Positions 1-64,000 of a DNA stretch of 64,000 nucleotides are shown here, piece after piece (the stretch's first letter is position 1; each line of letters starts with the position of its first letter). This stretch comes from Solirubrobacteraceae bacterium (GTDB taxonomy: Bacteria > Actinomycetota > Thermoleophilia > Solirubrobacterales > Solirubrobacteraceae): assembly GCA_035551855.1 (NCBI GenBank), contig DASZMK010000192.1, forward strand, positions 21-64,020, written 5' to 3'. The position numbers and the translations under genes are program-made. Below the pieces are notes generated by a model. That model saw only the letters and a program-made list of their open reading frames with translations, made no database searches and had not been told where the DNA came from.

Positions 1-325
1 GTTCACGCTCGTCGGTCTGAGCCCCCGGGTACGCGCCGGCGACCTCAGTCCGGGTCCGCGGTGACCCGGACGGCCGGGTCGTCGAATCACGGTGCCGGTG
101 GGCGAGGCGGGCCACGGGCCGGGCCCTGCTCGGTCGCATCCTCGCCCGGGCAACCGGCGCGCTGCTCGCCCCCGGCGCATACGGGCGCCGCTGGATCGGA
201 TCGGCGGACGAGCTCGACGCAGCGACCACCCTCGACCTGCCGGTCCGGGGTCGTTGGCGGCCCGCGGCGGGGCCGGCGGGCCGGGCGGTTCGGCCCTGGG
301 CGGCGCTTCACGTGCCGTCACGTCT

Positions 326-457
326 CGTTGCACCGGATTTTTGTCCTGCATGTTGCGCCAAATCTCAAACTCGCCAGACGATCTGGCACCACGCGCAGGC
401 TCCACCCCAAGAACGCGCCAGATCATCCCGCGCGGTTCTGATTTGGCGCATTCTGCA
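326..457. repeat. 111-bp palindromic intergenic repeat (REP/MITE-like), copy 1, core 347-457
   Basis: Ends tgcatgttgcgccaaatc / gatttggcgcattctgca (15/18 inverted match); two internal GCGCCA(A/G)ATC...GAT(C/T)TGGC hairpins; flank cgttgcaccggattt resembles flanks of the other copies. Confidence 0.75.
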
Positions 458-559
458 GGGCGCGCCTCCCACGGATGCCGCGTCCGCGGGTCTCTCCCGT
501 GTCGTGCCACTCTGGAGCCGGCGCTCGCCGCGTAGTCGGCCGCTACGCGCGCGCCGACG

Positions 560-695
560 GTGGATGTTCTGGGTGACGCGGAACACTTTGTCCGGGTCGT
601 ACTGCGCCGTGATCCGCGCGAGGCGGTCGTAGTTGTCCCGGTAGGTGGCCGCACCCGATCCTGCCCCTTGTCCATCATGAAGTTCATGTACGCGC
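560..695 (-). pseudogene. C-terminal remnant of FAD-linked oxidase (BBE domain), frameshifted
   Basis: AYMNFMMDKGQDRVR in one frame continues as ATYRDNYDRLARITAQYDPDKVFRVTQNI in another; no upstream body of the gene. Confidence 0.7.
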
Positions 696-723
696 CCGTC
701 CGAGCCGTTGCCGAGGTGCACGA

Positions 724-850
724 GTGGAGCCGGTCGATTCTCTTCCGGACGGCCTGACCTGGCGCGAGGTCGAGATCCTGCGCCTGGGCACCGCCGGGCG
801 ACGCAACCGCGAGATCGGCGCCGAGCTGTGCATCAGCGGACGCACCAGCG
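724..850 (+). pseudogene. Truncated LuxR-type HTH fragment
   Basis: LPDGLTWREVEILRLGTAGRRNREIGAELCISGRT, after which similarity is lost. Confidence 0.6.
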
Positions 851-945
851 CCGAGCCCGGACGCCATCATCACCGCCGCCCGCCGCGCCGGAATTCCGGC
901 CGACGCGGTGACCGAGGTGGACCGGGTGACGGCCGACTCGTTCCG

Positions 946-1851
946 CTAGGCCTCGGCCTCGAGGGCAGCCCGCGCCGTCCTCAGATCCTCCCGCTGTCGC
1001 ATGCTGAGCACCGGGAAGTGCGGGTCGATCTCCATCAGCGCGCGCAGGATCACCGCCCCGGCGCCGATCCGAGCGAACCACTTGCGGTCCGCCGGAATCA
1101 CGTACCACGGCGCCCACTCGGTGCTCGTGTGCGACAGCATCTCCGAGAACGCCCGCTGGTAGTCATCCCAGCGCGCGCGCTCGGCGACGTCGGCGGCCGA
1201 GAACTTCCAGTTGCGGTCCGGCCGATCGATGCGGCGCAGCAGGCGCACCCGCTGCTCTTCGCGCGAGAGGTTGAGGAACAGCTTGACGATCCGGAAGCCG
1301 TTGTCGCTCAGGTACCGCTCCCAGTCGTTGATCTCGCTGTAGCGCCGGTGCCAGACGTCGCCTCGCCGGGCGCAATCCGGCAGCCTCTGCCGGTCGAGGT
1401 GCTCCGGGTGCACGCGCACGACGAGCACCTCCTCATACTGCGAACGGTTGAAGATGCCGATCTCGCCACGAGCCGGCAGGCGCCGGGTGTAGCGCCAGAG
1501 GTAGTCGTGGCTGAGCTCCTCGGCCGACGGAATCTTGAAACTGTGCACCCGGACCCCCTGCGGATTGACGCCACTCATCACGTGGCGGATCGTCCCGTCC
1601 TTGCCGGAGGCGTCGATCCCCTGGAGGATCACGAGCATCCCCCATGTCTCCTGGGCCGCCAGCCGCGTCTGATACTCCGAGAGCAGACGAGCGTTGTCGG
1701 CAAGCACCGCGAGCCCCGTCTTCTTCTTCATCTCGGCCTTGAATGACGGGTCGAAGTCCCGGGGCAGCGTGACCGCCGAGCCGGGGGTGACGCAAAACGG
1801 TGCGAGGAACCTCTCCAGGCGCTGCCGGCGATCGTCACCCACGTGATTCAC
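946..1851 (-). CDS. ppk2: Polyphosphate kinase 2 family (class III-like) polyphosphate:nucleotide phosphotransferase
   Basis: QGIDASGKDG Walker A, FKIPSAEELSHDYLWR, FNRSQYE, WKFSAADVAER, APWYVIPADRKW; start approximate (GTG overlapping the corA stop). Confidence 0.92.
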   Translation of the reverse strand: MNHVGDDRRQRLERFLAPFCVTPGSAVTLPRDFDPSFKAEMKKKTGLAVLADNARLLSEYQTRLAAQETWGMLVILQGIDASGKDGTIRHVMSGVNPQGVRVHSFKIPSAEELSHDYLWRYTRRLPARGEIGIFNRSQYEEVLVVRVHPEHLDRQRLPDCARRGDVWHRRYSEINDWERYLSDNGFRIVKLFLNLSREEQRVRLLRRIDRPDRNWKFSAADVAERARWDDYQRAFSEMLSHTSTEWAPWYVIPADRKWFARIGAGAVILRALMEIDPHFPVLSMRQREDLRTARAALEAEA

Positions 1852-2852
1852 ACCCATCCCTTCCGGCGGAAGAAGGCCAGGAGACCGATGCAGGTGGCGA
1901 CCATGCTCCCAATCCCGACGACGAAGAACGTCCACGTGCCGGCGATCAGGTGGTTGATCATGAAGCCGAAGTTCTGACCGAAGAAGCCGGTGATGAACGC
2001 AAGCGGAAGGAAGATGGTCGCGATTACCGTCAACTGCTTCATCACCTCGTTCTGGCGGTTGCTGAGGGTCGATAGGTACAGGTCTGTCGCACCGGAAAGC
2101 AGGTCGCGGTAGGAGTCGATGAGGTCGCTGATGCGGATCAGGTGGTCGTACACGTCGCGGAAATAGTCACGTTCGTCGAGCTCGAGTCCAGGGAGCTCGG
2201 CGATCTGGTCCACGGAACGCGCGAACAGGTCACGCTGCGGGGTGACGACCTTGCGCACGGCCACGAGCTGGCGCCTGAGCCCGAACAGCTGCTCGAGCTG
2301 GTGCTCGTCAGGGCTCTCCAGAACGGACTGCTCGAGGCCATCGATCTGCTCGTCCATGTCAGAGAGCCACGGGAAGAAGCTGTCGGTGAGCGCGTCGAGG
2401 ACCCGGTAGAGCAGAAACTGCTCGCTGTGGAGCACACGGCCGTCGAGCTGCGCCCGCTGCTGGTCAAGCGGGGGGAGTGGGTCGCGATGGACCGTGACGA
2501 GATACCGCCCGGCCAGGAACAGGTGGACCTCGCGCAGCGGTTCTGGATCGTCCTCAGGGTGGCGCCAGGCTCCGTAGAAGACGAGGAAGATGTGATCGCC
2601 GTAGTTGTCGAGCTTCGGACGCTGGCCGAAATGCTCGGTGTCCTCGAGGGCGAGCGGGTGGAAGCCGAAGAGCCTGCCGAGCGCCGCGATCTCCTCGGGT
2701 GCCGGGTCGGTCAGGTCAAGCCAGAAGAACTGATCCCGTCGTAGGTGGGCCTTGATGCTCGCTTCGTCGATCGCCGTGAGGCACGGGACGACGATGCGAA
2801 ACTGCCCATCCGCGTCGCCGGCCGTCGCCGCACGCGCCTTGCCAACCGGCAT
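1848..2852 (-). CDS. corA: CorA-family Mg2+/Co2+ transporter
   Basis: FHPLALED, YFRDVYDHL, NEVMKQLTVIATIFLPLAFITGFFGQNF; AGGAGG RBS before ATG 2852. Confidence 0.9.
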   Translation of the reverse strand: MPVGKARAATAGDADGQFRIVVPCLTAIDEASIKAHLRRDQFFWLDLTDPAPEEIAALGRLFGFHPLALEDTEHFGQRPKLDNYGDHIFLVFYGAWRHPEDDPEPLREVHLFLAGRYLVTVHRDPLPPLDQQRAQLDGRVLHSEQFLLYRVLDALTDSFFPWLSDMDEQIDGLEQSVLESPDEHQLEQLFGLRRQLVAVRKVVTPQRDLFARSVDQIAELPGLELDERDYFRDVYDHLIRISDLIDSYRDLLSGATDLYLSTLSNRQNEVMKQLTVIATIFLPLAFITGFFGQNFGFMINHLIAGTWTFFVVGIGSMVATCIGLLAFFRRKGWV

Positions 2853-3256
2853 GAGGTCCTCCTGGGGTCGTGTGTGGCGACATTGTTCCCGGACCGTCCG
2901 ACGCGATCCTGCGGCACCTCGACCAACCTTTCCCCTCGCCCCGCGTTTCATGTGGGTAGAGCCGCCGCTCGAGAGCGTGGTTTGTGGGGGCACAGCGTGA
3001 TGAGTCGGCTGCTAGCGCCCCGGGGAGCCGCCCCCCGGGGCGCCTCGCCGACCCCATCGGGGCGCCTCGCCAGCCCCGTGGCTGGGGCCTGCCGGTTACG
3101 GCCCGCAGGGGGCGAGCGAGCCACCGGTTATGGAAAGTTTAACCGAGAGGCACCGCGCTGGCAACGTGTGTAGTCGGACAACAGCGGCTGTGCGCGAACG
3201 GCATTGACTCCTGGACGGCTCGGTGGCTGGACGCTACTTGTCATAAGGCGCATACT

Positions 3257-5413
3257 TTGTCCATGGGGGCAAGCGCAGAAGTCGCTGACCGGCGGTGGTT
3301 CGTGGATCGGCGCGCCTCCGTCGCCCGCAGCGACGATGACCTCGTCTCGCTTGCGCGGGCCGGCAACGAGGGTGCGTTCGAGGCCATCTACGATCGCTAC
3401 GCCGCCCGGATCCTGGGCTTCTGCGTCCACATGCTCGGCAGCCGCGACGAGGCCGAGGACGCCCTCCAGCTCACCTTCGTATCCGCGTACCGCGCGTTGC
3501 GCGGCGGGGAGAACAACATCGTGCTGCGGCCGTGGCTGTTCACGATCGCTCGCAACCGCTGCCTGTCGGTCCTGCGTTCCCGGCGCACTCCGGTCGCCTT
3601 CGATGAGCTGCTCACGAACCATCTGTGCCCGGATGGCCCGGAGGAACGGGTCCAGCGGCGCGAGGAATTGCGCGAGATCGTCGAGGACATGCAGCGGCTG
3701 CCGGACGACCAGCGGTCGGCGCTCGTCCTCTTCGAGCTCGGAGATCATTCGCACAGCGAGATCGCCGCGGTCCTGGGCGTGCGCCCGGCCAAGGTCAAGG
3801 CGCTCATCTTCCAGGCCCGCAAGGGCCTGGTGCGGGGGCGGCAGGCCCGGGACAGCTCGTGCAGCGAGATCCGAGAGCGGATCGCCACCGTGCGCGGCAA
3901 GGTCCTGGCCCGCAGTCGGACGCGTGCCCACATCGATCGCTGCCCGGGCTGTGCGGCCTTCGAGGACGAGGTGCGCCGGCAGCAGGCCGCGTGTGCGCTT
4001 GTCCCCTCGCTCGCGCTCGTCGGCGCGCTGAAGTCGACGGTGCTGGGCTCCGCGTTCGGCCAGCACGCCGGCATCGCCGCGGGAATCGGCGCGGGCGGGA
4101 GCGGAGCGGTCCTGACAACGGGAGCCGCCGGCGGAACGGCGGCCGGTGGCGCCGGGGCGACCGGCGCGGCCGCCGCCGGCGCAGGCGCGCTCGGCGTTGC
4201 CGGAGTCGGCAGCACGGCGGGGGTCGGCGCAGCCGGGGCCGGCGCGTCAGCAGCGGGAGCGGTCGGCGCGGTGGGCGCGGCCGGCAGCGTCGGCGCCGTC
4301 GGCATCGGCATGGCCGCGGCGGCGCCGGGGGCGGGACTGGCGGGCGGCGTGGTCGGCGCCGGCGCCGAATTGGCCGTGGTCAGCGGGCTGGAGACCGCCG
4401 GCTCAACCGCGATCGCGACCAAGGTCGTCGCTGCGGTGGCCATCGCCGCGGGGGTCGTCGGTCCCACGCACGCAGCACCGGCGCCGCCGACCCCGGCTCC
4501 GGTTGTGGCGACCGCCCCCCATCAACTCGCGTCTTCAGTGGCGTCGTCGCCGGCAGCTTCGGGAAGCGCCCTCAGCGGCGTGCCGGCCGCCGCGGTCCCG
4601 GCGGCGACCCAGACGGGGTCGGCCGGAACCCCGCCGCAAGAGGCGACCGAACCGCCCTCGGGCACGGCCGCGCCGACGGCCGCGTCGACATCGGCGGCTG
4701 CCACCACGTCCACGAGTGGTTCAGGGTCGGCCGGGGCGAGCACGCCGGCCGACGCGACGGGGTCCAGTGGTGCGACAACGCCGGCCGGGTCCGCAGGGCC
4801 GGCGAGCGGAACCTCGGCGGGCACCACCGCTCCGGCAGGTGCCGCGGCGCCTGCGGCATCGACCAGTTCGTCGGCTCCGCCGTCGTCCACGTCGCCGTCG
4901 TCCCCGGTCCCGGCCTCGACGAGCGACACCGGCTCGGCCGGGGCGCCATCGAATGGATCAACCGATACGACAGCCGGTTCGGGCACCAGCACGGGCTCGG
5001 GCACAAGCACGGGTTCGGGCAGCGGCACGGGCTCGGGTACGAGCACGGGCTCGGGCAGCGGCACGGGCTCGGGTACGAGCACGGGTTCGGTCACCGGCAC
5101 GGGCTCGGTCACCGGCACGGGCTCGATCACCAGCACGGGCTCCGGCACGCCCACCTCCGGCTCCGGCACGCCCACCTCCGGCTCCGACACGCCCACCTCC
5201 GGCGCCTTCGCCCACGCCATGATCGCCGACGTGGGCGCCCCCGCCCCACCGGAAACCCCACTCGCCGCTGACGCCACACCCACCACTTCCGCCACCCCCA
5301 CCGCTCCCGCCACCCCCACCACGGCGGCCCCCGCCGCCACCGCGGCCGCACCCGCGACCGCCCCGTCCGTCGGATCCGCCTCGGGCGCCGCCCCGAGCGC
5401 GTCGACCGGCTGA
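3257..5413 (+). CDS. ECF sigma-70 factor with fused zinc-finger (ZAS-like) motif and long Ala/Gly/Ser/Thr/Pro-rich C-terminal extension
   Basis: AFEAIYDRY, AEDALQLTF, LRPWLFTIARNRC, LPDDQRSALVL; C...HIDRCPGC; hydrophobic segments followed by a low-complexity tail. Confidence 0.88.
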   Translation: MSMGASAEVADRRWFVDRRASVARSDDDLVSLARAGNEGAFEAIYDRYAARILGFCVHMLGSRDEAEDALQLTFVSAYRALRGGENNIVLRPWLFTIARNRCLSVLRSRRTPVAFDELLTNHLCPDGPEERVQRREELREIVEDMQRLPDDQRSALVLFELGDHSHSEIAAVLGVRPAKVKALIFQARKGLVRGRQARDSSCSEIRERIATVRGKVLARSRTRAHIDRCPGCAAFEDEVRRQQAACALVPSLALVGALKSTVLGSAFGQHAGIAAGIGAGGSGAVLTTGAAGGTAAGGAGATGAAAAGAGALGVAGVGSTAGVGAAGAGASAAGAVGAVGAAGSVGAVGIGMAAAAPGAGLAGGVVGAGAELAVVSGLETAGSTAIATKVVAAVAIAAGVVGPTHAAPAPPTPAPVVATAPHQLASSVASSPAASGSALSGVPAAAVPAATQTGSAGTPPQEATEPPSGTAAPTAASTSAAATTSTSGSGSAGASTPADATGSSGATTPAGSAGPASGTSAGTTAPAGAAAPAASTSSSAPPSSTSPSSPVPASTSDTGSAGAPSNGSTDTTAGSGTSTGSGTSTGSGSGTGSGTSTGSGSGTGSGTSTGSVTGTGSVTGTGSITSTGSGTPTSGSGTPTSGSDTPTSGAFAHAMIADVGAPAPPETPLAADATPTTSATPTAPATPTTAAPAATAAAPATAPSVGSASGAAPSASTG
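4976..5200 (+). repeat. Intragenic tandem repeats: about nine 18-bp units (GSGTST/GSGSGT) then three 21-bp units (GSGTPTS)
   Basis: Repeated acgggctcgggcagcggc-type units; ggctccggcacgcccacctcc at 5138, 5159 and 5180 (last has one mismatch). Confidence 0.85.
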
Positions 5414-5418
5414 CACCA

Positions 5419-5548
5419 TGCACCAGGCGCCAAATCGCGTCCGGCGCGGACGATTTGGCGCATACGTGGGGCTCAGCAGGCACGTGGTGACAGACGATCC
5501 CGCCGACCGCTGATCTGGCGCATCATGCATGCCGGAGTTCGGTGCAAC
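5419..5548. repeat. 111-bp palindromic intergenic repeat, copy 2, core 5419-5529
   Basis: tgcaccaggcgccaaatc...gatttggcgca...gatctggcgcatcatgca; same core length as copy 1; lies between convergent genes. Confidence 0.75.
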
Positions 5549-5603
5549 AGCCGAGACCGGACGGCCGGGCTCGCTCTCCCGCGCCGTCACCTGACTCCGC
5601 TCG

Positions 5604-5696
5604 CCCGGGCCGTCACCTCGCTCCCGTGTCCCGGGTTGTCACCTCGCTCCCGTGTCCCGGGCCGTCACCTCGCTCCCGTGTCCCGGGCCGTCACCA
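5604..5696. repeat. 26-bp tandem repeat, about 3.5 copies
   Basis: cccgggccgtcacctcgctcccgtgt units start at 5604, 5630, 5656 and 5682 (partial); no spacers. Confidence 0.9.
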
Positions 5697-5835
5697 CACA
5701 CTGGCCTCCCGCGCCATCCCCTCACGCCAATTGCGACGCGGCCTTGCGACGTTTGCAGCCGAGCCGTGACACCGTGGGCGACTCGCCCGGGGTGCCGGGG
5801 CGACCCGCCGTCGCCGGCCGGCGAACCGCGGGCGC

Positions 5836-6900
5836 CTACGGTGGCGGCGCGGTTGACCCGCGAACCACCAGGCGCGTCTCCAACTCCACGTGCACCGGCT
5901 CCGCCTCGGACTCGCTCGGCCGCAGGCGCCGCAGCAGCACGCCGACCGCCGTGGCTCCCATTTCGTAGTGGTCGAACCTGACGGTGGTCAACGGGGGATC
6001 GAACCGCTCGGCGAAGGCCATGTCGTTGAAGCCGATGACCGAGACGTCATCGGGGCACCGCCGGCCGGCGGCGCGCAGGCTGTCATAGCAGCCAAGCGCC
6101 ATGAGGTCGTTGCCGGCCACGATCGCCGTCACGTCCGGATGGGCGTCGAGCAGCGACGTGCAGATGCGTGCGCCCTCCTCGAGCGTGACCGCGCGCGCCG
6201 ACTGCACCAGGCCGGCCGGGACGTCGAGCCCGGCGCGTCGCATCGCCGTGCGGAAGCCGGCGATTCGCGCCCGTCCGGTGCTGTGGGTCTGCGGCGGCGC
6301 CAGCAGCGCGATCTTCCTGTGCCCCAGCTCGGCGAGGAACTCGACCGCCGAGCGGATCCCGCCCCGGTCGTCCGGCGTCACGGAGGGGATCGCCTGGTTC
6401 TGAGTGCGGCGGTTGATCTGGACCACGGGAACGCGGGCGGCGACCAGCATGTCCAGCGCCGGGTCGGAGTGGCGCGCGGTGGCCACGAGCAGCCCGTCGA
6501 CGCCCCGCTGCCTGAGCAGCTCGAACCGCTCCAGCAGGCGGTCATCGCGACCGTCCGTGTACGTCACCAGAGACGTGTAGCGGACGTCCTCCAATGCGTC
6601 GTCGATGCCGCGCACGATCCGGGGGAAGAGGGGGTTGGCGATGTCCGGGATGACGACACCGACGGTCTGCGAGCGCTGCGTGCGCAGGCTGCGGGCGATC
6701 GCGTTCGTGCGGTAGTTGAGCTCGCGGGCGGACTCGAGGACCCGCTGCAAGGTGTCCGCGCTGACCATCTGCCGGGTCTGTGGATTCAGCGCACGGGATA
6801 CCGTTGCCGGATGCACCCCGGCATGCTCGGCCACCTCGCGCAGGGTGACGGACGGCGCCAGGCCCTCGTGGGTCGCTGGTTGGAGTGTCGCTTTGGGCAA
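5836..6900 (-). CDS. LacI-family transcriptional regulator
   Basis: VTLREVAEHAGVHPATVSRALN HTH; ARSLR hinge; PDDVSVIGFND, PPLTTV. Confidence 0.95.
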   Translation of the reverse strand: MPKATLQPATHEGLAPSVTLREVAEHAGVHPATVSRALNPQTRQMVSADTLQRVLESARELNYRTNAIARSLRTQRSQTVGVVIPDIANPLFPRIVRGIDDALEDVRYTSLVTYTDGRDDRLLERFELLRQRGVDGLLVATARHSDPALDMLVAARVPVVQINRRTQNQAIPSVTPDDRGGIRSAVEFLAELGHRKIALLAPPQTHSTGRARIAGFRTAMRRAGLDVPAGLVQSARAVTLEEGARICTSLLDAHPDVTAIVAGNDLMALGCYDSLRAAGRRCPDDVSVIGFNDMAFAERFDPPLTTVRFDHYEMGATAVGVLLRRLRPSESEAEPVHVELETRLVVRGSTAPPP

Positions 6901-6965
6901 GCCGCGCTGAGTCTAGGTCACCGCCGGACGGGCGCGGCAAAGCGGCCGCCGGAGGAGGAGTGAGG

Positions 6966-7016
6966 TTGCAAACGTTCGCAACACGAGACGCTATTTGGCG
7001 CCCCGGAGGTTGTCAA
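6966..7016 (-). promoter_or_regulatory. Sigma-70 promoter of the LacI-family gene with an operator at the predicted +1
   Basis: Minus strand TTGACA (7016-7011), 17 bp spacer, TAGCGT (6993-6988); palindrome TTGCAAACGTTCGCAA at 6966-6981. Confidence 0.7.
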
Positions 7017-7020
7017 TCAC

Positions 7021-7133
7021 GCAGCCCGGTCCGCCGTCTCGCGGCAGCCCGGTCCGCCGTCTCGTGGCAGCCCGGGCGGCCGTCTCGCGGCGCCGCCGAC
7101 TGCCTGTCCCGGCGCCGCCGACTGCCCGTCCCG
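7021..7133. repeat. Tandem repeats between divergent promoters: 23 bp x3 then 22 bp x2
   Basis: gcagcccggtccgccgtctcgcg-like units at 7021, 7044, 7067; gcgccgccgactgcc(t/c)gtcccg at 7090, 7112. Confidence 0.85.
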
Positions 7134-7163
7134 GCGCCCGCGCTAACCAAAAACAAAGGCCAC

Positions 7164-7223
7164 TGCACACGATTGCGGTTGACACGTGAGCTGTGCTGGA
7201 GATAGGGTTTGCAAACGATTGAA
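7164..7223 (+). promoter_or_regulatory. Sigma-70 promoter of the ABC operon flanked by two LacI-type operators
   Basis: TTGACA 7179-7184, 18 bp spacer, TAGGGT 7203-7208; TGCACACGATTGCG at 7164 and TGCAAACGATTGAA at 7210. Confidence 0.7.
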
Positions 7224-7278
7224 GGAGCGGCTGCTTCGACGCTGCCCGGTTCAAGGAGAGAGTGGAGGAGACGACCAG

Positions 7279-8538
7279 ATGACGGTCCTTCGGAAGTTCG
7301 TGACAGCTTCGGCGGCCCTCGGGGCGACGGCGGTGATCGCGGCCTGTGGCAGCTCGTCGAACGGTAGCGGCGGCGGGGGAGGCGGAGGCGGCAGCACCGG
7401 CAAGGGTCCCATCACCATCGGAACGTCGCTGTCGCTGTCCGGCGACTTCGCCGCCGACGGCCAGGCCTTTGAACGCGGCTACCAGTTGTGGGCCGCCGAC
7501 CAGAACCGCGCCGGCGGGCTGCTGGGGCACAAGATCCAGCTTGACGTCATCTCCGATTCGTCGAGCCCGTCGCAGGTGGTCAGCAACTATCAGAAGCTGA
7601 TCGGCTCCAACCACGACCCGCTCGTCGTGGGGCCGTACTCGACGCTGCTGACGGTCCCGTCGGCCCGGATCGCCGCGCGCTACGGCTACGCGTTCGTCGA
7701 GGGCGCCGGCGGCGGCCCGTCCGTCTTCGGTCAGGGCCTGCACAACGTCTTCGACGTCACCACCCCGGTCAAGAACGCCCTGGTGACGTTTGCGCAGTGG
7801 GTGGCCTCGCTGCCCCCGTCCCAGCGTCCCAAGACCGCGGCCTACGCGACGGTCAACGACCCGTTCACCCAGCCCCAGATTCCGGTGGCGCAGGCGATCC
7901 TGAAGCAGGCGGGCGTCAAGACCCTCGTCTCCAAGGTGTTCCCGGCGGAGGTCACCGACTTCACGCCGATCGCCAGCCAGGTCGCCTCCACGCACGCGGA
8001 TCTCGTCGTGCTCGGCTCCGTCGACGTCCCCACCGTGTCGGCCTTCACCCACGCCTTCGTCCAGCAGCACTACAACCCCAAGGCGTTCATCGCCACGGCC
8101 GGTCCCGACCAGGGCGCCCAGTTCGTCAAGGCCGTCGGCGCCGGCAACGAGAACGGCATCTTCGTGCCCAACGGCTGGTACGGCGGCTTCCGCAAGGCCG
8201 ACAGCCAGCAGATGGTCAAGGAGTACATCGCCAAGTACGGCGGCACCCCCTCCGACGTGAACGCCGATATCGCCGAGGCCTACGCCGTGGGACAGGTGCT
8301 GACTCAGGCGGTCAACGCCACGCACAGCCTGGACAACGCCAAGATCGTCAGCTACCTGCATTCCGGCCACGCGTTCGACAGCGTCCAGGGCCCGGTCAAG
8401 TTCGACTCGCTCGGTGAGAACACCGCGCAGAAGACCCTGACGTTCCAGTGGCAGAATGGGAACCTCGTGCAGTCGATCCCGACCGCGGTCGCCGGATCTC
8501 ACGCCCCGGTCTATCCCAAGCCCGCCTGGCACGGCTAA
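7279..8538 (+). CDS. Liv (HAAT)-type ABC transporter substrate-binding lipoprotein
   Basis: Lipobox VIAAC; ITIGTSLSLSGDFA, NRAGGLLGHKIQL; GGAGGA RBS. Confidence 0.9.
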   Translation: MTVLRKFVTASAALGATAVIAACGSSSNGSGGGGGGGGSTGKGPITIGTSLSLSGDFAADGQAFERGYQLWAADQNRAGGLLGHKIQLDVISDSSSPSQVVSNYQKLIGSNHDPLVVGPYSTLLTVPSARIAARYGYAFVEGAGGGPSVFGQGLHNVFDVTTPVKNALVTFAQWVASLPPSQRPKTAAYATVNDPFTQPQIPVAQAILKQAGVKTLVSKVFPAEVTDFTPIASQVASTHADLVVLGSVDVPTVSAFTHAFVQQHYNPKAFIATAGPDQGAQFVKAVGAGNENGIFVPNGWYGGFRKADSQQMVKEYIAKYGGTPSDVNADIAEAYAVGQVLTQAVNATHSLDNAKIVSYLHSGHAFDSVQGPVKFDSLGENTAQKTLTFQWQNGNLVQSIPTAVAGSHAPVYPKPAWHG

Positions 8539-8543
8539 CCGAG

Positions 8544-9428
8544 ATGTCGTCAACCGCGCTCCTGCAGGCCATCGTCGACGGGATCCTGACCGGCGGTGTG
8601 TACGCCCTCATGGCCGCCGGCCTGACGCTGATCTTCGGCGTCATGGACATCATCAACATCGCCCAGGGGGTCATGGTGATCCTGGGCGCGTACCTCAGCT
8701 ACGAGCTGTCGGTGCACGTGGGGATCGGCCTCCTCCCGGGGCTGCTGATCACCGTGCCCGCCATGTTCCTGCTGGGGGTGGCGATCGAGATCGGTTTCAT
8801 GCGCCGCCTGCGCGACCAGGACCGGACGCAGATGTCGATCCTCGTCACCTATGCGGTGGCGATCGTCATCGAGGGCATCCTCACCGCCGTGTTCGGCGTC
8901 AACTATGAGCAGCTGCAGGCATCGTATGTCAACAGCTCGGTCCACGTGCTCGGCTTCTATCTGCCGGACATCTACCTGATCGGCTTTGCCCTGGCGATCA
9001 TCCTGCTGATCGGCCTGTACTACGTCCTGTACCGGACACAGTTCGGACGCGCCGTCCGGGCCTCGCTGCAGAACCGGACGGCCGCCGATCTCATCGGCAT
9101 CGAGGTCAACCGCGTGCGGACCATCTCGGTCGGCATCGGCGTGGCGGTCACCGCGGTCGGCGGGATGGTGTTCGGCGCCACCAACGCGTTCAACCCCAAT
9201 ACCGGCTATGACCTGATCTCCCGCCTGCTGGCGATCGTGATCCTCGGCGGGATGGGCAGCATCGGCGGCGCGATGGGGGCGGCCATCCTCATGCTGGTCA
9301 TCAACGACGTCGTTGCCGTGGCCTGGTCTCCGACCTGGGCGCCGCTGGTGTTCTTCGCCGCGCTCGTGATCGTGCTGTCGGTCCGTCCTCAGGGGCTCTT
9401 CGGCCGGGCGGCGGTGCGGGCCCAGTGA
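8544..9428 (+). CDS. Liv-type ABC permease (LivH-like)
   Basis: YALMAAGLTLIFGVMDIINIAQG, TQFGRAVRA, ILGGMGSIGG. Confidence 0.92.
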   Translation: MSSTALLQAIVDGILTGGVYALMAAGLTLIFGVMDIINIAQGVMVILGAYLSYELSVHVGIGLLPGLLITVPAMFLLGVAIEIGFMRRLRDQDRTQMSILVTYAVAIVIEGILTAVFGVNYEQLQASYVNSSVHVLGFYLPDIYLIGFALAIILLIGLYYVLYRTQFGRAVRASLQNRTAADLIGIEVNRVRTISVGIGVAVTAVGGMVFGATNAFNPNTGYDLISRLLAIVILGGMGSIGGAMGAAILMLVINDVVAVAWSPTWAPLVFFAALVIVLSVRPQGLFGRAAVRAQ

Positions 9429-10513
9429 GCGCGACCGAACTGCACCCGGACGCCGCGGCGCCCGAGGCCGTCAGCGGTCCGGCCGCTCCGCGACGCGGCC
9501 TCGTGCTCGGCGGCATCGTCGCGGCTCTCGCGGTGCTGGCGGTCTTTCCGCTGGTGTTCACCGACCCGACGACGACCTCGATCGCCGTCTTCGCCCTGGT
9601 GTTCATGGTCGCGACGGCCGCGTGGAACATCTTCAGCGGCTACTCGGGCTACCTGGCCCTGGGCCACGCCGTGTTCTTCGGCTGCGGCGGCTACGCGGTG
9701 GCGCTGGCGGCGCGGGACTGGCATCTGGCCGGCGGATGGCCGGTGTTCGCGCTCCTGCCGTTCGGCGGCCTCGTCGCCGGGCTGGTCGCGGTGCCGGTCG
9801 GGCTCATCGCGCTGCGGACGCGGCGGCACACGTTCGTGGTGGTGACGATCGCGATCTTCTTCATCTTCCAGCTGGCCGCGTTCAACCTCGGCTTCACCGG
9901 CGGCACGTCGGGGATCACCCTTCCGTTCGCCCCCTTCTCGGCCGCCAACTACAACCAGCCCTTCTACTACGTGGCCGCGGTCATCCTGATCGTGACGGTG
10001 CTCGTGTCCTGGGCGGTGCGCCGGTCGCGCTTCGGGCTTCAGCTGCTGGCCATCCGCGATGATGAGGATCGCGCCCTCGGCCTCGGCGTCAAGACGCGGC
10101 GGATCAAGCTGACGGCGTTCGTCCTCTCGGCCATCCCGGTGGGCATGGTCGGCGGCCTGTACTTCTATTTCATCGGCCAGGTCTATCCCCAGTTCGCCTT
10201 CGATCCGCTGTTCGACGTGTCCCTGGCGCTGATGGGCTTCCTCGGCGGCCTGGGCACGCTCGTCGGCCCGCTCCTGGGAGCGCTCGTGCTCGAGTCCCTC
10301 CAGCAGTACCTGACGCAGACGTTCTCCGGCAACGGCACGTACCTGATCGCGTACGGCGTGTTGTTCCTGGCCGTGATCCTCGTGCTCCCGCGCGGGGTGG
10401 TGCCCGGGATCGCCGCACTGCTCGAGCGCCGGCGCGTCAAGGCGGCGCTCGCGCGCGGAGACGGCCATGAAACGAAGGTGTCCACCGGCGGAGTTGCGGG
10501 AGCTGCACGATGA
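9425..10513 (+). CDS. Liv-type ABC permease (LivM-like)
   Basis: WNIFSGYSGYLALGHAVFFG, SRFGLQLLAIRDDE, LGGLGTLVGPLLGA. Confidence 0.92.
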   Translation: MSATELHPDAAAPEAVSGPAAPRRGLVLGGIVAALAVLAVFPLVFTDPTTTSIAVFALVFMVATAAWNIFSGYSGYLALGHAVFFGCGGYAVALAARDWHLAGGWPVFALLPFGGLVAGLVAVPVGLIALRTRRHTFVVVTIAIFFIFQLAAFNLGFTGGTSGITLPFAPFSAANYNQPFYYVAAVILIVTVLVSWAVRRSRFGLQLLAIRDDEDRALGLGVKTRRIKLTAFVLSAIPVGMVGGLYFYFIGQVYPQFAFDPLFDVSLALMGFLGGLGTLVGPLLGALVLESLQQYLTQTFSGNGTYLIAYGVLFLAVILVLPRGVVPGIAALLERRRVKAALARGDGHETKVSTGGVAGAAR

Positions 10514-12099
10514 GCAACCTGATCGAGGTCTCCGGCGTCTCGAAGTCCTACGGCGGTGTTCATGCGCTGTCGCTGTGCGATCTCCAGGTCCGCGAGGGCG
10601 AGATCAACGGGCTCATCGGGCCCAACGGCAGCGGCAAGACGACGCTGTTCAACGTCATCACCGGCTACGAGCGGATTCAGCAGGGACAGGTCCACTTCAA
10701 CGGCGCGGAGATCACCAACGCCCCGCCGGACCGGGTGTTCAAGCTCGGCATCGGCCGGACCTTCCAGCTCACGCGGATGTTCGCGCGGCTGACGGTGCTG
10801 GAGAACATGCTCGTGGCCACCCAGCGCCGCGAGGGCTGGCTGCGCGGCGTCATGCGCCTCGCCGGCTCGGTCAGCGAGCGCCGGCGGGCGATGGAGCTGC
10901 TGGACTTCGTCGGCATCACGCGTCTGGCCCACGAGCCGGCCGGCAACCTCTCCTATGGCCAGCGCAAGCTGCTGGAGCTGGCCTCGCTGCTGGTGGCCGA
11001 CCCGGCCATCCTCCTGCTCGACGAGCCGACGGGCGGCGTCAATCCGACCCTGATCGGTCACCTGGGCGATCGGATCACGGATCTGAACCGGGCCGGGAAG
11101 ACGATCCTCGTCGTCGAGCACAACATGGAATTCGTCATGAGCCTGTGCTCGCGGATCACCGTCCTCAGCCAGGGCAGCGCTCTCATCTCCGGAACCCCGG
11201 CCGAGGTGCGCTCCGACCCGGCGGTGCTCGACGCATACCTCGGCGGCGAGGACGATCCGGACACCCAGCTCGAGCTCGCCGAAGGTCCCCGCCAGCACGA
11301 GGCCGGCGGCGTCTCGGCGATGCCGGTGCACACGTCGCCCCGCGAGCGCCTCGGCGACACCCGGGCGCTGCTCACCCTCAAGGGCGTCACCGCCGGGTAC
11401 GGCGGCGGTGACATCCTCAAGCAGGTGACGCTCGAGGTCCCCCGCGGGAGGATCACCTGCGTGGTCGGCCCCAACGGTGCCGGTAAGTCGACGCTGATGG
11501 CGACGATCAGCGGCCTGCTCCGTCCGCGTGAGGGGGAGATCCGATTCGACGGCGACCTCGTCTCAGGGCACACGCCCAAGCAGATCCTGGCCCGCGGAAT
11601 CGCGCAGATCCCGCAGGCTCACAGCCTGTTCGGCGACATGACCGTGCGCGAGAACGTGGAGATGGGCGCCTTCACCGTCCGGGACCGCGCCCTCGTGCAG
11701 GCGCGCCTGAAGGCCGTCGAAGAGCTGTATCCGATCGTCCGTGACCGGGCCGAGGAGAAGGCGGGCAGCCTCTCCGGCGGCCAGCAGCGGCTGGTGGAGT
11801 TCGCCCGGTGCCTGATGCTCGACCCGGAGCTGATCATGCTCGACGAGCCGTCGATGGGGCTCGATCCCCAGACGCGCCAGATGGTGTTCGACATGGTGGA
11901 GCTCATGAACCGGCAGGGCAAGACGATCCTGCTGGTCGAGCAGAACGCGCGGGCCGGGTTGAAGCTCAGCTCCCACGGCGTGGTGCTGGAGAACGGCATG
12001 GTCCGGCTGACCGGGAGCGGGCGCGACGTGCTCGAGCATCCGGAGATCGGCGCGCTCTACCTCGGCGGAGCGGTGGCCACCGAGGGCGCAGCGACCTAG
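10510..12099 (+). CDS. Fused double ABC ATPase (LivG-like plus LivF-like)
   Basis: Two Walker A motifs (GPNGSGKT, GPNGAGKS), two signatures (LSYGQ, LSGGQ), two LDEP. Confidence 0.93.
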   Translation: MSNLIEVSGVSKSYGGVHALSLCDLQVREGEINGLIGPNGSGKTTLFNVITGYERIQQGQVHFNGAEITNAPPDRVFKLGIGRTFQLTRMFARLTVLENMLVATQRREGWLRGVMRLAGSVSERRRAMELLDFVGITRLAHEPAGNLSYGQRKLLELASLLVADPAILLLDEPTGGVNPTLIGHLGDRITDLNRAGKTILVVEHNMEFVMSLCSRITVLSQGSALISGTPAEVRSDPAVLDAYLGGEDDPDTQLELAEGPRQHEAGGVSAMPVHTSPRERLGDTRALLTLKGVTAGYGGGDILKQVTLEVPRGRITCVVGPNGAGKSTLMATISGLLRPREGEIRFDGDLVSGHTPKQILARGIAQIPQAHSLFGDMTVRENVEMGAFTVRDRALVQARLKAVEELYPIVRDRAEEKAGSLSGGQQRLVEFARCLMLDPELIMLDEPSMGLDPQTRQMVFDMVELMNRQGKTILLVEQNARAGLKLSSHGVVLENGMVRLTGSGRDVLEHPEIGALYLGGAVATEGAAT

Positions 12100-12270
12100 C
12101 CGCCGCCCGGTGCTCCAGGTCGTCGACGGGGATGCGATCCTGGCCCCGCTGTCGGAGGCGGGCGCCGGCCACGTGCTCCTCAGCCCGTGGGTGAGGACGC
12201 CGAACGGGCGGTTCGCCGGCGCCAACGCCGCGCGCGAGCTGCGACAGACAACCAGCCTGAGGAGTTGAGC

Positions 12271-13326
12271 GTGTCCGACGAACGGGTGCAGACGGCGATC
12301 CGCAACTGGGCCGGGCGTTTCATCGCCAACGGGATCGACTACAACGACTTCGTGCGCACCACCGCCGCCATCGCGCGCTGGGGCGAGTGGCTGAGCGCGT
12401 GGACCGAGACGGCCCGGGTTCACCTGATGCTGGCCGAGGAGGCGCAGGCCAATGGGCATGACCGCAGCGCCGGTGAGGCGTACGTCCGCGCCGCCGTCAG
12501 CTTTCACTTCTCGAAGTTCGTCTGGGTGCTCGACCCGGAGCTGCACCGCCGCAACACCGAGGCGGCGGTGCGTTGTCTGTACGCCGCCCACGCGCTCCTC
12601 GATTCCACGGCCGAGCGCATCGAGGCCGCCGTCGAGGGCGGGACGGTCGTCGCCAATCTCCGCCGCCCGGCGGCCGACGCGCCCGCTCCGCTCGTTGTGC
12701 TCATCCCGGGGCTGGACTCGACCAAGGAGGAGTTCTTCCACTGGGAGTCGGTGTTCCTGAACCGGGGGATGGCGACGCTCTCGCTCGACGGCCCGGGCCA
12801 GGGCGAGACGGGACTGATCATGAACATCCGTCCTGACTACGAGATCGCGGTGGCGGCCATCCTCGATGCGGTCGCGGAGCGCCCGGAGCTTGATCGCGAG
12901 CGGGTCGGCGCCGTCGGCGTCAGCCTCGGTGGCCACTACGTGGTCCGCGCCGCCGCCTACGAGCCGCGGATCCGGGCGCTGGCCGGCGTGAGCGGGCCGT
13001 TCGACTTCGCCGCCACGTGGGACACGATGCCCCAGCTGACCCGGGAGACGATCGTGCACCACACCGGGGCCGACGGCGACGCCCAGGCTCGCCGCCGCGC
13101 CCAGGAGCTCACCCTCGACGGCGTCGCCGAGCGAGTGGAGCAGCCATGCCTGGTCGTGACCGGCAAGCTCGACCGCGTCATTCCGTGGCAGGAGACGAGG
13201 CGGATCGCCGAGGCCGTGCCGGATGCCAGGTGGGTCCTCTATGACGACGGCACCCACGTGTGCAACAACATCCCGTTCAAGTATCGCCCCCTCGTCGCCG
13301 ACTGGATCCGCGGGAGGCTTCGGTGA
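12271..13326 (+). CDS. Alpha/beta hydrolase resembling 2,6-dihydroxypseudooxynicotine (C-C bond) hydrolase
   Basis: GLDSTKEE, RGMATLSLDGPGQGE, nucleophile elbow GVSLGG, DGTHVCNN. Confidence 0.8.
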   Translation: MSDERVQTAIRNWAGRFIANGIDYNDFVRTTAAIARWGEWLSAWTETARVHLMLAEEAQANGHDRSAGEAYVRAAVSFHFSKFVWVLDPELHRRNTEAAVRCLYAAHALLDSTAERIEAAVEGGTVVANLRRPAADAPAPLVVLIPGLDSTKEEFFHWESVFLNRGMATLSLDGPGQGETGLIMNIRPDYEIAVAAILDAVAERPELDRERVGAVGVSLGGHYVVRAAAYEPRIRALAGVSGPFDFAATWDTMPQLTRETIVHHTGADGDAQARRRAQELTLDGVAERVEQPCLVVTGKLDRVIPWQETRRIAEAVPDARWVLYDDGTHVCNNIPFKYRPLVADWIRGRLR

Positions 13327-15575
13327 CGACACGGCTCGTCGGCGCGCCGCTGACCCGGCGCGAGGACGCGCGTGTCCTGCGCGGGGAGACCCGCTACGTC
13401 GACGACATCGTCATCCCCGGTGCGGCGCAGGCGGCGTTCGTGCGCAGCCCCCACGCCAGCGCCGCGATCCAGTCGATCGCCGTGCCGGAGCCGTCCGAAG
13501 CCGACGGCCTGCTCGCCGTGATCACCGGACGTGAGCTTGCCGGGCTGCGCTCGTTTCCGGTGATGGAGCCGCGGGGCGCACACGTCGCCGCTGGGGAGGC
13601 CCACCCCGTCCTGCCCGTCGACGAGGTCCGCTACGCCGGCCAGCCGGTGGCGGCCGTCATCGCCCGCACCCGGGCCCTGGCCGAGGACGCCGCCGAGCTC
13701 GTCGAGGTCGAATACGAGGCACGGCCCGCCGTGCTCTCGCCGCGAGCGTCCGATCTGACGCTGATGCGCTGGTCGCAGCGGACGGGCGACGTCGACGCCG
13801 CCTTCGCGGCTGCCGCCCACGTCGTGACCGGCCGCTACGCGCTGCCGCGGCTGGTGGCGGCCCCCATGGAGGCGCGCGGCGCGATCGCCCGCTACGACGC
13901 CGACGCGGATGGGCTGACGGTGTGGTGCTCGGCTCAGGACATCCACCGCTCCCGGGCGCAGCTGTCGCACATCCTCGGTCGCGACGAGGGCACGATCCAC
14001 CTGATCGTCCCGGACGTGGGCGGCGCCTTCGGAAGCAAGGGGGTGGTCGCTCCGGAGGTGGCGGCGATCGCCGCCGCGGCGATCCGGCTCGGCGTCCCGG
14101 TCAGGTGGACCGAGGACCGGCTGGAGAACCTGGTGGGCGCCTACCAGGGACGTGGCATCGAGGGCGACGTCGCTCTCGCCCTCGCCGCCGATGGCCGGAT
14201 GCTCGCCCTGCGAGCCCGGCTGTGGGCGGACCTCGGCGGCTACCTGCTCACGACGACGCCGATCCCTCCGCACACCGCCGCGACGCTGATCACCGGCGTC
14301 TACGACATCCCGGCCGCCGACGTGGAGGTCACCGGCGCTCGCACCCACAAGGTCCCGACCGGCCCCTACCGCGGCGCCGGTCGTCCGGACGCGGCGTACA
14401 TGATCGAGCGCCTCGTCGACCGAGCGGCGCGCGAGCTCGACCTGGACCGCATCGAGCTGCGCCGGCGCAACCTGATCCGCCGGTTTCCCCACCGCACCCC
14501 CACCGGCCTCGAGTACGACTCCGGCGACTACGAGCGGTGCCTCGACCTCGCCCTGGAGCTCGCCGGTCCGGACCAGCCGAGCCGGCCGTTGGGCGCGGAC
14601 GTGGCCCGCGGCACGGGGTTCGCGATGTACGTCGAGCGCGCCGGAGGCGGCTTCGAGAGCGCCCGGATCCAGCTTCGGCCCGGGGGGCGGTTCCTCATCG
14701 ACTCCAGCTCCAGCCCGCACGGGCAGGGCCACGACATCACGTTCGCCCAGATCGCGGCCGAGCGCCTGCAGACCGCGCCTGGGGCGATCGAGCTGCGCTT
14801 CGGCGACAGCGCCAGCGCACCGGGCGGGGTCGGCACGTTCGGCAGCCGTTCGGTGGCTCAGGCCGGGTCGGCGGTCGCCAGGGCGGCCGACGCGATGGTG
14901 GGGGAGGGAGCCAGGCTGGCGGCCCATCTGCTCGGTCTCGAGGCTGGCGCGGTCAGGCTCACGCCGGCCGGCTTCCTCGGTGACGGGGCAGCGCTGTCCT
15001 GGGCTGAGATCGCCGACTCGGCGGCCGCCCCGGACGGTCATCCACCGGGCGGCGCGCCGGGGCCGCTCCAGGCGTCCGCCCGCTTCGAATCCGCCAACGT
15101 CTTCTCGTCCGGCGTGCACGCCGCCGAGGTCGACATCGACCCGGAGACGGGGCAGCTCAGCGTGCGGCGGCTGGTGGCCGTCGACGACGCCGGCACCCTG
15201 ATCAACCCGCTGCTCGCACACGGCCAGGTGATCGGCGGGGTCGTGCAGGCGCTCGGCGAGTGCCTGGTGGAGGAGGCGGTGTACGACGACGACGGCCAGA
15301 TGCGCAGCGGCTCGTTTCTGGACTACAGCCTGCTGACCGCCGCGGAGATCCCGCCGATCATCACCGGCGAGGTCGAGACACCCACGCCGCTGAACCCGCT
15401 CGGCGCCAAGGGCGCCGGCGAGGGGGGTGCGGTCGGCGCGCTCCCGGCTGTGGCCAACGCGGTCACCGACGCCCTCGGCGGGCGTCACGTCGAGCCGCCG
15501 TACACGGCCGACAAGCTGTGGCGGGCGCTCCACGGGGCCGACGACCGCCCGGCGGTCCCGGAGGAGCGGCGATGA
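13323..15575 (+). CDS. Xanthine dehydrogenase-family molybdopterin-binding large subunit (CoxL/CutL-like, not form I CODH)
   Basis: RREDARVLRG, DVGGAFGSK, PYRGAGRP, GQGH, GTFGSRS, NPLGAKGAGE. Confidence 0.92.
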   Translation: MTTRLVGAPLTRREDARVLRGETRYVDDIVIPGAAQAAFVRSPHASAAIQSIAVPEPSEADGLLAVITGRELAGLRSFPVMEPRGAHVAAGEAHPVLPVDEVRYAGQPVAAVIARTRALAEDAAELVEVEYEARPAVLSPRASDLTLMRWSQRTGDVDAAFAAAAHVVTGRYALPRLVAAPMEARGAIARYDADADGLTVWCSAQDIHRSRAQLSHILGRDEGTIHLIVPDVGGAFGSKGVVAPEVAAIAAAAIRLGVPVRWTEDRLENLVGAYQGRGIEGDVALALAADGRMLALRARLWADLGGYLLTTTPIPPHTAATLITGVYDIPAADVEVTGARTHKVPTGPYRGAGRPDAAYMIERLVDRAARELDLDRIELRRRNLIRRFPHRTPTGLEYDSGDYERCLDLALELAGPDQPSRPLGADVARGTGFAMYVERAGGGFESARIQLRPGGRFLIDSSSSPHGQGHDITFAQIAAERLQTAPGAIELRFGDSASAPGGVGTFGSRSVAQAGSAVARAADAMVGEGARLAAHLLGLEAGAVRLTPAGFLGDGAALSWAEIADSAAAPDGHPPGGAPGPLQASARFESANVFSSGVHAAEVDIDPETGQLSVRRLVAVDDAGTLINPLLAHGQVIGGVVQALGECLVEEAVYDDDGQMRSGSFLDYSLLTAAEIPPIITGEVETPTPLNPLGAKGAGEGGAVGALPAVANAVTDALGGRHVEPPYTADKLWRALHGADDRPAVPEERR

Positions 15576-16372
15576 AGCCGGCCCCGTTCGTCTACACGCC
15601 GGCTCCGTCGGTGGCCGGCGCCCTGGAGCTGCTGGCCGATGAGGACGCCACGGCGCTGGCCGGCGGGCAGAGTCTGGTCCCGCTGCTGAACTTCCGCCTC
15701 GCCCGGCCCGGGGTCCTCGTCGACCTCAACCCGCTCACCGCGCTTGATCACCTGCACGTGACCGGTGGGGCTTTGCGGATCGGCGCGCTGACGCGCCAGG
15801 CGACCCTCCAGCGGTCGGCGACCGTCGCCGAGGGGTGGCCGCTCCTGACCGAGGCCGTCTCCCACGTCGGCCACGCCGCGATCCGCAACCGCGGCACGGT
15901 GGGCGGATCGGTGGCCCATGCCGACCCGGCGGCCGAGCTGCCGGTCGCGCTCACCGCTCTCGATGCCCGGTTTCACCTCAGGTCGGGCGCCGGCGAGCGG
16001 ACCCTGAGCGCGTCGGAGCTGTTCCAGGGGCCGATGACGACCGCACTGGAGACGGGAGAGCTGCTCGTCGAGATCGAGGTGCCGCCGGTTGGGCCCGGGG
16101 CGCGGATGGCGTTTCTGGAGCACGCCCGCACCCACGGGGACTTCGCGGTGGCCGGGGCGGCGGTCGTGCTCGTGCCCGGTGAGCGGGCGGCGATCGCGCT
16201 CCTCGGCGCGGCGGTCACGCCGGTGCGCGCCCACGCCGCCGAGCGAGCGCTCCTGGGCGGCGCGGCCGCGGCCGAGGCCGCCCGGTTGGCGGGTGCCGAT
16301 GTCGGCGACGATCACCGGCGGGCGCTGATCACCACCCTGACGCGGCGGGCGCTCGAGCGGGTGCTGGCGTGA
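15572..16372 (+). CDS. Molybdenum hydroxylase FAD-binding medium subunit
   Basis: MKPAPFVY, LAGGQSLVPLLNFRLARP, IRNRGTVGGSVAHADPAAE. Confidence 0.92.
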   Translation: MKPAPFVYTPAPSVAGALELLADEDATALAGGQSLVPLLNFRLARPGVLVDLNPLTALDHLHVTGGALRIGALTRQATLQRSATVAEGWPLLTEAVSHVGHAAIRNRGTVGGSVAHADPAAELPVALTALDARFHLRSGAGERTLSASELFQGPMTTALETGELLVEIEVPPVGPGARMAFLEHARTHGDFAVAGAAVVLVPGERAAIALLGAAVTPVRAHAAERALLGGAAAAEAARLAGADVGDDHRRALITTLTRRALERVLA

Positions 16373-16842
16373 GGGTCTCGATGGTCATCAACGGCCGCAC
16401 CTACGACGACGAGGTGGAGGACCGGACGCTGCTGTCGGACTTCATCCGCCACCAGGCCGGCCTGACGGGGACGCACGTCGGATGCGAGCACGGTGTGTGC
16501 GGCGCCTGCACCGTCCAGCTGGACGGCGAGCCCGTGCGGTCGTGCCTGATGCTCGCCGTGCAGGCCGACGGGCGGTCGCTGCGGACCGTCGAGGGGCTGG
16601 CCGGGCCGGACGGCGAGCTCTCGGTCCTGCAGCGCGCGTTCACCGAGCATCACGCCCTCCAATGCGGCTTCTGCACGGCCGGTTTCCTGATGACCGCCGA
16701 CGCGCTGCTCCGGCGCCGGGAGACGGGCTCGATCAGCGAGGCCGAGATCCGCGAGGAGCTGGCCGGCAACCTGTGTCGCTGCACGGGCTACGAGGGGATC
16801 GTGGCCGCCGTCCGCACGGCCGCGCAGAGCCCGCGGCACTGA
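16369..16842 (+). CDS. Molybdenum hydroxylase 2Fe-2S small subunit
   Basis: GCEHGVCGACT, QCGFCTAG, GNLCRCTGY. Confidence 0.95.
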   Translation: MRVSMVINGRTYDDEVEDRTLLSDFIRHQAGLTGTHVGCEHGVCGACTVQLDGEPVRSCLMLAVQADGRSLRTVEGLAGPDGELSVLQRAFTEHHALQCGFCTAGFLMTADALLRRRETGSISEAEIREELAGNLCRCTGYEGIVAAVRTAAQSPRH

Positions 16843-16963
16843 CCCGCTCGACCGCCGGTCGGTCCCAGACCGCAGGCGGCCTGTGGTTTTGCCGCACCGC
16901 CGACCGCGAAATCCGGTGCCGTGCCGGCCTCGAGCCGCTGCCGAGCCCACCGCCCAGCGACCG

Positions 16964-18376
16964 TCAGCGCGGCGGTCCTCCCGGCGAACCGCCGATGGCG
17001 TCAGCCGCCGGCAGGCCGTTGCCGCGCCCGGCGGTTGCGCCGGTGGCCACCCTCGGGATCGCCTCGTGGGTGTCGGCGTCCAGCTGGGTGTTGCGGTTGG
17101 ATTGGGGGTCGCGCTCGAGGGACAGGCTGCCGCCCGCGGTGAAGTACGGCCGGCCGGCGATGACGAGATCCTCGGCGGGGAACCGGGTGATGACCTCACA
17201 GCCGTCGGCGGTGACCACGAGCTGCTCCTCGATGCGCGCCGCCGACCATCCATCGGTGGCGGGCCAGAACGTCTCGAGGGCGAACACCATCCCCTCCCGG
17301 ATCTCCTCCGGGTGATCCAGGGAGACGAGCCGGCTGAAGATCGGCTTCTCCCAGATCGTCAGCCCCACGCCGTGGCCGAACTGCAGCGCGAAGGCGGCTT
17401 CCTCATCCGGGAAGCCGAACTCCTGGGCCTTCGGCCACAGCGAGACGACGTCGGCGGTCGTGACGCCCGGGCGGATCAGGCTGATTGCCGCGTCCAGGTA
17501 ATAGCGACAGCGCTTGTAGGCGTCGACGAGCGGGCGCGAGGCGCTGCCCACCGCGAACGTGCGGTAGTAGCACGTCCGGTAGCCCATGTAGCTGTGCAGG
17601 ATGTCGAAGTACGCCGGATCCCCCGGGCGCAGCGCCCGGTCGGTGAACACGTGGGGGTGGGGGCTGCACCGTTCGCCGGAGATGGCGTTGACACCCTCCA
17701 CGAACTCGGAGCCCAGCTCGTACAGCACCCGGTTGACCAGGGCCACGCAGTCGTTCTCCCGGATCCCCGCCCGCATCGTCCGGTAGAGCTCCTCGTAGGC
17801 GGCGTCGACCATCGAGCAGGCCATGTTGAGCAGCGTGATCTCGTCCCGGGTCTTGATCATCCGCGCCTGCTGCATGAGCTGCTGGCCGTCGACGACGCGG
17901 ACGCCCTCCTTCTGCAGCGCGAACAGGACGGGCGGCTCGATCGCATCGATGCCGACCGGCTCACCGAGCAGCCCGCGCTGCTCCAGCTCGGTGCGGATCT
18001 TGGCCGCGACGTCCTCGGCACGCCCGGACTCCGGCGACATGGCGCCGCGCATCGTCGAGATGCCGGCACGGGAACGGCCGTCGGCCAGCCACGGGTTGTA
18101 CAGCTGGTGGTGGCGCGCCGCCGAGCCGAAGTCCCACATGATCGGCTCATCGCCCTGGGGCAGGAGGCAGAACCGGTTGAGCTTGTCCTGGGCCCAGGTG
18201 CCGATGTGGGTGGCGGTGACATAGCGGATGTTGCTCATGTCGAAGCACAGGAGGGCGCCGAGGTCGGACTCGGCCAGCAGCTCCGTGATCCGCGCCAGCC
18301 GCTCATCGCGCAGTCGGTCGTAGCGGACACGCTCCTCCCAATCGACTCCCATGACGCCGTAGCTGTGCAGGCCCAT
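16964..18376 (-). CDS. M24 (Xaa-Pro peptidase/creatinase fold) hydrolase
   Basis: ARMIKTRDEI, FGHGVGL, GMVFALET, ARIEEQLVVT. Confidence 0.88.
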   Translation of the reverse strand: MGLHSYGVMGVDWEERVRYDRLRDERLARITELLAESDLGALLCFDMSNIRYVTATHIGTWAQDKLNRFCLLPQGDEPIMWDFGSAARHHQLYNPWLADGRSRAGISTMRGAMSPESGRAEDVAAKIRTELEQRGLLGEPVGIDAIEPPVLFALQKEGVRVVDGQQLMQQARMIKTRDEITLLNMACSMVDAAYEELYRTMRAGIRENDCVALVNRVLYELGSEFVEGVNAISGERCSPHPHVFTDRALRPGDPAYFDILHSYMGYRTCYYRTFAVGSASRPLVDAYKRCRYYLDAAISLIRPGVTTADVVSLWPKAQEFGFPDEEAAFALQFGHGVGLTIWEKPIFSRLVSLDHPEEIREGMVFALETFWPATDGWSAARIEEQLVVTADGCEVITRFPAEDLVIAGRPYFTAGGSLSLERDPQSNRNTQLDADTHEAIPRVATGATAGRGNGLPAADAIGGSPGGPPR

Positions 18377-18396
18377 TGCCTCGCCTCCTCATCTTT

Positions 18397-18478
18397 TGCA
18401 ACCGATTGCAGCCCAGCTTACGTTACTTGACCGGGGACCGCCGGGTAAACTAAGATCTCGCAGTCGCAATCGATTGCA
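18397..18478. promoter_or_regulatory. Divergent promoters with two LacI-type operators
   Basis: TGCAACCGATTGCA 18397-18410 and CGCAATCGATTGCA 18465-18478; plus strand TTGACC-18-TAAGAT; minus strand TTTACC-18-TAACGT. Confidence 0.7.
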
Positions 18479-18494
18479 ACCCGTGAGGAGCAAA

Positions 18495-19481
18495 ATGGGC
18501 AGCGAGCACATGACCAGCCTCGGCTGGATTGGGGTGGGGCGCATGGGCAGAGCACTGGTCATCCGGTTGCTCGAGGCCGGACACGAGGTCGCCATCTACA
18601 ACCGGACCCGGGAGAAGGCGCTTGACCTCGAACAGCTCGGCGCCACCGTCGTCGACTCGCCCGCCGACCTGGCCGACTGCGACATCGTGTTCACGATGGT
18701 CGCGGGCTCCGGTGACGTGGAGGAGGTCATCAACGGCCCCTCCGGCCTACTGTCCCGCCAGGATGCTCAGCCGGGGCTGATCGTCGACTCCACCACCATC
18801 TCGCCGGCCGCGGCCGAGCAGATCCGCGCCCAGGCGCAGGCCCGCGGCACCGCCATGCTCGCCGCCCCCGTCAGCGGCAATCCCAAGGTCGCCGAGAGCG
18901 GACGGCTGACGATCGTCGCCTCCGGTCCGGCCGACGCGTGGGAGCAGGCCCGGCCCTTCCTCGAGTTGCTCTGCCGCCGGGTCACCTACGTCGGCGAGGG
19001 CGAGCGCGCCCGGCTCGTGAAGGTCTGCCACAACCTGATGCTCGGCGTCGTGGCGCAGTGCCTGGCCGAGATCACGGTCCTGGCGGAGAAGGGCGGCGTC
19101 ACCCGTGCCGACTTTCTGGAGTTCCTCAACGACAGCGTCATGGGCTCCACCTTCACCCGCTACAAGAGCCCGGCCTACGTCAACCTCGACTTCAAGCCGA
19201 CGTTCACCCCGGACCTGCTGCTCAAGGATTTCCATCTCGGCTTCGAGGCCGCTCGGGAGCTCGACGTCGCCATGCCCCTCGCCGCCGCCACCGAGCAGAT
19301 CATCCAGGGACTGGCCGGCATCAAGGGCAACGAGGTCGACTTCGCCGCCCTGATCGAGCTCTCGGCGCAGGCGTCCGGCCTCGCCCTCCATCCCGAGGAT
19401 GTCGAGGTCGACGACGGCCTCAGCCCACTCGCGTCCAGTCCCAACGGCAGCGGCCCGAACGAGGCGGCAGCGGCGCGCTGA
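18495..19481 (+). CDS. NAD(P)-dependent beta-hydroxyacid dehydrogenase (3-hydroxyisobutyrate dehydrogenase family)
   Basis: GWIGVGRMG, YNRT, AAPVSG, catalytic-Lys motif VKVCHN. Confidence 0.9.
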   Translation: MGSEHMTSLGWIGVGRMGRALVIRLLEAGHEVAIYNRTREKALDLEQLGATVVDSPADLADCDIVFTMVAGSGDVEEVINGPSGLLSRQDAQPGLIVDSTTISPAAAEQIRAQAQARGTAMLAAPVSGNPKVAESGRLTIVASGPADAWEQARPFLELLCRRVTYVGEGERARLVKVCHNLMLGVVAQCLAEITVLAEKGGVTRADFLEFLNDSVMGSTFTRYKSPAYVNLDFKPTFTPDLLLKDFHLGFEAARELDVAMPLAAATEQIIQGLAGIKGNEVDFAALIELSAQASGLALHPEDVEVDDGLSPLASSPNGSGPNEAAAAR

Positions 19482-19629
19482 GGCGCAGCTGACCCCCTGG
19501 TGCGGCGCACTAGTCCCCGGGGCGCTGCCGGCGGGCTGAACGTCTGGCCACGAAGGAGGGCGCCCCGGGCGGGGCGCGGCCGCCGGACGCGGCCTCCGCT
19601 CGCCGGGCTGCGCCGCCCCCGGCGCGACA

Positions 19630-19760
19630 TGCACAGCGCGCCAAACCAGGTCAGCACCGGCCGATCTGGCGCAAGGTGAGGACCATGCATGCGTGTGGTG
19701 CCAAATCATCTGGCGGGTGTCAGATTTGGCGCGTGGCGCACACTGGAATCCAGTGCGACG
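19630..19760. repeat. 111-bp palindromic intergenic repeat, copy 3, core 19630-19740
   Basis: tgcacagcgcgccaaacc...gatctggcgca...gtgccaaatc...gatttggcgcgtggcgca; between convergent genes. Confidence 0.75.
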
Positions 19761-19806
19761 TGGCTGGATCCGGCGTGACCTCACTGACGCCGGGCGCCGG
19801 GCCGCC

Positions 19807-21168
19807 TCAGCCCACGAGCAACACGAGCGGCTGCTCCAGGAGCTCACGCACGCGCGCCAGGAAGCGGGCGCCGTCGGCGCCGTACAGGATCCGGTGGTCG
19901 CAGGCGAGGGTCAGGTTGACCGTCGGCCGCGCGACGATCGCCGGACAGGCGGGGTCCGAGGTGTCAACCACCGGCCGCTGCTTGAGCGAGCCGACCGCCA
20001 GGATCGCCGCCTGCGGGGGGTTGACGACGGCCGAGAAGCTGTCGACACCGAACATGCCGAGGTTCGAGATCGAGAACGTGCTGCCGGACAGCTCCGCGGG
20101 CGAAATCGACCCGTCGCGTACCCTGGCCGCCAGGGCGCGGGCCGTCTCGGCGATCGCTGCGAGCGACTTGGTGTCGGCGTCGAAGATGGTGGGCACCAGG
20201 AGCGCGTCCTCGGCGGCCACCGCGATGCCGACGTTGACCCGCGCGTAGCTCTCGAAGGCGCCGTCGCGGTAGGAGCCGTTCACGCGCGGGAACTCGCGGA
20301 GCGTCATCGCCGCCGCCTTGACGATGAAGTCGTTGATCGACGGCGGACGGTCGGTCAGGCCGCGCACCTGCTCGCGCAGCGCCACCACCTCGGTCATGTC
20401 GACTTCGGCCCGCAGCTCGAAGTCCGGCACGGTCGCGCGGGATTCGGCCATCCGCCTCGCCACCGTCTGCTGAAGCCGCGTCAGCGGCTCGCGGTGCGCG
20501 TCGCCCTTGGCGCCGTCTCGCGGCGAGGGAGCCGGGGGAAGCCCGGCGGTGGGGGACTGTGCTCTGCCGCCGCCGCCGCCGTCGCCGTTGCCTGTGCCGG
20601 CGCCCGCACGGGCCCCGGCAGCGCCCTCCTGCACCGAACGCTCGACATCGGCCCGGATCACTCGGCCCTGCGGGCCTGAGCCGGTGAGGGTGGCGAGGTC
20701 GACGCCCAGTTGGGCGGCGATGCGCCGGGCCAGGGGCGAGGCCTTGACGCGGGTGCTGACGCGGGGTGCCGTGGCGCCCGCCCCCGCCGGAGCCGGAGCC
20801 GGAGCCCGGGCCGGAGCCGAGGCCGAGGTGGCCGCGGCGGAAGCGGATGCCGCGCCTGCGGCCGCGAGCGACTCCGGGCCGGCCGTGGCGGCAGCGGCCT
20901 GGCTCGCCTCGCCCGCCTCGCTCGCCTCGCCCGCCCGGCCGATCACGGCGATGGCCGCGCCCACGGCGGCGCTCTCGCCGGTTTGCACCCGGATCGTCAA
21001 AATCGTGCCGTCGTGCTCGGACTCATAGGTGACACTCGCCTTGTCGGTCTCCACCTCGACGAGGGGCTCACCCTCGGTGACCACATCGCCCTCCTCGACG
21101 AGCCACTGCAGGATCGTGCCCTCCTCCATCGAGTCCGATAGGCGGGGCATGACGATTTCGATGGCCAC
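19807..21168 (-). CDS. 2-oxoacid/acetoin dehydrogenase E2 dihydrolipoamide acyltransferase
   Basis: Lipoyl domain MPRLSDSMEEG...VETDKA; E3-binding ASPLARR...GSGPQGRV; DHRILYGA. Confidence 0.93.
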   Translation of the reverse strand: MAIEIVMPRLSDSMEEGTILQWLVEEGDVVTEGEPLVEVETDKASVTYESEHDGTILTIRVQTGESAAVGAAIAVIGRAGEASEAGEASQAAAATAGPESLAAAGAASASAAATSASAPARAPAPAPAGAGATAPRVSTRVKASPLARRIAAQLGVDLATLTGSGPQGRVIRADVERSVQEGAAGARAGAGTGNGDGGGGGRAQSPTAGLPPAPSPRDGAKGDAHREPLTRLQQTVARRMAESRATVPDFELRAEVDMTEVVALREQVRGLTDRPPSINDFIVKAAAMTLREFPRVNGSYRDGAFESYARVNVGIAVAAEDALLVPTIFDADTKSLAAIAETARALAARVRDGSISPAELSGSTFSISNLGMFGVDSFSAVVNPPQAAILAVGSLKQRPVVDTSDPACPAIVARPTVNLTLACDHRILYGADGARFLARVRELLEQPLVLLVG

Positions 21169-21212
21169 AGTGCTCTCCCTCGGCAGATGCGCAACGCCGG
21201 CCGGGCGCGCGT

Positions 21213-21226
21213 TGCAAACGTTTGCG
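21213..21226. promoter_or_regulatory. LacI-type operator between divergent E2 and E1-alpha genes
   Basis: TGCAAACGTTTGCG near-perfect palindrome. Confidence 0.7.
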
Positions 21227-21287
21227 ATAGCATCGTAACGCAAGCCGTTGGGCAACGCGGTGGAAACGAGTCGCGAAGGAGAAGGGG

Positions 21288-22274
21288 ATGGCCAGGCTCC
21301 AAGCCCCGGAGCAGCAGGAAGTGTCACGCGCGTACCTCGAGGCATATGCGCGCATGCTGTTGATCCGGCAGTTCGAGGCGGCGATGCACCGACTGTTCCT
21401 GCGGGGAGAGGTGCACGGCACAACTCACCTGTACGCCGGTCAGGAGGCGGTGGCGGTCGGTGTATGCATGGCGCTGCAAGCCGATGACTACGTCGCCGGC
21501 ACGTACCGCGGCCATGGCCATGCGCTGGCGAAGGGCACGGCGCCTGAGCCGCTGATCGCCGAGATGCTGGGCCGGGCCACCGGCGTCTGCGGCGGCCGTG
21601 CCGGCTCGATGAACGTCATCGATCTGGAGCACGGCCTGGTCGGCTGCTACGGGATCGTCGGCGGCTCGATCGCGGCCGCGCTGGGCGCGTCCCTGTCGGC
21701 CAAGCGCCAGGGCCGGGTGGCAGTGTGCTTCTTCGGTGACGGCGCCACGAACCAGGCGTACTTCCACGAGTGCATGAACATGGCCTCGATCCAGAAGCTG
21801 CCGGTGGTCTTCGTGTGCGAGAACAACCTGTACGCGGAGTTCACGCCGCTCGCCGAGGCGACGGCGGGGGCCGACATCGCCGCCCGGGCCAGCGCATACT
21901 CGGTGCCCTCGGCCGTCGTCGACGGCAACGACCTGTGGGCGGTGCAGGAGGCGGCGACCGAGGCGGTTCAGCGTGCCCGGGCCGGTGAGGGCCCCACGTT
22001 GCTCGAATGCAAGACCTACCGCCATTACGGACACTCCAAGGGCGATCCGGCGCCGTACCGGACCAAGGAGGAGGTTGAGCAGTGGTTCGAGCGCGATCCG
22101 CTGAAGATCGCGCGGAGGCGGTTGCTGGAGATCGGCGCGCCCACCCTGACCGAGGAGCAGCTCGTCGCCACGGAGGCGGAGACGACGGCCGAGATCGAGC
22201 AGGCCATCGAGAACGCCCTCAGCGCGCCCTACCCGGATCCGGAGCAGGACGCGGCGACGGAGTTCGCAGCATGA
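21288..22274 (+). CDS. TPP-dependent dehydrogenase E1 alpha (AcoA/PdhA-like)
   Basis: HGTTHLYAGQEA, GDGA...ENN, TYRHYGHS. Confidence 0.93.
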   Translation: MARLQAPEQQEVSRAYLEAYARMLLIRQFEAAMHRLFLRGEVHGTTHLYAGQEAVAVGVCMALQADDYVAGTYRGHGHALAKGTAPEPLIAEMLGRATGVCGGRAGSMNVIDLEHGLVGCYGIVGGSIAAALGASLSAKRQGRVAVCFFGDGATNQAYFHECMNMASIQKLPVVFVCENNLYAEFTPLAEATAGADIAARASAYSVPSAVVDGNDLWAVQEAATEAVQRARAGEGPTLLECKTYRHYGHSKGDPAPYRTKEEVEQWFERDPLKIARRRLLEIGAPTLTEEQLVATEAETTAEIEQAIENALSAPYPDPEQDAATEFAA

Positions 22275-23254
22275 GCACGCTCGAGTTCCGGGTCGCCATC
22301 CGGGACGCGCTGGCCGAGGAGCTGGAGCGCGACCCCAACGTGGTGTTCTTCGGCGAGGACGTCGCCGTCGCCGGCGGCGTGTTCAAGGCAACGCCTGATC
22401 TGTACAAGCGGTTCGGGCCTGAGCGGGTGTTCGACACGCCGATCTCCGAGCTGGCGCTCGCCGGGGCCGCCTACGGCGCGGCCGTGACCGGGCTGCGTCC
22501 GGTGTTCGAGATCATGTTCGGGGACTTCATGGCGCTGCCCATGGACAGCCTCATCAACCAGGCGGCGAAGTTCTGGTACATCAGCAAGGAGCAGGGGACG
22601 GTGCCGCTGGTCGTCCGCTCGGCGGTCGGGGCCGGCGGGCGCTTCGGAGCGATCCACTCACAGACGCACGGCACGTGGTTTCAGGGCATTCCGGGACTGA
22701 AGATCGTGTTCCCGTCGTCGCCCGCCGAGGCCAAGGCCCTGCTCAAGGCGTCGATCCGCGACGACAACCCCGTGGTCTTCCTCGAGCACAAGCGCCTGTA
22801 CTCGGTCAAGGGCCCGCCGCCGGAGCAGGAGGTGATCCCGCTGGGGCAGGCGGGCGTCGCCCGCAGCGGGCGGGACCTGACGATCGTCTCCGTCGGCAAG
22901 GGGGTTCCGGACGCCGTGGCCGCGGCCGAGACGCTCGCGGCCGACGGCATCTCGGCCGAGGTGATCGACCTGCGCGCGCTTCGCCCGCTTGACCTGCAGA
23001 CGGTGCTCGAGTCCGTGGCACGGACCAACCGCGTGCTCGCCGTCGAGGAGGGACCCCGCACCGGCGGCTGGGCGGCCGGTCTGGTGGGAGCGGTCGCCGA
23101 GGAGGGACTGCATGATCTCGACGACGTGTGGATCCTCGCGACCGCCGAGACGCCGATCCCGTACAGCCCAACCCTCGAGGACGCCTTCCTGCCCCAGACC
23201 GACGCCATTGTCGCGAGTGTCCGATCCCGCCTCGGGCTCGTCCCCGCGGTATGA
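22271..23254 (+). CDS. TPP-dependent dehydrogenase E1 beta (AcoB/PdhB-like)
   Basis: GEDV, DTPISE, HSQ, DDNPVVFLEHK, VIDLRALRPLD. Confidence 0.93.
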   Translation: MSTLEFRVAIRDALAEELERDPNVVFFGEDVAVAGGVFKATPDLYKRFGPERVFDTPISELALAGAAYGAAVTGLRPVFEIMFGDFMALPMDSLINQAAKFWYISKEQGTVPLVVRSAVGAGGRFGAIHSQTHGTWFQGIPGLKIVFPSSPAEAKALLKASIRDDNPVVFLEHKRLYSVKGPPPEQEVIPLGQAGVARSGRDLTIVSVGKGVPDAVAAAETLAADGISAEVIDLRALRPLDLQTVLESVARTNRVLAVEEGPRTGGWAAGLVGAVAEEGLHDLDDVWILATAETPIPYSPTLEDAFLPQTDAIVASVRSRLGLVPAV

Positions 23255-23274
23255 GGAGGTGAGACACTCTGGGT

Positions 23275-23559
23275 GTGTCTGCGCATCCCATCGGACGCGC
23301 CTGGTCTGAGGCCGCGCACGACCTCGAGGACGAGCTGCGCCGACTTGATCCGGACGCGGTGGTCTCTCCCCGGGTCGACGCCGGCGGTTTGCTCAAACTC
23401 GACGTCCGGGTCAAGGCGGAGCACCGCCCGGCGGCTCGCGCGGCGGTCAGGAGACACGAGACGAAGGCCAACGCAACCTGTGAGACCTGCGGGTCACCGA
23501 CGTCCACCGTTCAGGCAGGACCCGTGGTGCAAGTCCTGTGCGTCGGCTGCCGGGGCTAG
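23275..23559 (+). CDS. Small hypothetical protein with two CxxC motifs
   Basis: CETCG...CVGC; GAGGAGG upstream; coding-like codon usage. Confidence 0.55.
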   Translation: MSAHPIGRAWSEAAHDLEDELRRLDPDAVVSPRVDAGGLLKLDVRVKAEHRPAARAAVRRHETKANATCETCGSPTSTVQAGPVVQVLCVGCRG

Positions 23560-23638
23560 AGGGCTCCCACGGCGACTCGCTCGCGGCGTAGGCGCGTCGG
23601 CCACTGCGTTGAGCTCCCCGGCTCGCGTGTGCGGACGG

Positions 23639-23908
23639 TTACCGGGTCGTGAACGACTCCGGCGGCTCGGCGAGGCGGAACCCATCCATGTGAACCCGGG
23701 TGTGGCCCCGCAGGTCGACCACCACCATCACCACCCGCTCGCAGCTGGGGCAGCGGCCGACCGCGCCCGGTCCGCGGTTGTAGACGCGGAGCTCGGCGAT
23801 CCGAGCCCGCGTCCCGCAGTGCGCGCACGTGCCCGCCGCCGTGGTCATCTCCACTCGGTAGTGCACGTACAGCTGGCCGGCGATCGCGTTCCCATCCAGT
23901 GCTTCCAT
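23639..23908 (-). CDS. Small zinc-ribbon-like protein (DUF6510-like)
   Basis: LDGNAIAG, CAHCG, RCPSC. Confidence 0.75.
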   Translation of the reverse strand: MEALDGNAIAGQLYVHYRVEMTTAAGTCAHCGTRARIAELRVYNRGPGAVGRCPSCERVVMVVVDLRGHTRVHMDGFRLAEPPESFTTR

Positions 23909-23932
23909 CGGTGTCCTCGTGTCGATCTGCGA

Positions 23933-24682
23933 TCAGGTCCCGGTTGGTCCGAAGCGCTCGGTCCTGATCCGGTCCGGCGCATGCCCGTTGGCGACGAGCC
24001 CCTGGGCCACCGTCTCCACGAACGCGCTCGGACCGCAGACGAAGACCAGCGGCCGATCCTGTGACGGCCACGCCACGTCGGCGAGCAGCCGGCGGTCGAC
24101 ACGTCCGTGATGGCCCGGCCAGGCTTCCGGTGCCTCGCGCGTGAGCGTGAAGCTGATGTCCACTCCCTGGGACGCGGCCAGGTCGGTGAGCTCCTCGCGG
24201 TAGATGAGGTCGGCCACCGACCGCGAGGAATAGAGCAGGCGTGGCACCACGCCGCGGTCCGCCGCGGCCCTGTGCCGCAGCATGGCGCGAAACGGCACGA
24301 TCCCGGAGCCACCGGCGACGAGCATCACCGGCCCAGCGGCGGAGTCCTCCCAGACGAAGTACCCCCCGATGGGGCCACGCAGCTCCAACTCATCGCCCGG
24401 CCGCAGCTCGTCGACGAGGTAGGGCGAGACCTCGCCGTCCTCGAGCCGCTCCACGGTCAGGACGAGCCCCTCGTCCTCCGGCGCGGAGGCGATCGAATAG
24501 CTGCGCTGTGCCTGATAGCCGTCCTCGGCCGTCAGCCGGACGTCAAGATGCTGGCCGGCACGATGGCCCGGCCACTCGGCCGGCTCGAGCCTGATGCTCC
24601 GGCACCGCGGCGTCTCGTCGATCAGCTCGCGCACGGTGGCCATCTGCCACGTCAGTCGCCCTGGTAACGCTGTTCCAGCCAT
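23933..24682 (-). CDS. Ferredoxin reductase-like FAD/NAD(P)-binding oxidoreductase
   Basis: RSYSIAS, GEVS, AGGSGIVP, VCGP, ERFG. Confidence 0.9.
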   Translation of the reverse strand: MAGTALPGRLTWQMATVRELIDETPRCRSIRLEPAEWPGHRAGQHLDVRLTAEDGYQAQRSYSIASAPEDEGLVLTVERLEDGEVSPYLVDELRPGDELELRGPIGGYFVWEDSAAGPVMLVAGGSGIVPFRAMLRHRAAADRGVVPRLLYSSRSVADLIYREELTDLAASQGVDISFTLTREAPEAWPGHHGRVDRRLLADVAWPSQDRPLVFVCGPSAFVETVAQGLVANGHAPDRIRTERFGPTGT

Positions 24683-25260
24683 GGATCGCCGCGGTTGTGG
24701 TAGCCGTAGGTCTCCCAGAAGCCCGGCCGGTCGCCGAGTGTGAGCGTCAGGCCGCGTACCCACTTGGCGCTCTTCCAGAAGTACAGGTGCGGCACCAGCA
24801 GCCGCGCGGGGCCTCCGTGCTCAGGGTCAAGGGGCGCGTCGCTGTACTGATAGGCGACCCAGGCCCGGCCGTCGCGGACATCCTCCACCGGCAGATTCGT
24901 CGTGTATCCACCATCGCACCAGGCGGTCAGGAAGCTCGCCGGTGTCGTAACGCCCTCCAGCAGAGTGTCGACGGCGACACCTCTCCACAGCGTGTCGAGC
25001 TTGGACCATTTCGTGACACAGTGGATATCGACCGTGATGGTCTGTGCGGGCAGGGCGGTGAACTCCTGCCATGACCACGACACCGGTTTGTCGACCGCGC
25101 CGTCGATGGCAAACGTCCAGTCCGACAGGGACGCGTGCGGGGTCGGTCCCGCCGAGAGGACGGGGAAGTCCGCGGTCACGTACTGGCCGGGCGGCACGCG
25201 TGACGGATCGGCGACGGGGCGGCGGCGACCGCGAAATCCGCGGCTCACCGGGGACATCAC
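24652..25260 (-). CDS. Sulfite oxidase-like molybdopterin oxidoreductase
   Basis: PPGQY, DIHCVTKWS, EHGGPARLLVPHLYFWKSAKW, GFWE. Confidence 0.92.
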   Translation of the reverse strand: MMSPVSRGFRGRRRPVADPSRVPPGQYVTADFPVLSAGPTPHASLSDWTFAIDGAVDKPVSWSWQEFTALPAQTITVDIHCVTKWSKLDTLWRGVAVDTLLEGVTTPASFLTAWCDGGYTTNLPVEDVRDGRAWVAYQYSDAPLDPEHGGPARLLVPHLYFWKSAKWVRGLTLTLGDRPGFWETYGYHNRGDPWLEQRYQGD

Positions 25261-25369
25261 GCGGTCCCGGTGGCCGCGGCGGAGGCGAACGGCGCGTGCA
25301 CCATGCCGTGCCCATCATGCCGGAACGGTCGCTCGGCCACAACTCGCTGGGCGCCGACACAACGGCTCA

Positions 25370-26506
25370 TCAGCTGTGGCCCGGCAGCTCCACCACCTCG
25401 AGCCCCAGCGGCGCACACACCAGCGCCGGGCGATCCGCGCGGGCCAGCCTCCGCCGCAGCAGGACGAAGGCGGGCGTTCCGAGCACGGCCGGCACCGTCA
25501 GCTGGAACAGGCGGTAGGCGAGAACCGCCGCGGTCGCCTCGCTGAGGTTGACGCCATACAGCGCAAACACCCCGATCAGCGCCCCCTCGGTGCCGCCGAC
25601 CCCACCGGGAAGCGGTATGAGGTTGCCGAGCTGGCCGATCAGGTAGGCGAGCACCAGGTCACCGAAGGCGGGCACGGAGCCGATGGCGGCGAAGGCGCAG
25701 CCGAGTGCCGCGATATCGAAGGCCATGTACGCGAAGGAGCCCACGGCGACGCCGACGCCCTGGAAGCGCAGCAGCGAGACCGCCTGCTCCACGCCGTCGG
25801 CAACCGTGACCAGGCCCTCCCGCAGCGCGCGACGCGCCCGTCCGGAACGCGCTGGGGTGCCGACGCTCTCGCCGCGGCTGCCGAGCGAGAGCGCGCGCAG
25901 GAGCCGCGGGCTCAGTGCCACCAGAAGGACGCCCAGCGCGGCGATCAGCGCGGGCACGAGCGTGAGCAGCGCCGATCCCCCGCCGGGGACGAGGCTGACG
26001 AACGCGGCCACGCCGACGACGATGACCGAGAAGAAGTTCGCCGCGCTCGTGAGCACGAAGAAGGCCACCGTCCGGCGGGCGATATGTGCCGTGGGCATCC
26101 CGGCCTGCCGAAGCGCCCAGACGCCGAGGGCCAGGCCGCCGGCCCCGCCGGCGGGCAGCAGCGAGTTGGCAGCCAGCTCGGCCATGGCGATGTCGTAGCT
26201 CAACCCCCACGGCATCTGCGCGCAGAACGTCTGGCGGAACACGATGAGATATCCGGCACACGAACCGAATTCGGCGGCGGCGACCGCCGCCACCCACGCC
26301 GGGTCGGTGCCGCGCAGCCGGGCGCGGACCTCGTCGAGCCCGGGCAGAGAGCTGACCGCGACCACGACGAGCGCGATGACCGCGGCGATCTCGATGGCCC
26401 GGATGATCAGATGACGCGGATGCAGCTCGTCCGGCATCCGGCGACGGTCCGCGTGCCCGGCGACGGCCGGCTGACCGCTGCGGTCAGCGGGGTCGGCGTC
26501 TCGCAC
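25370..26506 (-). CDS. Lysylphosphatidylglycerol synthase TM-domain (UPF0104/YbhN-like) membrane protein
   Basis: Multiple TM segments; NSLLPAGGAGG, IPLPGGVGGTE, LAYRL; start uncertain. Confidence 0.8.
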   Translation of the reverse strand: MRDADPADRSGQPAVAGHADRRRMPDELHPRHLIIRAIEIAAVIALVVVAVSSLPGLDEVRARLRGTDPAWVAAVAAAEFGSCAGYLIVFRQTFCAQMPWGLSYDIAMAELAANSLLPAGGAGGLALGVWALRQAGMPTAHIARRTVAFFVLTSAANFFSVIVVGVAAFVSLVPGGGSALLTLVPALIAALGVLLVALSPRLLRALSLGSRGESVGTPARSGRARRALREGLVTVADGVEQAVSLLRFQGVGVAVGSFAYMAFDIAALGCAFAAIGSVPAFGDLVLAYLIGQLGNLIPLPGGVGGTEGALIGVFALYGVNLSEATAAVLAYRLFQLTVPAVLGTPAFVLLRRRLARADRPALVCAPLGLEVVELPGHS

Positions 26507-26527
26507 CCGGGGACCGGTCCTCGCCCG

Positions 26528-27544
26528 TCAACGGTCTCTCAGGTTCCCAATGCCCAATGACCCGTCATCGGCCGGACCCTCGCCGGTTTCGCCCACCGTC
26601 GCGGCGGGCGTGTCGGCACCCGGCGGGTCGTCGAGAAAGTCGGCGGTGGGCACGAAGAACAGGCTGCCGGTGAGGGCGGTGGAGAAGTCCAGGATCCGGT
26701 CGTAGTTACCCGGCGGCTTGCCGATGAACATGTTGACGAGCATCTGCTCGATGACGTTTGGGCTTCGCGCGTAGGCGATGAAGTACGTCCCAAACTCGGC
26801 GGCGCCGACCCGGCCAAAGGGCATGTTGAAGCGCACGATCTGCTGCTCTTCCCCGGCCTCATCGACGATCGTGGTCAGCGCGACGTGGGAGTTGGCGGGC
26901 TTGACGGCATCGGATAGCTCGAGGTCGCTCAGCTTCTTGCGGCCGATCGCCCGCTCCTGCTCCTCGACCGCCAGCCCGTCCCAGGCGGCCAGGTCGTGCA
27001 GGTACTTCTGGATGACGACGTAGCTGCCGCCGGCGAACTCCGGATCCTCGGAGCCGATCGTCACCGCCGCGTTGGCGGCCGCGCCCTCCGGGTTCTCGGT
27101 GCCGTCGACGAACCCCAGCAGGTCACGCTCGTCGAACGACCGGAAGCCGTGGACCTCGTCGACGACCCGTGCGCATCCGCGAAGCCGGTCGACGAGCCGC
27201 TGGGCGAGCTCGAAGCACAGATCGAGACGATGGGCGCGGATGTGGAACAGGAGGTCTCCCGGCGTCGCCACCGCCGTGTGCCGGGTCCCGGCGGTCTCCG
27301 TGAACGGGTGCAGGCCGTCCGGCCGCGGGCGGCCGAACATCCGCTTCCACAGCTCGGATCCGATTCCGACGACGCACGTCAGATCGCCCTCCGGAACGCG
27401 AAATCCCACCGACCGCTTCAGGCCGCCGACGTCGGCGAGCAGCTCGCGAACGATCTCCTCGGCGCCGGGCTCGGTGACGGCGACGAGGAAGATCGCCGAC
27501 TCGGTGGTCGGCGTCAGCACCGGTTGGGACTCGGCGGCCGACAT
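26528..27544 (-). CDS. Dye-decolorizing (DyP-type) peroxidase with C-terminal encapsulin cargo-loading peptide
   Basis: GFVDGTENP, QKYLH, NSHV, YDRILDFST; tail DGSLGIGNLRDR after a Pro/Ala/Gly linker. Confidence 0.92.
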   Translation of the reverse strand: MSAAESQPVLTPTTESAIFLVAVTEPGAEEIVRELLADVGGLKRSVGFRVPEGDLTCVVGIGSELWKRMFGRPRPDGLHPFTETAGTRHTAVATPGDLLFHIRAHRLDLCFELAQRLVDRLRGCARVVDEVHGFRSFDERDLLGFVDGTENPEGAAANAAVTIGSEDPEFAGGSYVVIQKYLHDLAAWDGLAVEEQERAIGRKKLSDLELSDAVKPANSHVALTTIVDEAGEEQQIVRFNMPFGRVGAAEFGTYFIAYARSPNVIEQMLVNMFIGKPPGNYDRILDFSTALTGSLFFVPTADFLDDPPGADTPAATVGETGEGPADDGSLGIGNLRDR

Positions 27545-27589
27545 CGTTGGCACGGTAGCAACGACGTCATCGATACTAAACTGACACCG

Positions 27590-27958
27590 ATCACCGAGCC
27601 GGGACTGATCATCCAGGTGCCGCGAGGGGCCAGCGTCGAACTCCAGCTCGCCGCGGCGCCGCCGCCAATCATCGACCGCGGCGACGTGGTCGTCGAGGTC
27701 GGCGTGACGGACGAGGAGGGAAATCTCGAGCCGGCTCCCGCCGGTCAGGTGATCATGTCCGTGCCATCGCCGGAGACGCTTCGCCGTGAGCCGGAGGAGG
27801 TGCATCGCGTGGTCGCCGAGGCGGGTACCGGAGTCGAGCCTCTGGTGATCGTGGTCGAGGTCGCCGAGGAGCTGCGCGAGGATGAGCTGGGCGTCGTCCT
27901 CGCGGCGGCGGCTCGCTCCCCGCGTCCGGTGATCCTGCGGGTCATTCGCGGCGACTGA
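27590..27958 (+). CDS. Hypothetical protein of about 122 aa, start codon uncertain
   Basis: Open GC3-rich frame (TEPGLIIQVPRG...RPVILRVIRGD) filling the gap between the DyP gene and ftsH. Confidence 0.6.
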   Translation: MTEPGLIIQVPRGASVELQLAAAPPPIIDRGDVVVEVGVTDEEGNLEPAPAGQVIMSVPSPETLRREPEEVHRVVAEAGTGVEPLVIVVEVAEELREDELGVVLAAAARSPRPVILRVIRGD

Positions 27959-27990
27959 ACTCCGCACGGTCCGCCGGCCGGGGCGCGGTG

Positions 27991-30009
27991 TCAGACGGGC
28001 TCGGGAAGGGCGACGGGCATGGGCACTCCCGCGGCGGCGTAGGCGTCGCCGCCGTCGAGGGTCTCGGTCTTGAGCAGGGCGTGCGCGAGCGAGTCGAGCT
28101 GGTGCCGGTGCTCGCCGAGCAGCTGGACGACCTCGGCGTGCGCCTCCTCGACCAGGCGCTGGACCTCTTGGTCGACGAGCCACTGGGTTTGCGGTGAGGT
28201 CTCGCTGGCGCCGGGCAGCAGCGGTCCCTGGCCGTCGGAGGGGAGCAGCGTGACCGGTCCGAGCTTCTCGCTCATTCCCCACCGGCCGACCATCTGGCGC
28301 GCGATCTGGGTCAGCTGCTGGATGTCGGACTCGGCGCCGGTGGTGATCTCGCCGTAGACGACCTCTTCGGCGGCTCGGCCGCCGAGCGCCACCTTGATCT
28401 TGGCGTCGAGATCCTCACGCGAGTACGAGACGCGGTCGGCATCAGGTGTGGAGAGCGTCACGCCGAGGGCCTGACCCCGCGGGATGATCGAGACCTTGCG
28501 GACGGGGTCGGCACCCGGGGTGAGCATCCCCACCATCGCATGCCCGGATTCGTGATACGCCGTCCGCTCCCGGTCCTTGGGCGACAGCAGGATCCCGCGG
28601 GGCGCGCCGAGCATGATCTTCTCCAGGGCGTCGGTGAAGTCGGCGCGCTGCACGCGGTCGTGCCCGCGCCGGGCGGCCAGCAGCGCCGCCTCGTTGGCCA
28701 GATTGGCCAGGTCGGCGCCCACCATCCCGGGCGTCGAGGCGGCGAGCGTCTCCAGATCGACATCGTCGGCCAGCGGCATTCCGCGCGTGTGCACCTCGAG
28801 GATCTTCCGCCGCCCGGCCCGGTCCGGTGGCTGCACGGCCACGCGCCGGTCGAATCTGCCCGGCCGGAGCAGCGCCGGGTCGAGGATCTCGGGACGGTTG
28901 GTCGCACCGAGCACCACCACGGCGTCGCTGCTTTCGAAGCCGTCCATCTCGGTGAGAATCTGGTCAAGCGTCTGCTCGCGCTCGTCGTTGGCGCCGGTGA
29001 TCGCGGCAGAACCCTGACGGGAGCGGCCGACAGCATCCAACTCGTCGATGAAGATGATCGCCGGTGCCGCCTCCTTGGCCTTGGCGAAGAGATCACGCAC
29101 CCGGGCCGCGCCGACGCCGACGATCGCCTCGATGAACTCCGATGCGGCGATCGAGAAGAATGCGGCATGGGCCTCGCCGGCCACCGCGCGGGCGAGGAGG
29201 GTCTTGCCGGTGCCCGGAGGGCCGAACAGGAGGACACCGTGCGGCATCCGGCCGCCCAGGCGCTGGTAGCGCTCCGGCGCGCGCAGGAAGTCGACGATCT
29301 CCGTCAGCTCGGCCTTGGCCTCGTCGATCCCGGCGACGTCGTCGAACGTGATCCGGACCTTCTCCGGGTCGACCCGCCGGGCCTGGGAGCGTCCGAAGCT
29401 GCCGAGGCCGCCGAGGCCGCCCGCGCCCGCCTGGGCGCGGCGGGCGAGCAGCACGAACAGTCCCACCAGGAGCAGCGTCGGCCCGAAGCCGAGCAGGATC
29501 TCCTCCCAGACCGGCGTGTTCTGAGTCGTCGACTGCGCGTTGACCTGGACCCCCTCGGAGCGCAACAGGTTGGCGAGCTGCGCGGTGGTCCAGAAGGACG
29601 GCACCTGGGTCGAGAACAGGGTCGTCGCAACGGCCCTGGTGTCGGTCGACGGGTAACGGACCTTGGTCTTGAACGTCCCCTGGATCGTGTCGCCCTTGGA
29701 GGTGATGGACTTGACCTGTCCGGCCTGGAGCTGATTGAGGAAGTACGGGCTGAACGGCACCTGCACCCGCGGTTGCGCCCCGGGCTGGGCTACGAGCACC
29801 GACAGCCAGTTGAGCGCCAGCAGGACCAGGACGAAGATCCAGAACATCCGCAACCGGTGCGGCGGGGTCGGCCGGTGCTCGTCGGGGGTGCCGCGGCCGT
29901 CGGGCGCCGGGGCCACGCGCCAGCCGCGCTTGTCGCGCGGCATCGCTGCCGGCGGTACCGGCTTGCGGGGATCAGACGACGGGTCGGTGGCAGGGCGGTC
30001 GTCGGCCAC
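27991..30009 (-). CDS. ftsH: ATP-dependent zinc metalloprotease FtsH
   Basis: Two TM segments, [30 protein letters not shown]. Confidence 0.96.
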
Positions 30010-30110
30010 GGATACTCTCGTCGCTCATCTGCCCGATCGTACGCCGCCCAACCGCCGCGCGGTAGGCCCCGGGATGACGAGCACCCCGGCCCGCGCCGCT
30101 CGACCGGCGC

Positions 30111-30977
30111 TCACGTGAATCGGCGCACGAATGTCAGCGCCGTATCCGCGACCTCGCGCCAGCCGCTGTCGATGGTCAGCGCGTGGCCCCGGTTGGGGAT
30201 CTCGACGATCTCGGTCACGCCCTCGTTGTGCTGCTGGCGCTTGAACGACGCGTTGGCGATGCTCCACGGGACGGTGTGATCCTTCTCGCCGGAGATGATG
30301 AGCAGCGGGCCGCGGTCCGGGTTCCTGGTGTCGACCTTGGCCTCGGTCCACGGGTTCAGGTTGGCTGCCGCGGCCTGGAACAGCGGCGCGCCGGAGGCGG
30401 GAACCGCATACTGCGCGTAGAGCTCCTTCGCCTCCTCCTCGCCAACGGCGTTGGCGAAGCCGTAGCGAAACTGGTCGAAGGTCAGCGGCACCGCGCGGTG
30501 GCGATTGGCGGGGTTGCCGAGGACGGGCCGGGCCGACCGCAGCGAGGAGACGGGTAGCGGCAGGACGCCGCGGAATGGGGCGGGGTCGATCGCCACCGAC
30601 GCGGCCGCCAAGCCGCGTCCGGCGATGATCTGGGTCAGAAGGCCGCCAAAGGAATGACCGATGACCGCCGGCTTGCGGAGGAGCCGGCCGATGACCGTCG
30701 CGAAGTGATCGGCGACCTGGCCGACCGTCTTGTCGGCGAAGGTCTCCGGGGCGGCGTTCGCCTCCTCGACGGTCGGCGGGTCATCAGGCCATCCCGGGCT
30801 CAGCGGCGCGTACCCCGCCTGGTCGAACACCGCCGCCCATCGCTCCCAGCTGCTGGGCAACAGCCACAGGCCATGGATGAAGACGACCGGAACCTTCTCG
30901 GTCTCGTTCGCCTTCCGCACCTGCTCGGCCTCGTGATCGGTGATGGCCGTCGTCTGCTCGGACGCAGCTGTGCTCAT
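30111..30977 (-). CDS. Alpha/beta hydrolase (non-heme haloperoxidase-like)
   Basis: VFIHGLW, GHSFGG, GEKDH, RGH. Confidence 0.88.
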   Translation of the reverse strand: MSTAASEQTTAITDHEAEQVRKANETEKVPVVFIHGLWLLPSSWERWAAVFDQAGYAPLSPGWPDDPPTVEEANAAPETFADKTVGQVADHFATVIGRLLRKPAVIGHSFGGLLTQIIAGRGLAAASVAIDPAPFRGVLPLPVSSLRSARPVLGNPANRHRAVPLTFDQFRYGFANAVGEEEAKELYAQYAVPASGAPLFQAAAANLNPWTEAKVDTRNPDRGPLLIISGEKDHTVPWSIANASFKRQQHNEGVTEIVEIPNRGHALTIDSGWREVADTALTFVRRFT

Positions 30978-31184
30978 CTGGGGACCCTTTCCGGTGAGCG
31001 CCCGCGGGGCGCATCGTGGGGGCAACGATGGCAGCGTCATGGGGGGCATGCCAACAAACCGGATATGCGTGCACCGGGCGCCCGGGCGGTGGCCGACAAG
31101 ATGTGTCGGCATGCCCGCGGGGCGCAAGCGAGTCGCCCTTCTCGCGGCGATCATGGGGTCGCTCGTCGCGCGCCCGTCCCCCGG

Positions 31185-31538
31185 CTACGCGGCGGACAGC
31201 GGCGCGAGGTCGATGAAGATGCGGTAGTCGGCGATCGCGTCGCCGGCCTCGCGGTAGATGGTGACCACCGGCACCGTCACGGTGGTGCCGCCGTGGCGCG
31301 TGTAGGTGACGTTCGCCTCCACGATCGTGGCGTTGCCGACCGTCCACTGCTCGACGAGCTGGTGCCGGACGGCCTGTACGCCCGCGCAGAATTCGGCCCA
31401 CGCGTCGCGGACGGCGTCACGGCCGCGGATCGGCTCGGCGTTGCCGAAGCGCATCATCGCGTCCTCGGCGAGATGGGCGGCGAAGCGCTCAGGTTGCATC
31501 GAGTCGATGTCGGCGAATAGCTGTGCCCGGTCAGGCAT
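31185..31538 (-). CDS. SnoaL/NTF2-like protein
   Basis: FGNAEPIRGRDAVR, YRIFIDLAP; GGAGGA RBS. Confidence 0.82.
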   Translation of the reverse strand: MPDRAQLFADIDSMQPERFAAHLAEDAMMRFGNAEPIRGRDAVRDAWAEFCAGVQAVRHQLVEQWTVGNATIVEANVTYTRHGGTTVTVPVVTIYREAGDAIADYRIFIDLAPLSAA

Positions 31539-31645
31539 GTCTCCTCCATGGCGCGGTTGCCGGCCCGGCGGACAATAGTGTCCCGGCCGTTCGAGCAGGC
31601 CGTCGCAATACGATTTCGGCCTCCATCACCATCGCGGAGGAGAGC

Positions 31646-32794
31646 ATGACGCAGCGCATCCTGACGACGCACGTGGGCAGCCTGCCGCGCCCGCAGGGGG
31701 TGGTCGATGCCGTGTTCGCCGAGGACCGGGGCGAGCCGGTCGACCCCGACGAGTACGACCGTGTCATCGCCGCCGCCGTCCGGGACCGCGTCCGCCGGCA
31801 AATCGATGCCGGGATCGACCTGGTCTCCGACGGAGAGATGAGCAAGATCGGCTACGCCACGTACATCCGCCACCGTCTGTCCGGGTTCGAGGTCGGTGAC
31901 GTACCGCGGGCCACTCCCGCCGACCTCGACGCCTACCCGCGGTTCCGGGACCGCCTGGCCGCGGAGGGGGGAAGCGCGAAGTACCTGCGGCCGATCTGCC
32001 GCGGGCCGATCACCTACGCGCACCGCCAGCCGCTGGAGCACGACCTGCGCCGGCTGGGCGCGGCGCTCGACGACCAGCCGGTCACGGGCGCATTCATGAA
32101 CGCGCCGTCCCCCGGCATCATCGCCCTCTTTCAGCCCAACGAGTACTACCCCAGCCTGGAGGAGTACCTAACCGCGATCGCCGAGGCGATGCGCGTCGAG
32201 TACGAGGCGATCGTCGAGGCCGGGCTCACGCTGCAGATCGATGCGCCGGACCTCGCCATGGGACGCCACATCATGTACCGGGACCGGCCGGACGGGGAAT
32301 TCGTGGCCGGCGTCACGCGCCACATCGAGGCGATCAACATCGCGCTGCGCAACGTGCCCGCCGAGCACGTCCGTCTCCACGTGTGCTGGGGCAACTACGA
32401 AGGCCCCCACCATCTCGACATCCCGCTCGAGAAGATCGTCGACGTGATCCTCGCCGGCAAGCCGCAGACGATCCTGTTCGAGGCCGCCAACCCACGCCAC
32501 GAGCACGAGTGGGTGGTGTGGAAGGAGGCGACGGTCCCGGATGACAAGGTCCTGGCTCCCGGCGTCATCGACTCGACGAGCAACTACATCGAGCATCCCA
32601 TGCTCGTCGCCCAGCGGCTCCTGATGTACGCCGACATCGTGGGCCCCGAGCGCGTGGTGGCGGGCACCGACTGCGGCTTTGGCACCTGGGCAGGCTTTGG
32701 CGCGATCGATCCGGACATCTGCTGGGCCAAGTTCCGCTCGCTCGCCGAGGGGGCCGAGATGGCGTCGCGCGGCGCGGGCCGGGCGCGTCTCTGA
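31646..32794 (+). CDS. Cobalamin-independent methionine synthase II family (MetE catalytic domain only)
   Basis: TTHVGSLPRP, SDGE, LQIDAP, Zn ligands HVCWGN and DCGFG. Confidence 0.88.
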   Translation: MTQRILTTHVGSLPRPQGVVDAVFAEDRGEPVDPDEYDRVIAAAVRDRVRRQIDAGIDLVSDGEMSKIGYATYIRHRLSGFEVGDVPRATPADLDAYPRFRDRLAAEGGSAKYLRPICRGPITYAHRQPLEHDLRRLGAALDDQPVTGAFMNAPSPGIIALFQPNEYYPSLEEYLTAIAEAMRVEYEAIVEAGLTLQIDAPDLAMGRHIMYRDRPDGEFVAGVTRHIEAINIALRNVPAEHVRLHVCWGNYEGPHHLDIPLEKIVDVILAGKPQTILFEAANPRHEHEWVVWKEATVPDDKVLAPGVIDSTSNYIEHPMLVAQRLLMYADIVGPERVVAGTDCGFGTWAGFGAIDPDICWAKFRSLAEGAEMASRGAGRARL

Positions 32795-32857
32795 GTGCAG
32801 ACCATATGATGCCGACGGCACCTCGCTCGTCTCTCACCGCGACCTCCCGAGGATCCG

Positions 32858-33277
32858 ATGCCACACATCAGCTATGTCGACCCGGCCACCGTTGCGGATC
32901 AGGTCGTTGCCGCGGTGCTCGTCCGCGACAGGCGGGTGCTCCTCTGCCATCGCTCCGCTCACCGCGACTGGCGCCCGGGCACCTGGGACCTGCCCGGCGG
33001 CCACGTGGAGCCCGGGGAGGAGGCGACCGCCGCGCTCGTTCGCGAGCTGCGAGAAGAGCTGGCGATCGTGAGCGAGCCGCCGTCGGCCGCGCCGGTCAGA
33101 TTCGCCGCCGGTGAGCTCGACATGCACGTCTGGATCCTGCACGACTGGAGGGGCAAGACGGTCAACGCCGCCCCGGACGAGCATGACGAGCTCGGCTGGT
33201 TTGGGCCCGGCCAGGTGGAGACGCTGGACCTGGCGCTGGCCGCGTACCGCGATCTGATCGCCCGCGCCGTCTGCTAA
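32858..33277 (+). CDS. NUDIX hydrolase
   Basis: Nudix box GGHVEPGEEATAALVRELREEL. Confidence 0.85.
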   Translation: MPHISYVDPATVADQVVAAVLVRDRRVLLCHRSAHRDWRPGTWDLPGGHVEPGEEATAALVRELREELAIVSEPPSAAPVRFAAGELDMHVWILHDWRGKTVNAAPDEHDELGWFGPGQVETLDLALAAYRDLIARAVC

Positions 33278-33376
33278 CTCCTCCGGACGCCGGAGGGCGC
33301 ACCGGGCCCCGTTGCACCGGATTTGGCACGTTCGGCACGGCCGAGGGGCCACCCCCAGCGGTGGCAAGCCGAGCGA

Positions 33377-34081
33377 TCACGCGTCCTGCGCTGTCGCCAG
33401 AAACCGCGCGCACAGGGCCCGGCCGTCCGCGTTGGTCGCGTCCATCCGCTCGGAGATGGTCATGTCCAGCCTGGCCAGATCGATCGGCACCGGAACCCCG
33501 CCGGGCGCCGGACGATGCCGCCGGGCCCACACGGCCACCGACCCGCCGGTCACCTCGGGATGCCACTGCACACCCCACGCGCACGGGCCGACGCGGAAGC
33601 TCTGGAGGCACACGTCGTTGCGGGCGAGCGCGACCGCGCCCGGCGGAAGCTCGCACGCGTACGAGTGCCACTGGAAGACCTCGAACACGCGGGGCTGGCC
33701 GGCGAACAGCGGATCGTCGTCGGCCGCCTCGGTGAGCTGGATCGGACGCCAGCCGCATTCCGCCTCGGCCGCCGGACCGACCGCGCCGCCCGTCGCCCGC
33801 GCCAGCATCTGAGCGCCCAGGCACACGCCGAGGGTGGGGACGGCATGCTCGACCGCTGCCTGGAGGACGCCGAATGCCTCCCGTAACCACGGGTGGCGGT
33901 CCTCCTGGTCGACCTGCATCCCGCCGCCGAAGGCGATCACGGCGCCGTAGTCGGCCGGCGGTCGCGGCAGCGGCTCGCTGGCCGGCGCCCACGTTTCCAG
34001 GTCGTGCCCCTGCCGGCGGACCTCGTCGGCGAACACCCCTGGGCCGGCGACCTCGTGATTGACCAGGGCCAGGACTCTCAC
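33377..34081 (-). CDS. Type 1 glutamine amidotransferase-like protein
   Basis: LGVCLGAQ, QWH, VQWHPE (Cys-His-Glu triad). Confidence 0.9.
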   Translation of the reverse strand: MRVLALVNHEVAGPGVFADEVRRQGHDLETWAPASEPLPRPPADYGAVIAFGGGMQVDQEDRHPWLREAFGVLQAAVEHAVPTLGVCLGAQMLARATGGAVGPAAEAECGWRPIQLTEAADDDPLFAGQPRVFEVFQWHSYACELPPGAVALARNDVCLQSFRVGPCAWGVQWHPEVTGGSVAVWARRHRPAPGGVPVPIDLARLDMTISERMDATNADGRALCARFLATAQDA

Positions 34082-34161
34082 CGCTCACGCAGACCTTTTA
34101 TGCAAAAGATTCACAACCTTCAGGCCGAAATGGTACGGTACTGCCTGACTGAAGGCAAGCC

Positions 34162-35460
34162 ATGTACGACTACGGCTTCTTTTCCTATGACTCCAAAGCG
34201 GACTTCCTCCGTCGCTCCGAGGAGTACTGGAACCCGGACAAGACCCGGTTCTGGCAGGAGGCCGGCGTCGATCTCGTCATCGATCGCCGGGAGGGCTACT
34301 TCTTCTGGGACATGGCCGGCCGGCGCCTCATCGACCTGCACCTCAACGGCGGCACCTACAACCTGGGGCATCGCAACCCGGAGCTGATCGCCACGCTCGA
34401 GCAGGCGATGGGCCGCTTCGACATCGGCAACCACCATTTCCCGGCGCTGGCCCGCACCGCGCTGGCCGAGGCGCTGGTGGCCACGTCGCCGCCCAATCTC
34501 CGCCGCGTCATCTACGGCTCCGGTGGAGGGGAGGCCGTGGACATCGCGATCAAGACCGCCCGGCACACGCGCCAGCGGCGCAAGATCGTCTCCATCCGCA
34601 AGGGGTATCACGGCCACACCGGGCTCGCCGTCGCCACCGGCGACGACCGCTTCTCCGAGTTGTTCCTCTCCGACCGGCCTGATGAGTTCGTGCAGGTGCA
34701 GTTCAACGATCTCGACGCCATGGAGACCGCGCTGCGGGGCAACGACGTCGCGGCGGTGATCATCGAGACGATCCCCGCCACCTACGGGTTCCCCCTCCCG
34801 GAGCCCGGCTATCTGCAGGCCGTCAAGCGCCTGTGCGAACGTCACGATGCCCTGTACATCGCGGACGAGGTGCAGACCGGGCTCATGCGCACGGGGGAGA
34901 TGTGGGGCATCACCAAGGCGGGCATCGAGCCGGACATCATGGTCGTCGGCAAGGGCATCACCGGCGGGATGTATCCGATCGCCTGCACGGTGGTGTCAGA
35001 GGAGTGCTCGCGGTGGCTCAAGGAGGATGGCTTCGGCCACATTTCGACGGGGGGCGGAGCCGAGCTCGGCTGCATCGTCGGCCTCAAGGTGCTCGAGATC
35101 TGCGGGCGCCCGGAGGTCCGCTCCACGGTCCACTACATCGCTGAGCGCTTCCGCCACGGGCTGCGGGCCATCCAGGAGCTGTATCCCGACTGGTTTGTCG
35201 GTATCCGCCAGGACGGTGTCGTCATGGGCCTGGAGTTCAATCATCCCCAGGGCGCCAAGCTGGTGATGCGCCATCTGTACGAGCACGGGATCTGGGCGAT
35301 CTTCTCAACGCTGGACCCGCGCGTTCTGCAGTTCAAGCCGGGCATCCTGCTGGGGCCGGACCTGGTCGACGAGATCCTCGACCGCACCGCGGTCGCGGTC
35401 GAGCTCGCCCGCAGCGAGGCGCGGGCGCCGGCGGCCGGCGGCATGGCGGTGGGAGCGTGA
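34162..35460 (+). CDS. Class III aminotransferase-fold PLP enzyme (putative aminoalcohol-phosphate phospholyase of an RMM/AAU BMC)
   Basis: GYHG, ADEVQTG, GKGITGG; first gene of the BMC operon. Confidence 0.88.
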   Translation: MYDYGFFSYDSKADFLRRSEEYWNPDKTRFWQEAGVDLVIDRREGYFFWDMAGRRLIDLHLNGGTYNLGHRNPELIATLEQAMGRFDIGNHHFPALARTALAEALVATSPPNLRRVIYGSGGGEAVDIAIKTARHTRQRRKIVSIRKGYHGHTGLAVATGDDRFSELFLSDRPDEFVQVQFNDLDAMETALRGNDVAAVIIETIPATYGFPLPEPGYLQAVKRLCERHDALYIADEVQTGLMRTGEMWGITKAGIEPDIMVVGKGITGGMYPIACTVVSEECSRWLKEDGFGHISTGGGAELGCIVGLKVLEICGRPEVRSTVHYIAERFRHGLRAIQELYPDWFVGIRQDGVVMGLEFNHPQGAKLVMRHLYEHGIWAIFSTLDPRVLQFKPGILLGPDLVDEILDRTAVAVELARSEARAPAAGGMAVGA

Positions 35461-37010
35461 GCGCGCGGGAGGCGGCGATCCGGGAGGCGGTCCCGGCCGA
35501 GGTGCCGGGAGCTCCGCGCGCGCGCATGATGCTCCAACGGGCGCGGTGGGCGGCGACCGCGTTTGCCGTGTATGACCCGGGCCGGACGAAGACGATCGTC
35601 CGCGCAGTCGCCGATGCCGCATACCAAAACGCGGAACGGTTCGCCAAGGACGCCGTCGAGGAGACGGGCATGGGCGTCGTCGAGCACAAGCGGCGCAAGA
35701 ACGAGGCGTGCTCGCGCGGGATTCTCGAGCGCTACGAACAGCACGATTACGTCGGCGTCCGCGTCGACGCCGAGCGCAAGCTGCTCGAGGTGCCCAAGCC
35801 GGCCGGGGTGATCCTCGCTCTGACCCCGTCGACGAATCCGATCGCCACCGTGTATTTCAACGTGCTGCTCGCATTGCTGACGCGCAACGTCGTCGTCGTC
35901 TCACCTCATCCGCTGGCGCGCCGGACCTCGGCAAAGGCGGTGCGGCTGATGGCGCGGGCGGCCGTGGTGGCCGGGGCGCCGGACGGTTGCCTGCAGGTCG
36001 TCGAGGAGCCGACGATCCCGCTGATCGAGAGCCTGATGGCCGATTCCGGAACCGACCTGATCCTCGCCACCGGCGGAACCGCGGTCGTCCGGGCGGCGTA
36101 CCGGTCCGGCACCCCGGCGCTCGGCGTGGGCCCGGGCAACGTCCCGGCGTTCGTCGACGCCAGCGCGGACCTCACGCGGGCGGCGGCCTGCCTGGCCGAC
36201 TCAAAGTCGTTTGACAACTCCATCCTCTGCACCAACGAATCGACGCTGATCACGGAGGAGCAGATCGCCCCGCGCCTGGTCGACGAGCTCGGCCGCCAGG
36301 GCGCGTGCGTTCTCGACCAGGAGGGGTCAGACCGCGTACGGGCCGCCTGCTATCCGGACGGACGGATCGACACCGGGCTGGCAGGCAAGGATGCGGCCGC
36401 CCTGGCTCAGGCTGCCGGCATCCGGGTGCCCCCGCGGACCCGGGTGCTCGTGGCGCCGTTCGCGATGATCGTGCCGGAGGAGCCGCTGGCCCACGAGAAG
36501 CTGTTCCCGCTCCTGGGCATGGTCCGGGTCCCGGACGCCTCCCGCGGCATCGAGGCCGCACGGGCGCTCCTGCGCATCAGCGGCGCCGGCCACTCCGCGG
36601 TCATCCATTCGCGCTCTCCGCACACGATCATGGCCTATGGAGCGGCGCTCCGGGTGCTGCGGGTCAGCGTGAACGCCCCCGGCAGCACCGGCTCGGCGGG
36701 CATGGACACCTACCTGGCGCCGACGATGACGATCGGCACCGGCTTCTTTGGCCGCTCGTCACTGACCGAGAACCTCCATCCCCGGGACCTCGTCCAGTGG
36801 ACGCAGGTCGCCTACGCCTCTGATCCCGCCGAGCCGTTCGGAGACTTCACCGGTGTCGAGCCGTGGTCGTCTCTGCCCGCGTCCGCACCGCCGGGCGCAA
36901 CCGCGCCGGCGGCGACCCCCGCCGGGGGTCAACCGGACGAGGCCGGGTTGTCCCGCGAGGATCTGCGCCGCCTGATCCTCGAGGAGCTGCGCGACGTGGT
37001 CCGGCGGTAA
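35457..37010 (+). CDS. CoA-acylating aldehyde dehydrogenase (EutE/PduP-like) with C-terminal encapsulation peptide
   Basis: PSTNP, ATGG, GVGPGN, KSFDNSILC, HEKLFP; tail LSREDLRRLILEELRDVVRR. Confidence 0.92.
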   Translation: MSAREAAIREAVPAEVPGAPRARMMLQRARWAATAFAVYDPGRTKTIVRAVADAAYQNAERFAKDAVEETGMGVVEHKRRKNEACSRGILERYEQHDYVGVRVDAERKLLEVPKPAGVILALTPSTNPIATVYFNVLLALLTRNVVVVSPHPLARRTSAKAVRLMARAAVVAGAPDGCLQVVEEPTIPLIESLMADSGTDLILATGGTAVVRAAYRSGTPALGVGPGNVPAFVDASADLTRAAACLADSKSFDNSILCTNESTLITEEQIAPRLVDELGRQGACVLDQEGSDRVRAACYPDGRIDTGLAGKDAAALAQAAGIRVPPRTRVLVAPFAMIVPEEPLAHEKLFPLLGMVRVPDASRGIEAARALLRISGAGHSAVIHSRSPHTIMAYGAALRVLRVSVNAPGSTGSAGMDTYLAPTMTIGTGFFGRSSLTENLHPRDLVQWTQVAYASDPAEPFGDFTGVEPWSSLPASAPPGATAPAATPAGGQPDEAGLSREDLRRLILEELRDVVRR

Positions 37011-37012
37011 CG

Positions 37013-37618
37013 ATGGCCGAGTTACGATCGTCGATCTTCATCGACCAGCTCCAGCCGCAGACGATGTGCTACCTCGGCACATGGGTGCGCGGGCGGCTGC
37101 CGCGCACGCGCATGGCGGCCGGGGTCATCGAGGTCGCTCCCGGGCTCGACATCGAGCCGCTCACCGATGTCGTGCTCAAGCACACCGAGGCCCAGGCGGG
37201 GATCCTGGTGGTGGAGCGCCAGTTCGGCTACCTGGAGTTCCACTCCCGTTCCACGTCGGCGGTCGAGTCGGCGAGCGACGCGGTGCTCGACGCGCTCGGC
37301 GCGGCGCCCGGCGACGCCACCGCGCCGACCATTCTGGCGGCCAAGCTCATCTCGCGGCTCGACCACCAGCACGCCTTCCTGATCAACCGCAACAAGCTGG
37401 GGTCGATGGCACTGCCCGGCGAGTCTCTGTTCGTGCTCGAGATGCAGCCGGCTTCGTACGCGATCCTCGCCGTCAACGAAGCCGAGAAGGCCGCCCAGAT
37501 CAAGGTCGTCGACTACCGGATGATCGGCGCCACCGGACGGGTGTACCTGACGGGTCCAGAGAGCGATGTCCGCACCGCCGCCGACGCGGCGACGGCCGTC
37601 CTGGGAGGCTCCATATGA
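37013..37618 (+). CDS. BMC-T tandem-domain shell protein
   Basis: ELRSSIFIDQLQPQ, IEVAPG, VVERQFGYLEFH, NEAEKAA, GATGRVYL. Confidence 0.9.
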   Translation: MAELRSSIFIDQLQPQTMCYLGTWVRGRLPRTRMAAGVIEVAPGLDIEPLTDVVLKHTEAQAGILVVERQFGYLEFHSRSTSAVESASDAVLDALGAAPGDATAPTILAAKLISRLDHQHAFLINRNKLGSMALPGESLFVLEMQPASYAILAVNEAEKAAQIKVVDYRMIGATGRVYLTGPESDVRTAADAATAVLGGSI

Positions 37619-38298
37619 GCGAGCTCGATTCCGGCGAGGCCATGCGCCAGACGGCCCGGGAGGTCCTGCGCGAGCTGCTGCCCGGGATGCTCGACGAGGT
37701 GCTCGGTCGCTCGCCGGACCGGTCGCGCGCGGGCACGAACGGCAGCGGCAGCGGTAGCGGCAGGGGTAGCGGCAGCGAGCATGCGAGCGAGGTCGTTCCG
37801 CTCGTGCCGGCACCGCCGGTGGCCGCCGTCCTGCGTCCCTCCACCTGGGCGGGGCCGCCGGTGCCGGGTGAGCGCATCGGCGGTGGCGAGCCGGCAGACG
37901 ACTCCGGCGTCGCGGCGGCGCCGCCGGCCGCAGCCGAGCGCCGGGACGGAGCATCCGGCGTGCACGTGGAACGGGTGACGATCGACAGCGACGAGGACCT
38001 CGAGCGCTTCGTGCGTGCACTCGTCACCCGCCTGGAGAACCCGCGCGACCGGCGCGCCGTCCGCACCGGCCGGTTGCGCTTCGCCCTGCACCGGCCGCCA
38101 ACCTTTCGGCCGGGCGGACCGCCGGGGGAGTCCCCCGGGCCGATGATGCGCGTGGGCAAGGGCGCGGTGACCGAACGGCTCGTCCGCGAGGCGGCCGCGG
38201 CGGGGGCGGGCATCATGCTCACCCGGGGGGCAGTCCTCACGCCGCTGGCCCGTGACCTGTCACGCAAGCTGCGCGTCCGGATCGAAAGGGAAGGCTGA
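37615..38298 (+). CDS. BMC-associated hypothetical protein with N-terminal encapsulation-peptide-like helix
   Basis: MRQTAREVLRELLPGML, G/S linker, C-terminal VTERLV...LTPLARD; lies between shell genes. Confidence 0.78.
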   Translation: MSELDSGEAMRQTAREVLRELLPGMLDEVLGRSPDRSRAGTNGSGSGSGRGSGSEHASEVVPLVPAPPVAAVLRPSTWAGPPVPGERIGGGEPADDSGVAAAPPAAAERRDGASGVHVERVTIDSDEDLERFVRALVTRLENPRDRRAVRTGRLRFALHRPPTFRPGGPPGESPGPMMRVGKGAVTERLVREAAAAGAGIMLTRGAVLTPLARDLSRKLRVRIEREG

Positions 38299-38598
38299 AT
38301 GCTGAAGGCGACGGTGGTCGGTTCGGTCTGGGCGACGCGGCGCCTCGAGGAGCTGCCGCACGGCGCCTTTCTCGAGGTCGAAGGCGACGACGGTGCTCGG
38401 CTCGTCGCCTTTGACGTGCTCGGCAGCGGGGTGGGCGAGCGCGTCCTCGTCGCCACCGGCTCGGTCGCCTCCGGGTGGTTCGGGCCTGAGCATCCTCCCC
38501 TGGACGCGCTGATCATCGGCTCGCTCGACGAGGTGCCGGGCGACCGGCCGCAGCCGGCGGGCAAGACAACCACAGCAAGGAGACGAAAACGTGAATGA
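38299..38598 (+). CDS. BMC-P vertex protein (EutN/CcmL family)
   Basis: [40 protein letters not shown]. Confidence 0.93.
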
Positions 38599-38866
38599 GG
38601 CGCTCGGTATGGTCGAGACGAAGGGATACGTGGCGGCGCTGGCGGCCGCCGACGCGATGGTCAAGGCGGCCAACGTGACCATCATCTCCCGTGAACAGGT
38701 GGGCGACGGTCTGGTTGCCGTGGTGGTCCGGGGTGATGTGGGAGCCGTCAAGGCGGCGACCGAGGCCGGCTCGGAGACGGCGTCGACCGTGGGCGAGCTC
38801 GTCTCGGTGCACGTGATCCCCCGCCCCCATTCGGAGCTCGGCAAGCACTTCACCGCCGAGGCATAG
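38591..38866 (+). CDS. BMC-H hexameric shell protein (EutM/PduA family)
   Basis: [38 protein letters not shown]. Confidence 0.97.
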
Positions 38867-38875
38867 ACCGCCGAC

Positions 38876-39526
38876 GTGTCTGCGGGTGCCGACACTCCGG
38901 TGCAACTGCGCGTCTACCTGCCCATCCCTGACCTCGCGGCGCAGTTCGCCGCCTACCTGGGGACACCGACGCGCGCGCGGGGCTACCCGCCGATCGCCGG
39001 CGACAGCGCGCTGATCGTCGAGGTCGCGCCCGCCCTCGCCATCGAGCGTGTGATCGACCTGGCGCTGAAGGCCGTCCCGGAGGTGGAGCCCGGCATTCAT
39101 TTCGTGGAGCGGCAATTCGGCGTGCTGGAGGTTCATGCGGCTGACCCGGACGCCGTGCAACGCGCCGGACAGGCGATCCTCGACGGCATCGGAGCGCACG
39201 CCGACGACGCGTTGCGCCCACGGGTGACCTATGTCGGAGTGATCGATGATGTCACCGATCAGCACGCGGTCATCATCAATCGCAACCGCGAGGCGTCGAT
39301 GCTGCTGCCCGGCCAGACCCTGCTCGTGCTCGAGCTGACCCCCGCGCTGTTCGCCGCGGCCGCGGCCAACGCCGCCGAGCGGGTCGCGCCCGCGCTGACG
39401 CTGATCAGCGTGTCGATGATCGGTGTGGCCGGCCGGCTCTACCTCGCCGGCGAGATGTCTGACATCGTACGGGCACGCGAGGAGATCAGCCGGGTTCTCG
39501 ACGCGATCACCGGGCGCGAACAGTGA
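38876..39526 (+). CDS. BMC-T tandem-domain shell protein
   Basis: LRVYLPIPDL, IVEVAPA, FVERQFGVLEVH, NAAERVAP, GVAGRLYL. Confidence 0.9.
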   Translation: MSAGADTPVQLRVYLPIPDLAAQFAAYLGTPTRARGYPPIAGDSALIVEVAPALAIERVIDLALKAVPEVEPGIHFVERQFGVLEVHAADPDAVQRAGQAILDGIGAHADDALRPRVTYVGVIDDVTDQHAVIINRNREASMLLPGQTLLVLELTPALFAAAAANAAERVAPALTLISVSMIGVAGRLYLAGEMSDIVRAREEISRVLDAITGREQ

Positions 39527-40530
39527 GCGAGAACATGGACGCCATCGACGACGGCATGGCCCAACTGGCCCGGACGGCGGTTGAACGCTATGGGATCGAT
39601 GCCGGCACGGTGGAGCTCTGCAACGTCTCCGAGAACCACACCTACCGCGTCGAGAGCCCCGGCAGCGGCTCGTGCTTCGCGTTGCGGGTGCACCGTCCCG
39701 GGTACCGCAGCCCGGAGGAGATCGAGTCGGAGCTGATGTGGCTCGACGTGCTGCGCGCCGGCGGCGGGGTGCAGACTCCGCCCGTCGTCCCCGCCATCGA
39801 CGGGGCCCGGGTGGTCTCGGTGAGCACGCGCGAGGTGGGCACGCGCAACGTGGTGATGTTCGAGTGGGTGGCGGGGATCCAGCCTGACCTCGACGCCGGC
39901 GAGACGGCGCTCGCGCAGTTCGAGACGCTGGGGGCGATCTCCGCTCGGATGCACGCGCACGCGCGCTCCTGGAGACGCCCGTCTGCCTTCACCCGTCCGC
40001 GATGGGACTACGCGCACACGCTTGGTCCGGATGGCCACTGGGGACCCTGGCAGGACGGGCTCGGCATGGGCACCGAGGAGCGCCGCCAACTCGAGCGCCT
40101 GGCGGCCACCATCGCCACTCGGTTGCAGGCATACGGCCAGGACGCACAGCGGTTCGGACTCGTGCACGCCGACCTCCGCCTGGCCAACGTCCTGATCGAT
40201 GACGGGGACGTGCGCGTCATCGACTTCGACGACTGCGGATTCTCGTGGTACGTCTACGACTTCGCGACGGCGGTGTCGTTCATGGAGGACCACCCGCGCG
40301 TACCGGAGCTTCGCGCCGCCTGGGTTCGCGGCTACCGCTCCGTGGCCGCCCTCGAGCCCGCTGCCGAGGCCGAGCTGGAGACGCTCGTGATGCTGCGCCG
40401 GCTGTTGCTCGTGGCGTGGATCGGTTCGCACCACACGTTTGCCCCTGAGGCGGCGGAGCTCGGCGCCGGGTTCACGGCCGGCACGTGCTCGCTCGCCGAG
40501 GACTATCTCACCACTCATTCGTCACCGTAG
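39523..40530 (+). CDS. APH/choline-kinase-family phosphotransferase (putative aminopropanol kinase)
   Basis: [31 protein letters not shown]. Confidence 0.88.
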
Positions 40531-40538
40531 GAGGACGC

Positions 40539-41312
40539 ATGTTCACACCTGTGACCGGCCGCACCGTTCTCGTGACCGGCGGCACCAAGGGCATCGGCAA
40601 GGCGATCGCCCAAACCTTCGCTGACGCCGGGGCACAGGTCGCCGTCGCCGGTCGCGATCCGGACACCGGAGCCCGGGCAGTCGCCGAGCTCGGCAAGGAC
40701 GGATCCGACGTTGCCTTCATCCGCGGCGATGTCGGCGTCGCCCAGGACGCCGAGCGGATGGTGGCCGAGTCGGTGCAGCGCTTCGGAGGCCTCGACATCC
40801 TGTGCGCGAACGCCGGGATCTTTCCCGCAGTCCGTCTCGACGAGATGACCGCCGTCGATATCGACATGATCTTCGCGACCAACGTGAAGGGCATGATGCT
40901 GACGGTCAAGGCGGCCGCTCCCGCGCTGGCACGCAGCGGACACGGACGGGTGGTCGTCACGTCCTCCATCACCGGGCCGATCACCGGGTATCCCGGTTGG
41001 TCGCATTACGGGGCCACCAAAGCGGCACAGCTCGGTTTTCTCCGCACGGCCGCGATCGAGCTCGCTCCAGCCGGCATCACGATCAACGCGGTGCTGCCGG
41101 GCAACATCGAAACCGAAGGCCTCGAGGAGCTGGGGCCCGAGTACCGGCAGAGGATGGAGGCGTCGATCCCGCAGGGGCGGCTCGGCACCGGGGCCGACAT
41201 CGGTCACGCCGCGCTGTTCCTGGCGACGGACGAGGCCGCCTACATCACCGGGCAGACGATCGTCGTCGACGGCGGTCAGACCCTGCCTGAGTCGATCATG
41301 GCGCTCGAGTAG
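40539..41312 (+). CDS. Short-chain dehydrogenase (putative aminoacetone reductase / 1-amino-2-propanol dehydrogenase)
   Basis: [33 protein letters not shown]. Confidence 0.9.
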
Positions 41313-41316
41313 GACC

Positions 41317-42111
41317 TTGCCGGGCACACCATCGGACTCTCGATCCCAGGCTCGTCTCGGCCCGGCGGTGATCGTCGTCCGCGACCGCCTGCGCCACGAG
41401 ATCGCCTCCGGCGAGCTCGCCCCCGGGCAGCGACTCGGCGTCGAGCGCGAGATCGCGGAGCGACTCGGCGTCTCCCGCTCAACGGTTCGCGCCGCCTTGG
41501 CGGATCTGGAACGCAACGGCGCCGTCCGGCGCGCCCGTGGCCGGAACGGCGGGATCTTCGTCGCCGAGCGCAAGGTCGAGCGGGACCTCACGAGCCTCGC
41601 CGGGCTCCCCGCGTACCTGCGCCGGCAGGGATTCAGTTCGGACGCCCGCGTCATCGCCACCGCCACGTTCGCCGCTGACGACGACGCCGCCACCGCCCTG
41701 GCTCTCAGCCCGGGCGCCCTCGTCCATGAGGTGGTCCGGGTTCGCCTGGCCGATCAGGAGCCGATCTCGCTCGAACGGGCGACGTTCCCGGCCGCCGCCT
41801 TTCCGGGAATGCTCGACCATTCGCTCGGCGGGTCGCTGTACGAGCTCCTGCAGGCCGAGTTCGGCCTCGTGCCCGCCGAAGCCGAGGAGCGCATCGAGGT
41901 GGTCGCCGCGGGAGCCGCCGAGGCCCGGCTGCTCGGCGTCGCCCGCGGCGGTCCGCTGGTGGCCATCTCGCGGACGGCGTGGGACACCGAGGGTGTCGCC
42001 TTCGAGCACTCACACGACCTGTTTCGCGGCGACCGCGTCCGGATCGTGGTGCGCGCGCACTCGGCACCGGAGGCGACGGGTGTCGTCGCCGCCTCCGTGC
42101 AGGTGCGCTGA
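41317..42111 (+). CDS. GntR/HutC-family regulator with UTRA domain
   Basis: ELAPGQRL..EREIAERLGVSRSTVRAAL; SLYELL; FRGDR; start uncertain. Confidence 0.9.
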   Translation: MPGTPSDSRSQARLGPAVIVVRDRLRHEIASGELAPGQRLGVEREIAERLGVSRSTVRAALADLERNGAVRRARGRNGGIFVAERKVERDLTSLAGLPAYLRRQGFSSDARVIATATFAADDDAATALALSPGALVHEVVRVRLADQEPISLERATFPAAAFPGMLDHSLGGSLYELLQAEFGLVPAEAEERIEVVAAGAAEARLLGVARGGPLVAISRTAWDTEGVAFEHSHDLFRGDRVRIVVRAHSAPEATGVVAASVQVR

Positions 42112-42123
42112 AACCTCCGTCGC

Positions 42124-43707
42124 CTAGACCGAGTCCAGCCCCTGGTTGATCATGCGGCCGATCGTCTCGTACTTGGCGCGGTCGTGTGACTTGAGGTAGT
42201 AGGCATAGCCAAGGCCGCCGAGGAAGATCAGGAGGTCCCCCCAGCACAGCCACTTGGCATAGCTGTAGCCGGATCCGAGGAAATGGAGGTTCTTGATCGC
42301 CAAGTAGAGAACGTACGCCTGGCTGATGGCGGCGAGCACGGGCGCCGTGATGGTCGTCCACCAGTGATGATCGGCTTTGTGATGAGTGCGGAAGTAGTTG
42401 AAGATGGCGACGGACACGAGCGCCTGGATGGCCAGGATTGACACGACGCCCATGACGGCCATGAGCCCGTACACCTGGAGGTAGCCGACCGAGTCGGCAG
42501 CGCCGAGCTTGGTGTCGACCGCCGCGAACAACGCGAACGCGAGCAGGATGAGCGCCGCGACGACCGACTGCGTGGTTGACGCGATGTGGGGGCTGGCGTG
42601 CTTGCGATGGGTCCGCCCCAATGCCCTGAAGAGCACCCCCTCGCGGCCGAGGGAGTACATGTAGCGCGCGGTCGTGTTGTGAAAGGCCATCCCGCAGGCG
42701 AAGGACCCGGTGATGATGAACCAGCTGAGCAGGTCCTTCAAAAACAGTCCTCCGTAGCGCTGGGCGGGGATGAAGTAGAACTCGGCCGAGTTGTTCTGGG
42801 CGACGTTGACGGCTTGGTTGAAGTGGGAGTAGCCGCTGATCCCCGCCCACGATGTCAGCGCGTAGAAGATGCCGAGCCCGATGACCGAGATGTACAGGGC
42901 CCGCGGGACGTTCTTCTTGGGGTTCTTGGATTCCTCACCGTAGTTCGGTGCCATTTCCCAGCCCACCCAGGACCAGAAGGCGAAGAAGATGCCGATCCCG
43001 GCGGCCCCGGCGGCAAGCGCCGTTCCCCCGGCGTGGCCGGCCGGCAGGGCCTTGAACGCGTTGACCGGGTTGATGGCGGCGGCGCTGACGGTTCCCCTGG
43101 CGAACATGAAACCGTCGAAGACGAGCAGCGTGATCACCTCGCAGAGAAGCGCCACGCCGAGGATGCGAGATGACAGCTTGACCTCGAAGTAGGCCAGGAC
43201 AGCGATCAGGGCGATCATCGCGAAGCCGAACCAGTACCACTCGATGTGCACGCCGTACCGGGCCGCTTTCAGCGAGGCGAAGTAGGCAAAGCCACCGACG
43301 AGCGAGACCTCGAAGACGCTGTAGGCCGCGACCATGGCAAACCCGCTCGCCATTCCGAGCTCGCGGCTGAGGCCGTGGCTGATGAAGCTGTAGAAGCCGC
43401 CTGCCGCGGTCACCTTCCGGGCCATGGCGACATAGCTCACGCCGAAGACCGTCAGCACGATCGCGGCGAAGATGAATCCGGCCGGCGTGCCGATGCCGTT
43501 TCCGAACCCCACCGAGATCGGCGTGTTGAACAGCATGGCGGAGATGGGCGCCGATCCCGTCACCGTGAGGAACAGCACGCCGACGAGGCCGACGGCCGCC
43601 GGTCTCAGCTTGTGGACGTCGTGGCGCTCCGCGATGTCGACGCTCTCCACGACGGGAAGCATCCCCTCATGGTGCGGCTCCTTGATGAGTTGCCCCTGAG
43701 TATCCAC
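42124..43707 (-). CDS. APC-family amino acid/amine permease
   Basis: About 12 TM segments; GSAP, GGFYSFI, SWVGWE, GEESKNP. Confidence 0.9.
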   Translation of the reverse strand: MDTQGQLIKEPHHEGMLPVVESVDIAERHDVHKLRPAAVGLVGVLFLTVTGSAPISAMLFNTPISVGFGNGIGTPAGFIFAAIVLTVFGVSYVAMARKVTAAGGFYSFISHGLSRELGMASGFAMVAAYSVFEVSLVGGFAYFASLKAARYGVHIEWYWFGFAMIALIAVLAYFEVKLSSRILGVALLCEVITLLVFDGFMFARGTVSAAAINPVNAFKALPAGHAGGTALAAGAAGIGIFFAFWSWVGWEMAPNYGEESKNPKKNVPRALYISVIGLGIFYALTSWAGISGYSHFNQAVNVAQNNSAEFYFIPAQRYGGLFLKDLLSWFIITGSFACGMAFHNTTARYMYSLGREGVLFRALGRTHRKHASPHIASTTQSVVAALILLAFALFAAVDTKLGAADSVGYLQVYGLMAVMGVVSILAIQALVSVAIFNYFRTHHKADHHWWTTITAPVLAAISQAYVLYLAIKNLHFLGSGYSYAKWLCWGDLLIFLGGLGYAYYLKSHDRAKYETIGRMINQGLDSV

Positions 43708-43786
43708 GTCACTCTCCTCGGTCTGGTGCTGGGCTGGTGCTGAACGCCGGCTTACATGGCAATGGTGATCTGGGTGGGCATGCGCG

Positions 43787-44461
43787 TCACGTCCTCACGG
43801 CATCCGCGGCATCGAGGACGTACCGCAGCTGCGCGGCCAGCGGCGCCCCCGGCACGAGCTTTCCATCCAGCGCCGCAGTCCCGATGGTGAACGCCCACAC
43901 ACCGCGCTCGGCCAGCGCCCGGATCCGTTCTGTGGAGTCGACGGAGCCCGCCGCGATGACGGGCAGGGACGTCGCCTTGACGACGGCCTCGACGAGTTCG
44001 TCGACATCGCCGTCATAGCGGTAGGCCAGCAGGTTGATGCCGTCGACATCGCGCGACTGAGCCCGCAGAGCATCCTCGGCGATCTCGTCGATCGTTCCGC
44101 GCAGGAGGCAGGGATGATCGATCACCTGACCGATGTAGGGGAAGAACCGCATCCCGGAGCCGGCGATGAGCTCCTGGACGGGCTCTATCAGCGTCCCGCC
44201 GATCAGGTAGTCCGGGGTGATCTCGGCCGCGACCCGCGCGGACTGAAGCGTCGCCGCCTCGGTCTCGGAGACGACCTCCAGGTAGCTCGTGTGGCCGTTG
44301 GCTCTGATGTCCTGCATCAGGGCTGCCAGCTCATCCCGGGGCAGGCCAAGGTCCTTGCACCCGACGTGTCGGATTCCCGTGTCCGCGACTGACTCGTACA
44401 CCCGGCGCGCATCTGCGATCGTCCGGTCATCGCGCGTGAGCATGAAGATGAATTCGGTCAA
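43787..44461 (-). CDS. Uncharacterised TIM-barrel-like protein
   Basis: TEFIFMLT, VGCKD, LEVVS, DYLIGGT, LLAYR, VIAAGSV...FTIGTA (phosphate-binding-like end); TTG start 44461. Confidence 0.75.
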   Translation of the reverse strand: MTEFIFMLTRDDRTIADARRVYESVADTGIRHVGCKDLGLPRDELAALMQDIRANGHTSYLEVVSETEAATLQSARVAAEITPDYLIGGTLIEPVQELIAGSGMRFFPYIGQVIDHPCLLRGTIDEIAEDALRAQSRDVDGINLLAYRYDGDVDELVEAVVKATSLPVIAAGSVDSTERIRALAERGVWAFTIGTAALDGKLVPGAPLAAQLRYVLDAADAVRT

Positions 44462-44472
44462 CTCCGGCTTCC

Positions 44473-44665
44473 AGTTGTCAGACAACTTTCGCGGCAGCGT
44501 AGCGATTTGGCGGATGGTTGGCAAGACGGCCGATCGCGATCGTGACGGACCTGATCGTCGCCGCCCGCTGTGAGGGAAAGGGTGACTGACATGTCCGGGC
44601 CCACCGCCGAAGGGCGGCTACGCGCGCAGGCGCGCCCTCCAGACGCCGACGAGTTGTCAGACAAC
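44473..44665. promoter_or_regulatory. Two copies of palindrome GTTGTCAGACAAC (putative GntR/HutC operators) in a divergent intergenic region
   Basis: AGTTGTCAGACAACT at 44473-44487 and GTTGTCAGACAAC at 44653-44665. Confidence 0.7.
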
Positions 44666-44704
44666 GTGGTAGCGTCTTGGGCCGGTCGAAACGAAAGGTC
44701 CCGA

Positions 44705-45763
44705 ATGCGCGCAGCGGTTTGGAACGGCCCGGGGGCGATGTCTGTGGGCAGTGCTCCAGATCCCACATGCCCGGAGGACGGGGTGCTGCTCCGCGTGCTG
44801 GCCTGTGGCATCTGCGGCACCGACGTCCGCTCTTTCTACAACGGGGATCGCCGCATCGCACCTCCGTGGGTTCTGGGGCACGAGATCTCCGGCGAGATCG
44901 CGGAGATCGGACCCCGCGCCGAACGCGAGGTCGACGAGGCGGGGCTGGCGGTCGGTGACGCGGTGCATTGCATCTCGACCCTCTGGTGCGGGCGCTGCCG
45001 CATGTGCCGCGGCGGGCACGAGAACCTCTGCCTGCATGGCGAGCTGATGGGCTTTGACCATCCGGGGGCCTATGCCGAACACGTGGCCATTCCGCGGATC
45101 GCCCTCAAGAACCTGTTCCGGATCCCGCCCGGGTTATCGCCGGCCCAGGCGACGTTCGCCGACCCGCTCTCCGACGTCATCTGCGGACACAAGGACCTGG
45201 CGATCACCCTTGACGAGGTGGTCGTCGTCATCGGCGCCGGACCCGTCGGCGCCGCCCATGCCGCGCTGGCGCGTCTGCAGGGCGCGGCGGAGGTGCTGCT
45301 CCTGGAGCGAACCGTCCGGCGCCTGGACCTGGCGCGGGCGCTCCTGGGGGATCAGCGGATGACCTACGTCGACACCGATGGAGAGGACGGCTTGGCCGCC
45401 GTGATGCGGACGACGGAGGACTTCGGCGCCGATGTGGTGATCGTCGCGTGCTCCAGCGACGCCGCCCAGGAGCAGGCGATGGGGATGGCCGCTCCCAGAG
45501 GACGCGTGATGTTCTTCGGCGGCCTTCCCAAGGGGACGACCGCGATCCGCTTTCCGTCCAATGTCCTGCACTATCGCGAGGTGCAGGTGCACGGTTCCTA
45601 CGCGTCGCGCCACCGTGACCAGCTGCGCGCTCTGGACATGCTGGCGGCGGACGCGGGCGGCATCCGCTCGGTCGTCTCGGAGATCATCTCGCTGGATGAC
45701 ACGCCCGGCGCGTTTGAGCGCATTCGCGCCGGCGGGGCACTGAAGCTGGTCGTCGCACCGTGA
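44705..45763 (+). CDS. Zinc-dependent (polyol/iditol-type) alcohol dehydrogenase
   Basis: CGICGTD, GHE, CGRCRMC...C, GAGPVG. Confidence 0.9.
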   Translation: MRAAVWNGPGAMSVGSAPDPTCPEDGVLLRVLACGICGTDVRSFYNGDRRIAPPWVLGHEISGEIAEIGPRAEREVDEAGLAVGDAVHCISTLWCGRCRMCRGGHENLCLHGELMGFDHPGAYAEHVAIPRIALKNLFRIPPGLSPAQATFADPLSDVICGHKDLAITLDEVVVVIGAGPVGAAHAALARLQGAAEVLLLERTVRRLDLARALLGDQRMTYVDTDGEDGLAAVMRTTEDFGADVVIVACSSDAAQEQAMGMAAPRGRVMFFGGLPKGTTAIRFPSNVLHYREVQVHGSYASRHRDQLRALDMLAADAGGIRSVVSEIISLDDTPGAFERIRAGGALKLVVAP

Positions 45764-46503
45764 GCGGGACGCCGTCCCTGCGCCACCAGCTCGCGCGTGA
45801 GCTGCGGACGCGGATCCACGCCGGCGAGCTCGCCCCCGGGGACAAACTGCCCTCGGAGCCCGAGCTGGCGCACGTCCGATCCGTCTCGCGTTCCTCCGTG
45901 CGAGCGGCGATCACCCTCCTGGAAGAGGAGGGCGTGGTTGCTCGCCGCCACGGCTCGGGGACATACGTCACGCACCGCCCGGCCCTCCCCAACGACCTGA
46001 GCCGCAACTTCGGCGTCTCCTCGTTGATCTCCTCGACCGGCCTCACGCCCGGCACGGCCGAGGAGACATGCGAGCTCGTGGAGCCGCCGCCGTGGGTTGC
46101 CCTGGCTCTCGAGGTTCCCGCCGGCACGCCGGTCACGTCGCTGAGGCGCGTGCGCACCGCCGACGGTCGACGGGTGGCGATCACCACCGACTGGTGTCGC
46201 TCCGAGCACCTGAGCCCTGAGGACCTGGTGGCGATCGGAGACGGATCCATCTACGCCGCCCTGAGCGCGCGGGTTCTCGTCGTGCACCACGGAGTCGCGA
46301 CCCTGACCCCGGGCAACGCCGATGCCGATGCGGCTCGGCGGCTTGATGTGGCCCGCGGGGCGTTGCTCCTCACCATCGACCAGATCGACACGACGGCGGA
46401 CGGCGTGCCGGTGCTCGTCTCACGCGAGCATCATCTCGCCGACGCGTTCGCGTTCACCGTCGTCCGTCACGGCCCGGGCGCGGCGACCGAGGTGCAGCCC
46501 TGA
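45760..46503 (+). CDS. GntR/HutC-family regulator with UTRA domain
   Basis: GDKLPSEPELA, VSRSSVRAA, HGSGTYV. Confidence 0.92.
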   Translation: MSGTPSLRHQLARELRTRIHAGELAPGDKLPSEPELAHVRSVSRSSVRAAITLLEEEGVVARRHGSGTYVTHRPALPNDLSRNFGVSSLISSTGLTPGTAEETCELVEPPPWVALALEVPAGTPVTSLRRVRTADGRRVAITTDWCRSEHLSPEDLVAIGDGSIYAALSARVLVVHHGVATLTPGNADADAARRLDVARGALLLTIDQIDTTADGVPVLVSREHHLADAFAFTVVRHGPGAATEVQP

Positions 46504-48014
46504 GCGATGCCGGCCCGCTTGTCGTCGGGATCGATGTCGGTTCGCAGGGCACATGCGCCCAGGCCCTGGAGCCGGACGGGACTCTCATCGCCTCGAGCTA
46601 CGCGCCGCACGATCTGCAGTATCCACGCCCGGGCTGGGCCGAGCAGGACCCGGGGGAATGGCTCCGGGCACTCGTCCAGACGCTCGCCGAGCTGCGCCTG
46701 GCGACGCGGCGGCCGGTCCGTGCCATCTCGTTCGGCTCGCAGCTCGATGGTCTCGTGGCCACCGACGGCCACGGGCGGGCGCTGCGGCCGGCACTGATCT
46801 GGTCCGACCGGAGGGCCGATGCCGAATGCGAACGGGTGGCCGCGGACTGCGACGTGGTCCGCCTGCGCGAGCGCACCGGCTGCAACCTGGACCCCGGGCA
46901 CGTTGCCTCGAAGATCGCCTGGTTGCGGGTGCACGAGCCTGAGGTCGATCGTCAGGCGGTGCGGTATCTGCTGCCGGGCTCCTGGGTTGCCTACCAGGCG
47001 ACCGGCGAGGTCGCGGTCGACCCGACGAACGCTTCGTCGACGGGGCTGCTCGATTCGCGGCGACTGCAATGGTCTGACGAAGCGTGCGCGGCGTTCGCCA
47101 TCGACCCGGAGCGTCTCGGCCCCGTGCGCCCGTCCGACGCCGTGCTCGGTCGCCTGGCCCCGTGGCTGCGCGACGCGACCGGCCTGCCCGGCGACACCGA
47201 GGTGGTGCTCGGCGCCGGCGACGAGATGGCCGCGGTGCTCGGCGCGGGGGTGACCGAGCCCGGAGAGGTGTGCGACGTGATGGGGACGGCCGAACCCGTC
47301 TGTGCCGTGCTCGGCGCCCCTGCGCTCGATGCGGCTCCGCTCGTGGAGCTCCATCCCCATGCCGTGCCGGACCGATGGCTGCTGGAGAACCCCGGCTGGC
47401 TGTCCGGAGGGGCGTACCGCTGGTTTCGCGACGAGCTCGGTGGTCCGGAGGTCGCCCGCGCGGCGGCGACGGGCGCCGACGTGTACGAGCTGCTCAACGC
47501 GCTCGCGATGGGGGCGCCACCCGGTGCCGCCGGGGTGTGCTGGGTCCCGGCGCTGTCCGGGGCGATGGCGCCGGAGTGGAACTCGCGGGCGCGAGCTGGC
47601 TGGTTTGGACTGACGGCCGCGCACGGCCGGGCACACATGGCACGGGCGCTGCTCGAGGGCAACGCGCTGGCGCTGCGCGACGTCGTGGAGGCGATCGCCG
47701 CCGGCGGTCACCGGCTGACCGGCCTGGTCTGCGTGGGGGGAGGGGCGCGCGGGGAGCTGCTCCTGAGCATCCGCGCGAACGCGACCGGGCTGACCGTCTG
47801 CCGTCCACAGGACGTGGAGACGACGGCCCGGGGAGCGGCCATGCTCGCCGCCGCGGGCAGCGGGATCCATGCGACCGTCGCCGCGGCGGCGAAGACGATG
47901 GCCGGGCCGCGCGTCGAGCCGGTGCAGCCTGACCCGGAGCTCCGCGCCGTCTATGACGCGGTCCATGCCCGCCACCTCCAGGTGTACGCGGCGCTGCGCC
48001 CGCTATACGAGTGA
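46500..48014 (+). CDS. FGGY-family carbohydrate kinase (xylulokinase-like), probable CTG start
   Basis: In-frame region upstream of the ORF-track start encodes VVGIDVGSQG and PRPGWAEQDP; WSDRRA, GAGDE, GGGARG. Confidence 0.85.
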   Translation: MSDAGPLVVGIDVGSQGTCAQALEPDGTLIASSYAPHDLQYPRPGWAEQDPGEWLRALVQTLAELRLATRRPVRAISFGSQLDGLVATDGHGRALRPALIWSDRRADAECERVAADCDVVRLRERTGCNLDPGHVASKIAWLRVHEPEVDRQAVRYLLPGSWVAYQATGEVAVDPTNASSTGLLDSRRLQWSDEACAAFAIDPERLGPVRPSDAVLGRLAPWLRDATGLPGDTEVVLGAGDEMAAVLGAGVTEPGEVCDVMGTAEPVCAVLGAPALDAAPLVELHPHAVPDRWLLENPGWLSGGAYRWFRDELGGPEVARAAATGADVYELLNALAMGAPPGAAGVCWVPALSGAMAPEWNSRARAGWFGLTAAHGRAHMARALLEGNALALRDVVEAIAAGGHRLTGLVCVGGGARGELLLSIRANATGLTVCRPQDVETTARGAAMLAAAGSGIHATVAAAAKTMAGPRVEPVQPDPELRAVYDAVHARHLQVYAALRPLYE

Positions 48015-48020
48015 GCCGCG

Positions 48021-49820
48021 GTGCGACCGCCGATCCGACCTCAGAGTGCTCTCAGCGTGGCGACCCGCGGGGAGGCACTGGCGGCCATGGCGGCCGGCGG
48101 TCTCGACCTCCTCATCGTCGGTGGTGGCATCACGGGAGCCGGCGCCGCCCTCGACGCGGCCGTCCGAGGGCTGAACGTCGGCCTGGTGGAGAAGGCGGAC
48201 CTTGCGGCCGGGGCGTCGAGCAAGTCGAGCAAGCTCATTCACGGCGGCTTGCGCTATCTCGAGATGGGGGACATCGGCCTGGTCCGCGAGGCGCTGCGCG
48301 AACGCGAGTTGTTGCTCACCCGGCTGGCGCCGCACCTGGTGTCGCCGGTCCCGTTCCTGTGGCCGCTGCGCCGGCGGGGGTTCGAGCGCCTCTACGTGGG
48401 AACCGGCCTCGTGCTCTACGACACGCTCGGCGGTGCCCGCTCGGTCCCACGTCACCGTCACCTCTCCCGGCAGAAGACGTTGTCCGCCGCTCCCGCCCTG
48501 GGTGGGCGCGGGCTCGTCGGCGGGGTGCGGTTCCACGACGCGGCTGAAGATGACGCGAGGATGGTCGTCGCGGTGGCGCGAACGGCCGCCGCCCACGGGG
48601 CTCAGGTGGTCACCCGGGCGCGGGTGGAGGAGTTGGTGCGCGGCGCGGGCCGGGTGTGCGGGGCCAACGTCCTCGACGAGGAGAGCGGGAGGAGGCTGAC
48701 GATTCCGGCCCGGCACGTCGCGCTGGCGGTGGGAGCGTGGACGGACGCGGTCCGGGCGACGTCCGGAGGAAGCTATGCCACGCACATCCGCCCGTCGAAG
48801 GGCATCCATGTCGTGGTGGCACGAGACCGCATTCCCATGGCGACGGGCATCCTGGCGCGGACCGAGAAGAGCGTCCTGTTCATCATTCCCACCGCCGCCG
48901 GGTGGTTGATCGGCGACACTGACACCCCATGGGCGCACGGTCCGGATGAGCCCGTGGCCAACAGTGCCGACATCGACTACGTCCTGGCAAAGGCCAATGC
49001 CCTGCTGGCGGAGCCGCTGACGCGGGCGGACGTGCGCGGCGTGTTCGCAGGGCTGCGTCCGCTCGTTGGGCCGGCTGACGCCACCGACACGACACGGCTG
49101 AGCCGTCGGCACGTCATCGAGACGCCGGTCCCCGGGCTCACGACCATCGCTGGCGGCAAGTACACCACGTACCGGGTCATGGCTGCCGACCTCGTCGACG
49201 CCGCGACCCGGGACATCGCCGGCGTTCCCGGCTCCAGCACCGAGCGGGTGCCGATTCTGGGCGCCGACGGCTTCGCCCGAGGGTGGGGGGGACGGGCCCG
49301 GCTCGCGGCGCAGACGGGCGTGGCGCCCGGGACGATGGCTCGGCTGCTGCGCCGCTACGGCGATGCGGTATCCGAGCTCCTGGCACTGATCGGCGAGCGG
49401 CCGGAGCTGGCCGAGCCGCTGGAGAACGGCGACGGGCACCTCGCGGCCGAGATCGTCCACGCCTGCACGCATGAAGGCGCGCTGCGCCTCGAGGATGTCC
49501 TCGAGCGTCGCACGCGGCTGGCGATCACGCGCGCCGACCGCGGAGGGGGAGCCGCGGCGGCGGCCGCGGCGCTGATGGCGGAGCCGCTTGGGTGGAGCGC
49601 AGGACGGACCGACCGGGAGATCGAAGACTGGCGCCGGCGTGTCGCGGCCACGCGGGCCGGCGAGGCGCAGCCTGACGACGAGCGCGCGTTGCGCGCCTAC
49701 CGCGCCGTCCTCAACGGCGAACCCGCTCTGCGCGCCGAGCACGCCGAGCGCGCCGTGACCGCCGAGCACGCCGAGCGCGCCGTGACCGCCGAGCACCCGC
49801 CCGTGCCGGATCCGCGATGA
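48021..49820 (+). CDS. glpD: FAD-dependent glycerol-3-phosphate dehydrogenase/oxidase family
   Basis: IVGGGITGAG, SSKSSKLIHGGLRYL, AGLRPL, GGKYTTYR. Confidence 0.9.
   Translation: MRPPIRPQSALSVATRGEALAAMAAGGLDLLIVGGGITGAGAALDAAVRGLNVGLVEKADLAAGASSKSSKLIHGGLRYLEMGDIGLVREALRERELLLTRLAPHLVSPVPFLWPLRRRGFERLYVGTGLVLYDTLGGARSVPRHRHLSRQKTLSAAPALGGRGLVGGVRFHDAAEDDARMVVAVARTAAAHGAQVVTRARVEELVRGAGRVCGANVLDEESGRRLTIPARHVALAVGAWTDAVRATSGGSYATHIRPSKGIHVVVARDRIPMATGILARTEKSVLFIIPTAAGWLIGDTDTPWAHGPDEPVANSADIDYVLAKANALLAEPLTRADVRGVFAGLRPLVGPADATDTTRLSRRHVIETPVPGLTTIAGGKYTTYRVMAADLVDAATRDIAGVPGSSTERVPILGADGFARGWGGRARLAAQTGVAPGTMARLLRRYGDAVSELLALIGERPELAEPLENGDGHLAAEIVHACTHEGALRLEDVLERRTRLAITRADRGGGAAAAAAALMAEPLGWSAGRTDREIEDWRRRVAATRAGEAQPDDERALRAYRAVLNGEPALRAEHAERAVTAEHAERAVTAEHPPVPDPR
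49734..49796 (+). repeat. 27-bp in-frame tandem repeat at the 3' end of glpD
   Basis: gccgagcacgccgagcgcgccgtgacc at 49734 and 49761, partial at 49788. Confidence 0.85.
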
Positions 49821-51313
49821 CCGACCTTGTCCTGGGGCTCGACCAGGGAACATCGAGCACGCGCTGCATCGCTCTCGGTCACGACCTCCGGCAGCACGGC
49901 GCAGCCGCGACGGCCGTGCAGGCCTCGTTTCCCGCACCTGGTCTCGTGGAGCAGGATCCCCTGGAGCTCGTCGCATCGGCGGCGACGGCGATCACCGGCG
50001 CGTTGGCGGCCGCCAAGGCGTCGCCCGGGGACGTGGTCGCACTCGGCATCGCCAACCAGACCGAGACGTTCATCGTCTCCGAGCGCGGCTCAGGACGGCC
50101 GGTGCACCCGGCCATCGTGTGGCAGGACCGGCGCACCGCCGAGGGATGTGCCGCACTCGCCGCGGCCGGGCATGCCGAGCGGGTGCGGTCGCGGACGGGG
50201 CTCGAGCTGGATGCGACATTCCCGGCAACCAAGATCGGGTGGCTGCTCGATCACGTGCACGGCGCTCGCGCGGCGGCCGAGCGCGGTGAGCTGGCGTATC
50301 ACGACGTCGCGGGATGGCTGGTGCGGCATCTCTCCGGCGTGCACATCGCCGAGGCGGGAAATGCCGGGCGGACGCTGCTGTGCCCCCTTGGCGGCAGCGA
50401 CTGGGACGACGGGCTCCTGGACCTGTTCGGTCTGCCGCGCGCGCTGTTTGCACCGATCGTTGACTCCGACAAGATTCCGGCCGCCCCGGCTCGGATGGCT
50501 GAGCCCGCGCCGGGGGCGATGGTCCTGCCGGAGCTTCCGGTGACGGGGGTTCTCGGCGATCAGCAGGCGTCGCTGTTCGGCCTCGGCTGCCGACAGCCGG
50601 GAACGGCGAAGGTCACCCTCGGCACCGGGGCGTTCGTCCTCGCGCAGGCGGGCAGCTCCGCGCCGCCACCGCCCCCCGGCGTCCTGGCCTCCTGCGCCTG
50701 GCGCTGCCGCGGTCAGACGAGTTATGCGCTGGAGGGGTTCATTCCCGCGGCCGGAGCCGCGCTGTCGTGGTTTGCCGACCTGGGCGTCCTGCCCCCGCCC
50801 AGCCGGCTCGACGCGCTGCTGGACGCGGCGGGGCCGGAGGATGGATCGGTGGCGTGCGTTCCCGCCCTCCAGGGCCTGGGCACGCCCACCTGGGACGCCG
50901 CCACCCGCGGGGCCCTGGTCGGCCTGAGCCGCGCCACCACCCGGGGTCAGGTCGCCCGTGCCGTCGTCGACGGTGTGCTCCACCAGGTCACGGACGCGAT
51001 CGACGCGATGAGGGCCGCGATGCCGCTCGAGGTCGTGCAACTCGACGGCGGGATGTCCCGCTCGGGATGGATCGTGCAGCGGCTCGCCGACGTGGCCGGC
51101 GTCCGAGTGCAGCGCGCGGTCGTCGGCGAGGCGACGGCGATCGGCGCCGCGATGATGGCCGGCCTGGCTGCCGGCTTCTGGAGCGGCCTGCACGACCTCC
51201 CCGCGGTGGGCACCGACCATGTTGCCGAGCCGTTGTGGCCGGACTCCAGGCGGGAAGCCGCGCGCGAGCGATGGGCCGAGGCGGTGACGCTGAGCGTGCA
51301 ATGGAGATGCTGA
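49817..51313 (+). CDS. FGGY-family kinase, divergent glycerol kinase-like
   Basis: GLDQGTSSTR, ANQTET, IVWQDRRT, GDQQASLFG, GTGAF, DGG. Confidence 0.88.
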   Translation: MTDLVLGLDQGTSSTRCIALGHDLRQHGAAATAVQASFPAPGLVEQDPLELVASAATAITGALAAAKASPGDVVALGIANQTETFIVSERGSGRPVHPAIVWQDRRTAEGCAALAAAGHAERVRSRTGLELDATFPATKIGWLLDHVHGARAAAERGELAYHDVAGWLVRHLSGVHIAEAGNAGRTLLCPLGGSDWDDGLLDLFGLPRALFAPIVDSDKIPAAPARMAEPAPGAMVLPELPVTGVLGDQQASLFGLGCRQPGTAKVTLGTGAFVLAQAGSSAPPPPPGVLASCAWRCRGQTSYALEGFIPAAGAALSWFADLGVLPPPSRLDALLDAAGPEDGSVACVPALQGLGTPTWDAATRGALVGLSRATTRGQVARAVVDGVLHQVTDAIDAMRAAMPLEVVQLDGGMSRSGWIVQRLADVAGVRVQRAVVGEATAIGAAMMAGLAAGFWSGLHDLPAVGTDHVAEPLWPDSRREAARERWAEAVTLSVQWRC

Positions 51314-51357
51314 AGCCGACTCGAGCAGGCCTGAACCTCAACCAAGGGTGCCCGCCG

Positions 51358-53306
51358 ATGTCCGACACCACCTCCAGCTCGACCAGGACGACGCTGCGCG
51401 ACGCCCCGGAGCCGGACGTTCGCCATCCCCTGGACCCCCTGACGGCGGAGGAGATGTCCCGCGCGGTGAGCATCCTCCGGACAGCGAGCCGGCTGCGCGA
51501 CTCGGCGCGGCTCTCGACCGTGGAGCTGCATGAGCCGCCGAAGGACGAGGTGCTGGGCTGGCCTGACAACGGGACCGTCGAGCGCCAGGCGTTCGTCATC
51601 GTCATGGATCGCGCCGACGGCACGGTGCATGAAGCCGTTGTCTCGCTTGACTGCGGCACGGTGACGGGCTGGCGCGCGCTGGACGGCGTCCAGCCACGCA
51701 TCATGAGCGAGGAGTTTGTGGAGTGCGAGGCGATGCTCAAGCGCCACCCGGACTACCTGCTCGCCCTCGCCAAGCGCGGCATCACCGATCCTGACCTGCT
51801 GATGGTCGATCCCTGGTCGGCCGGCGCCGCCGACGGCGCATCGACGCGACTCGCGCGGGTGCTGGCCTGGGTGCGCAGCGCGCCGGGCGACAACGGCTAT
51901 GCACGCCCGGTCGAGGGGCTGATCGCGCTGGTCGACCTGGCCAAGATGGAGGTGGTCAGGATCGAGGATCACGGCGTGGTAGCGCTTCCGCCGAAGCCGG
52001 GCAACTATACGTCCGGCTACCTCGGAAAGGTGCGCGAGGATCTGCGGCCGATCGAGATCACCCAGCCTCAGGGGCCGAGCTTCACCGTGCACGGTCACGA
52101 GATCCGCTGGCAGAAGTGGCGCGTCCGGATCGGATTCACCGCCCGAAAGGGCCTCGTCCTGCACACTGTCGCCTACGAGGACGATGGCCGGCTGCGACCG
52201 ATCCTCTACCGCGCGTCGTTCTCGGAGATGGTGGTCCCGTACGGCGAGGTGGAGCCGACGCACCGGTGGAAGAACGCATTCGACATTGGCGAATACGGGA
52301 TCGGCGCGATGGCCAACTCGCTCGAGCTGGGGTGTGACTGCCTGGGCGAGATCCGCTATTTCGACGCCGTGCTGAGCGACGCTGTCGGCCAGCCGGTGGT
52401 GCTCCGCAACGCCATCTGCGTTCACGAGGAGGATGCATCGCTGCTGTGGAAGCACACCGACTGGAGAACCAGCGAGACGGAGGTGCGACGCGGCCGCCGG
52501 CTCGTGATCTCATTCGTAGCCACCGTCGGCAACTACGAGTACGGCTACTACTGGTACTTCCAGCAGGACGGCGCCATCGAGTGCGAGGTCAAGCTGACAG
52601 CATCCTCTCCACCGGCGCAGTCGCCCCCGGCGAGACCAGTCCGTACGCGACCCTGATCGCGCCTGGCCTGCCGGCTCCCTACCACCAGCATTACTTCAAC
52701 GTGCGGTTGGACATGATGGTCGATGGTCCGCGCAACTCGCTGGTCGAGGTCGACACAAGATCCGAGCCGACCGGACCACGGAATCCCCTGGGCAACGCGT
52801 TCCGCGCCCACGAGACCGCCCTGGCACGAGAGACTCAGAGCGGCCGGATGGTCGATCCGTCACGGGCGCGCTACTGGAAGATCATCAACCCGAGCGTCCG
52901 CAACGCGCTTGGCTCACCCGTGGCATACAAGCTGGAGCCCGGCCTGAATGCTGCGTGCTTCGTGCAGCCTGACTCAGCTGTGGCCAGACGCGCCGGCTTC
53001 ATCACCGGACATGTGTGGGTGACACCGTATGACCACACCCAGCGGTTCGCCGCCGGCGACTATCCGAATCAGAGTCCGGGTGGGGACGGGCTGCCGGCGT
53101 GGATCGAGGCTGGCCGCTCCACCGAGGACACCGACATCGTGGTCTGGTACTCGATGGCGCACCACCACATCCCCCGGCCCGAGGATTGGCCGGTGATGCC
53201 CGTCGGCAAGATCGGCTTCATGCTCAAGCCCACCGGCTTCTTCGACCAGAACCCGGCGCTCGACGTGCCACCACCTGCCGGCCACCACTGCGGCGCCCAG
53301 GAATAG
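51358..53306 (+). pseudogene. Copper/TPQ primary amine oxidase interrupted by a 1-bp deletion at about 52600
   Basis: HPLDPLT, SLELGCDCLG, NYEY in frame 1; HQH and HHHIPRPEDWPVMP in frame 2; expected KLTGIL reads aagctgacagcatc. Confidence 0.88.
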
Positions 53307-53320
53307 GAGGGAGGCTGGCG

Positions 53321-53341
53321 CCCCGCCCACGGAAGGCGGGG
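53321..53341 (+). terminator. Possible terminator hairpin after the amine oxidase gene
   Basis: ccccgcc-cacggaa-ggcgggg; no U-tract. Confidence 0.35.
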
Positions 53342-53509
53342 ATCAGCGAGCCGCGCCTTCGCCGCGCGCGGGCGCAGCAGACGAGCCTCGTTTCAGCCCG
53401 TATCGACGATCCGCGGGAAACCTGAACTCCGGCGGGGCGCCATCAGGCAAAAGGGCAGGTCCGTAGCACATGCGCTCAGGCCGTGCTCACCGCCTGCCGA
53501 TACGGCCGG

Positions 53510-55516
53510 ATGCCCCGCCCCATGCGAATCGCGCTCGTCCTGCTCGGCGGCTGGATCGCCGCGTGCGAGCTGCATGCGCTGGGGCTCCGATGGCTGCCCG
53601 TGGGCCCGGAGAAGTGGCTGCACCTGGGGGTGATGGGCGCGGGCGGATGCCTATGCCTGCTCCGCGCGGGACGACGCCGTGACGAGCGGGTCGTCTGGCT
53701 GCTCCTGGGCCTGGGGGTGCTCGCGTGGGTGGGTGGCGAGTTCTACTTCACCGCCCTGTTGTGGAGCGATGCGTCGCCGCCGGTTCCCTCGCCGGCCGAT
53801 GCCGGATATCTGTCGTTGCCGCCGTTGGTCTTCGCCGGGCTCATCGTCCTGGCGCGCTCGCGCATCCGCGGGCTGCCGAAGACACTCTGGGCGGACGGCG
53901 TGACCGCGGGATTGGCGGCCGGCGCGATCAGCGCCGCCGTTGTCTTCAAGCCCGTTTTCGGTGCTCTTGGGGGCGCGGGAGTCGCCGTCGCCACCAACCT
54001 GAGCTACCCGATCGCCGATCTCCTCCTGCTGGGGCTGATCTGTGGCGTGCTGGCGGTCGGCGGGCGGCGCCTGGATCGCCGCTTCGGCGTACTGGCGGCG
54101 GGCATCCTCTGCTTCTGGGGCTCCGACACCATCTACCTGATCAAGGCGGCGGAGGGAACCTGGCAGTCCGGCGGCCCGTATGACCCGGGATGGTGGACCA
54201 TCTCCATCTGTTTCGCAGCCGCGGCCTGGATGGCGCCGCGGGACCGGGGCGCGGAGGTGCGCAGGCCGGGCGCGATCAGCATCCCCATCGCCTTCGCGCT
54301 CATCAGCCTGGCGATCCTGGTCGCCGGGAGCATGACCGACGTGAGCCTGCCGGCGGTTCTCTTGGCCTGCGGCGCGCTCCTCTCCGTCCTGCTGCGCCTG
54401 GCGCTCACCTTCCGGGCGCACCAGTCGATGCTGGAGCGGTCGCAGCACGAGGCGTTGACCGATCCGCTCACCGGCCTGGGCAACCGCCGGGCGCTGGCGG
54501 GCGCGCTCGAGCGCCGTCTCCGTCGCGACAGCCCCGGGTCGATGATTCTCGCCCTGTTCGACCTCAACGGATTCAAGACCTACAACGACAACTTCGGCCA
54601 CGCCGCCGGAGACGCGCTCCTACAGCGCCTGGCGAGCGGCGTGTCCGAGGTCGTCGGTCCCGCCGCCACCGTCTACCGGATGGGCGGCGACGAGTTCTGC
54701 GCGCTGCTGCCCGACGACGACACCGCGGAGGTCCTGGCCCAGGCCGCGGAATCGGTGCTGTCCGATCATGGCGAGGGTTTCTCGGTCTCGGCCTCGATGG
54801 GAACCGTCAGGCTGCCCCAGGAAACGACCGAGTCGACCGAGGCGCTGCGCCTCGCCGACGTGCGGATGTACGCGAACAAGCAGGCGACCGGACGGAGCAG
54901 CGCGGCGCGCGCGGTCACGCAGGCGCTCCTCTCGGCCCTCGCCGAGCGCGACCCCAGCCTGTGCGACCACCGTGACGATGTCGTCAGCCTGGCGGAGGCG
55001 ACCGCCCGGGCGCTGGGCCATCCCCGGGCTGCGGTGGAGAAGGTGCGCGACGCGGCCGAGTTGCATGACGTCGGCAAGATCGCGATCCCGGAGTTCATCC
55101 TGCGCAAGCCGGGCCCCCTCACCGAGCAGGAATGGGCCCTGATGCGCCAGCACACCATGATCGGCGAGCGCATCATCCTTGCCGCGGCGGCGCTGAGCGA
55201 GGTCGCACCGCTGGTGCGCTCCTCCCATGAGCGCTGGGACGGCGGGGGTTATCCGGATGGGCTCACCGGGACGGAGATACCGGCGGGCGCGCGCATCATC
55301 GCCGTCTGCGACGCCTATGACGCGATGACGAGCGACCGCGCGTACCGCCGCGCCATGAGCACCGAGGCGGCGCTGACGGAGCTGCGCTCGGCCGCCGGGA
55401 CGCAGTTCGACCCGCACGTGGTCGCGGCGTTTCTCCGTGCCAAGGAGACGTCGGCCGAATCGGCGGGTGGCCGGCAGCCGTCCGTTGCCGGGCTCCTTGA
55501 GCCGACCGTCCAGTAG
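53510..55516 (+). CDS. Membrane-bound diguanylate cyclase/phosphodiesterase (multi-TM + GGDEF + HD-GYP)
   Basis: TDPLTGLGNRR, MGGDEF, LHDVGK, HERWDGGGYP; start approximate. Confidence 0.92.
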   Translation: MPRPMRIALVLLGGWIAACELHALGLRWLPVGPEKWLHLGVMGAGGCLCLLRAGRRRDERVVWLLLGLGVLAWVGGEFYFTALLWSDASPPVPSPADAGYLSLPPLVFAGLIVLARSRIRGLPKTLWADGVTAGLAAGAISAAVVFKPVFGALGGAGVAVATNLSYPIADLLLLGLICGVLAVGGRRLDRRFGVLAAGILCFWGSDTIYLIKAAEGTWQSGGPYDPGWWTISICFAAAAWMAPRDRGAEVRRPGAISIPIAFALISLAILVAGSMTDVSLPAVLLACGALLSVLLRLALTFRAHQSMLERSQHEALTDPLTGLGNRRALAGALERRLRRDSPGSMILALFDLNGFKTYNDNFGHAAGDALLQRLASGVSEVVGPAATVYRMGGDEFCALLPDDDTAEVLAQAAESVLSDHGEGFSVSASMGTVRLPQETTESTEALRLADVRMYANKQATGRSSAARAVTQALLSALAERDPSLCDHRDDVVSLAEATARALGHPRAAVEKVRDAAELHDVGKIAIPEFILRKPGPLTEQEWALMRQHTMIGERIILAAAALSEVAPLVRSSHERWDGGGYPDGLTGTEIPAGARIIAVCDAYDAMTSDRAYRRAMSTEAALTELRSAAGTQFDPHVVAAFLRAKETSAESAGGRQPSVAGLLEPTVQ

Positions 55517-55757
55517 CCGAGAGCGTGAACCCTGGTCCAAGGGCCAGGGGCTGCCGGCCGCAGGTCCGTGTTGCCGGGATCATCCGCGCCGACGGCGACC
55601 ATGCCTCCGTGGCGGGCTGGGGGAAGACTGGTCCGTGGTCCAGTCGGTCAGGACCCCCGGGGGAGAGACGATGCCGCCACGCTGAGGGAACAGCCCGGGC
55701 GGGCGGTTAACGAATCATGGGTGGCGTTCTGCGACCGCCCGGCAAAGGAGACACATC

Positions 55758-56063
55758 ATGTTGCTCAAGAGACGACTTGCGGCATTCGTGCCCGTAATAG
55801 CCGCAGCGACGCTGGGTGCGCCAGTGGCGGTGGCGAGCGCGGCTGGTCCGGCCGTGACCCCGGCGGTCACCGGGCCCAGCTGCCCCGCGGGGTACTCCGG
55901 TCCCACCAACGCGGCCACCGGCTGCCCGTACTACGTCATGTCGTACACGGTGACGAATCCCGGCCAGCCGCCCATGCGCTGTCCCGCGATCTGGAGCCCG
56001 CTCGGCGGCACGCCCCAGGGTATGACGCCGTACGTCTGCCCCGCCGCGGCGGGAACCAAGTAG
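55758..56063 (+). CDS. Small secreted Cys/Pro-rich hypothetical protein
   Basis: AAGGAG RBS; signal peptide ending in ASA; four Cys-Pro pairs. Confidence 0.7.
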   Translation: MLLKRRLAAFVPVIAAATLGAPVAVASAAGPAVTPAVTGPSCPAGYSGPTNAATGCPYYVMSYTVTNPGQPPMRCPAIWSPLGGTPQGMTPYVCPAAAGTK

Positions 56064-56137
56064 TAAAAAGGTCAGGAGGTAAGGTCGGGTAGCCCGCGCC
56101 CCCGGGGTACGGAGGCGTGATCAACAGCGCGGGCGGG

Positions 56138-57022
56138 TCAGTCCTCGCTCAGCGCGAGCTCGGCGAGCCGCTCTATCGCGTCGCGTGATTCGGCGACGGC
56201 GAGGAAGCGCTTGGCGTGGCAGAAGACCGCGTCCTCGACACCGGTGACCGCGACGAGGTCCGGGCCTTCACGCCCGGCCCACGCCGCCGGCAGGTCGCGC
56301 CGGTTGGCAAACGAGCCGAGGTCGCGCGGCACCGCTTCAAGGCCGAAGCCCTGGCGCTTGGGGTAGATCACGAACAGGGCGTCCGGGGCCTCCGGGACCA
56401 GCACCTGCTTCCACGGGGCGTTGACCGGCAGCTCGACCACGCGCGGGTCCTCCGCGGCGGCGATCGCCGCGCGGACGACGCGCTGGGCGCGACGGCTGGA
56501 GGCTGCGGAGGCCACCTCGCGGGCGAGGACGTCTCGCGCCAGGGCAACGGCCGCACCGAAGCGCTCACGCTCCCGTTCCGGGGTCAGGGCTTCGTCCCAG
56601 CGCGGGTTGAAGCCGCCGATGATGGCGTTGACCGTCATCGGGCGCACGCCGTCGATCAGCGACCGGGTCAGCTGCTGACCAGTGTCGTTTCCGTCGACGG
56701 GTTGCACCAGCGTCGCGTCGACGGCATCGGCGACCTCCTGATCGCCGTCACAGATGCGAGCGCCGAATTCGCGCCAGACCAGGCCGAAGGACGCGTAGCG
56801 CACCCCGTTGTCGCGAGCGCGATCGAAGTCCCGCTGGTGGTGGTCGAAGTCTCCGGCGGACGGGTCGTCGCGGAAGCCGACGTCGACGCGCAGATCGGAC
56901 TGGGCGACAGCGTCGTGGTCGCGCGTGCGGACGACCTCGACGGGGTCGCCGAGCAGGCTCAGCGCGGCGATGGCGAACACCTCGTCCGCGTGAAAGGAAC
57001 CGTCATGGGTGGCGATCAACAT
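56138..57022 (-). CDS. MYG1 (UPF0160) family protein
   Basis: IATHDGSFHADE, VDVG, FDHHQ, ASFGLVW, FCH. Confidence 0.92.
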   Translation of the reverse strand: MLIATHDGSFHADEVFAIAALSLLGDPVEVVRTRDHDAVAQSDLRVDVGFRDDPSAGDFDHHQRDFDRARDNGVRYASFGLVWREFGARICDGDQEVADAVDATLVQPVDGNDTGQQLTRSLIDGVRPMTVNAIIGGFNPRWDEALTPERERERFGAAVALARDVLAREVASAASSRRAQRVVRAAIAAAEDPRVVELPVNAPWKQVLVPEAPDALFVIYPKRQGFGLEAVPRDLGSFANRRDLPAAWAGREGPDLVAVTGVEDAVFCHAKRFLAVAESRDAIERLAELALSED

Positions 57023-57203
57023 TTCGCGAGACTCTAGAAGGCGCGCGGACGCGCATCCCACTCAGCCGCGCGACATCGCGCTGCGCCGGCCGGTCACCGG
57101 GATCTCGACGAGGAGACGTCCCGAAGACGCCCCCGACGTCGTATTGCCTCACCGGGAGCTGTCCGGGGCAGCGCGCCCACGCGATCCGATCGTGACTTCG
57201 GAG

Positions 57204-58193
57204 TCAGCGCCGGATGCCGGCCACGAGCGCATCCCAGTTGCCGGCGGCGATCCGCTCCTGGTTGGCCCGCTCGAGCCCCGCGGTCTGAAGGAAGTGCTCC
57301 ACGCCGCCGTCGGGGCCGGCCCGGTACGGGTAGTCGGTTGCGAACAGGATGCGCTCCGCGCCGACCACCTCGACCGCCCACCGCAGGTAGCGCTGGCTGT
57401 AGACGCCGCCGGCGGTGATGTAGGCGTTTCGCCGAATGTACTCCGAGAACGGCTGGGGGAGCCCGGCCTGCATGGCCAGTCCGTCGGCCCGGTCGAGGTA
57501 GAACAGGATGACCTCGCCCCAGTGACCGAGGAGGACTCGGAGGTCAGGGTAGCGGTCGAACACGCCGGCGAGTGCAAGCCGGAGGAACTGCACGCCGGCC
57601 TCGTAGTGCCAGCCGATGCCGTAGGTGGCGAAGGCGTTGTCGATGGCGTCGTCAAAGCCCGCGTACAGCGCAGCCCGCACCCGCGGCTGCGGGACCTGTG
57701 GGTGGATGTACAGCGGAGCGCGGAGCGACGCGGCGGCTTCGAAGATCGGCCAGTTGTCAGGATGGTCGAGGTTGCGCTCACCGGTGCGACCGAACAGGAG
57801 GGCACCGTTGAGGCCGAGCCTGGTGACCGCGCGCTCGAGCTCTTGCGCGGCTGCGGCGGGCGCCGGGGTGGCGAGCGTGGCGAAGCCCTGGAAGCGGTCC
57901 GGGTGGGCGTTCACGAGCTCCGCGATGCGGTCGTTGGTCTCGACCTGCCGGCGGGTGGCCTCGTCCGCCGGAAGGTTGTGGAGCCCGGGCGACGTGAGCG
58001 AGATCACCTGGACGTCCAGCCCCGCCTCGTCCATCGCCGCGATCCGGCGCTCTCCGACCTCGCGCAGGCGCTCCCCCACCTCCCCCGGAGGGACGCTGGC
58101 CCCCGACTCATCGCGCGCACGCGAGTCGAGCCGGCTCCACGCCGTGACGACCTCGTCGGTCACGAAGTGCTCCTCGGTGCCGATCGTCTTCAT
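57204..58193 (-). CDS. Amidohydrolase-2 family protein (decarboxylase-like)
   Basis: TEEHF, LYIHP, LGHWGE, FATDYPY. Confidence 0.9.
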   Translation of the reverse strand: MKTIGTEEHFVTDEVVTAWSRLDSRARDESGASVPPGEVGERLREVGERRIAAMDEAGLDVQVISLTSPGLHNLPADEATRRQVETNDRIAELVNAHPDRFQGFATLATPAPAAAAQELERAVTRLGLNGALLFGRTGERNLDHPDNWPIFEAAASLRAPLYIHPQVPQPRVRAALYAGFDDAIDNAFATYGIGWHYEAGVQFLRLALAGVFDRYPDLRVLLGHWGEVILFYLDRADGLAMQAGLPQPFSEYIRRNAYITAGGVYSQRYLRWAVEVVGAERILFATDYPYRAGPDGGVEHFLQTAGLERANQERIAAGNWDALVAGIRR

Positions 58194-58398
58194 CTCGAAG
58201 CCTGCCTCCTGTCGGTGCCGTGGTCTTCATCGCCTCTTCCCGGCGAACGGTAACCGTATGACCGTAGACGCCCACGGTGGATGCACGCTGGGACTCGACG
58301 CAGGTCGTGACGGTCGCTCTCGCATCCTGATGGGGCTCGTGACTTTGTTGTGAGGGCGGCGTGTTGCCTCCGATAAACCCACCGGCACAAGCACCCCG

Positions 58399-59036
58399 CC
58401 CACCTACGTCCCCACGCCCCCGGCGACGGGATCGGTCCCGATCCAGGAACCAGGGGCGCGGCCATCGCGCCGGCTCGGCTACCGCTTCGACGTCGCCTTC
58501 GACGCCGACCCCCAGACGCTTCACCTCGCCGTCGAGAACCACGGCCGGCTCGGAGTTCACCTCCAGGCGCGATCGCTGACCGTTCCCGGCGCGCCCTACA
58601 GCTACACCATCGGCGCCGGCGACCAACTCGCGATCGCGCTGCCCAATCCGGGCACCTACGATCTCAGCGTCCACGGCCCCAACGGCTTCTTCCGCCAGTT
58701 TCCGGCTCTCCCGCGACCGCTCTGGAGGTCGAGGCGCGGGTCGACCAGGGCCTCGGCAAGCTCACGCTCCGGCTCATCGACCGCAGTGATCGGCTTGGCG
58801 GCGGCCGCCGCCGCTACAGACCGCCCATCGCCGTCGACATCGCCGACGCATACGGCACCGAGCACCGCGTCGAGGTTCACGGGACGCGCGAGATCACCAT
58901 CGGCACTCGCCGCTCCGGCGGTTGGTATGACATCGCGCTGACGACGCCGAGCGACCCCCGCTTCCGCTATCAGGTTGCCGGCCGGGTGGAGTTCGGCGGG
59001 CGGTTGACCAGCGATCCGCAGCTGGGTCGCTCATAG
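58399..59036 (+). pseudogene. 5'-truncated, frameshifted phospholipase C remnant (two C-terminal DUF756-like domains)
   Basis: QEPGARPSR, YDLSVHGPNGFFRQF, frameshift at about 58702, GWYDIAL...AGRVE...SDPQLG*; not called in the ORF track. Confidence 0.75.
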
Positions 59037-59153
59037 GCGCAGCGACGCGGTAGCGCCCGCCTGCGCCGGCGTGGGCGCGGGGATCCCTGGGGTGGGAGTG
59101 GGCTGGCGTGCCTCGCCGGGTAAGCGGACTCGTTTGTCCGGTACGATGGCGGC

Positions 59154-60692
59154 ATGGCCGAGATGTCCGCCCAACCATCGCAGTCCGAGGGGCTTGACCG
59201 CGAGACCCTGATCGTCGCCGGCGTCGTGTTGCTGGGAGCGATCATGTCCATCCTCGACACGACCGTGGTCAACGTGGCGATCGATCACCTGGCGGTCGCG
59301 TTCCACTCGTCGCTGACCACCATTCAATGGATCATCACGGGCTATACGCTGGCGCTCGCTGCGGTGATTCCGGTCACCGGCTGGGCGGCGGACCGGTTCG
59401 GCACGAAGCGGATCTACATGTGGTCGCTGGTGTTGTTCACGCTGGGGTCCGTGCTGTCGGGCCTGGCGTGGAGTGCGGGCTCGCTGATCTTCTTCCGCGT
59501 CCTGCAGGGCATCGGCGGCGGGATGATCATGCCGGCGGTCATGACGATCATGACCAAGAAGGCCGGTCCTCACCGGATGGGCCGCGTCATGGGCGTGCTC
59601 GGCGTTCCGATGCTGGTTGCGCCGATCCTGGGCCCGATCCTCGGCGGTTGGCTGGTCGACAACGCATCCTGGCGCTGGATCTTCTTCATCAACGTACCGA
59701 TTGGGATCGTGGCGTTCATCCTCGCGCTGATCGTGCTCGAGACCGATCAGCCACAACCTGCCCACCGGCTCGACTGGCTGGGGATGCTGCTGCTCTCCCC
59801 GGGCCTGGCGGTGTTCATCTTTGGTCTGGCCGAGTCCTCGACTTACGGGTTCGGCTCGGTGCGCTCGTGGGGCCCGACGCTCGCCGGCGTCGTGCTGATC
59901 GCCGCCTGGTTCATCCACAGCTGGCGTAGCCCGAACCCGCTGATCGAACTGCGGACGTTCGCACATACGCGAGCGGGCGCGGCCGCGGGCACGTTCCTCC
60001 TGTTCGCCATCTCGGTGTTCGGAACGATGCTGCTCGTTCCGCTCTACTACCAGGCGGTGCGCGGGGCGTCAGCGCTCCAGGCCGGCCTGCTGATGGCGCC
60101 GGGCGGCGTCGGCGCGATGCTGCTGATGCCGCTCGCGGGCCGCCTCACCGACCGGTACGGACCCACCTGGCTGCCCGCCACCGGCCTGCCCCTGGTGGCC
60201 ATCGGGCTCATCCCGTTCGTGTTCGTCGGCCCCCACACGTCCTACGTTTTGCTGTGTGCCGCCAACTTTGTCCAGGGCCTCGGGATGGGACTGGCGATGA
60301 TGCCGAACATGACTGCGGCCATGCAGGCGGTCCCGCCGGCCGCCATCGCCCGGACCAGCACCGCAATGAACATCATCCGCCAGGCGGGGGCCTCGATCGG
60401 CACCGCGGTGCTGTCCGTGATCCTCGCGTCAGCGATCACGACCAATCTCAGCGCGATCCTCGGCAGCCGCGCCTCGGGCTCGCGGTCCGGGGGGCTCGCC
60501 ACCCTGCAGCACCTGCCGGCGACCGCGCACGCCGCCATCGCGCGGCCACTGGCCGACGCCTTCGCCTCAACGTTCGTCTGGGCGCTCGTGCTCATCCTCG
60601 TCGCTCTCATCCCTGCCGTCGGTATGGCCGTCTCGGGCTGGCGCCGCCCAGTGGCGGCGCCTGCCGGCGCTCACCCGGTGGTGCTCGAATAG
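59154..60692 (+). CDS. DHA2 (EmrB/QacA) MFS efflux transporter
   Basis: LDTTVVNVA, GWAADRFGTKR, RVLQGIGGG, WRWIFFINVPIG. Confidence 0.94.
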   Translation: MAEMSAQPSQSEGLDRETLIVAGVVLLGAIMSILDTTVVNVAIDHLAVAFHSSLTTIQWIITGYTLALAAVIPVTGWAADRFGTKRIYMWSLVLFTLGSVLSGLAWSAGSLIFFRVLQGIGGGMIMPAVMTIMTKKAGPHRMGRVMGVLGVPMLVAPILGPILGGWLVDNASWRWIFFINVPIGIVAFILALIVLETDQPQPAHRLDWLGMLLLSPGLAVFIFGLAESSTYGFGSVRSWGPTLAGVVLIAAWFIHSWRSPNPLIELRTFAHTRAGAAAGTFLLFAISVFGTMLLVPLYYQAVRGASALQAGLLMAPGGVGAMLLMPLAGRLTDRYGPTWLPATGLPLVAIGLIPFVFVGPHTSYVLLCAANFVQGLGMGLAMMPNMTAAMQAVPPAAIARTSTAMNIIRQAGASIGTAVLSVILASAITTNLSAILGSRASGSRSGGLATLQHLPATAHAAIARPLADAFASTFVWALVLILVALIPAVGMAVSGWRRPVAAPAGAHPVVLE

Positions 60693-60844
60693 GGCCTGTT
60701 GCGCCCTCGCCGACGGGGGTTGCCGTGCCCGTCGAGGCGAGTCGTGAGCATTGAGGCGGGAGGATCGTGGCCAAACGAAAGATCACAGGATCGTCCGCGG
60801 AGCGACGGCTCGCGTCAGCTCCATACCGGGCGCGCGTCGCGCCG

Positions 60845-61687
60845 TTAGAAGTACTCGGCGAGGGTCACGAACCGGTACCCGTGCGCGCGGATCGCGGTGA
60901 TGATCGCGGCGAGGGCGTCGGCGTCGAGCGTGGAGTGGTCCTGGGGGTTGGCGCCCACGTGCATCAGGATGATCTCGCCGGGCTCGAGGTGATCAAGCGC
61001 GTGCGCGGCGACAGAGGCAAGCGACTGCCCCATCGAGGTCCCCTCCCAGCCAAGCGTGTCGACCGTCCAGCCGACGGCGGTGTAGCCGAGCCGGTTGACG
61101 AGCGCCAGCGTAGTCGTGTTGCTCGATCCGTAAGGGAAGCGAAACAGGGAGGCCGGGGCGCGGCCGGTGACATGCTGAATCGCGGCGCCGGCCATGAGGA
61201 TCTGGCTTGTGACCTCGGGCGGCGGGAGACTCAGAAGGTCCAGATGGTTGAAGGTGTGGTTGGCGATGGGGTAGTGGGCGGCGATCCGTCTGGCCCACTG
61301 CGGGTACAGCTCGGCCCATCGGCCGGTCATGAAGAACGTCGCGGTGGCACCGGTTCTGGCCAGCGTGGCGAGGATCTTCGGCGCGCCGGCGTTGTCGGCG
61401 CCGGCGTCGAAGGTGAGGGCCACCACGTGCTGCGCGGTCGGCACCCGGGTTGGGATCTGGCCGGCGAGGAGGCGGTGCAGCGTCGTTGTCGGTGGTGCCG
61501 GAGGCTGCGCCTGCGACGCGAAGTGGGTGGCGGTCAGCCGGGACGTTGTCGACGCCGGCGGGTGGGGGCCCTGCCGGTTGTGATGCGCGGCCGACGATCC
61601 GCCGCACCCGGCGACGAGGATCACGCCAAGCGGCGCGACCAGCCGCGCCGCCAGGCGTCCGGCGCCTGACTTACCGAGCCGGGGCAA
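60845..61687 (-). CDS. Polysaccharide deacetylase (CE4/NodB), probable lipoprotein
   Basis: LVAGC lipobox; LTFDAG, NHTFNH, FRFPYG, LMHVG; start uncertain. Confidence 0.85.
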   Translation of the reverse strand: MPRLGKSGAGRLAARLVAPLGVILVAGCGGSSAAHHNRQGPHPPASTTSRLTATHFASQAQPPAPPTTTLHRLLAGQIPTRVPTAQHVVALTFDAGADNAGAPKILATLARTGATATFFMTGRWAELYPQWARRIAAHYPIANHTFNHLDLLSLPPPEVTSQILMAGAAIQHVTGRAPASLFRFPYGSSNTTTLALVNRLGYTAVGWTVDTLGWEGTSMGQSLASVAAHALDHLEPGEIILMHVGANPQDHSTLDADALAAIITAIRAHGYRFVTLAEYF

Positions 61688-62600
61688 AATACTGCTCGAT
61701 CGCCCTCGCCAGGCCGTCGGCGATCACGCTCTGACCGCGGCGGCTGGCGGCGATGGAGCCCTCGAACGGATCGGTGATGAACAGCGGCTCGATCACTGCT
61801 CCCGGCATCCGGCTGGGGGTGGCGACGTAGCCTGGGTCGGCGGGGCCGAGCAGGACCAGGTGGCCGTAGGCCGCGCCCTGGGCGCTGAGCACCGACCCCA
61901 GCCCCGAGTCCGACCGCACCCCGGCGTCCGGGATCTCCCACCCCCGCGCGTTCATCGCCGACAGCGCATCGGTCTGGAGGAGCCTGGCCAGCCGCAGGTT
62001 GTCGGCGGCATAGGGACGGACGGCGTCATATCCCGTCACCGAACCGGCGCCACCGGGAACGCCGGCGTTGAAGTAGATCCCGACAAGGACGTCAGCATGC
62101 GCTTTGTCGGCGCACCGAGCTCGGGCCAGGACATCCTCGTGAGAGCCGTCGACGGTCAACACTCCTCCGGACACGTCATCCGGCCCCAGGCGCGCCACCG
62201 AGCTGTCACGGATCCGAGACACGACGACACGGAAGCCACCGGCGCGCAGCCGCGCCATCGTGTCCAGCTCCACCGAGAGCGTCGCGCGCGCCTCGAAGAC
62301 CCTCTGATGCGATCTGGTGCTGCCGATCGCGCCCGGGTCGCGGCCCCCGTGACCGGCGTCCAGAAACACCGTCAGCGGGCGCGAGGCCGACGTGGGCGAG
62401 AACGCCATGCACGCACCGCGGGCGAACGCCGTCGGATCAACCTGCCGACCCGCCGTCGACGTGGCAGCGACCGGGCGAAGGTGGCTGGGTCTGATGGCGA
62501 TGACGCCATGCCTCGCCACGCCCGCCCCGCAGCCGCCGCAGACCAACAGCAGCGCAGACAGCCGCACCACCCGCAGGAGGGTTCCGGCTGGCTTCATCAC
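61671..62600 (-). CDS. N-acetylmuramoyl-L-alanine amidase (Amidase_3)-like exported protein
   Basis: FLDAGHGGRDPGA, MPGAVIEPLFIT. Confidence 0.82.
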   Translation of the reverse strand: MMKPAGTLLRVVRLSALLLVCGGCGAGVARHGVIAIRPSHLRPVAATSTAGRQVDPTAFARGACMAFSPTSASRPLTVFLDAGHGGRDPGAIGSTRSHQRVFEARATLSVELDTMARLRAGGFRVVVSRIRDSSVARLGPDDVSGGVLTVDGSHEDVLARARCADKAHADVLVGIYFNAGVPGGAGSVTGYDAVRPYAADNLRLARLLQTDALSAMNARGWEIPDAGVRSDSGLGSVLSAQGAAYGHLVLLGPADPGYVATPSRMPGAVIEPLFITDPFEGSIAASRRGQSVIADGLARAIEQYFAPAR

Positions 62601-62863
62601 CTCACTTCACGCAGTCTCCCCGTCGACCTATCGTCAGGGTATCCCACCCGGACGGCCAGTCAACGCTCCTGTCAGACCGCGGTCATGTGCACGCGGCCGG
62701 CGATCTGGCCGCACAACGGTCGACTCCGGTCAATCCCGCCGCAAGGCAATCCTGTCGCGCGGCCAGCGCTCGGCCGCGATCGCAAACGCCTCGGCGGTGG
62801 CCTGTCGAGGGGCTTCGCGCACGGAGGACTGGTGAGGATTGCTGTGCCAGCCACGGCCAACTA

Positions 62864-64000
62864 TCAGCTGCGGGGGGCGTTGTGTTGGTGAGTCTTGTGC
62901 CGATGCGCTGGTCTCGCGCGCGGGGCTTGTCCCACGGAGAGGTTCGCGTTGTGAACCAGCATCAGCGCGTAGGCCGGCCAGTACGCGCCGGCGGGGGGCG
63001 CACCTGCCACGCATCGTCCGCCTGAGTTGCCGGGAATGCTGATCCAGGCGAACGCGTCGACGTTGGGGTAGCCGGTGCTGGCAGTCGGGAGGGGTCCGAG
63101 GCCGCGGCCTGGAGGGTTACAGAGGACCTCGTTGCCCTCCTTGGCCGCGTTCCTGGGGATGAGGGGGCCTTGACCGTTCTCGGCGGTGTTGACGACGAAG
63201 TGCTTGCCGCCGATCAGGCGTGAGATCTGCTCGCCGTAAGCGATCTCCTTCGCGGTCCAGTCAAAGTGCGTCGAGTTCAGAAAAAAGCCCTGGATCTTGG
63301 CGACGCCGGCATGAACGAGGAGGCTCGCCGTGCTGCGGGCTGGGAGCGCGTCGGCTGCGCCCGCGTCGAGGTAGATGACCAGCCCCGGGCAGTCCGCGGT
63401 GAGGATGTTGATCGCGTCGTTTAACTCGTTCATCCGGACATCCAGGCCCTGCGCCGACAGGCAGGGAGTGGTGATCAGTGAGTCCATTTCGAGAAACAGG
63501 ACGGCTCTGGTGGACCCGATTCCCTGAGCAAGCCCTCCGATGAAGTTGTGGTACGCCGCCTGATCGCCGGGGGGATCGGCCCAGTTGCCACAATGGCCGT
63601 CGACGACGCGGTAGGTGGCGAGCATCGGGACGGTATCGGGCTCCTGAATGGCTGCCCGGGTCAGATAGCGCAAGACCGCGGTCCGGATGTCCGGCACCCC
63701 ATTGGCCCCGAAGCTGAACGATCCAAAGCGCGCCGTGCCGGGTTCACGGGCGATCACGCTCAGCGCCGGATACCGCGACGCCAGCTTGGCACTGGAGGTC
63801 TGTGGATCGACAAAGAATCGGAGGCCCGAGAGCGGATTACCGCCCGTCGGTGCCGTAGTCCCCCCTGTCGCGGCGGGTGGCAACCCTGTCGAGCCCACCG
63901 GTGGAAGCGGAAACGGGAATGGGAATGCGAGACCGGGTGGAGCAGGTGGTGTGTCCGCGCGGGCGCTCGCGCCAGGCCGAAGACCGACCAGCGCCGCGAC
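62864..64000 (-). CDS. Glycoside hydrolase family 6 protein, 5' end outside the window
   Basis: FLEMDSL, YLDAG, FVVNTAENGQG, CNPPGRGLG, DAFAWISIPGNSGG; frame stays open to 64000 with a signal-peptide-like end ASARA. Confidence 0.85.
   Translation of the reverse strand, partial: VAALVGLRPGASARADTPPAPPGLAFPFPFPLPPVGSTGLPPAATGGTTAPTGGNPLSGLRFFVDPQTSSAKLASRYPALSVIAREPGTARFGSFSFGANGVPDIRTAVLRYLTRAAIQEPDTVPMLATYRVVDGHCGNWADPPGDQAAYHNFIGGLAQGIGSTRAVLFLEMDSLITTPCLSAQGLDVRMNELNDAINILTADCPGLVIYLDAGAADALPARSTASLLVHAGVAKIQGFFLNSTHFDWTAKEIAYGEQISRLIGGKHFVVNTAENGQGPLIPRNAAKEGNEVLCNPPGRGLGPLPTASTGYPNVDAFAWISIPGNSGGRCVAGAPPAGAYWPAYALMLVHNANLSVGQAPRARPAHRHKTHQHNAPRS

Follow-up and report, generated by a model that had tools for sequence, protein, structure and literature searches.

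A conserved dehydrogenase-kinase module next to an RMM-type microcompartment operon in a Solirubrobacteraceae soil genome

The region beside the RMM-type microcompartment operon in a soil MAG of Solirubrobacteraceae is best explained as a composite of three units and not as one operon system. The window, i.e., the whole stretch of DNA that was analysed, is 64,000 nucleotides long. In the reading that we prefer, and to which we assign as a whole a probability of about one half, a self-regulated module of two divergent operons is situated near the RMM operon and both serve related amine nutrients. The conserved core, consisting of the barrel gene and the genes for the Zn-dehydrogenase, GntR2, and the FGGY kinase, is a portable module, to which less conserved genes are attached. 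All genes described in the original prediction were found in place:

34162-42111, plus strand: RMM-type (aminoacetone / 1-amino-2-propanol) microcompartment operon, by Pfam matches; context, outside the module
42124-43707, minus strand: APC-family permease (AA_permease_2, E 3.7e-26)
43787-44461, minus strand: phosphate-binding (beta/alpha)8 barrel protein, 224 aa, TTG start (AF2 model, fold matches)
44474-44486, no strand: first copy of the operator-like palindrome GTTGTCAGACAAC, with the start codon of the barrel gene 13 nt downstream
44653-44665, no strand: second copy of the operator-like palindrome GTTGTCAGACAAC, with the start codon of the Zn-dehydrogenase ~40 nt downstream
44705-45763, plus strand: Zn-dependent medium-chain dehydrogenase, 352 aa (ADH_N, ADH_zinc_N)
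45760-46503, plus strand: GntR/HutC-type regulator with a UTRA domain, GntR2 (GntR, UTRA domains)
46500-48014, plus strand: FGGY kinase, xylulokinase-like (FGGY_N, FGGY_C)
48021-49820, plus strand: GlpD-like FAD-dependent dehydrogenase (DAO, DAO_C)
49817-51313, plus strand: GlpK-like FGGY kinase (TIGR01311, below the cut-off at 431 bits)
51358-53306, plus strand: copper (TPQ) primary-amine oxidase gene, frameshifted (Cu_amine_oxid halves in two frames)

The run of genes from the Zn-dehydrogenase to the copper amine oxidase is divergent from the barrel gene and the permease, and the intergenic region between the two arms contains both copies of the 13-bp palindrome. The copies are identical, and the 4.38-Mb assembly contains no other site within one mismatch of GTTGTCAGACAAC. 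In 36 related loci, GTTGTCnGACAAC is kept at the corresponding position upstream of the barrel gene, and the GntR2 gene lies within the operon in all Thermoleophilia relatives; GntR2 is the presumed repressor of both divergent operons. The operator upstream of the RMM operon (AGACC..GGTCT) is unrelated to GTTGTCnGACAAC of the module, and the two loci have different GntR regulators. Thus, they do not constitute one regulon.

The arrangement of the barrel, Zn-dehydrogenase, GntR2, and FGGY kinase genes is kept in Solirubrobacteraceae and Gaiellales. Of the 32 species-level loci whose flanks are complete, 17 have the module beside an RMM-type operon and 5 beside a second microcompartment type, with GATase_6, GXGXG, and Glu_synthase genes and an aldehyde dehydrogenase, while 10 have no shell genes nearby. 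The latter contain the same permease together with class-III aminotransferases, an aldehyde dehydrogenase, a DAO-family gene, and a GATase. The four core genes thus co-occur with RMM shell genes in other genomes (17/32), whereas the amine oxidase was found in 0/83 related loci and the GlpD-like/GlpK-like pair follows the kinase in 7/32. Recurrence of the arrangement in many related genomes argues that the linkage is not a chance adjacency. Since most of the linked loci come from one class, kinship inflates these counts.

On the tree of barrel proteins, RMM adjacency requires at least six changes, at least three of them forced by supported branches, and it spans barrel clades down to ~65–70% identity. 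The stretch between the module and the RMM operon is itself variable, with three clades of APC permeases, both orientations, and inserted genes. Sampling of 400 genomes of the class gave close homologues of the barrel in 3 and the RMM-type BMC-T in 4; both were present in 2 genomes, at a distance of 5–6 kb. It is this recurrent co-location that supports the link of the module to amine catabolism.

The APC permease gene ends 12 bp away from GntR1, the last gene of the RMM operon, which ends at 42111. The barrel gene lies 79 bp upstream of the permease, which has a ribosome-binding site, and no terminator-like site was found between them; the two genes are probably co-transcribed. The permease clade of the window adjoins the barrel gene also in loci without RMM. 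Mycobacterial RMM permeases are only 40–43% identical to it, and in a quick tree they group in a clade of their own. The permease appears to be no less closely associated with the module than with RMM. The transporters adjacent to the module are of amine type, in agreement with the predicted import of an amine: Thermoleophilia have APC permeases, which fall into three clades, whereas Chloroflexota and Acidimicrobiia have PotD-like ABC binding proteins.

The RMM operon encodes, in this order, a class-III PLP enzyme, an aldehyde dehydrogenase, shell proteins, an APH kinase, an SDR protein, and GntR1. The APH protein (39523-40530) matches PDB entry 6ef6 (E 8.8e-87, 295 bits), which we take to be the structure of an aminopropanol kinase. 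The operon is syntenic with the canonical RMM1 locus of a Mycobacterium-like genome (G551), the phospholyases being 70% identical, the BMC-H proteins 83%, and the SDR proteins 61%; the APH kinase is 48–50% identical to the canonical RMM1 kinase. The reference system is the RMM1, or aminoacetone-utilisation microcompartment (AAUM), locus of Mycolicibacterium smegmatis (Axen et al., 2014; PMC4207490). The likeness extends to the class-III PLP enzyme, the aldehyde dehydrogenase, BMC-T/P/H, the APH kinase, the SDR and GntR proteins, and an adjacent APC permease. However, the canonical RMM1 permease is divergent and located at the phospholyase end of the operon, whereas that of the window lies at the opposite end, behind the barrel gene, in a unit with a different operator. 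No barrel, Zn-dehydrogenase, FGGY, or GlpD/GlpK module was found within 20 kb of canonical RMM1. Two Thermoleophilia genomes and Mycobacterium-like genomes likewise have RMM but lack the module. With separate regulators and operators, and with each unit found alone, the proposal that the microcompartment and the module form one system is not supported; in our reading, RMM serves as an amino-alcohol pathway in its own right, under separate regulation.

Among NCBIfam models, the Zn-dehydrogenase scores best against L-threonine 3-dehydrogenase, but its 162 bits fall short of the cut-offs of both models (380 bits for NF003808 and 458 bits for TIGR00692), and thus it is a relative and not an orthologue. 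Its best PDB matches are 4ej6 and the Pyrococcus Tdh (E ~1e-38), and its relatives are likewise called at 352 aa; it belongs to the threonine-dehydrogenase / polyol-dehydrogenase group. The frame of the FGGY kinase contains no ATG, GTG, or TTG before 46755, and the most likely start is the CTG at 46500, overlapping the GntR2 stop codon. The same CTGA junction between the two genes is common to seven relatives, and others have ATGA, GTGA, or TTGA. The kinase is 82% identical to those of congeners. It scores 235 bits against XylB (TIGR01312; ORF from 46755, model positions 83–480), below the cut-off of 380, and its best PDB match is the E. coli xylulokinase 2itm (E 3.4e-52).

The barrel gene had been called an orphan, and instead proves to be the most conserved member of the module. 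Its product matches no Pfam or NCBIfam family at curated cut-offs; the NCBIfam search gave no match at 1e-5, and sub-threshold Pfam matches to His_biosynth and NMO cover only the last 50 residues. The AF2 model (pLDDT 97.5) has as nearest solved folds 3-hexulose-6-P synthase (HPS, 9lj9; Z 21.8) and PdxJ (Z 20.2), followed by pyruvate kinase (19.4), KDPG aldolase (19.1), and KGPDC (18.8). These matches are generic, as the top Z of 21.8 is just 1.6 above that of the next unrelated family, and Foldseek with the model likewise returned generic barrels only. The D-x-K-x-x-D motif, which we take to be the signature of the OMP-decarboxylase suprafamily (HPS / KGPDC), is absent after the third strand, which reads LEVVS. 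The family comprises 812 clusters at 50% identity, with invariant residues D12, K36, E62, and R148 and the phosphate loops G172/G194. In other lineages the barrel gene is fused to PdxA, PALP (PLP enzymes), an MGS-like domain, or a cupin. In distant phyla, the genes linked to it encode a glycerol-1-P-dehydrogenase-like Fe-ADH_2, a PotD-like binding protein, an FGGY kinase, and a HAD-IIA phosphatase.

The closest known analogues are the E. coli yiaK-S / ula pathways (YiaK, LyxK, SgbH/UlaD) and HPS, which follow the same logic of a dehydrogenase, an FGGY kinase, and a phosphate-binding barrel whose substrate is a keto-sugar phosphate. The barrel protein is only 9–17% identical to their barrel enzymes and matched no family model. 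The dehydrogenase of the window differs as well, being a Zn-MDR and not YiaK-type, and the transporters are amine-type.

The GlpD-like and GlpK-like proteins belong to the same families as the enzymes of canonical actinobacterial glycerol catabolism (glpF-glpK, glpD), but both fall below equivalog cut-offs (310 bits against 360 for NF008899, and 431 against 590 for TIGR01311) and no MIP channel gene lies alongside. The GlpK-like protein is clearly related to glycerol kinases (E 1e-104). Another contig (C70) encodes a canonical GlpK (713.5 bits, in the gene after a MIP channel gene; 37% identical to the GlpK-like protein) and, divergent from glpF-glpK, a canonical glpD (356 bits). Hence, the window pair represents spare, divergent paralogues. 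The pair follows the FGGY kinase at just the 7 full-flank loci counted above and is absent from 24 of the 32; in two other families, GlpK-like and GlpD-like genes are found beyond the RMM operon. The GlpD-like gene contains a 27-bp tandem duplication (49733-49796).

A 1-base deletion near 52600 divides the copper amine oxidase gene between two frames, and after the frame shift a stop codon follows at 52654-52656. The N part corresponds to positions 9–408 of the NF008559 profile and the C part to 407–640, and no single uninterrupted frame of ~650 codons exists. In an independent assembly of one soil run no indel was reported, but no listed piece bridges the oxidase site. The gene retains the N2, N3, and catalytic domains (PF01179, NF008559) and, at 52530-52541, encodes the TPQ precursor motif NYEY (N-Y-D/E-Y). 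These features are shared with the Arthrobacter-type cytoplasmic copper amine oxidase (AGAO-like), from which the window gene differs in its broken frame and non-conserved position. It is the sole copy in the genome, and none of the 83 related loci contains it, including seven with the GlpD-like/GlpK-like extension; in the closest congener, the GlpK-like gene is followed by other genes. A congener, G002, has an intact, 75% identical orthologue on a contig other than that of the module, beside a different APC permease. The oxidase gene has probably become a pseudogene and was probably added in this lineage; contrary to the original prediction, it is not part of the system.

Gene content, operators, synteny, paralogy, and the frameshift are shown by the data above; from them we infer which class of substrate is used, in what order the reactions run, and what the barrel enzyme does. 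Unit 1 would be expressed as two operons, one running from the barrel gene to the permease and the other from the Zn-dehydrogenase through GntR2, the FGGY kinase, and the GlpD-like gene to the GlpK-like gene. GntR2 would repress both via the two GTTGTCAGACAAC palindromes until it is released by a pathway intermediate. The permease may import an amino alcohol or an amino-polyol, a small cationic compound with hydroxyl groups; aminopropanediol and serinol are guesses. The dehydrogenase, as a relative of threonine dehydrogenase, would oxidise a secondary alcohol, the FGGY kinase would phosphorylate the resulting ketol, and the barrel enzyme would bind the phosphate and convert the keto-phosphate into a central metabolite. 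In unit 2, the lineage-variable GlpK-like/GlpD-like pair, the kinase would act before the dehydrogenase, on a glycerol-like moiety. Unit 3, the oxidase, would have been appended in this lineage only and later inactivated by the frameshift. We propose that the module is kept beside RMM and other amine-degrading sets because both serve related amine nutrients.

The enzymes themselves allow a more conventional interpretation, since a Zn-MDR dehydrogenase, an FGGY kinase, and a phosphate-binding barrel are the usual polyol/ketose kit, which speaks against the amine reading. The module might then be an ordinary operon for conversion of a polyol via a ketose to its phosphate, with the barrel protein acting as an epimerase, aldolase, or decarboxylase and with no relation to amines, and RMM adjacency would be synteny inherited within Thermoleophilia. 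Such an operon would also account for the embedded HutC-type GntR, typical of sugar-alcohol operons, for a regulator and an operator distinct from those of RMM, for the occurrence of each locus alone, and for the sugar-phosphate enzymes among the fold neighbours of the barrel. We consider it rather unlikely: no sugar-type transporter accompanies the module, the APC permeases or PotD-like proteins taking its place; the module is found in several arrangements beside two microcompartment types and the aminotransferase, GATase, and DAO sets; and the barrel gene is fused to PdxA and PLP enzymes elsewhere.

Two further explanations place the weight on the variable genes. Salvage of a glycerol-amino alcohol headgroup conjugate, in which the amino alcohol would enter the RMM pathway, glycerol would pass through the GlpK-like and GlpD-like enzymes to DHAP, and the dehydrogenase, kinase, and barrel enzyme would be side routes, fits the kinship of the GlpK-like protein with glycerol kinases and the location of the pair beside RMM in at least three families and two arrangements. 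It is improbable, as the region has no phosphodiesterase or lipase gene, the genome has a complete canonical glycerol set elsewhere, and the pair is both below equivalog cut-offs and missing from most module loci. The original prediction envisaged a single amino-polyol split between the encapsulated phospholyase and a copper amine oxidase feeding polyol-phosphate enzymes. In its favour, the oxidase gene starts 44 bp after the GlpK-like gene on the same strand, the TPQ motif is retained, and the congener orthologue is adjacent to an APC permease and hence is an amine-use gene. As the oxidase is frameshifted and absent from all 83 loci, the flux split into oxidative deamination is not a conserved design; considering also the other genes downstream of GlpK-like in the closest congener and the separate contig of the G002 orthologue, this model is largely refuted and very improbable.

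The amine reading of the module may be extended, in a form that we regard as speculative and quite unlikely, to two convergent routes for a C3–C4 amino-diol, one from dehydrogenase to kinase in the module and the other from kinase to dehydrogenase in the GlpK-like/GlpD-like pair. Candidate substrates are the 3-amino-1,2-propanediol enantiomers or serinol. Both routes would yield an amino-keto phosphate, e.g., 3-amino-2-oxopropyl phosphate, the product of PdxA, and the barrel protein would represent a new family processing it. If true, this would explain the barrel fusions to PdxA, PLP, and MGS-like domains, and would tie the module metabolically to the aminoacetone/amino-alcohol microcompartments.

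The genes beside the RMM operon, a microcompartment operon for aminoacetone or 1-amino-2-propanol, are best read, at about even odds (probability near 0.5), as a self-regulated module of a dehydrogenase, a kinase, and a phosphate-binding barrel enzyme with a permease of its own. On this reading the GlpD-like and GlpK-like genes form a variable second arm, the copper amine oxidase is irrelevant, and the substrate is putatively a hydroxylated amine or its carbon skeleton. This substrate is suggested by the amine-type transporters and by the recurrence of the module next to amine-degrading gene sets. Confidence is held down because the RMM operon and the module are regulated apart, and because the putative substrate class is drawn from gene placement and transporter type, not from biochemistry. 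The genes are arranged as follows.

34162–42111, + strand: RMM-type operon, in the order class-III PLP enzyme, aldehyde dehydrogenase, shell genes, APH kinase, SDR, and its own regulator GntR1
42124–43707, − strand: APC permease, its end 12 bases past GntR1
43787–44461, − strand: barrel gene (224 aa), 79 nt upstream of the permease, with a TTG start preceded by GGAG
44705–45763, + strand: Zn-dehydrogenase, first of six genes of the divergent operon
45760–46503, + strand: GntR2 with a UTRA domain, second gene
46500–48014, + strand: FGGY kinase, third gene
48021–49820, + strand: GlpD-like, fourth gene
49817–51313, + strand: GlpK-like, fifth gene
51358–53306, + strand: copper amine oxidase, sixth gene
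from 53483: GGDEF-HD signalling gene, next after the amine oxidase

The window comes from contig C192 of an assembly that is 84% complete (223 contigs, 4.38 Mb, about 70% G+C), and the nearest protein matches and related loci all come from soil MAGs labelled Solirubrobacteraceae, Solirubrobacterales, or Gaiellales. The APH protein of the RMM operon matches PDB entry 6ef6 (E 8.8e-87), the aminopropanol kinase of M. smegmatis.

The perfect palindrome GTTGTCAGACAAC occurs twice, in identical copies, in the 243-bp divergent region. The first copy precedes the start of the barrel gene by 13 nt, the second that of the dehydrogenase by about 40 nt; these are the only sites in the whole assembly matching at one mismatch or fewer. 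In 36 related loci the form GTTGTCnGACAAC precedes the barrel gene by 25–45 nt, and in most of these no further such site occurs in 20 kb. The RMM operon is preceded at 34091–34112 by another element, AGACCTTTTATGCAAAAGATTC, a palindrome of the AGACC...GGTCT kind next to a conserved GGTACGnT box. It is probably the GntR1 operator and promoter, and in relatives the palindrome ahead of the box is clearer. No operator common to the RMM operon and the module was found and, since the upstream element of the former differs from the palindrome of the latter, the two constitute separate regulons. The search for a terminator-like site between the barrel gene and the permease found none, and in the window the permease belongs to the unit under predicted GntR2 control, not to the RMM unit.

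Within the divergent operon, the FGGY kinase has an open frame with homology from at least 46509 onwards, but no ATG, GTG, or TTG before 46755. A CTG at 46500, with GAGG upstream, overlaps the GntR2 stop codon (CTGA; 46497–46503); the same CTGA junction is present in seven relatives, and others have ATGA, GTGA, or TTGA. Judging by this comparison, the CTG appears to be a non-canonical start that is conserved and translationally coupled, rather than a defect.

Conservation was assessed in a scan of one genome per species that yielded 80 loci, using a 12-sequence barrel alignment after a 56-sequence set had proved too diverse. A subset of 32 loci combined at least 59% barrel protein identity with flanks of at least 8 kb downstream and 6 kb upstream of the barrel gene. 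The original prediction had merged the organelle operon, permease, barrel gene, kinases, GlpD, and amine oxidase into one amino-polyol system, and for the core the linkage is borne out: the RMM operon adjoins the module in 17 of the 32 loci. Another shell-gene cluster, whose enzymes are a GATase_6/GXGXG/Glu_synthase trio and an aldehyde dehydrogenase, does so in 5, and shell genes are absent nearby in 10. All three partners of the barrel gene (Zn-dehydrogenase, GntR2, and FGGY kinase) occur in 20/32. The full arrangement from the RMM operon through the GlpK-like gene is retained at 70–92% protein identity in two congeners (G009 and G002), a third genome, G035, has the barrel, dehydrogenase, GntR2, and FGGY genes without the RMM operon, and metagenome contigs show the same variants. 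The fragment L017, from the unpublished genome G025, was seen but supports none of the claims made here.

The main rival explanation, to which we give a rather low probability, is a plain polyol operon held beside the organelle by inherited synteny. Most of the association falls within one class, so the counts are inflated by kinship. On the barrel-protein tree RMM adjacency takes at least six changes, at least three of them forced by well-supported branches, and covers most of the Thermoleophilia clade. The interface varies, with both orientations and three clades of APC permease (as taken from a quick tree), and in 14 loci the variation includes an acetamidase/formamidase gene. In 16 related loci an ORF of 153–165 aa of no known family separates the barrel gene from the permease; it has been lost in the window, where the gap is just 79 bp (43708–43786).

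Among 400 genomes drawn evenly from the class, close barrel homologues were found in G124, G370, and G270, and RMM-type BMC-T genes in G124, G370, G164, and G156. G124 and G370 have both, 5–6 kb apart, and together with the present genome represent three families; G164 and G156 have a bare RMM operon. In a phylum sample of 400 genomes, canonical or shell-less RMM loci occurred in three genomes of one 6-Mb genus, each with a divergent permease 40–43% identical to that of the window and none (0/3) with the module within 20 kb. Thus, the two units are associated frequently, and the association is old and has been rearranged, but it is not obligatory. Literature searches, which covered subscription papers only in part, returned no description of the module beside an RMM operon, so that novelty is unproven.

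The two Glp-like genes are paralogues of a canonical glycerol set on another contig of the same genome (L125, G000:C70:14000–24000), in which glpD is divergent from glpF (MIP channel) and glpK. The canonical GlpK reaches 713.5 bits (cut-off 590), and the GlpK-like protein, 37% identical to it, 431; for the GlpD-like protein the score is 310 bits and the cut-off 360. For this pair the proposed linkage is weaker: it follows the FGGY kinase in just 7/32 loci, but recurs beside the RMM operon in G124 and G370, there upstream of the phospholyase, i.e., on the opposite side of the organelle operon. By score, the kinase in G370 is nearer to the window GlpK-like protein (279 bits) than to the housekeeping GlpK (194 bits). 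Thus, the pair is a recurrent but movable partner. An encapsulation-peptide-like tail on the GlpD-like protein was considered and rejected, as the C-terminal tail (49733–49796) is a perfect 27-bp tandem duplication in 2.4 copies (repeated peptide AEHAERAVT), not an amphipathic helix.

The copper amine oxidase has to be removed from the proposed system, being absent from all 83 related loci and broken in frame here. The gene spans two frames, with the sequence ctgaca-gcatc around 52598–52602; a one-base deletion is indicated because reading the downstream frame backwards yields K-L-T-G-I-L-S-T only with one extra G. The break falls shortly after the TPQ motif NYEY, and past the break the upstream frame runs to a stop at 52654–52656. 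The genome carries no second copy. In G002 an intact orthologue, 75% identical, sits on a separate contig beside a different APC permease, G009 has no orthologue, and G035 and G124 have 50–52% homologues located elsewhere. An assembly error is a possible explanation for the frameshift. The stretch is present in one public soil run, in the form of Logan contigs with no indel listed, and no listed piece bridges 52600; the contig of a more abundant relative diverges exactly at 52600 with its frame intact. Since the run may be the MAG's own source sample, it neither refutes the frameshift nor confirms it independently. We take the oxidase to be a lineage-specific addition that has since decayed and, as such, unfit for inferring the pathway, which corrects the original prediction.

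The barrel protein belongs to a sizeable enzyme family (812 clusters at 50% identity) without assigned function; it is assigned to no family and has no Pfam model. Its invariant features are residues D12, K36, E62, and R148 and two glycine phosphate loops. Exhaustive comparison of its structure model (pLDDT 97.5) placed hexulose-phosphate synthase (HPS) first (Z 21.8, rmsd 2.3 Å over 197 residues), followed by PdxJ (Z 20.2), pyruvate kinase, KDPG aldolase (19.1), and KGPDC (18.8), an order that is not decisive. Foldseek against the PDB returned generic barrels only, with pyruvate kinase leading, profile matches in the PDB were limited to the C-terminal phosphate-binding strands of HisA/PriA, NanE, and HPS, and the protein atlas gave no informative names; hence no specific function can be assigned. 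Fusions of the barrel with PdxA, a PALP-fold PLP enzyme, an MGS-like domain, or a cupin occur in other lineages. The barrel gene of Chloroflexota, Rubrobacteraceae, and Acidimicrobiia is linked to a 42–44%-identical FGGY kinase, a glycerol-1-P-dehydrogenase-like Fe-ADH_2, a HAD-IIA phosphatase, and, in nine loci, a PotD/PotF-like binding protein with ABC permeases. Across phyla the invariant pairing is that of kinase and barrel enzyme, the dehydrogenase type is variable, and any linked transporters are of amine type.

Few metabolosomes are as poorly understood as RMM-type microcompartments, and we know of no natural soil feedstock for them. In uncultured, abundant soil Actinobacteria (Solirubrobacteraceae, Gaiellales) the self-regulated module is retained next to amine organelles of two kinds as well as next to amine-degrading sets that lack shell genes, and this suggests that a class of hydroxylated-amine nutrients has gone unrecognised. 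Through the conserved operator and its regulator the module is directly open to experiment, since the ligand releasing the repressor would name a pathway intermediate.

Several neighbouring gene sets were also observed. In Gaiellales-like MAGs (L055:13335–20073; also loci L056, L057, and L058) a second microcompartment type adjoins the barrel, Zn-dehydrogenase, and FGGY genes. It comprises a GATase_6/GXGXG/Glu_synthase trio resembling N-methylglutamate synthase, an aldehyde dehydrogenase, BMC-H, a DUF3830/cyclophilin-like protein, and BMC-T, and has no APH kinase. A Mycobacterium-like genome (L119–L120, G589:C1:453000–491999) carries a shell-less RMM set of GntR, SDR, APH kinase, and phospholyase with a divergent permease, lacking BMC and aldehyde dehydrogenase genes. 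Directly upstream of the RMM operon in the window is a class-I glutamine amidotransferase/peptidase C26-like gene (33377–34081, − strand), and similar genes accompany the module in shell-less loci, e.g., L019. Within the RMM operon (region 36863–38298), the 410-aa ORF at 37066–38298 is probably not a single gene: another frame contains a BMC-T-like gene (about 36863/37027–37618) that has a BMC domain and shares 43% identity with the second BMC-T. Next comes a gene without known function (about 200 aa), and the same order is found in relatives.
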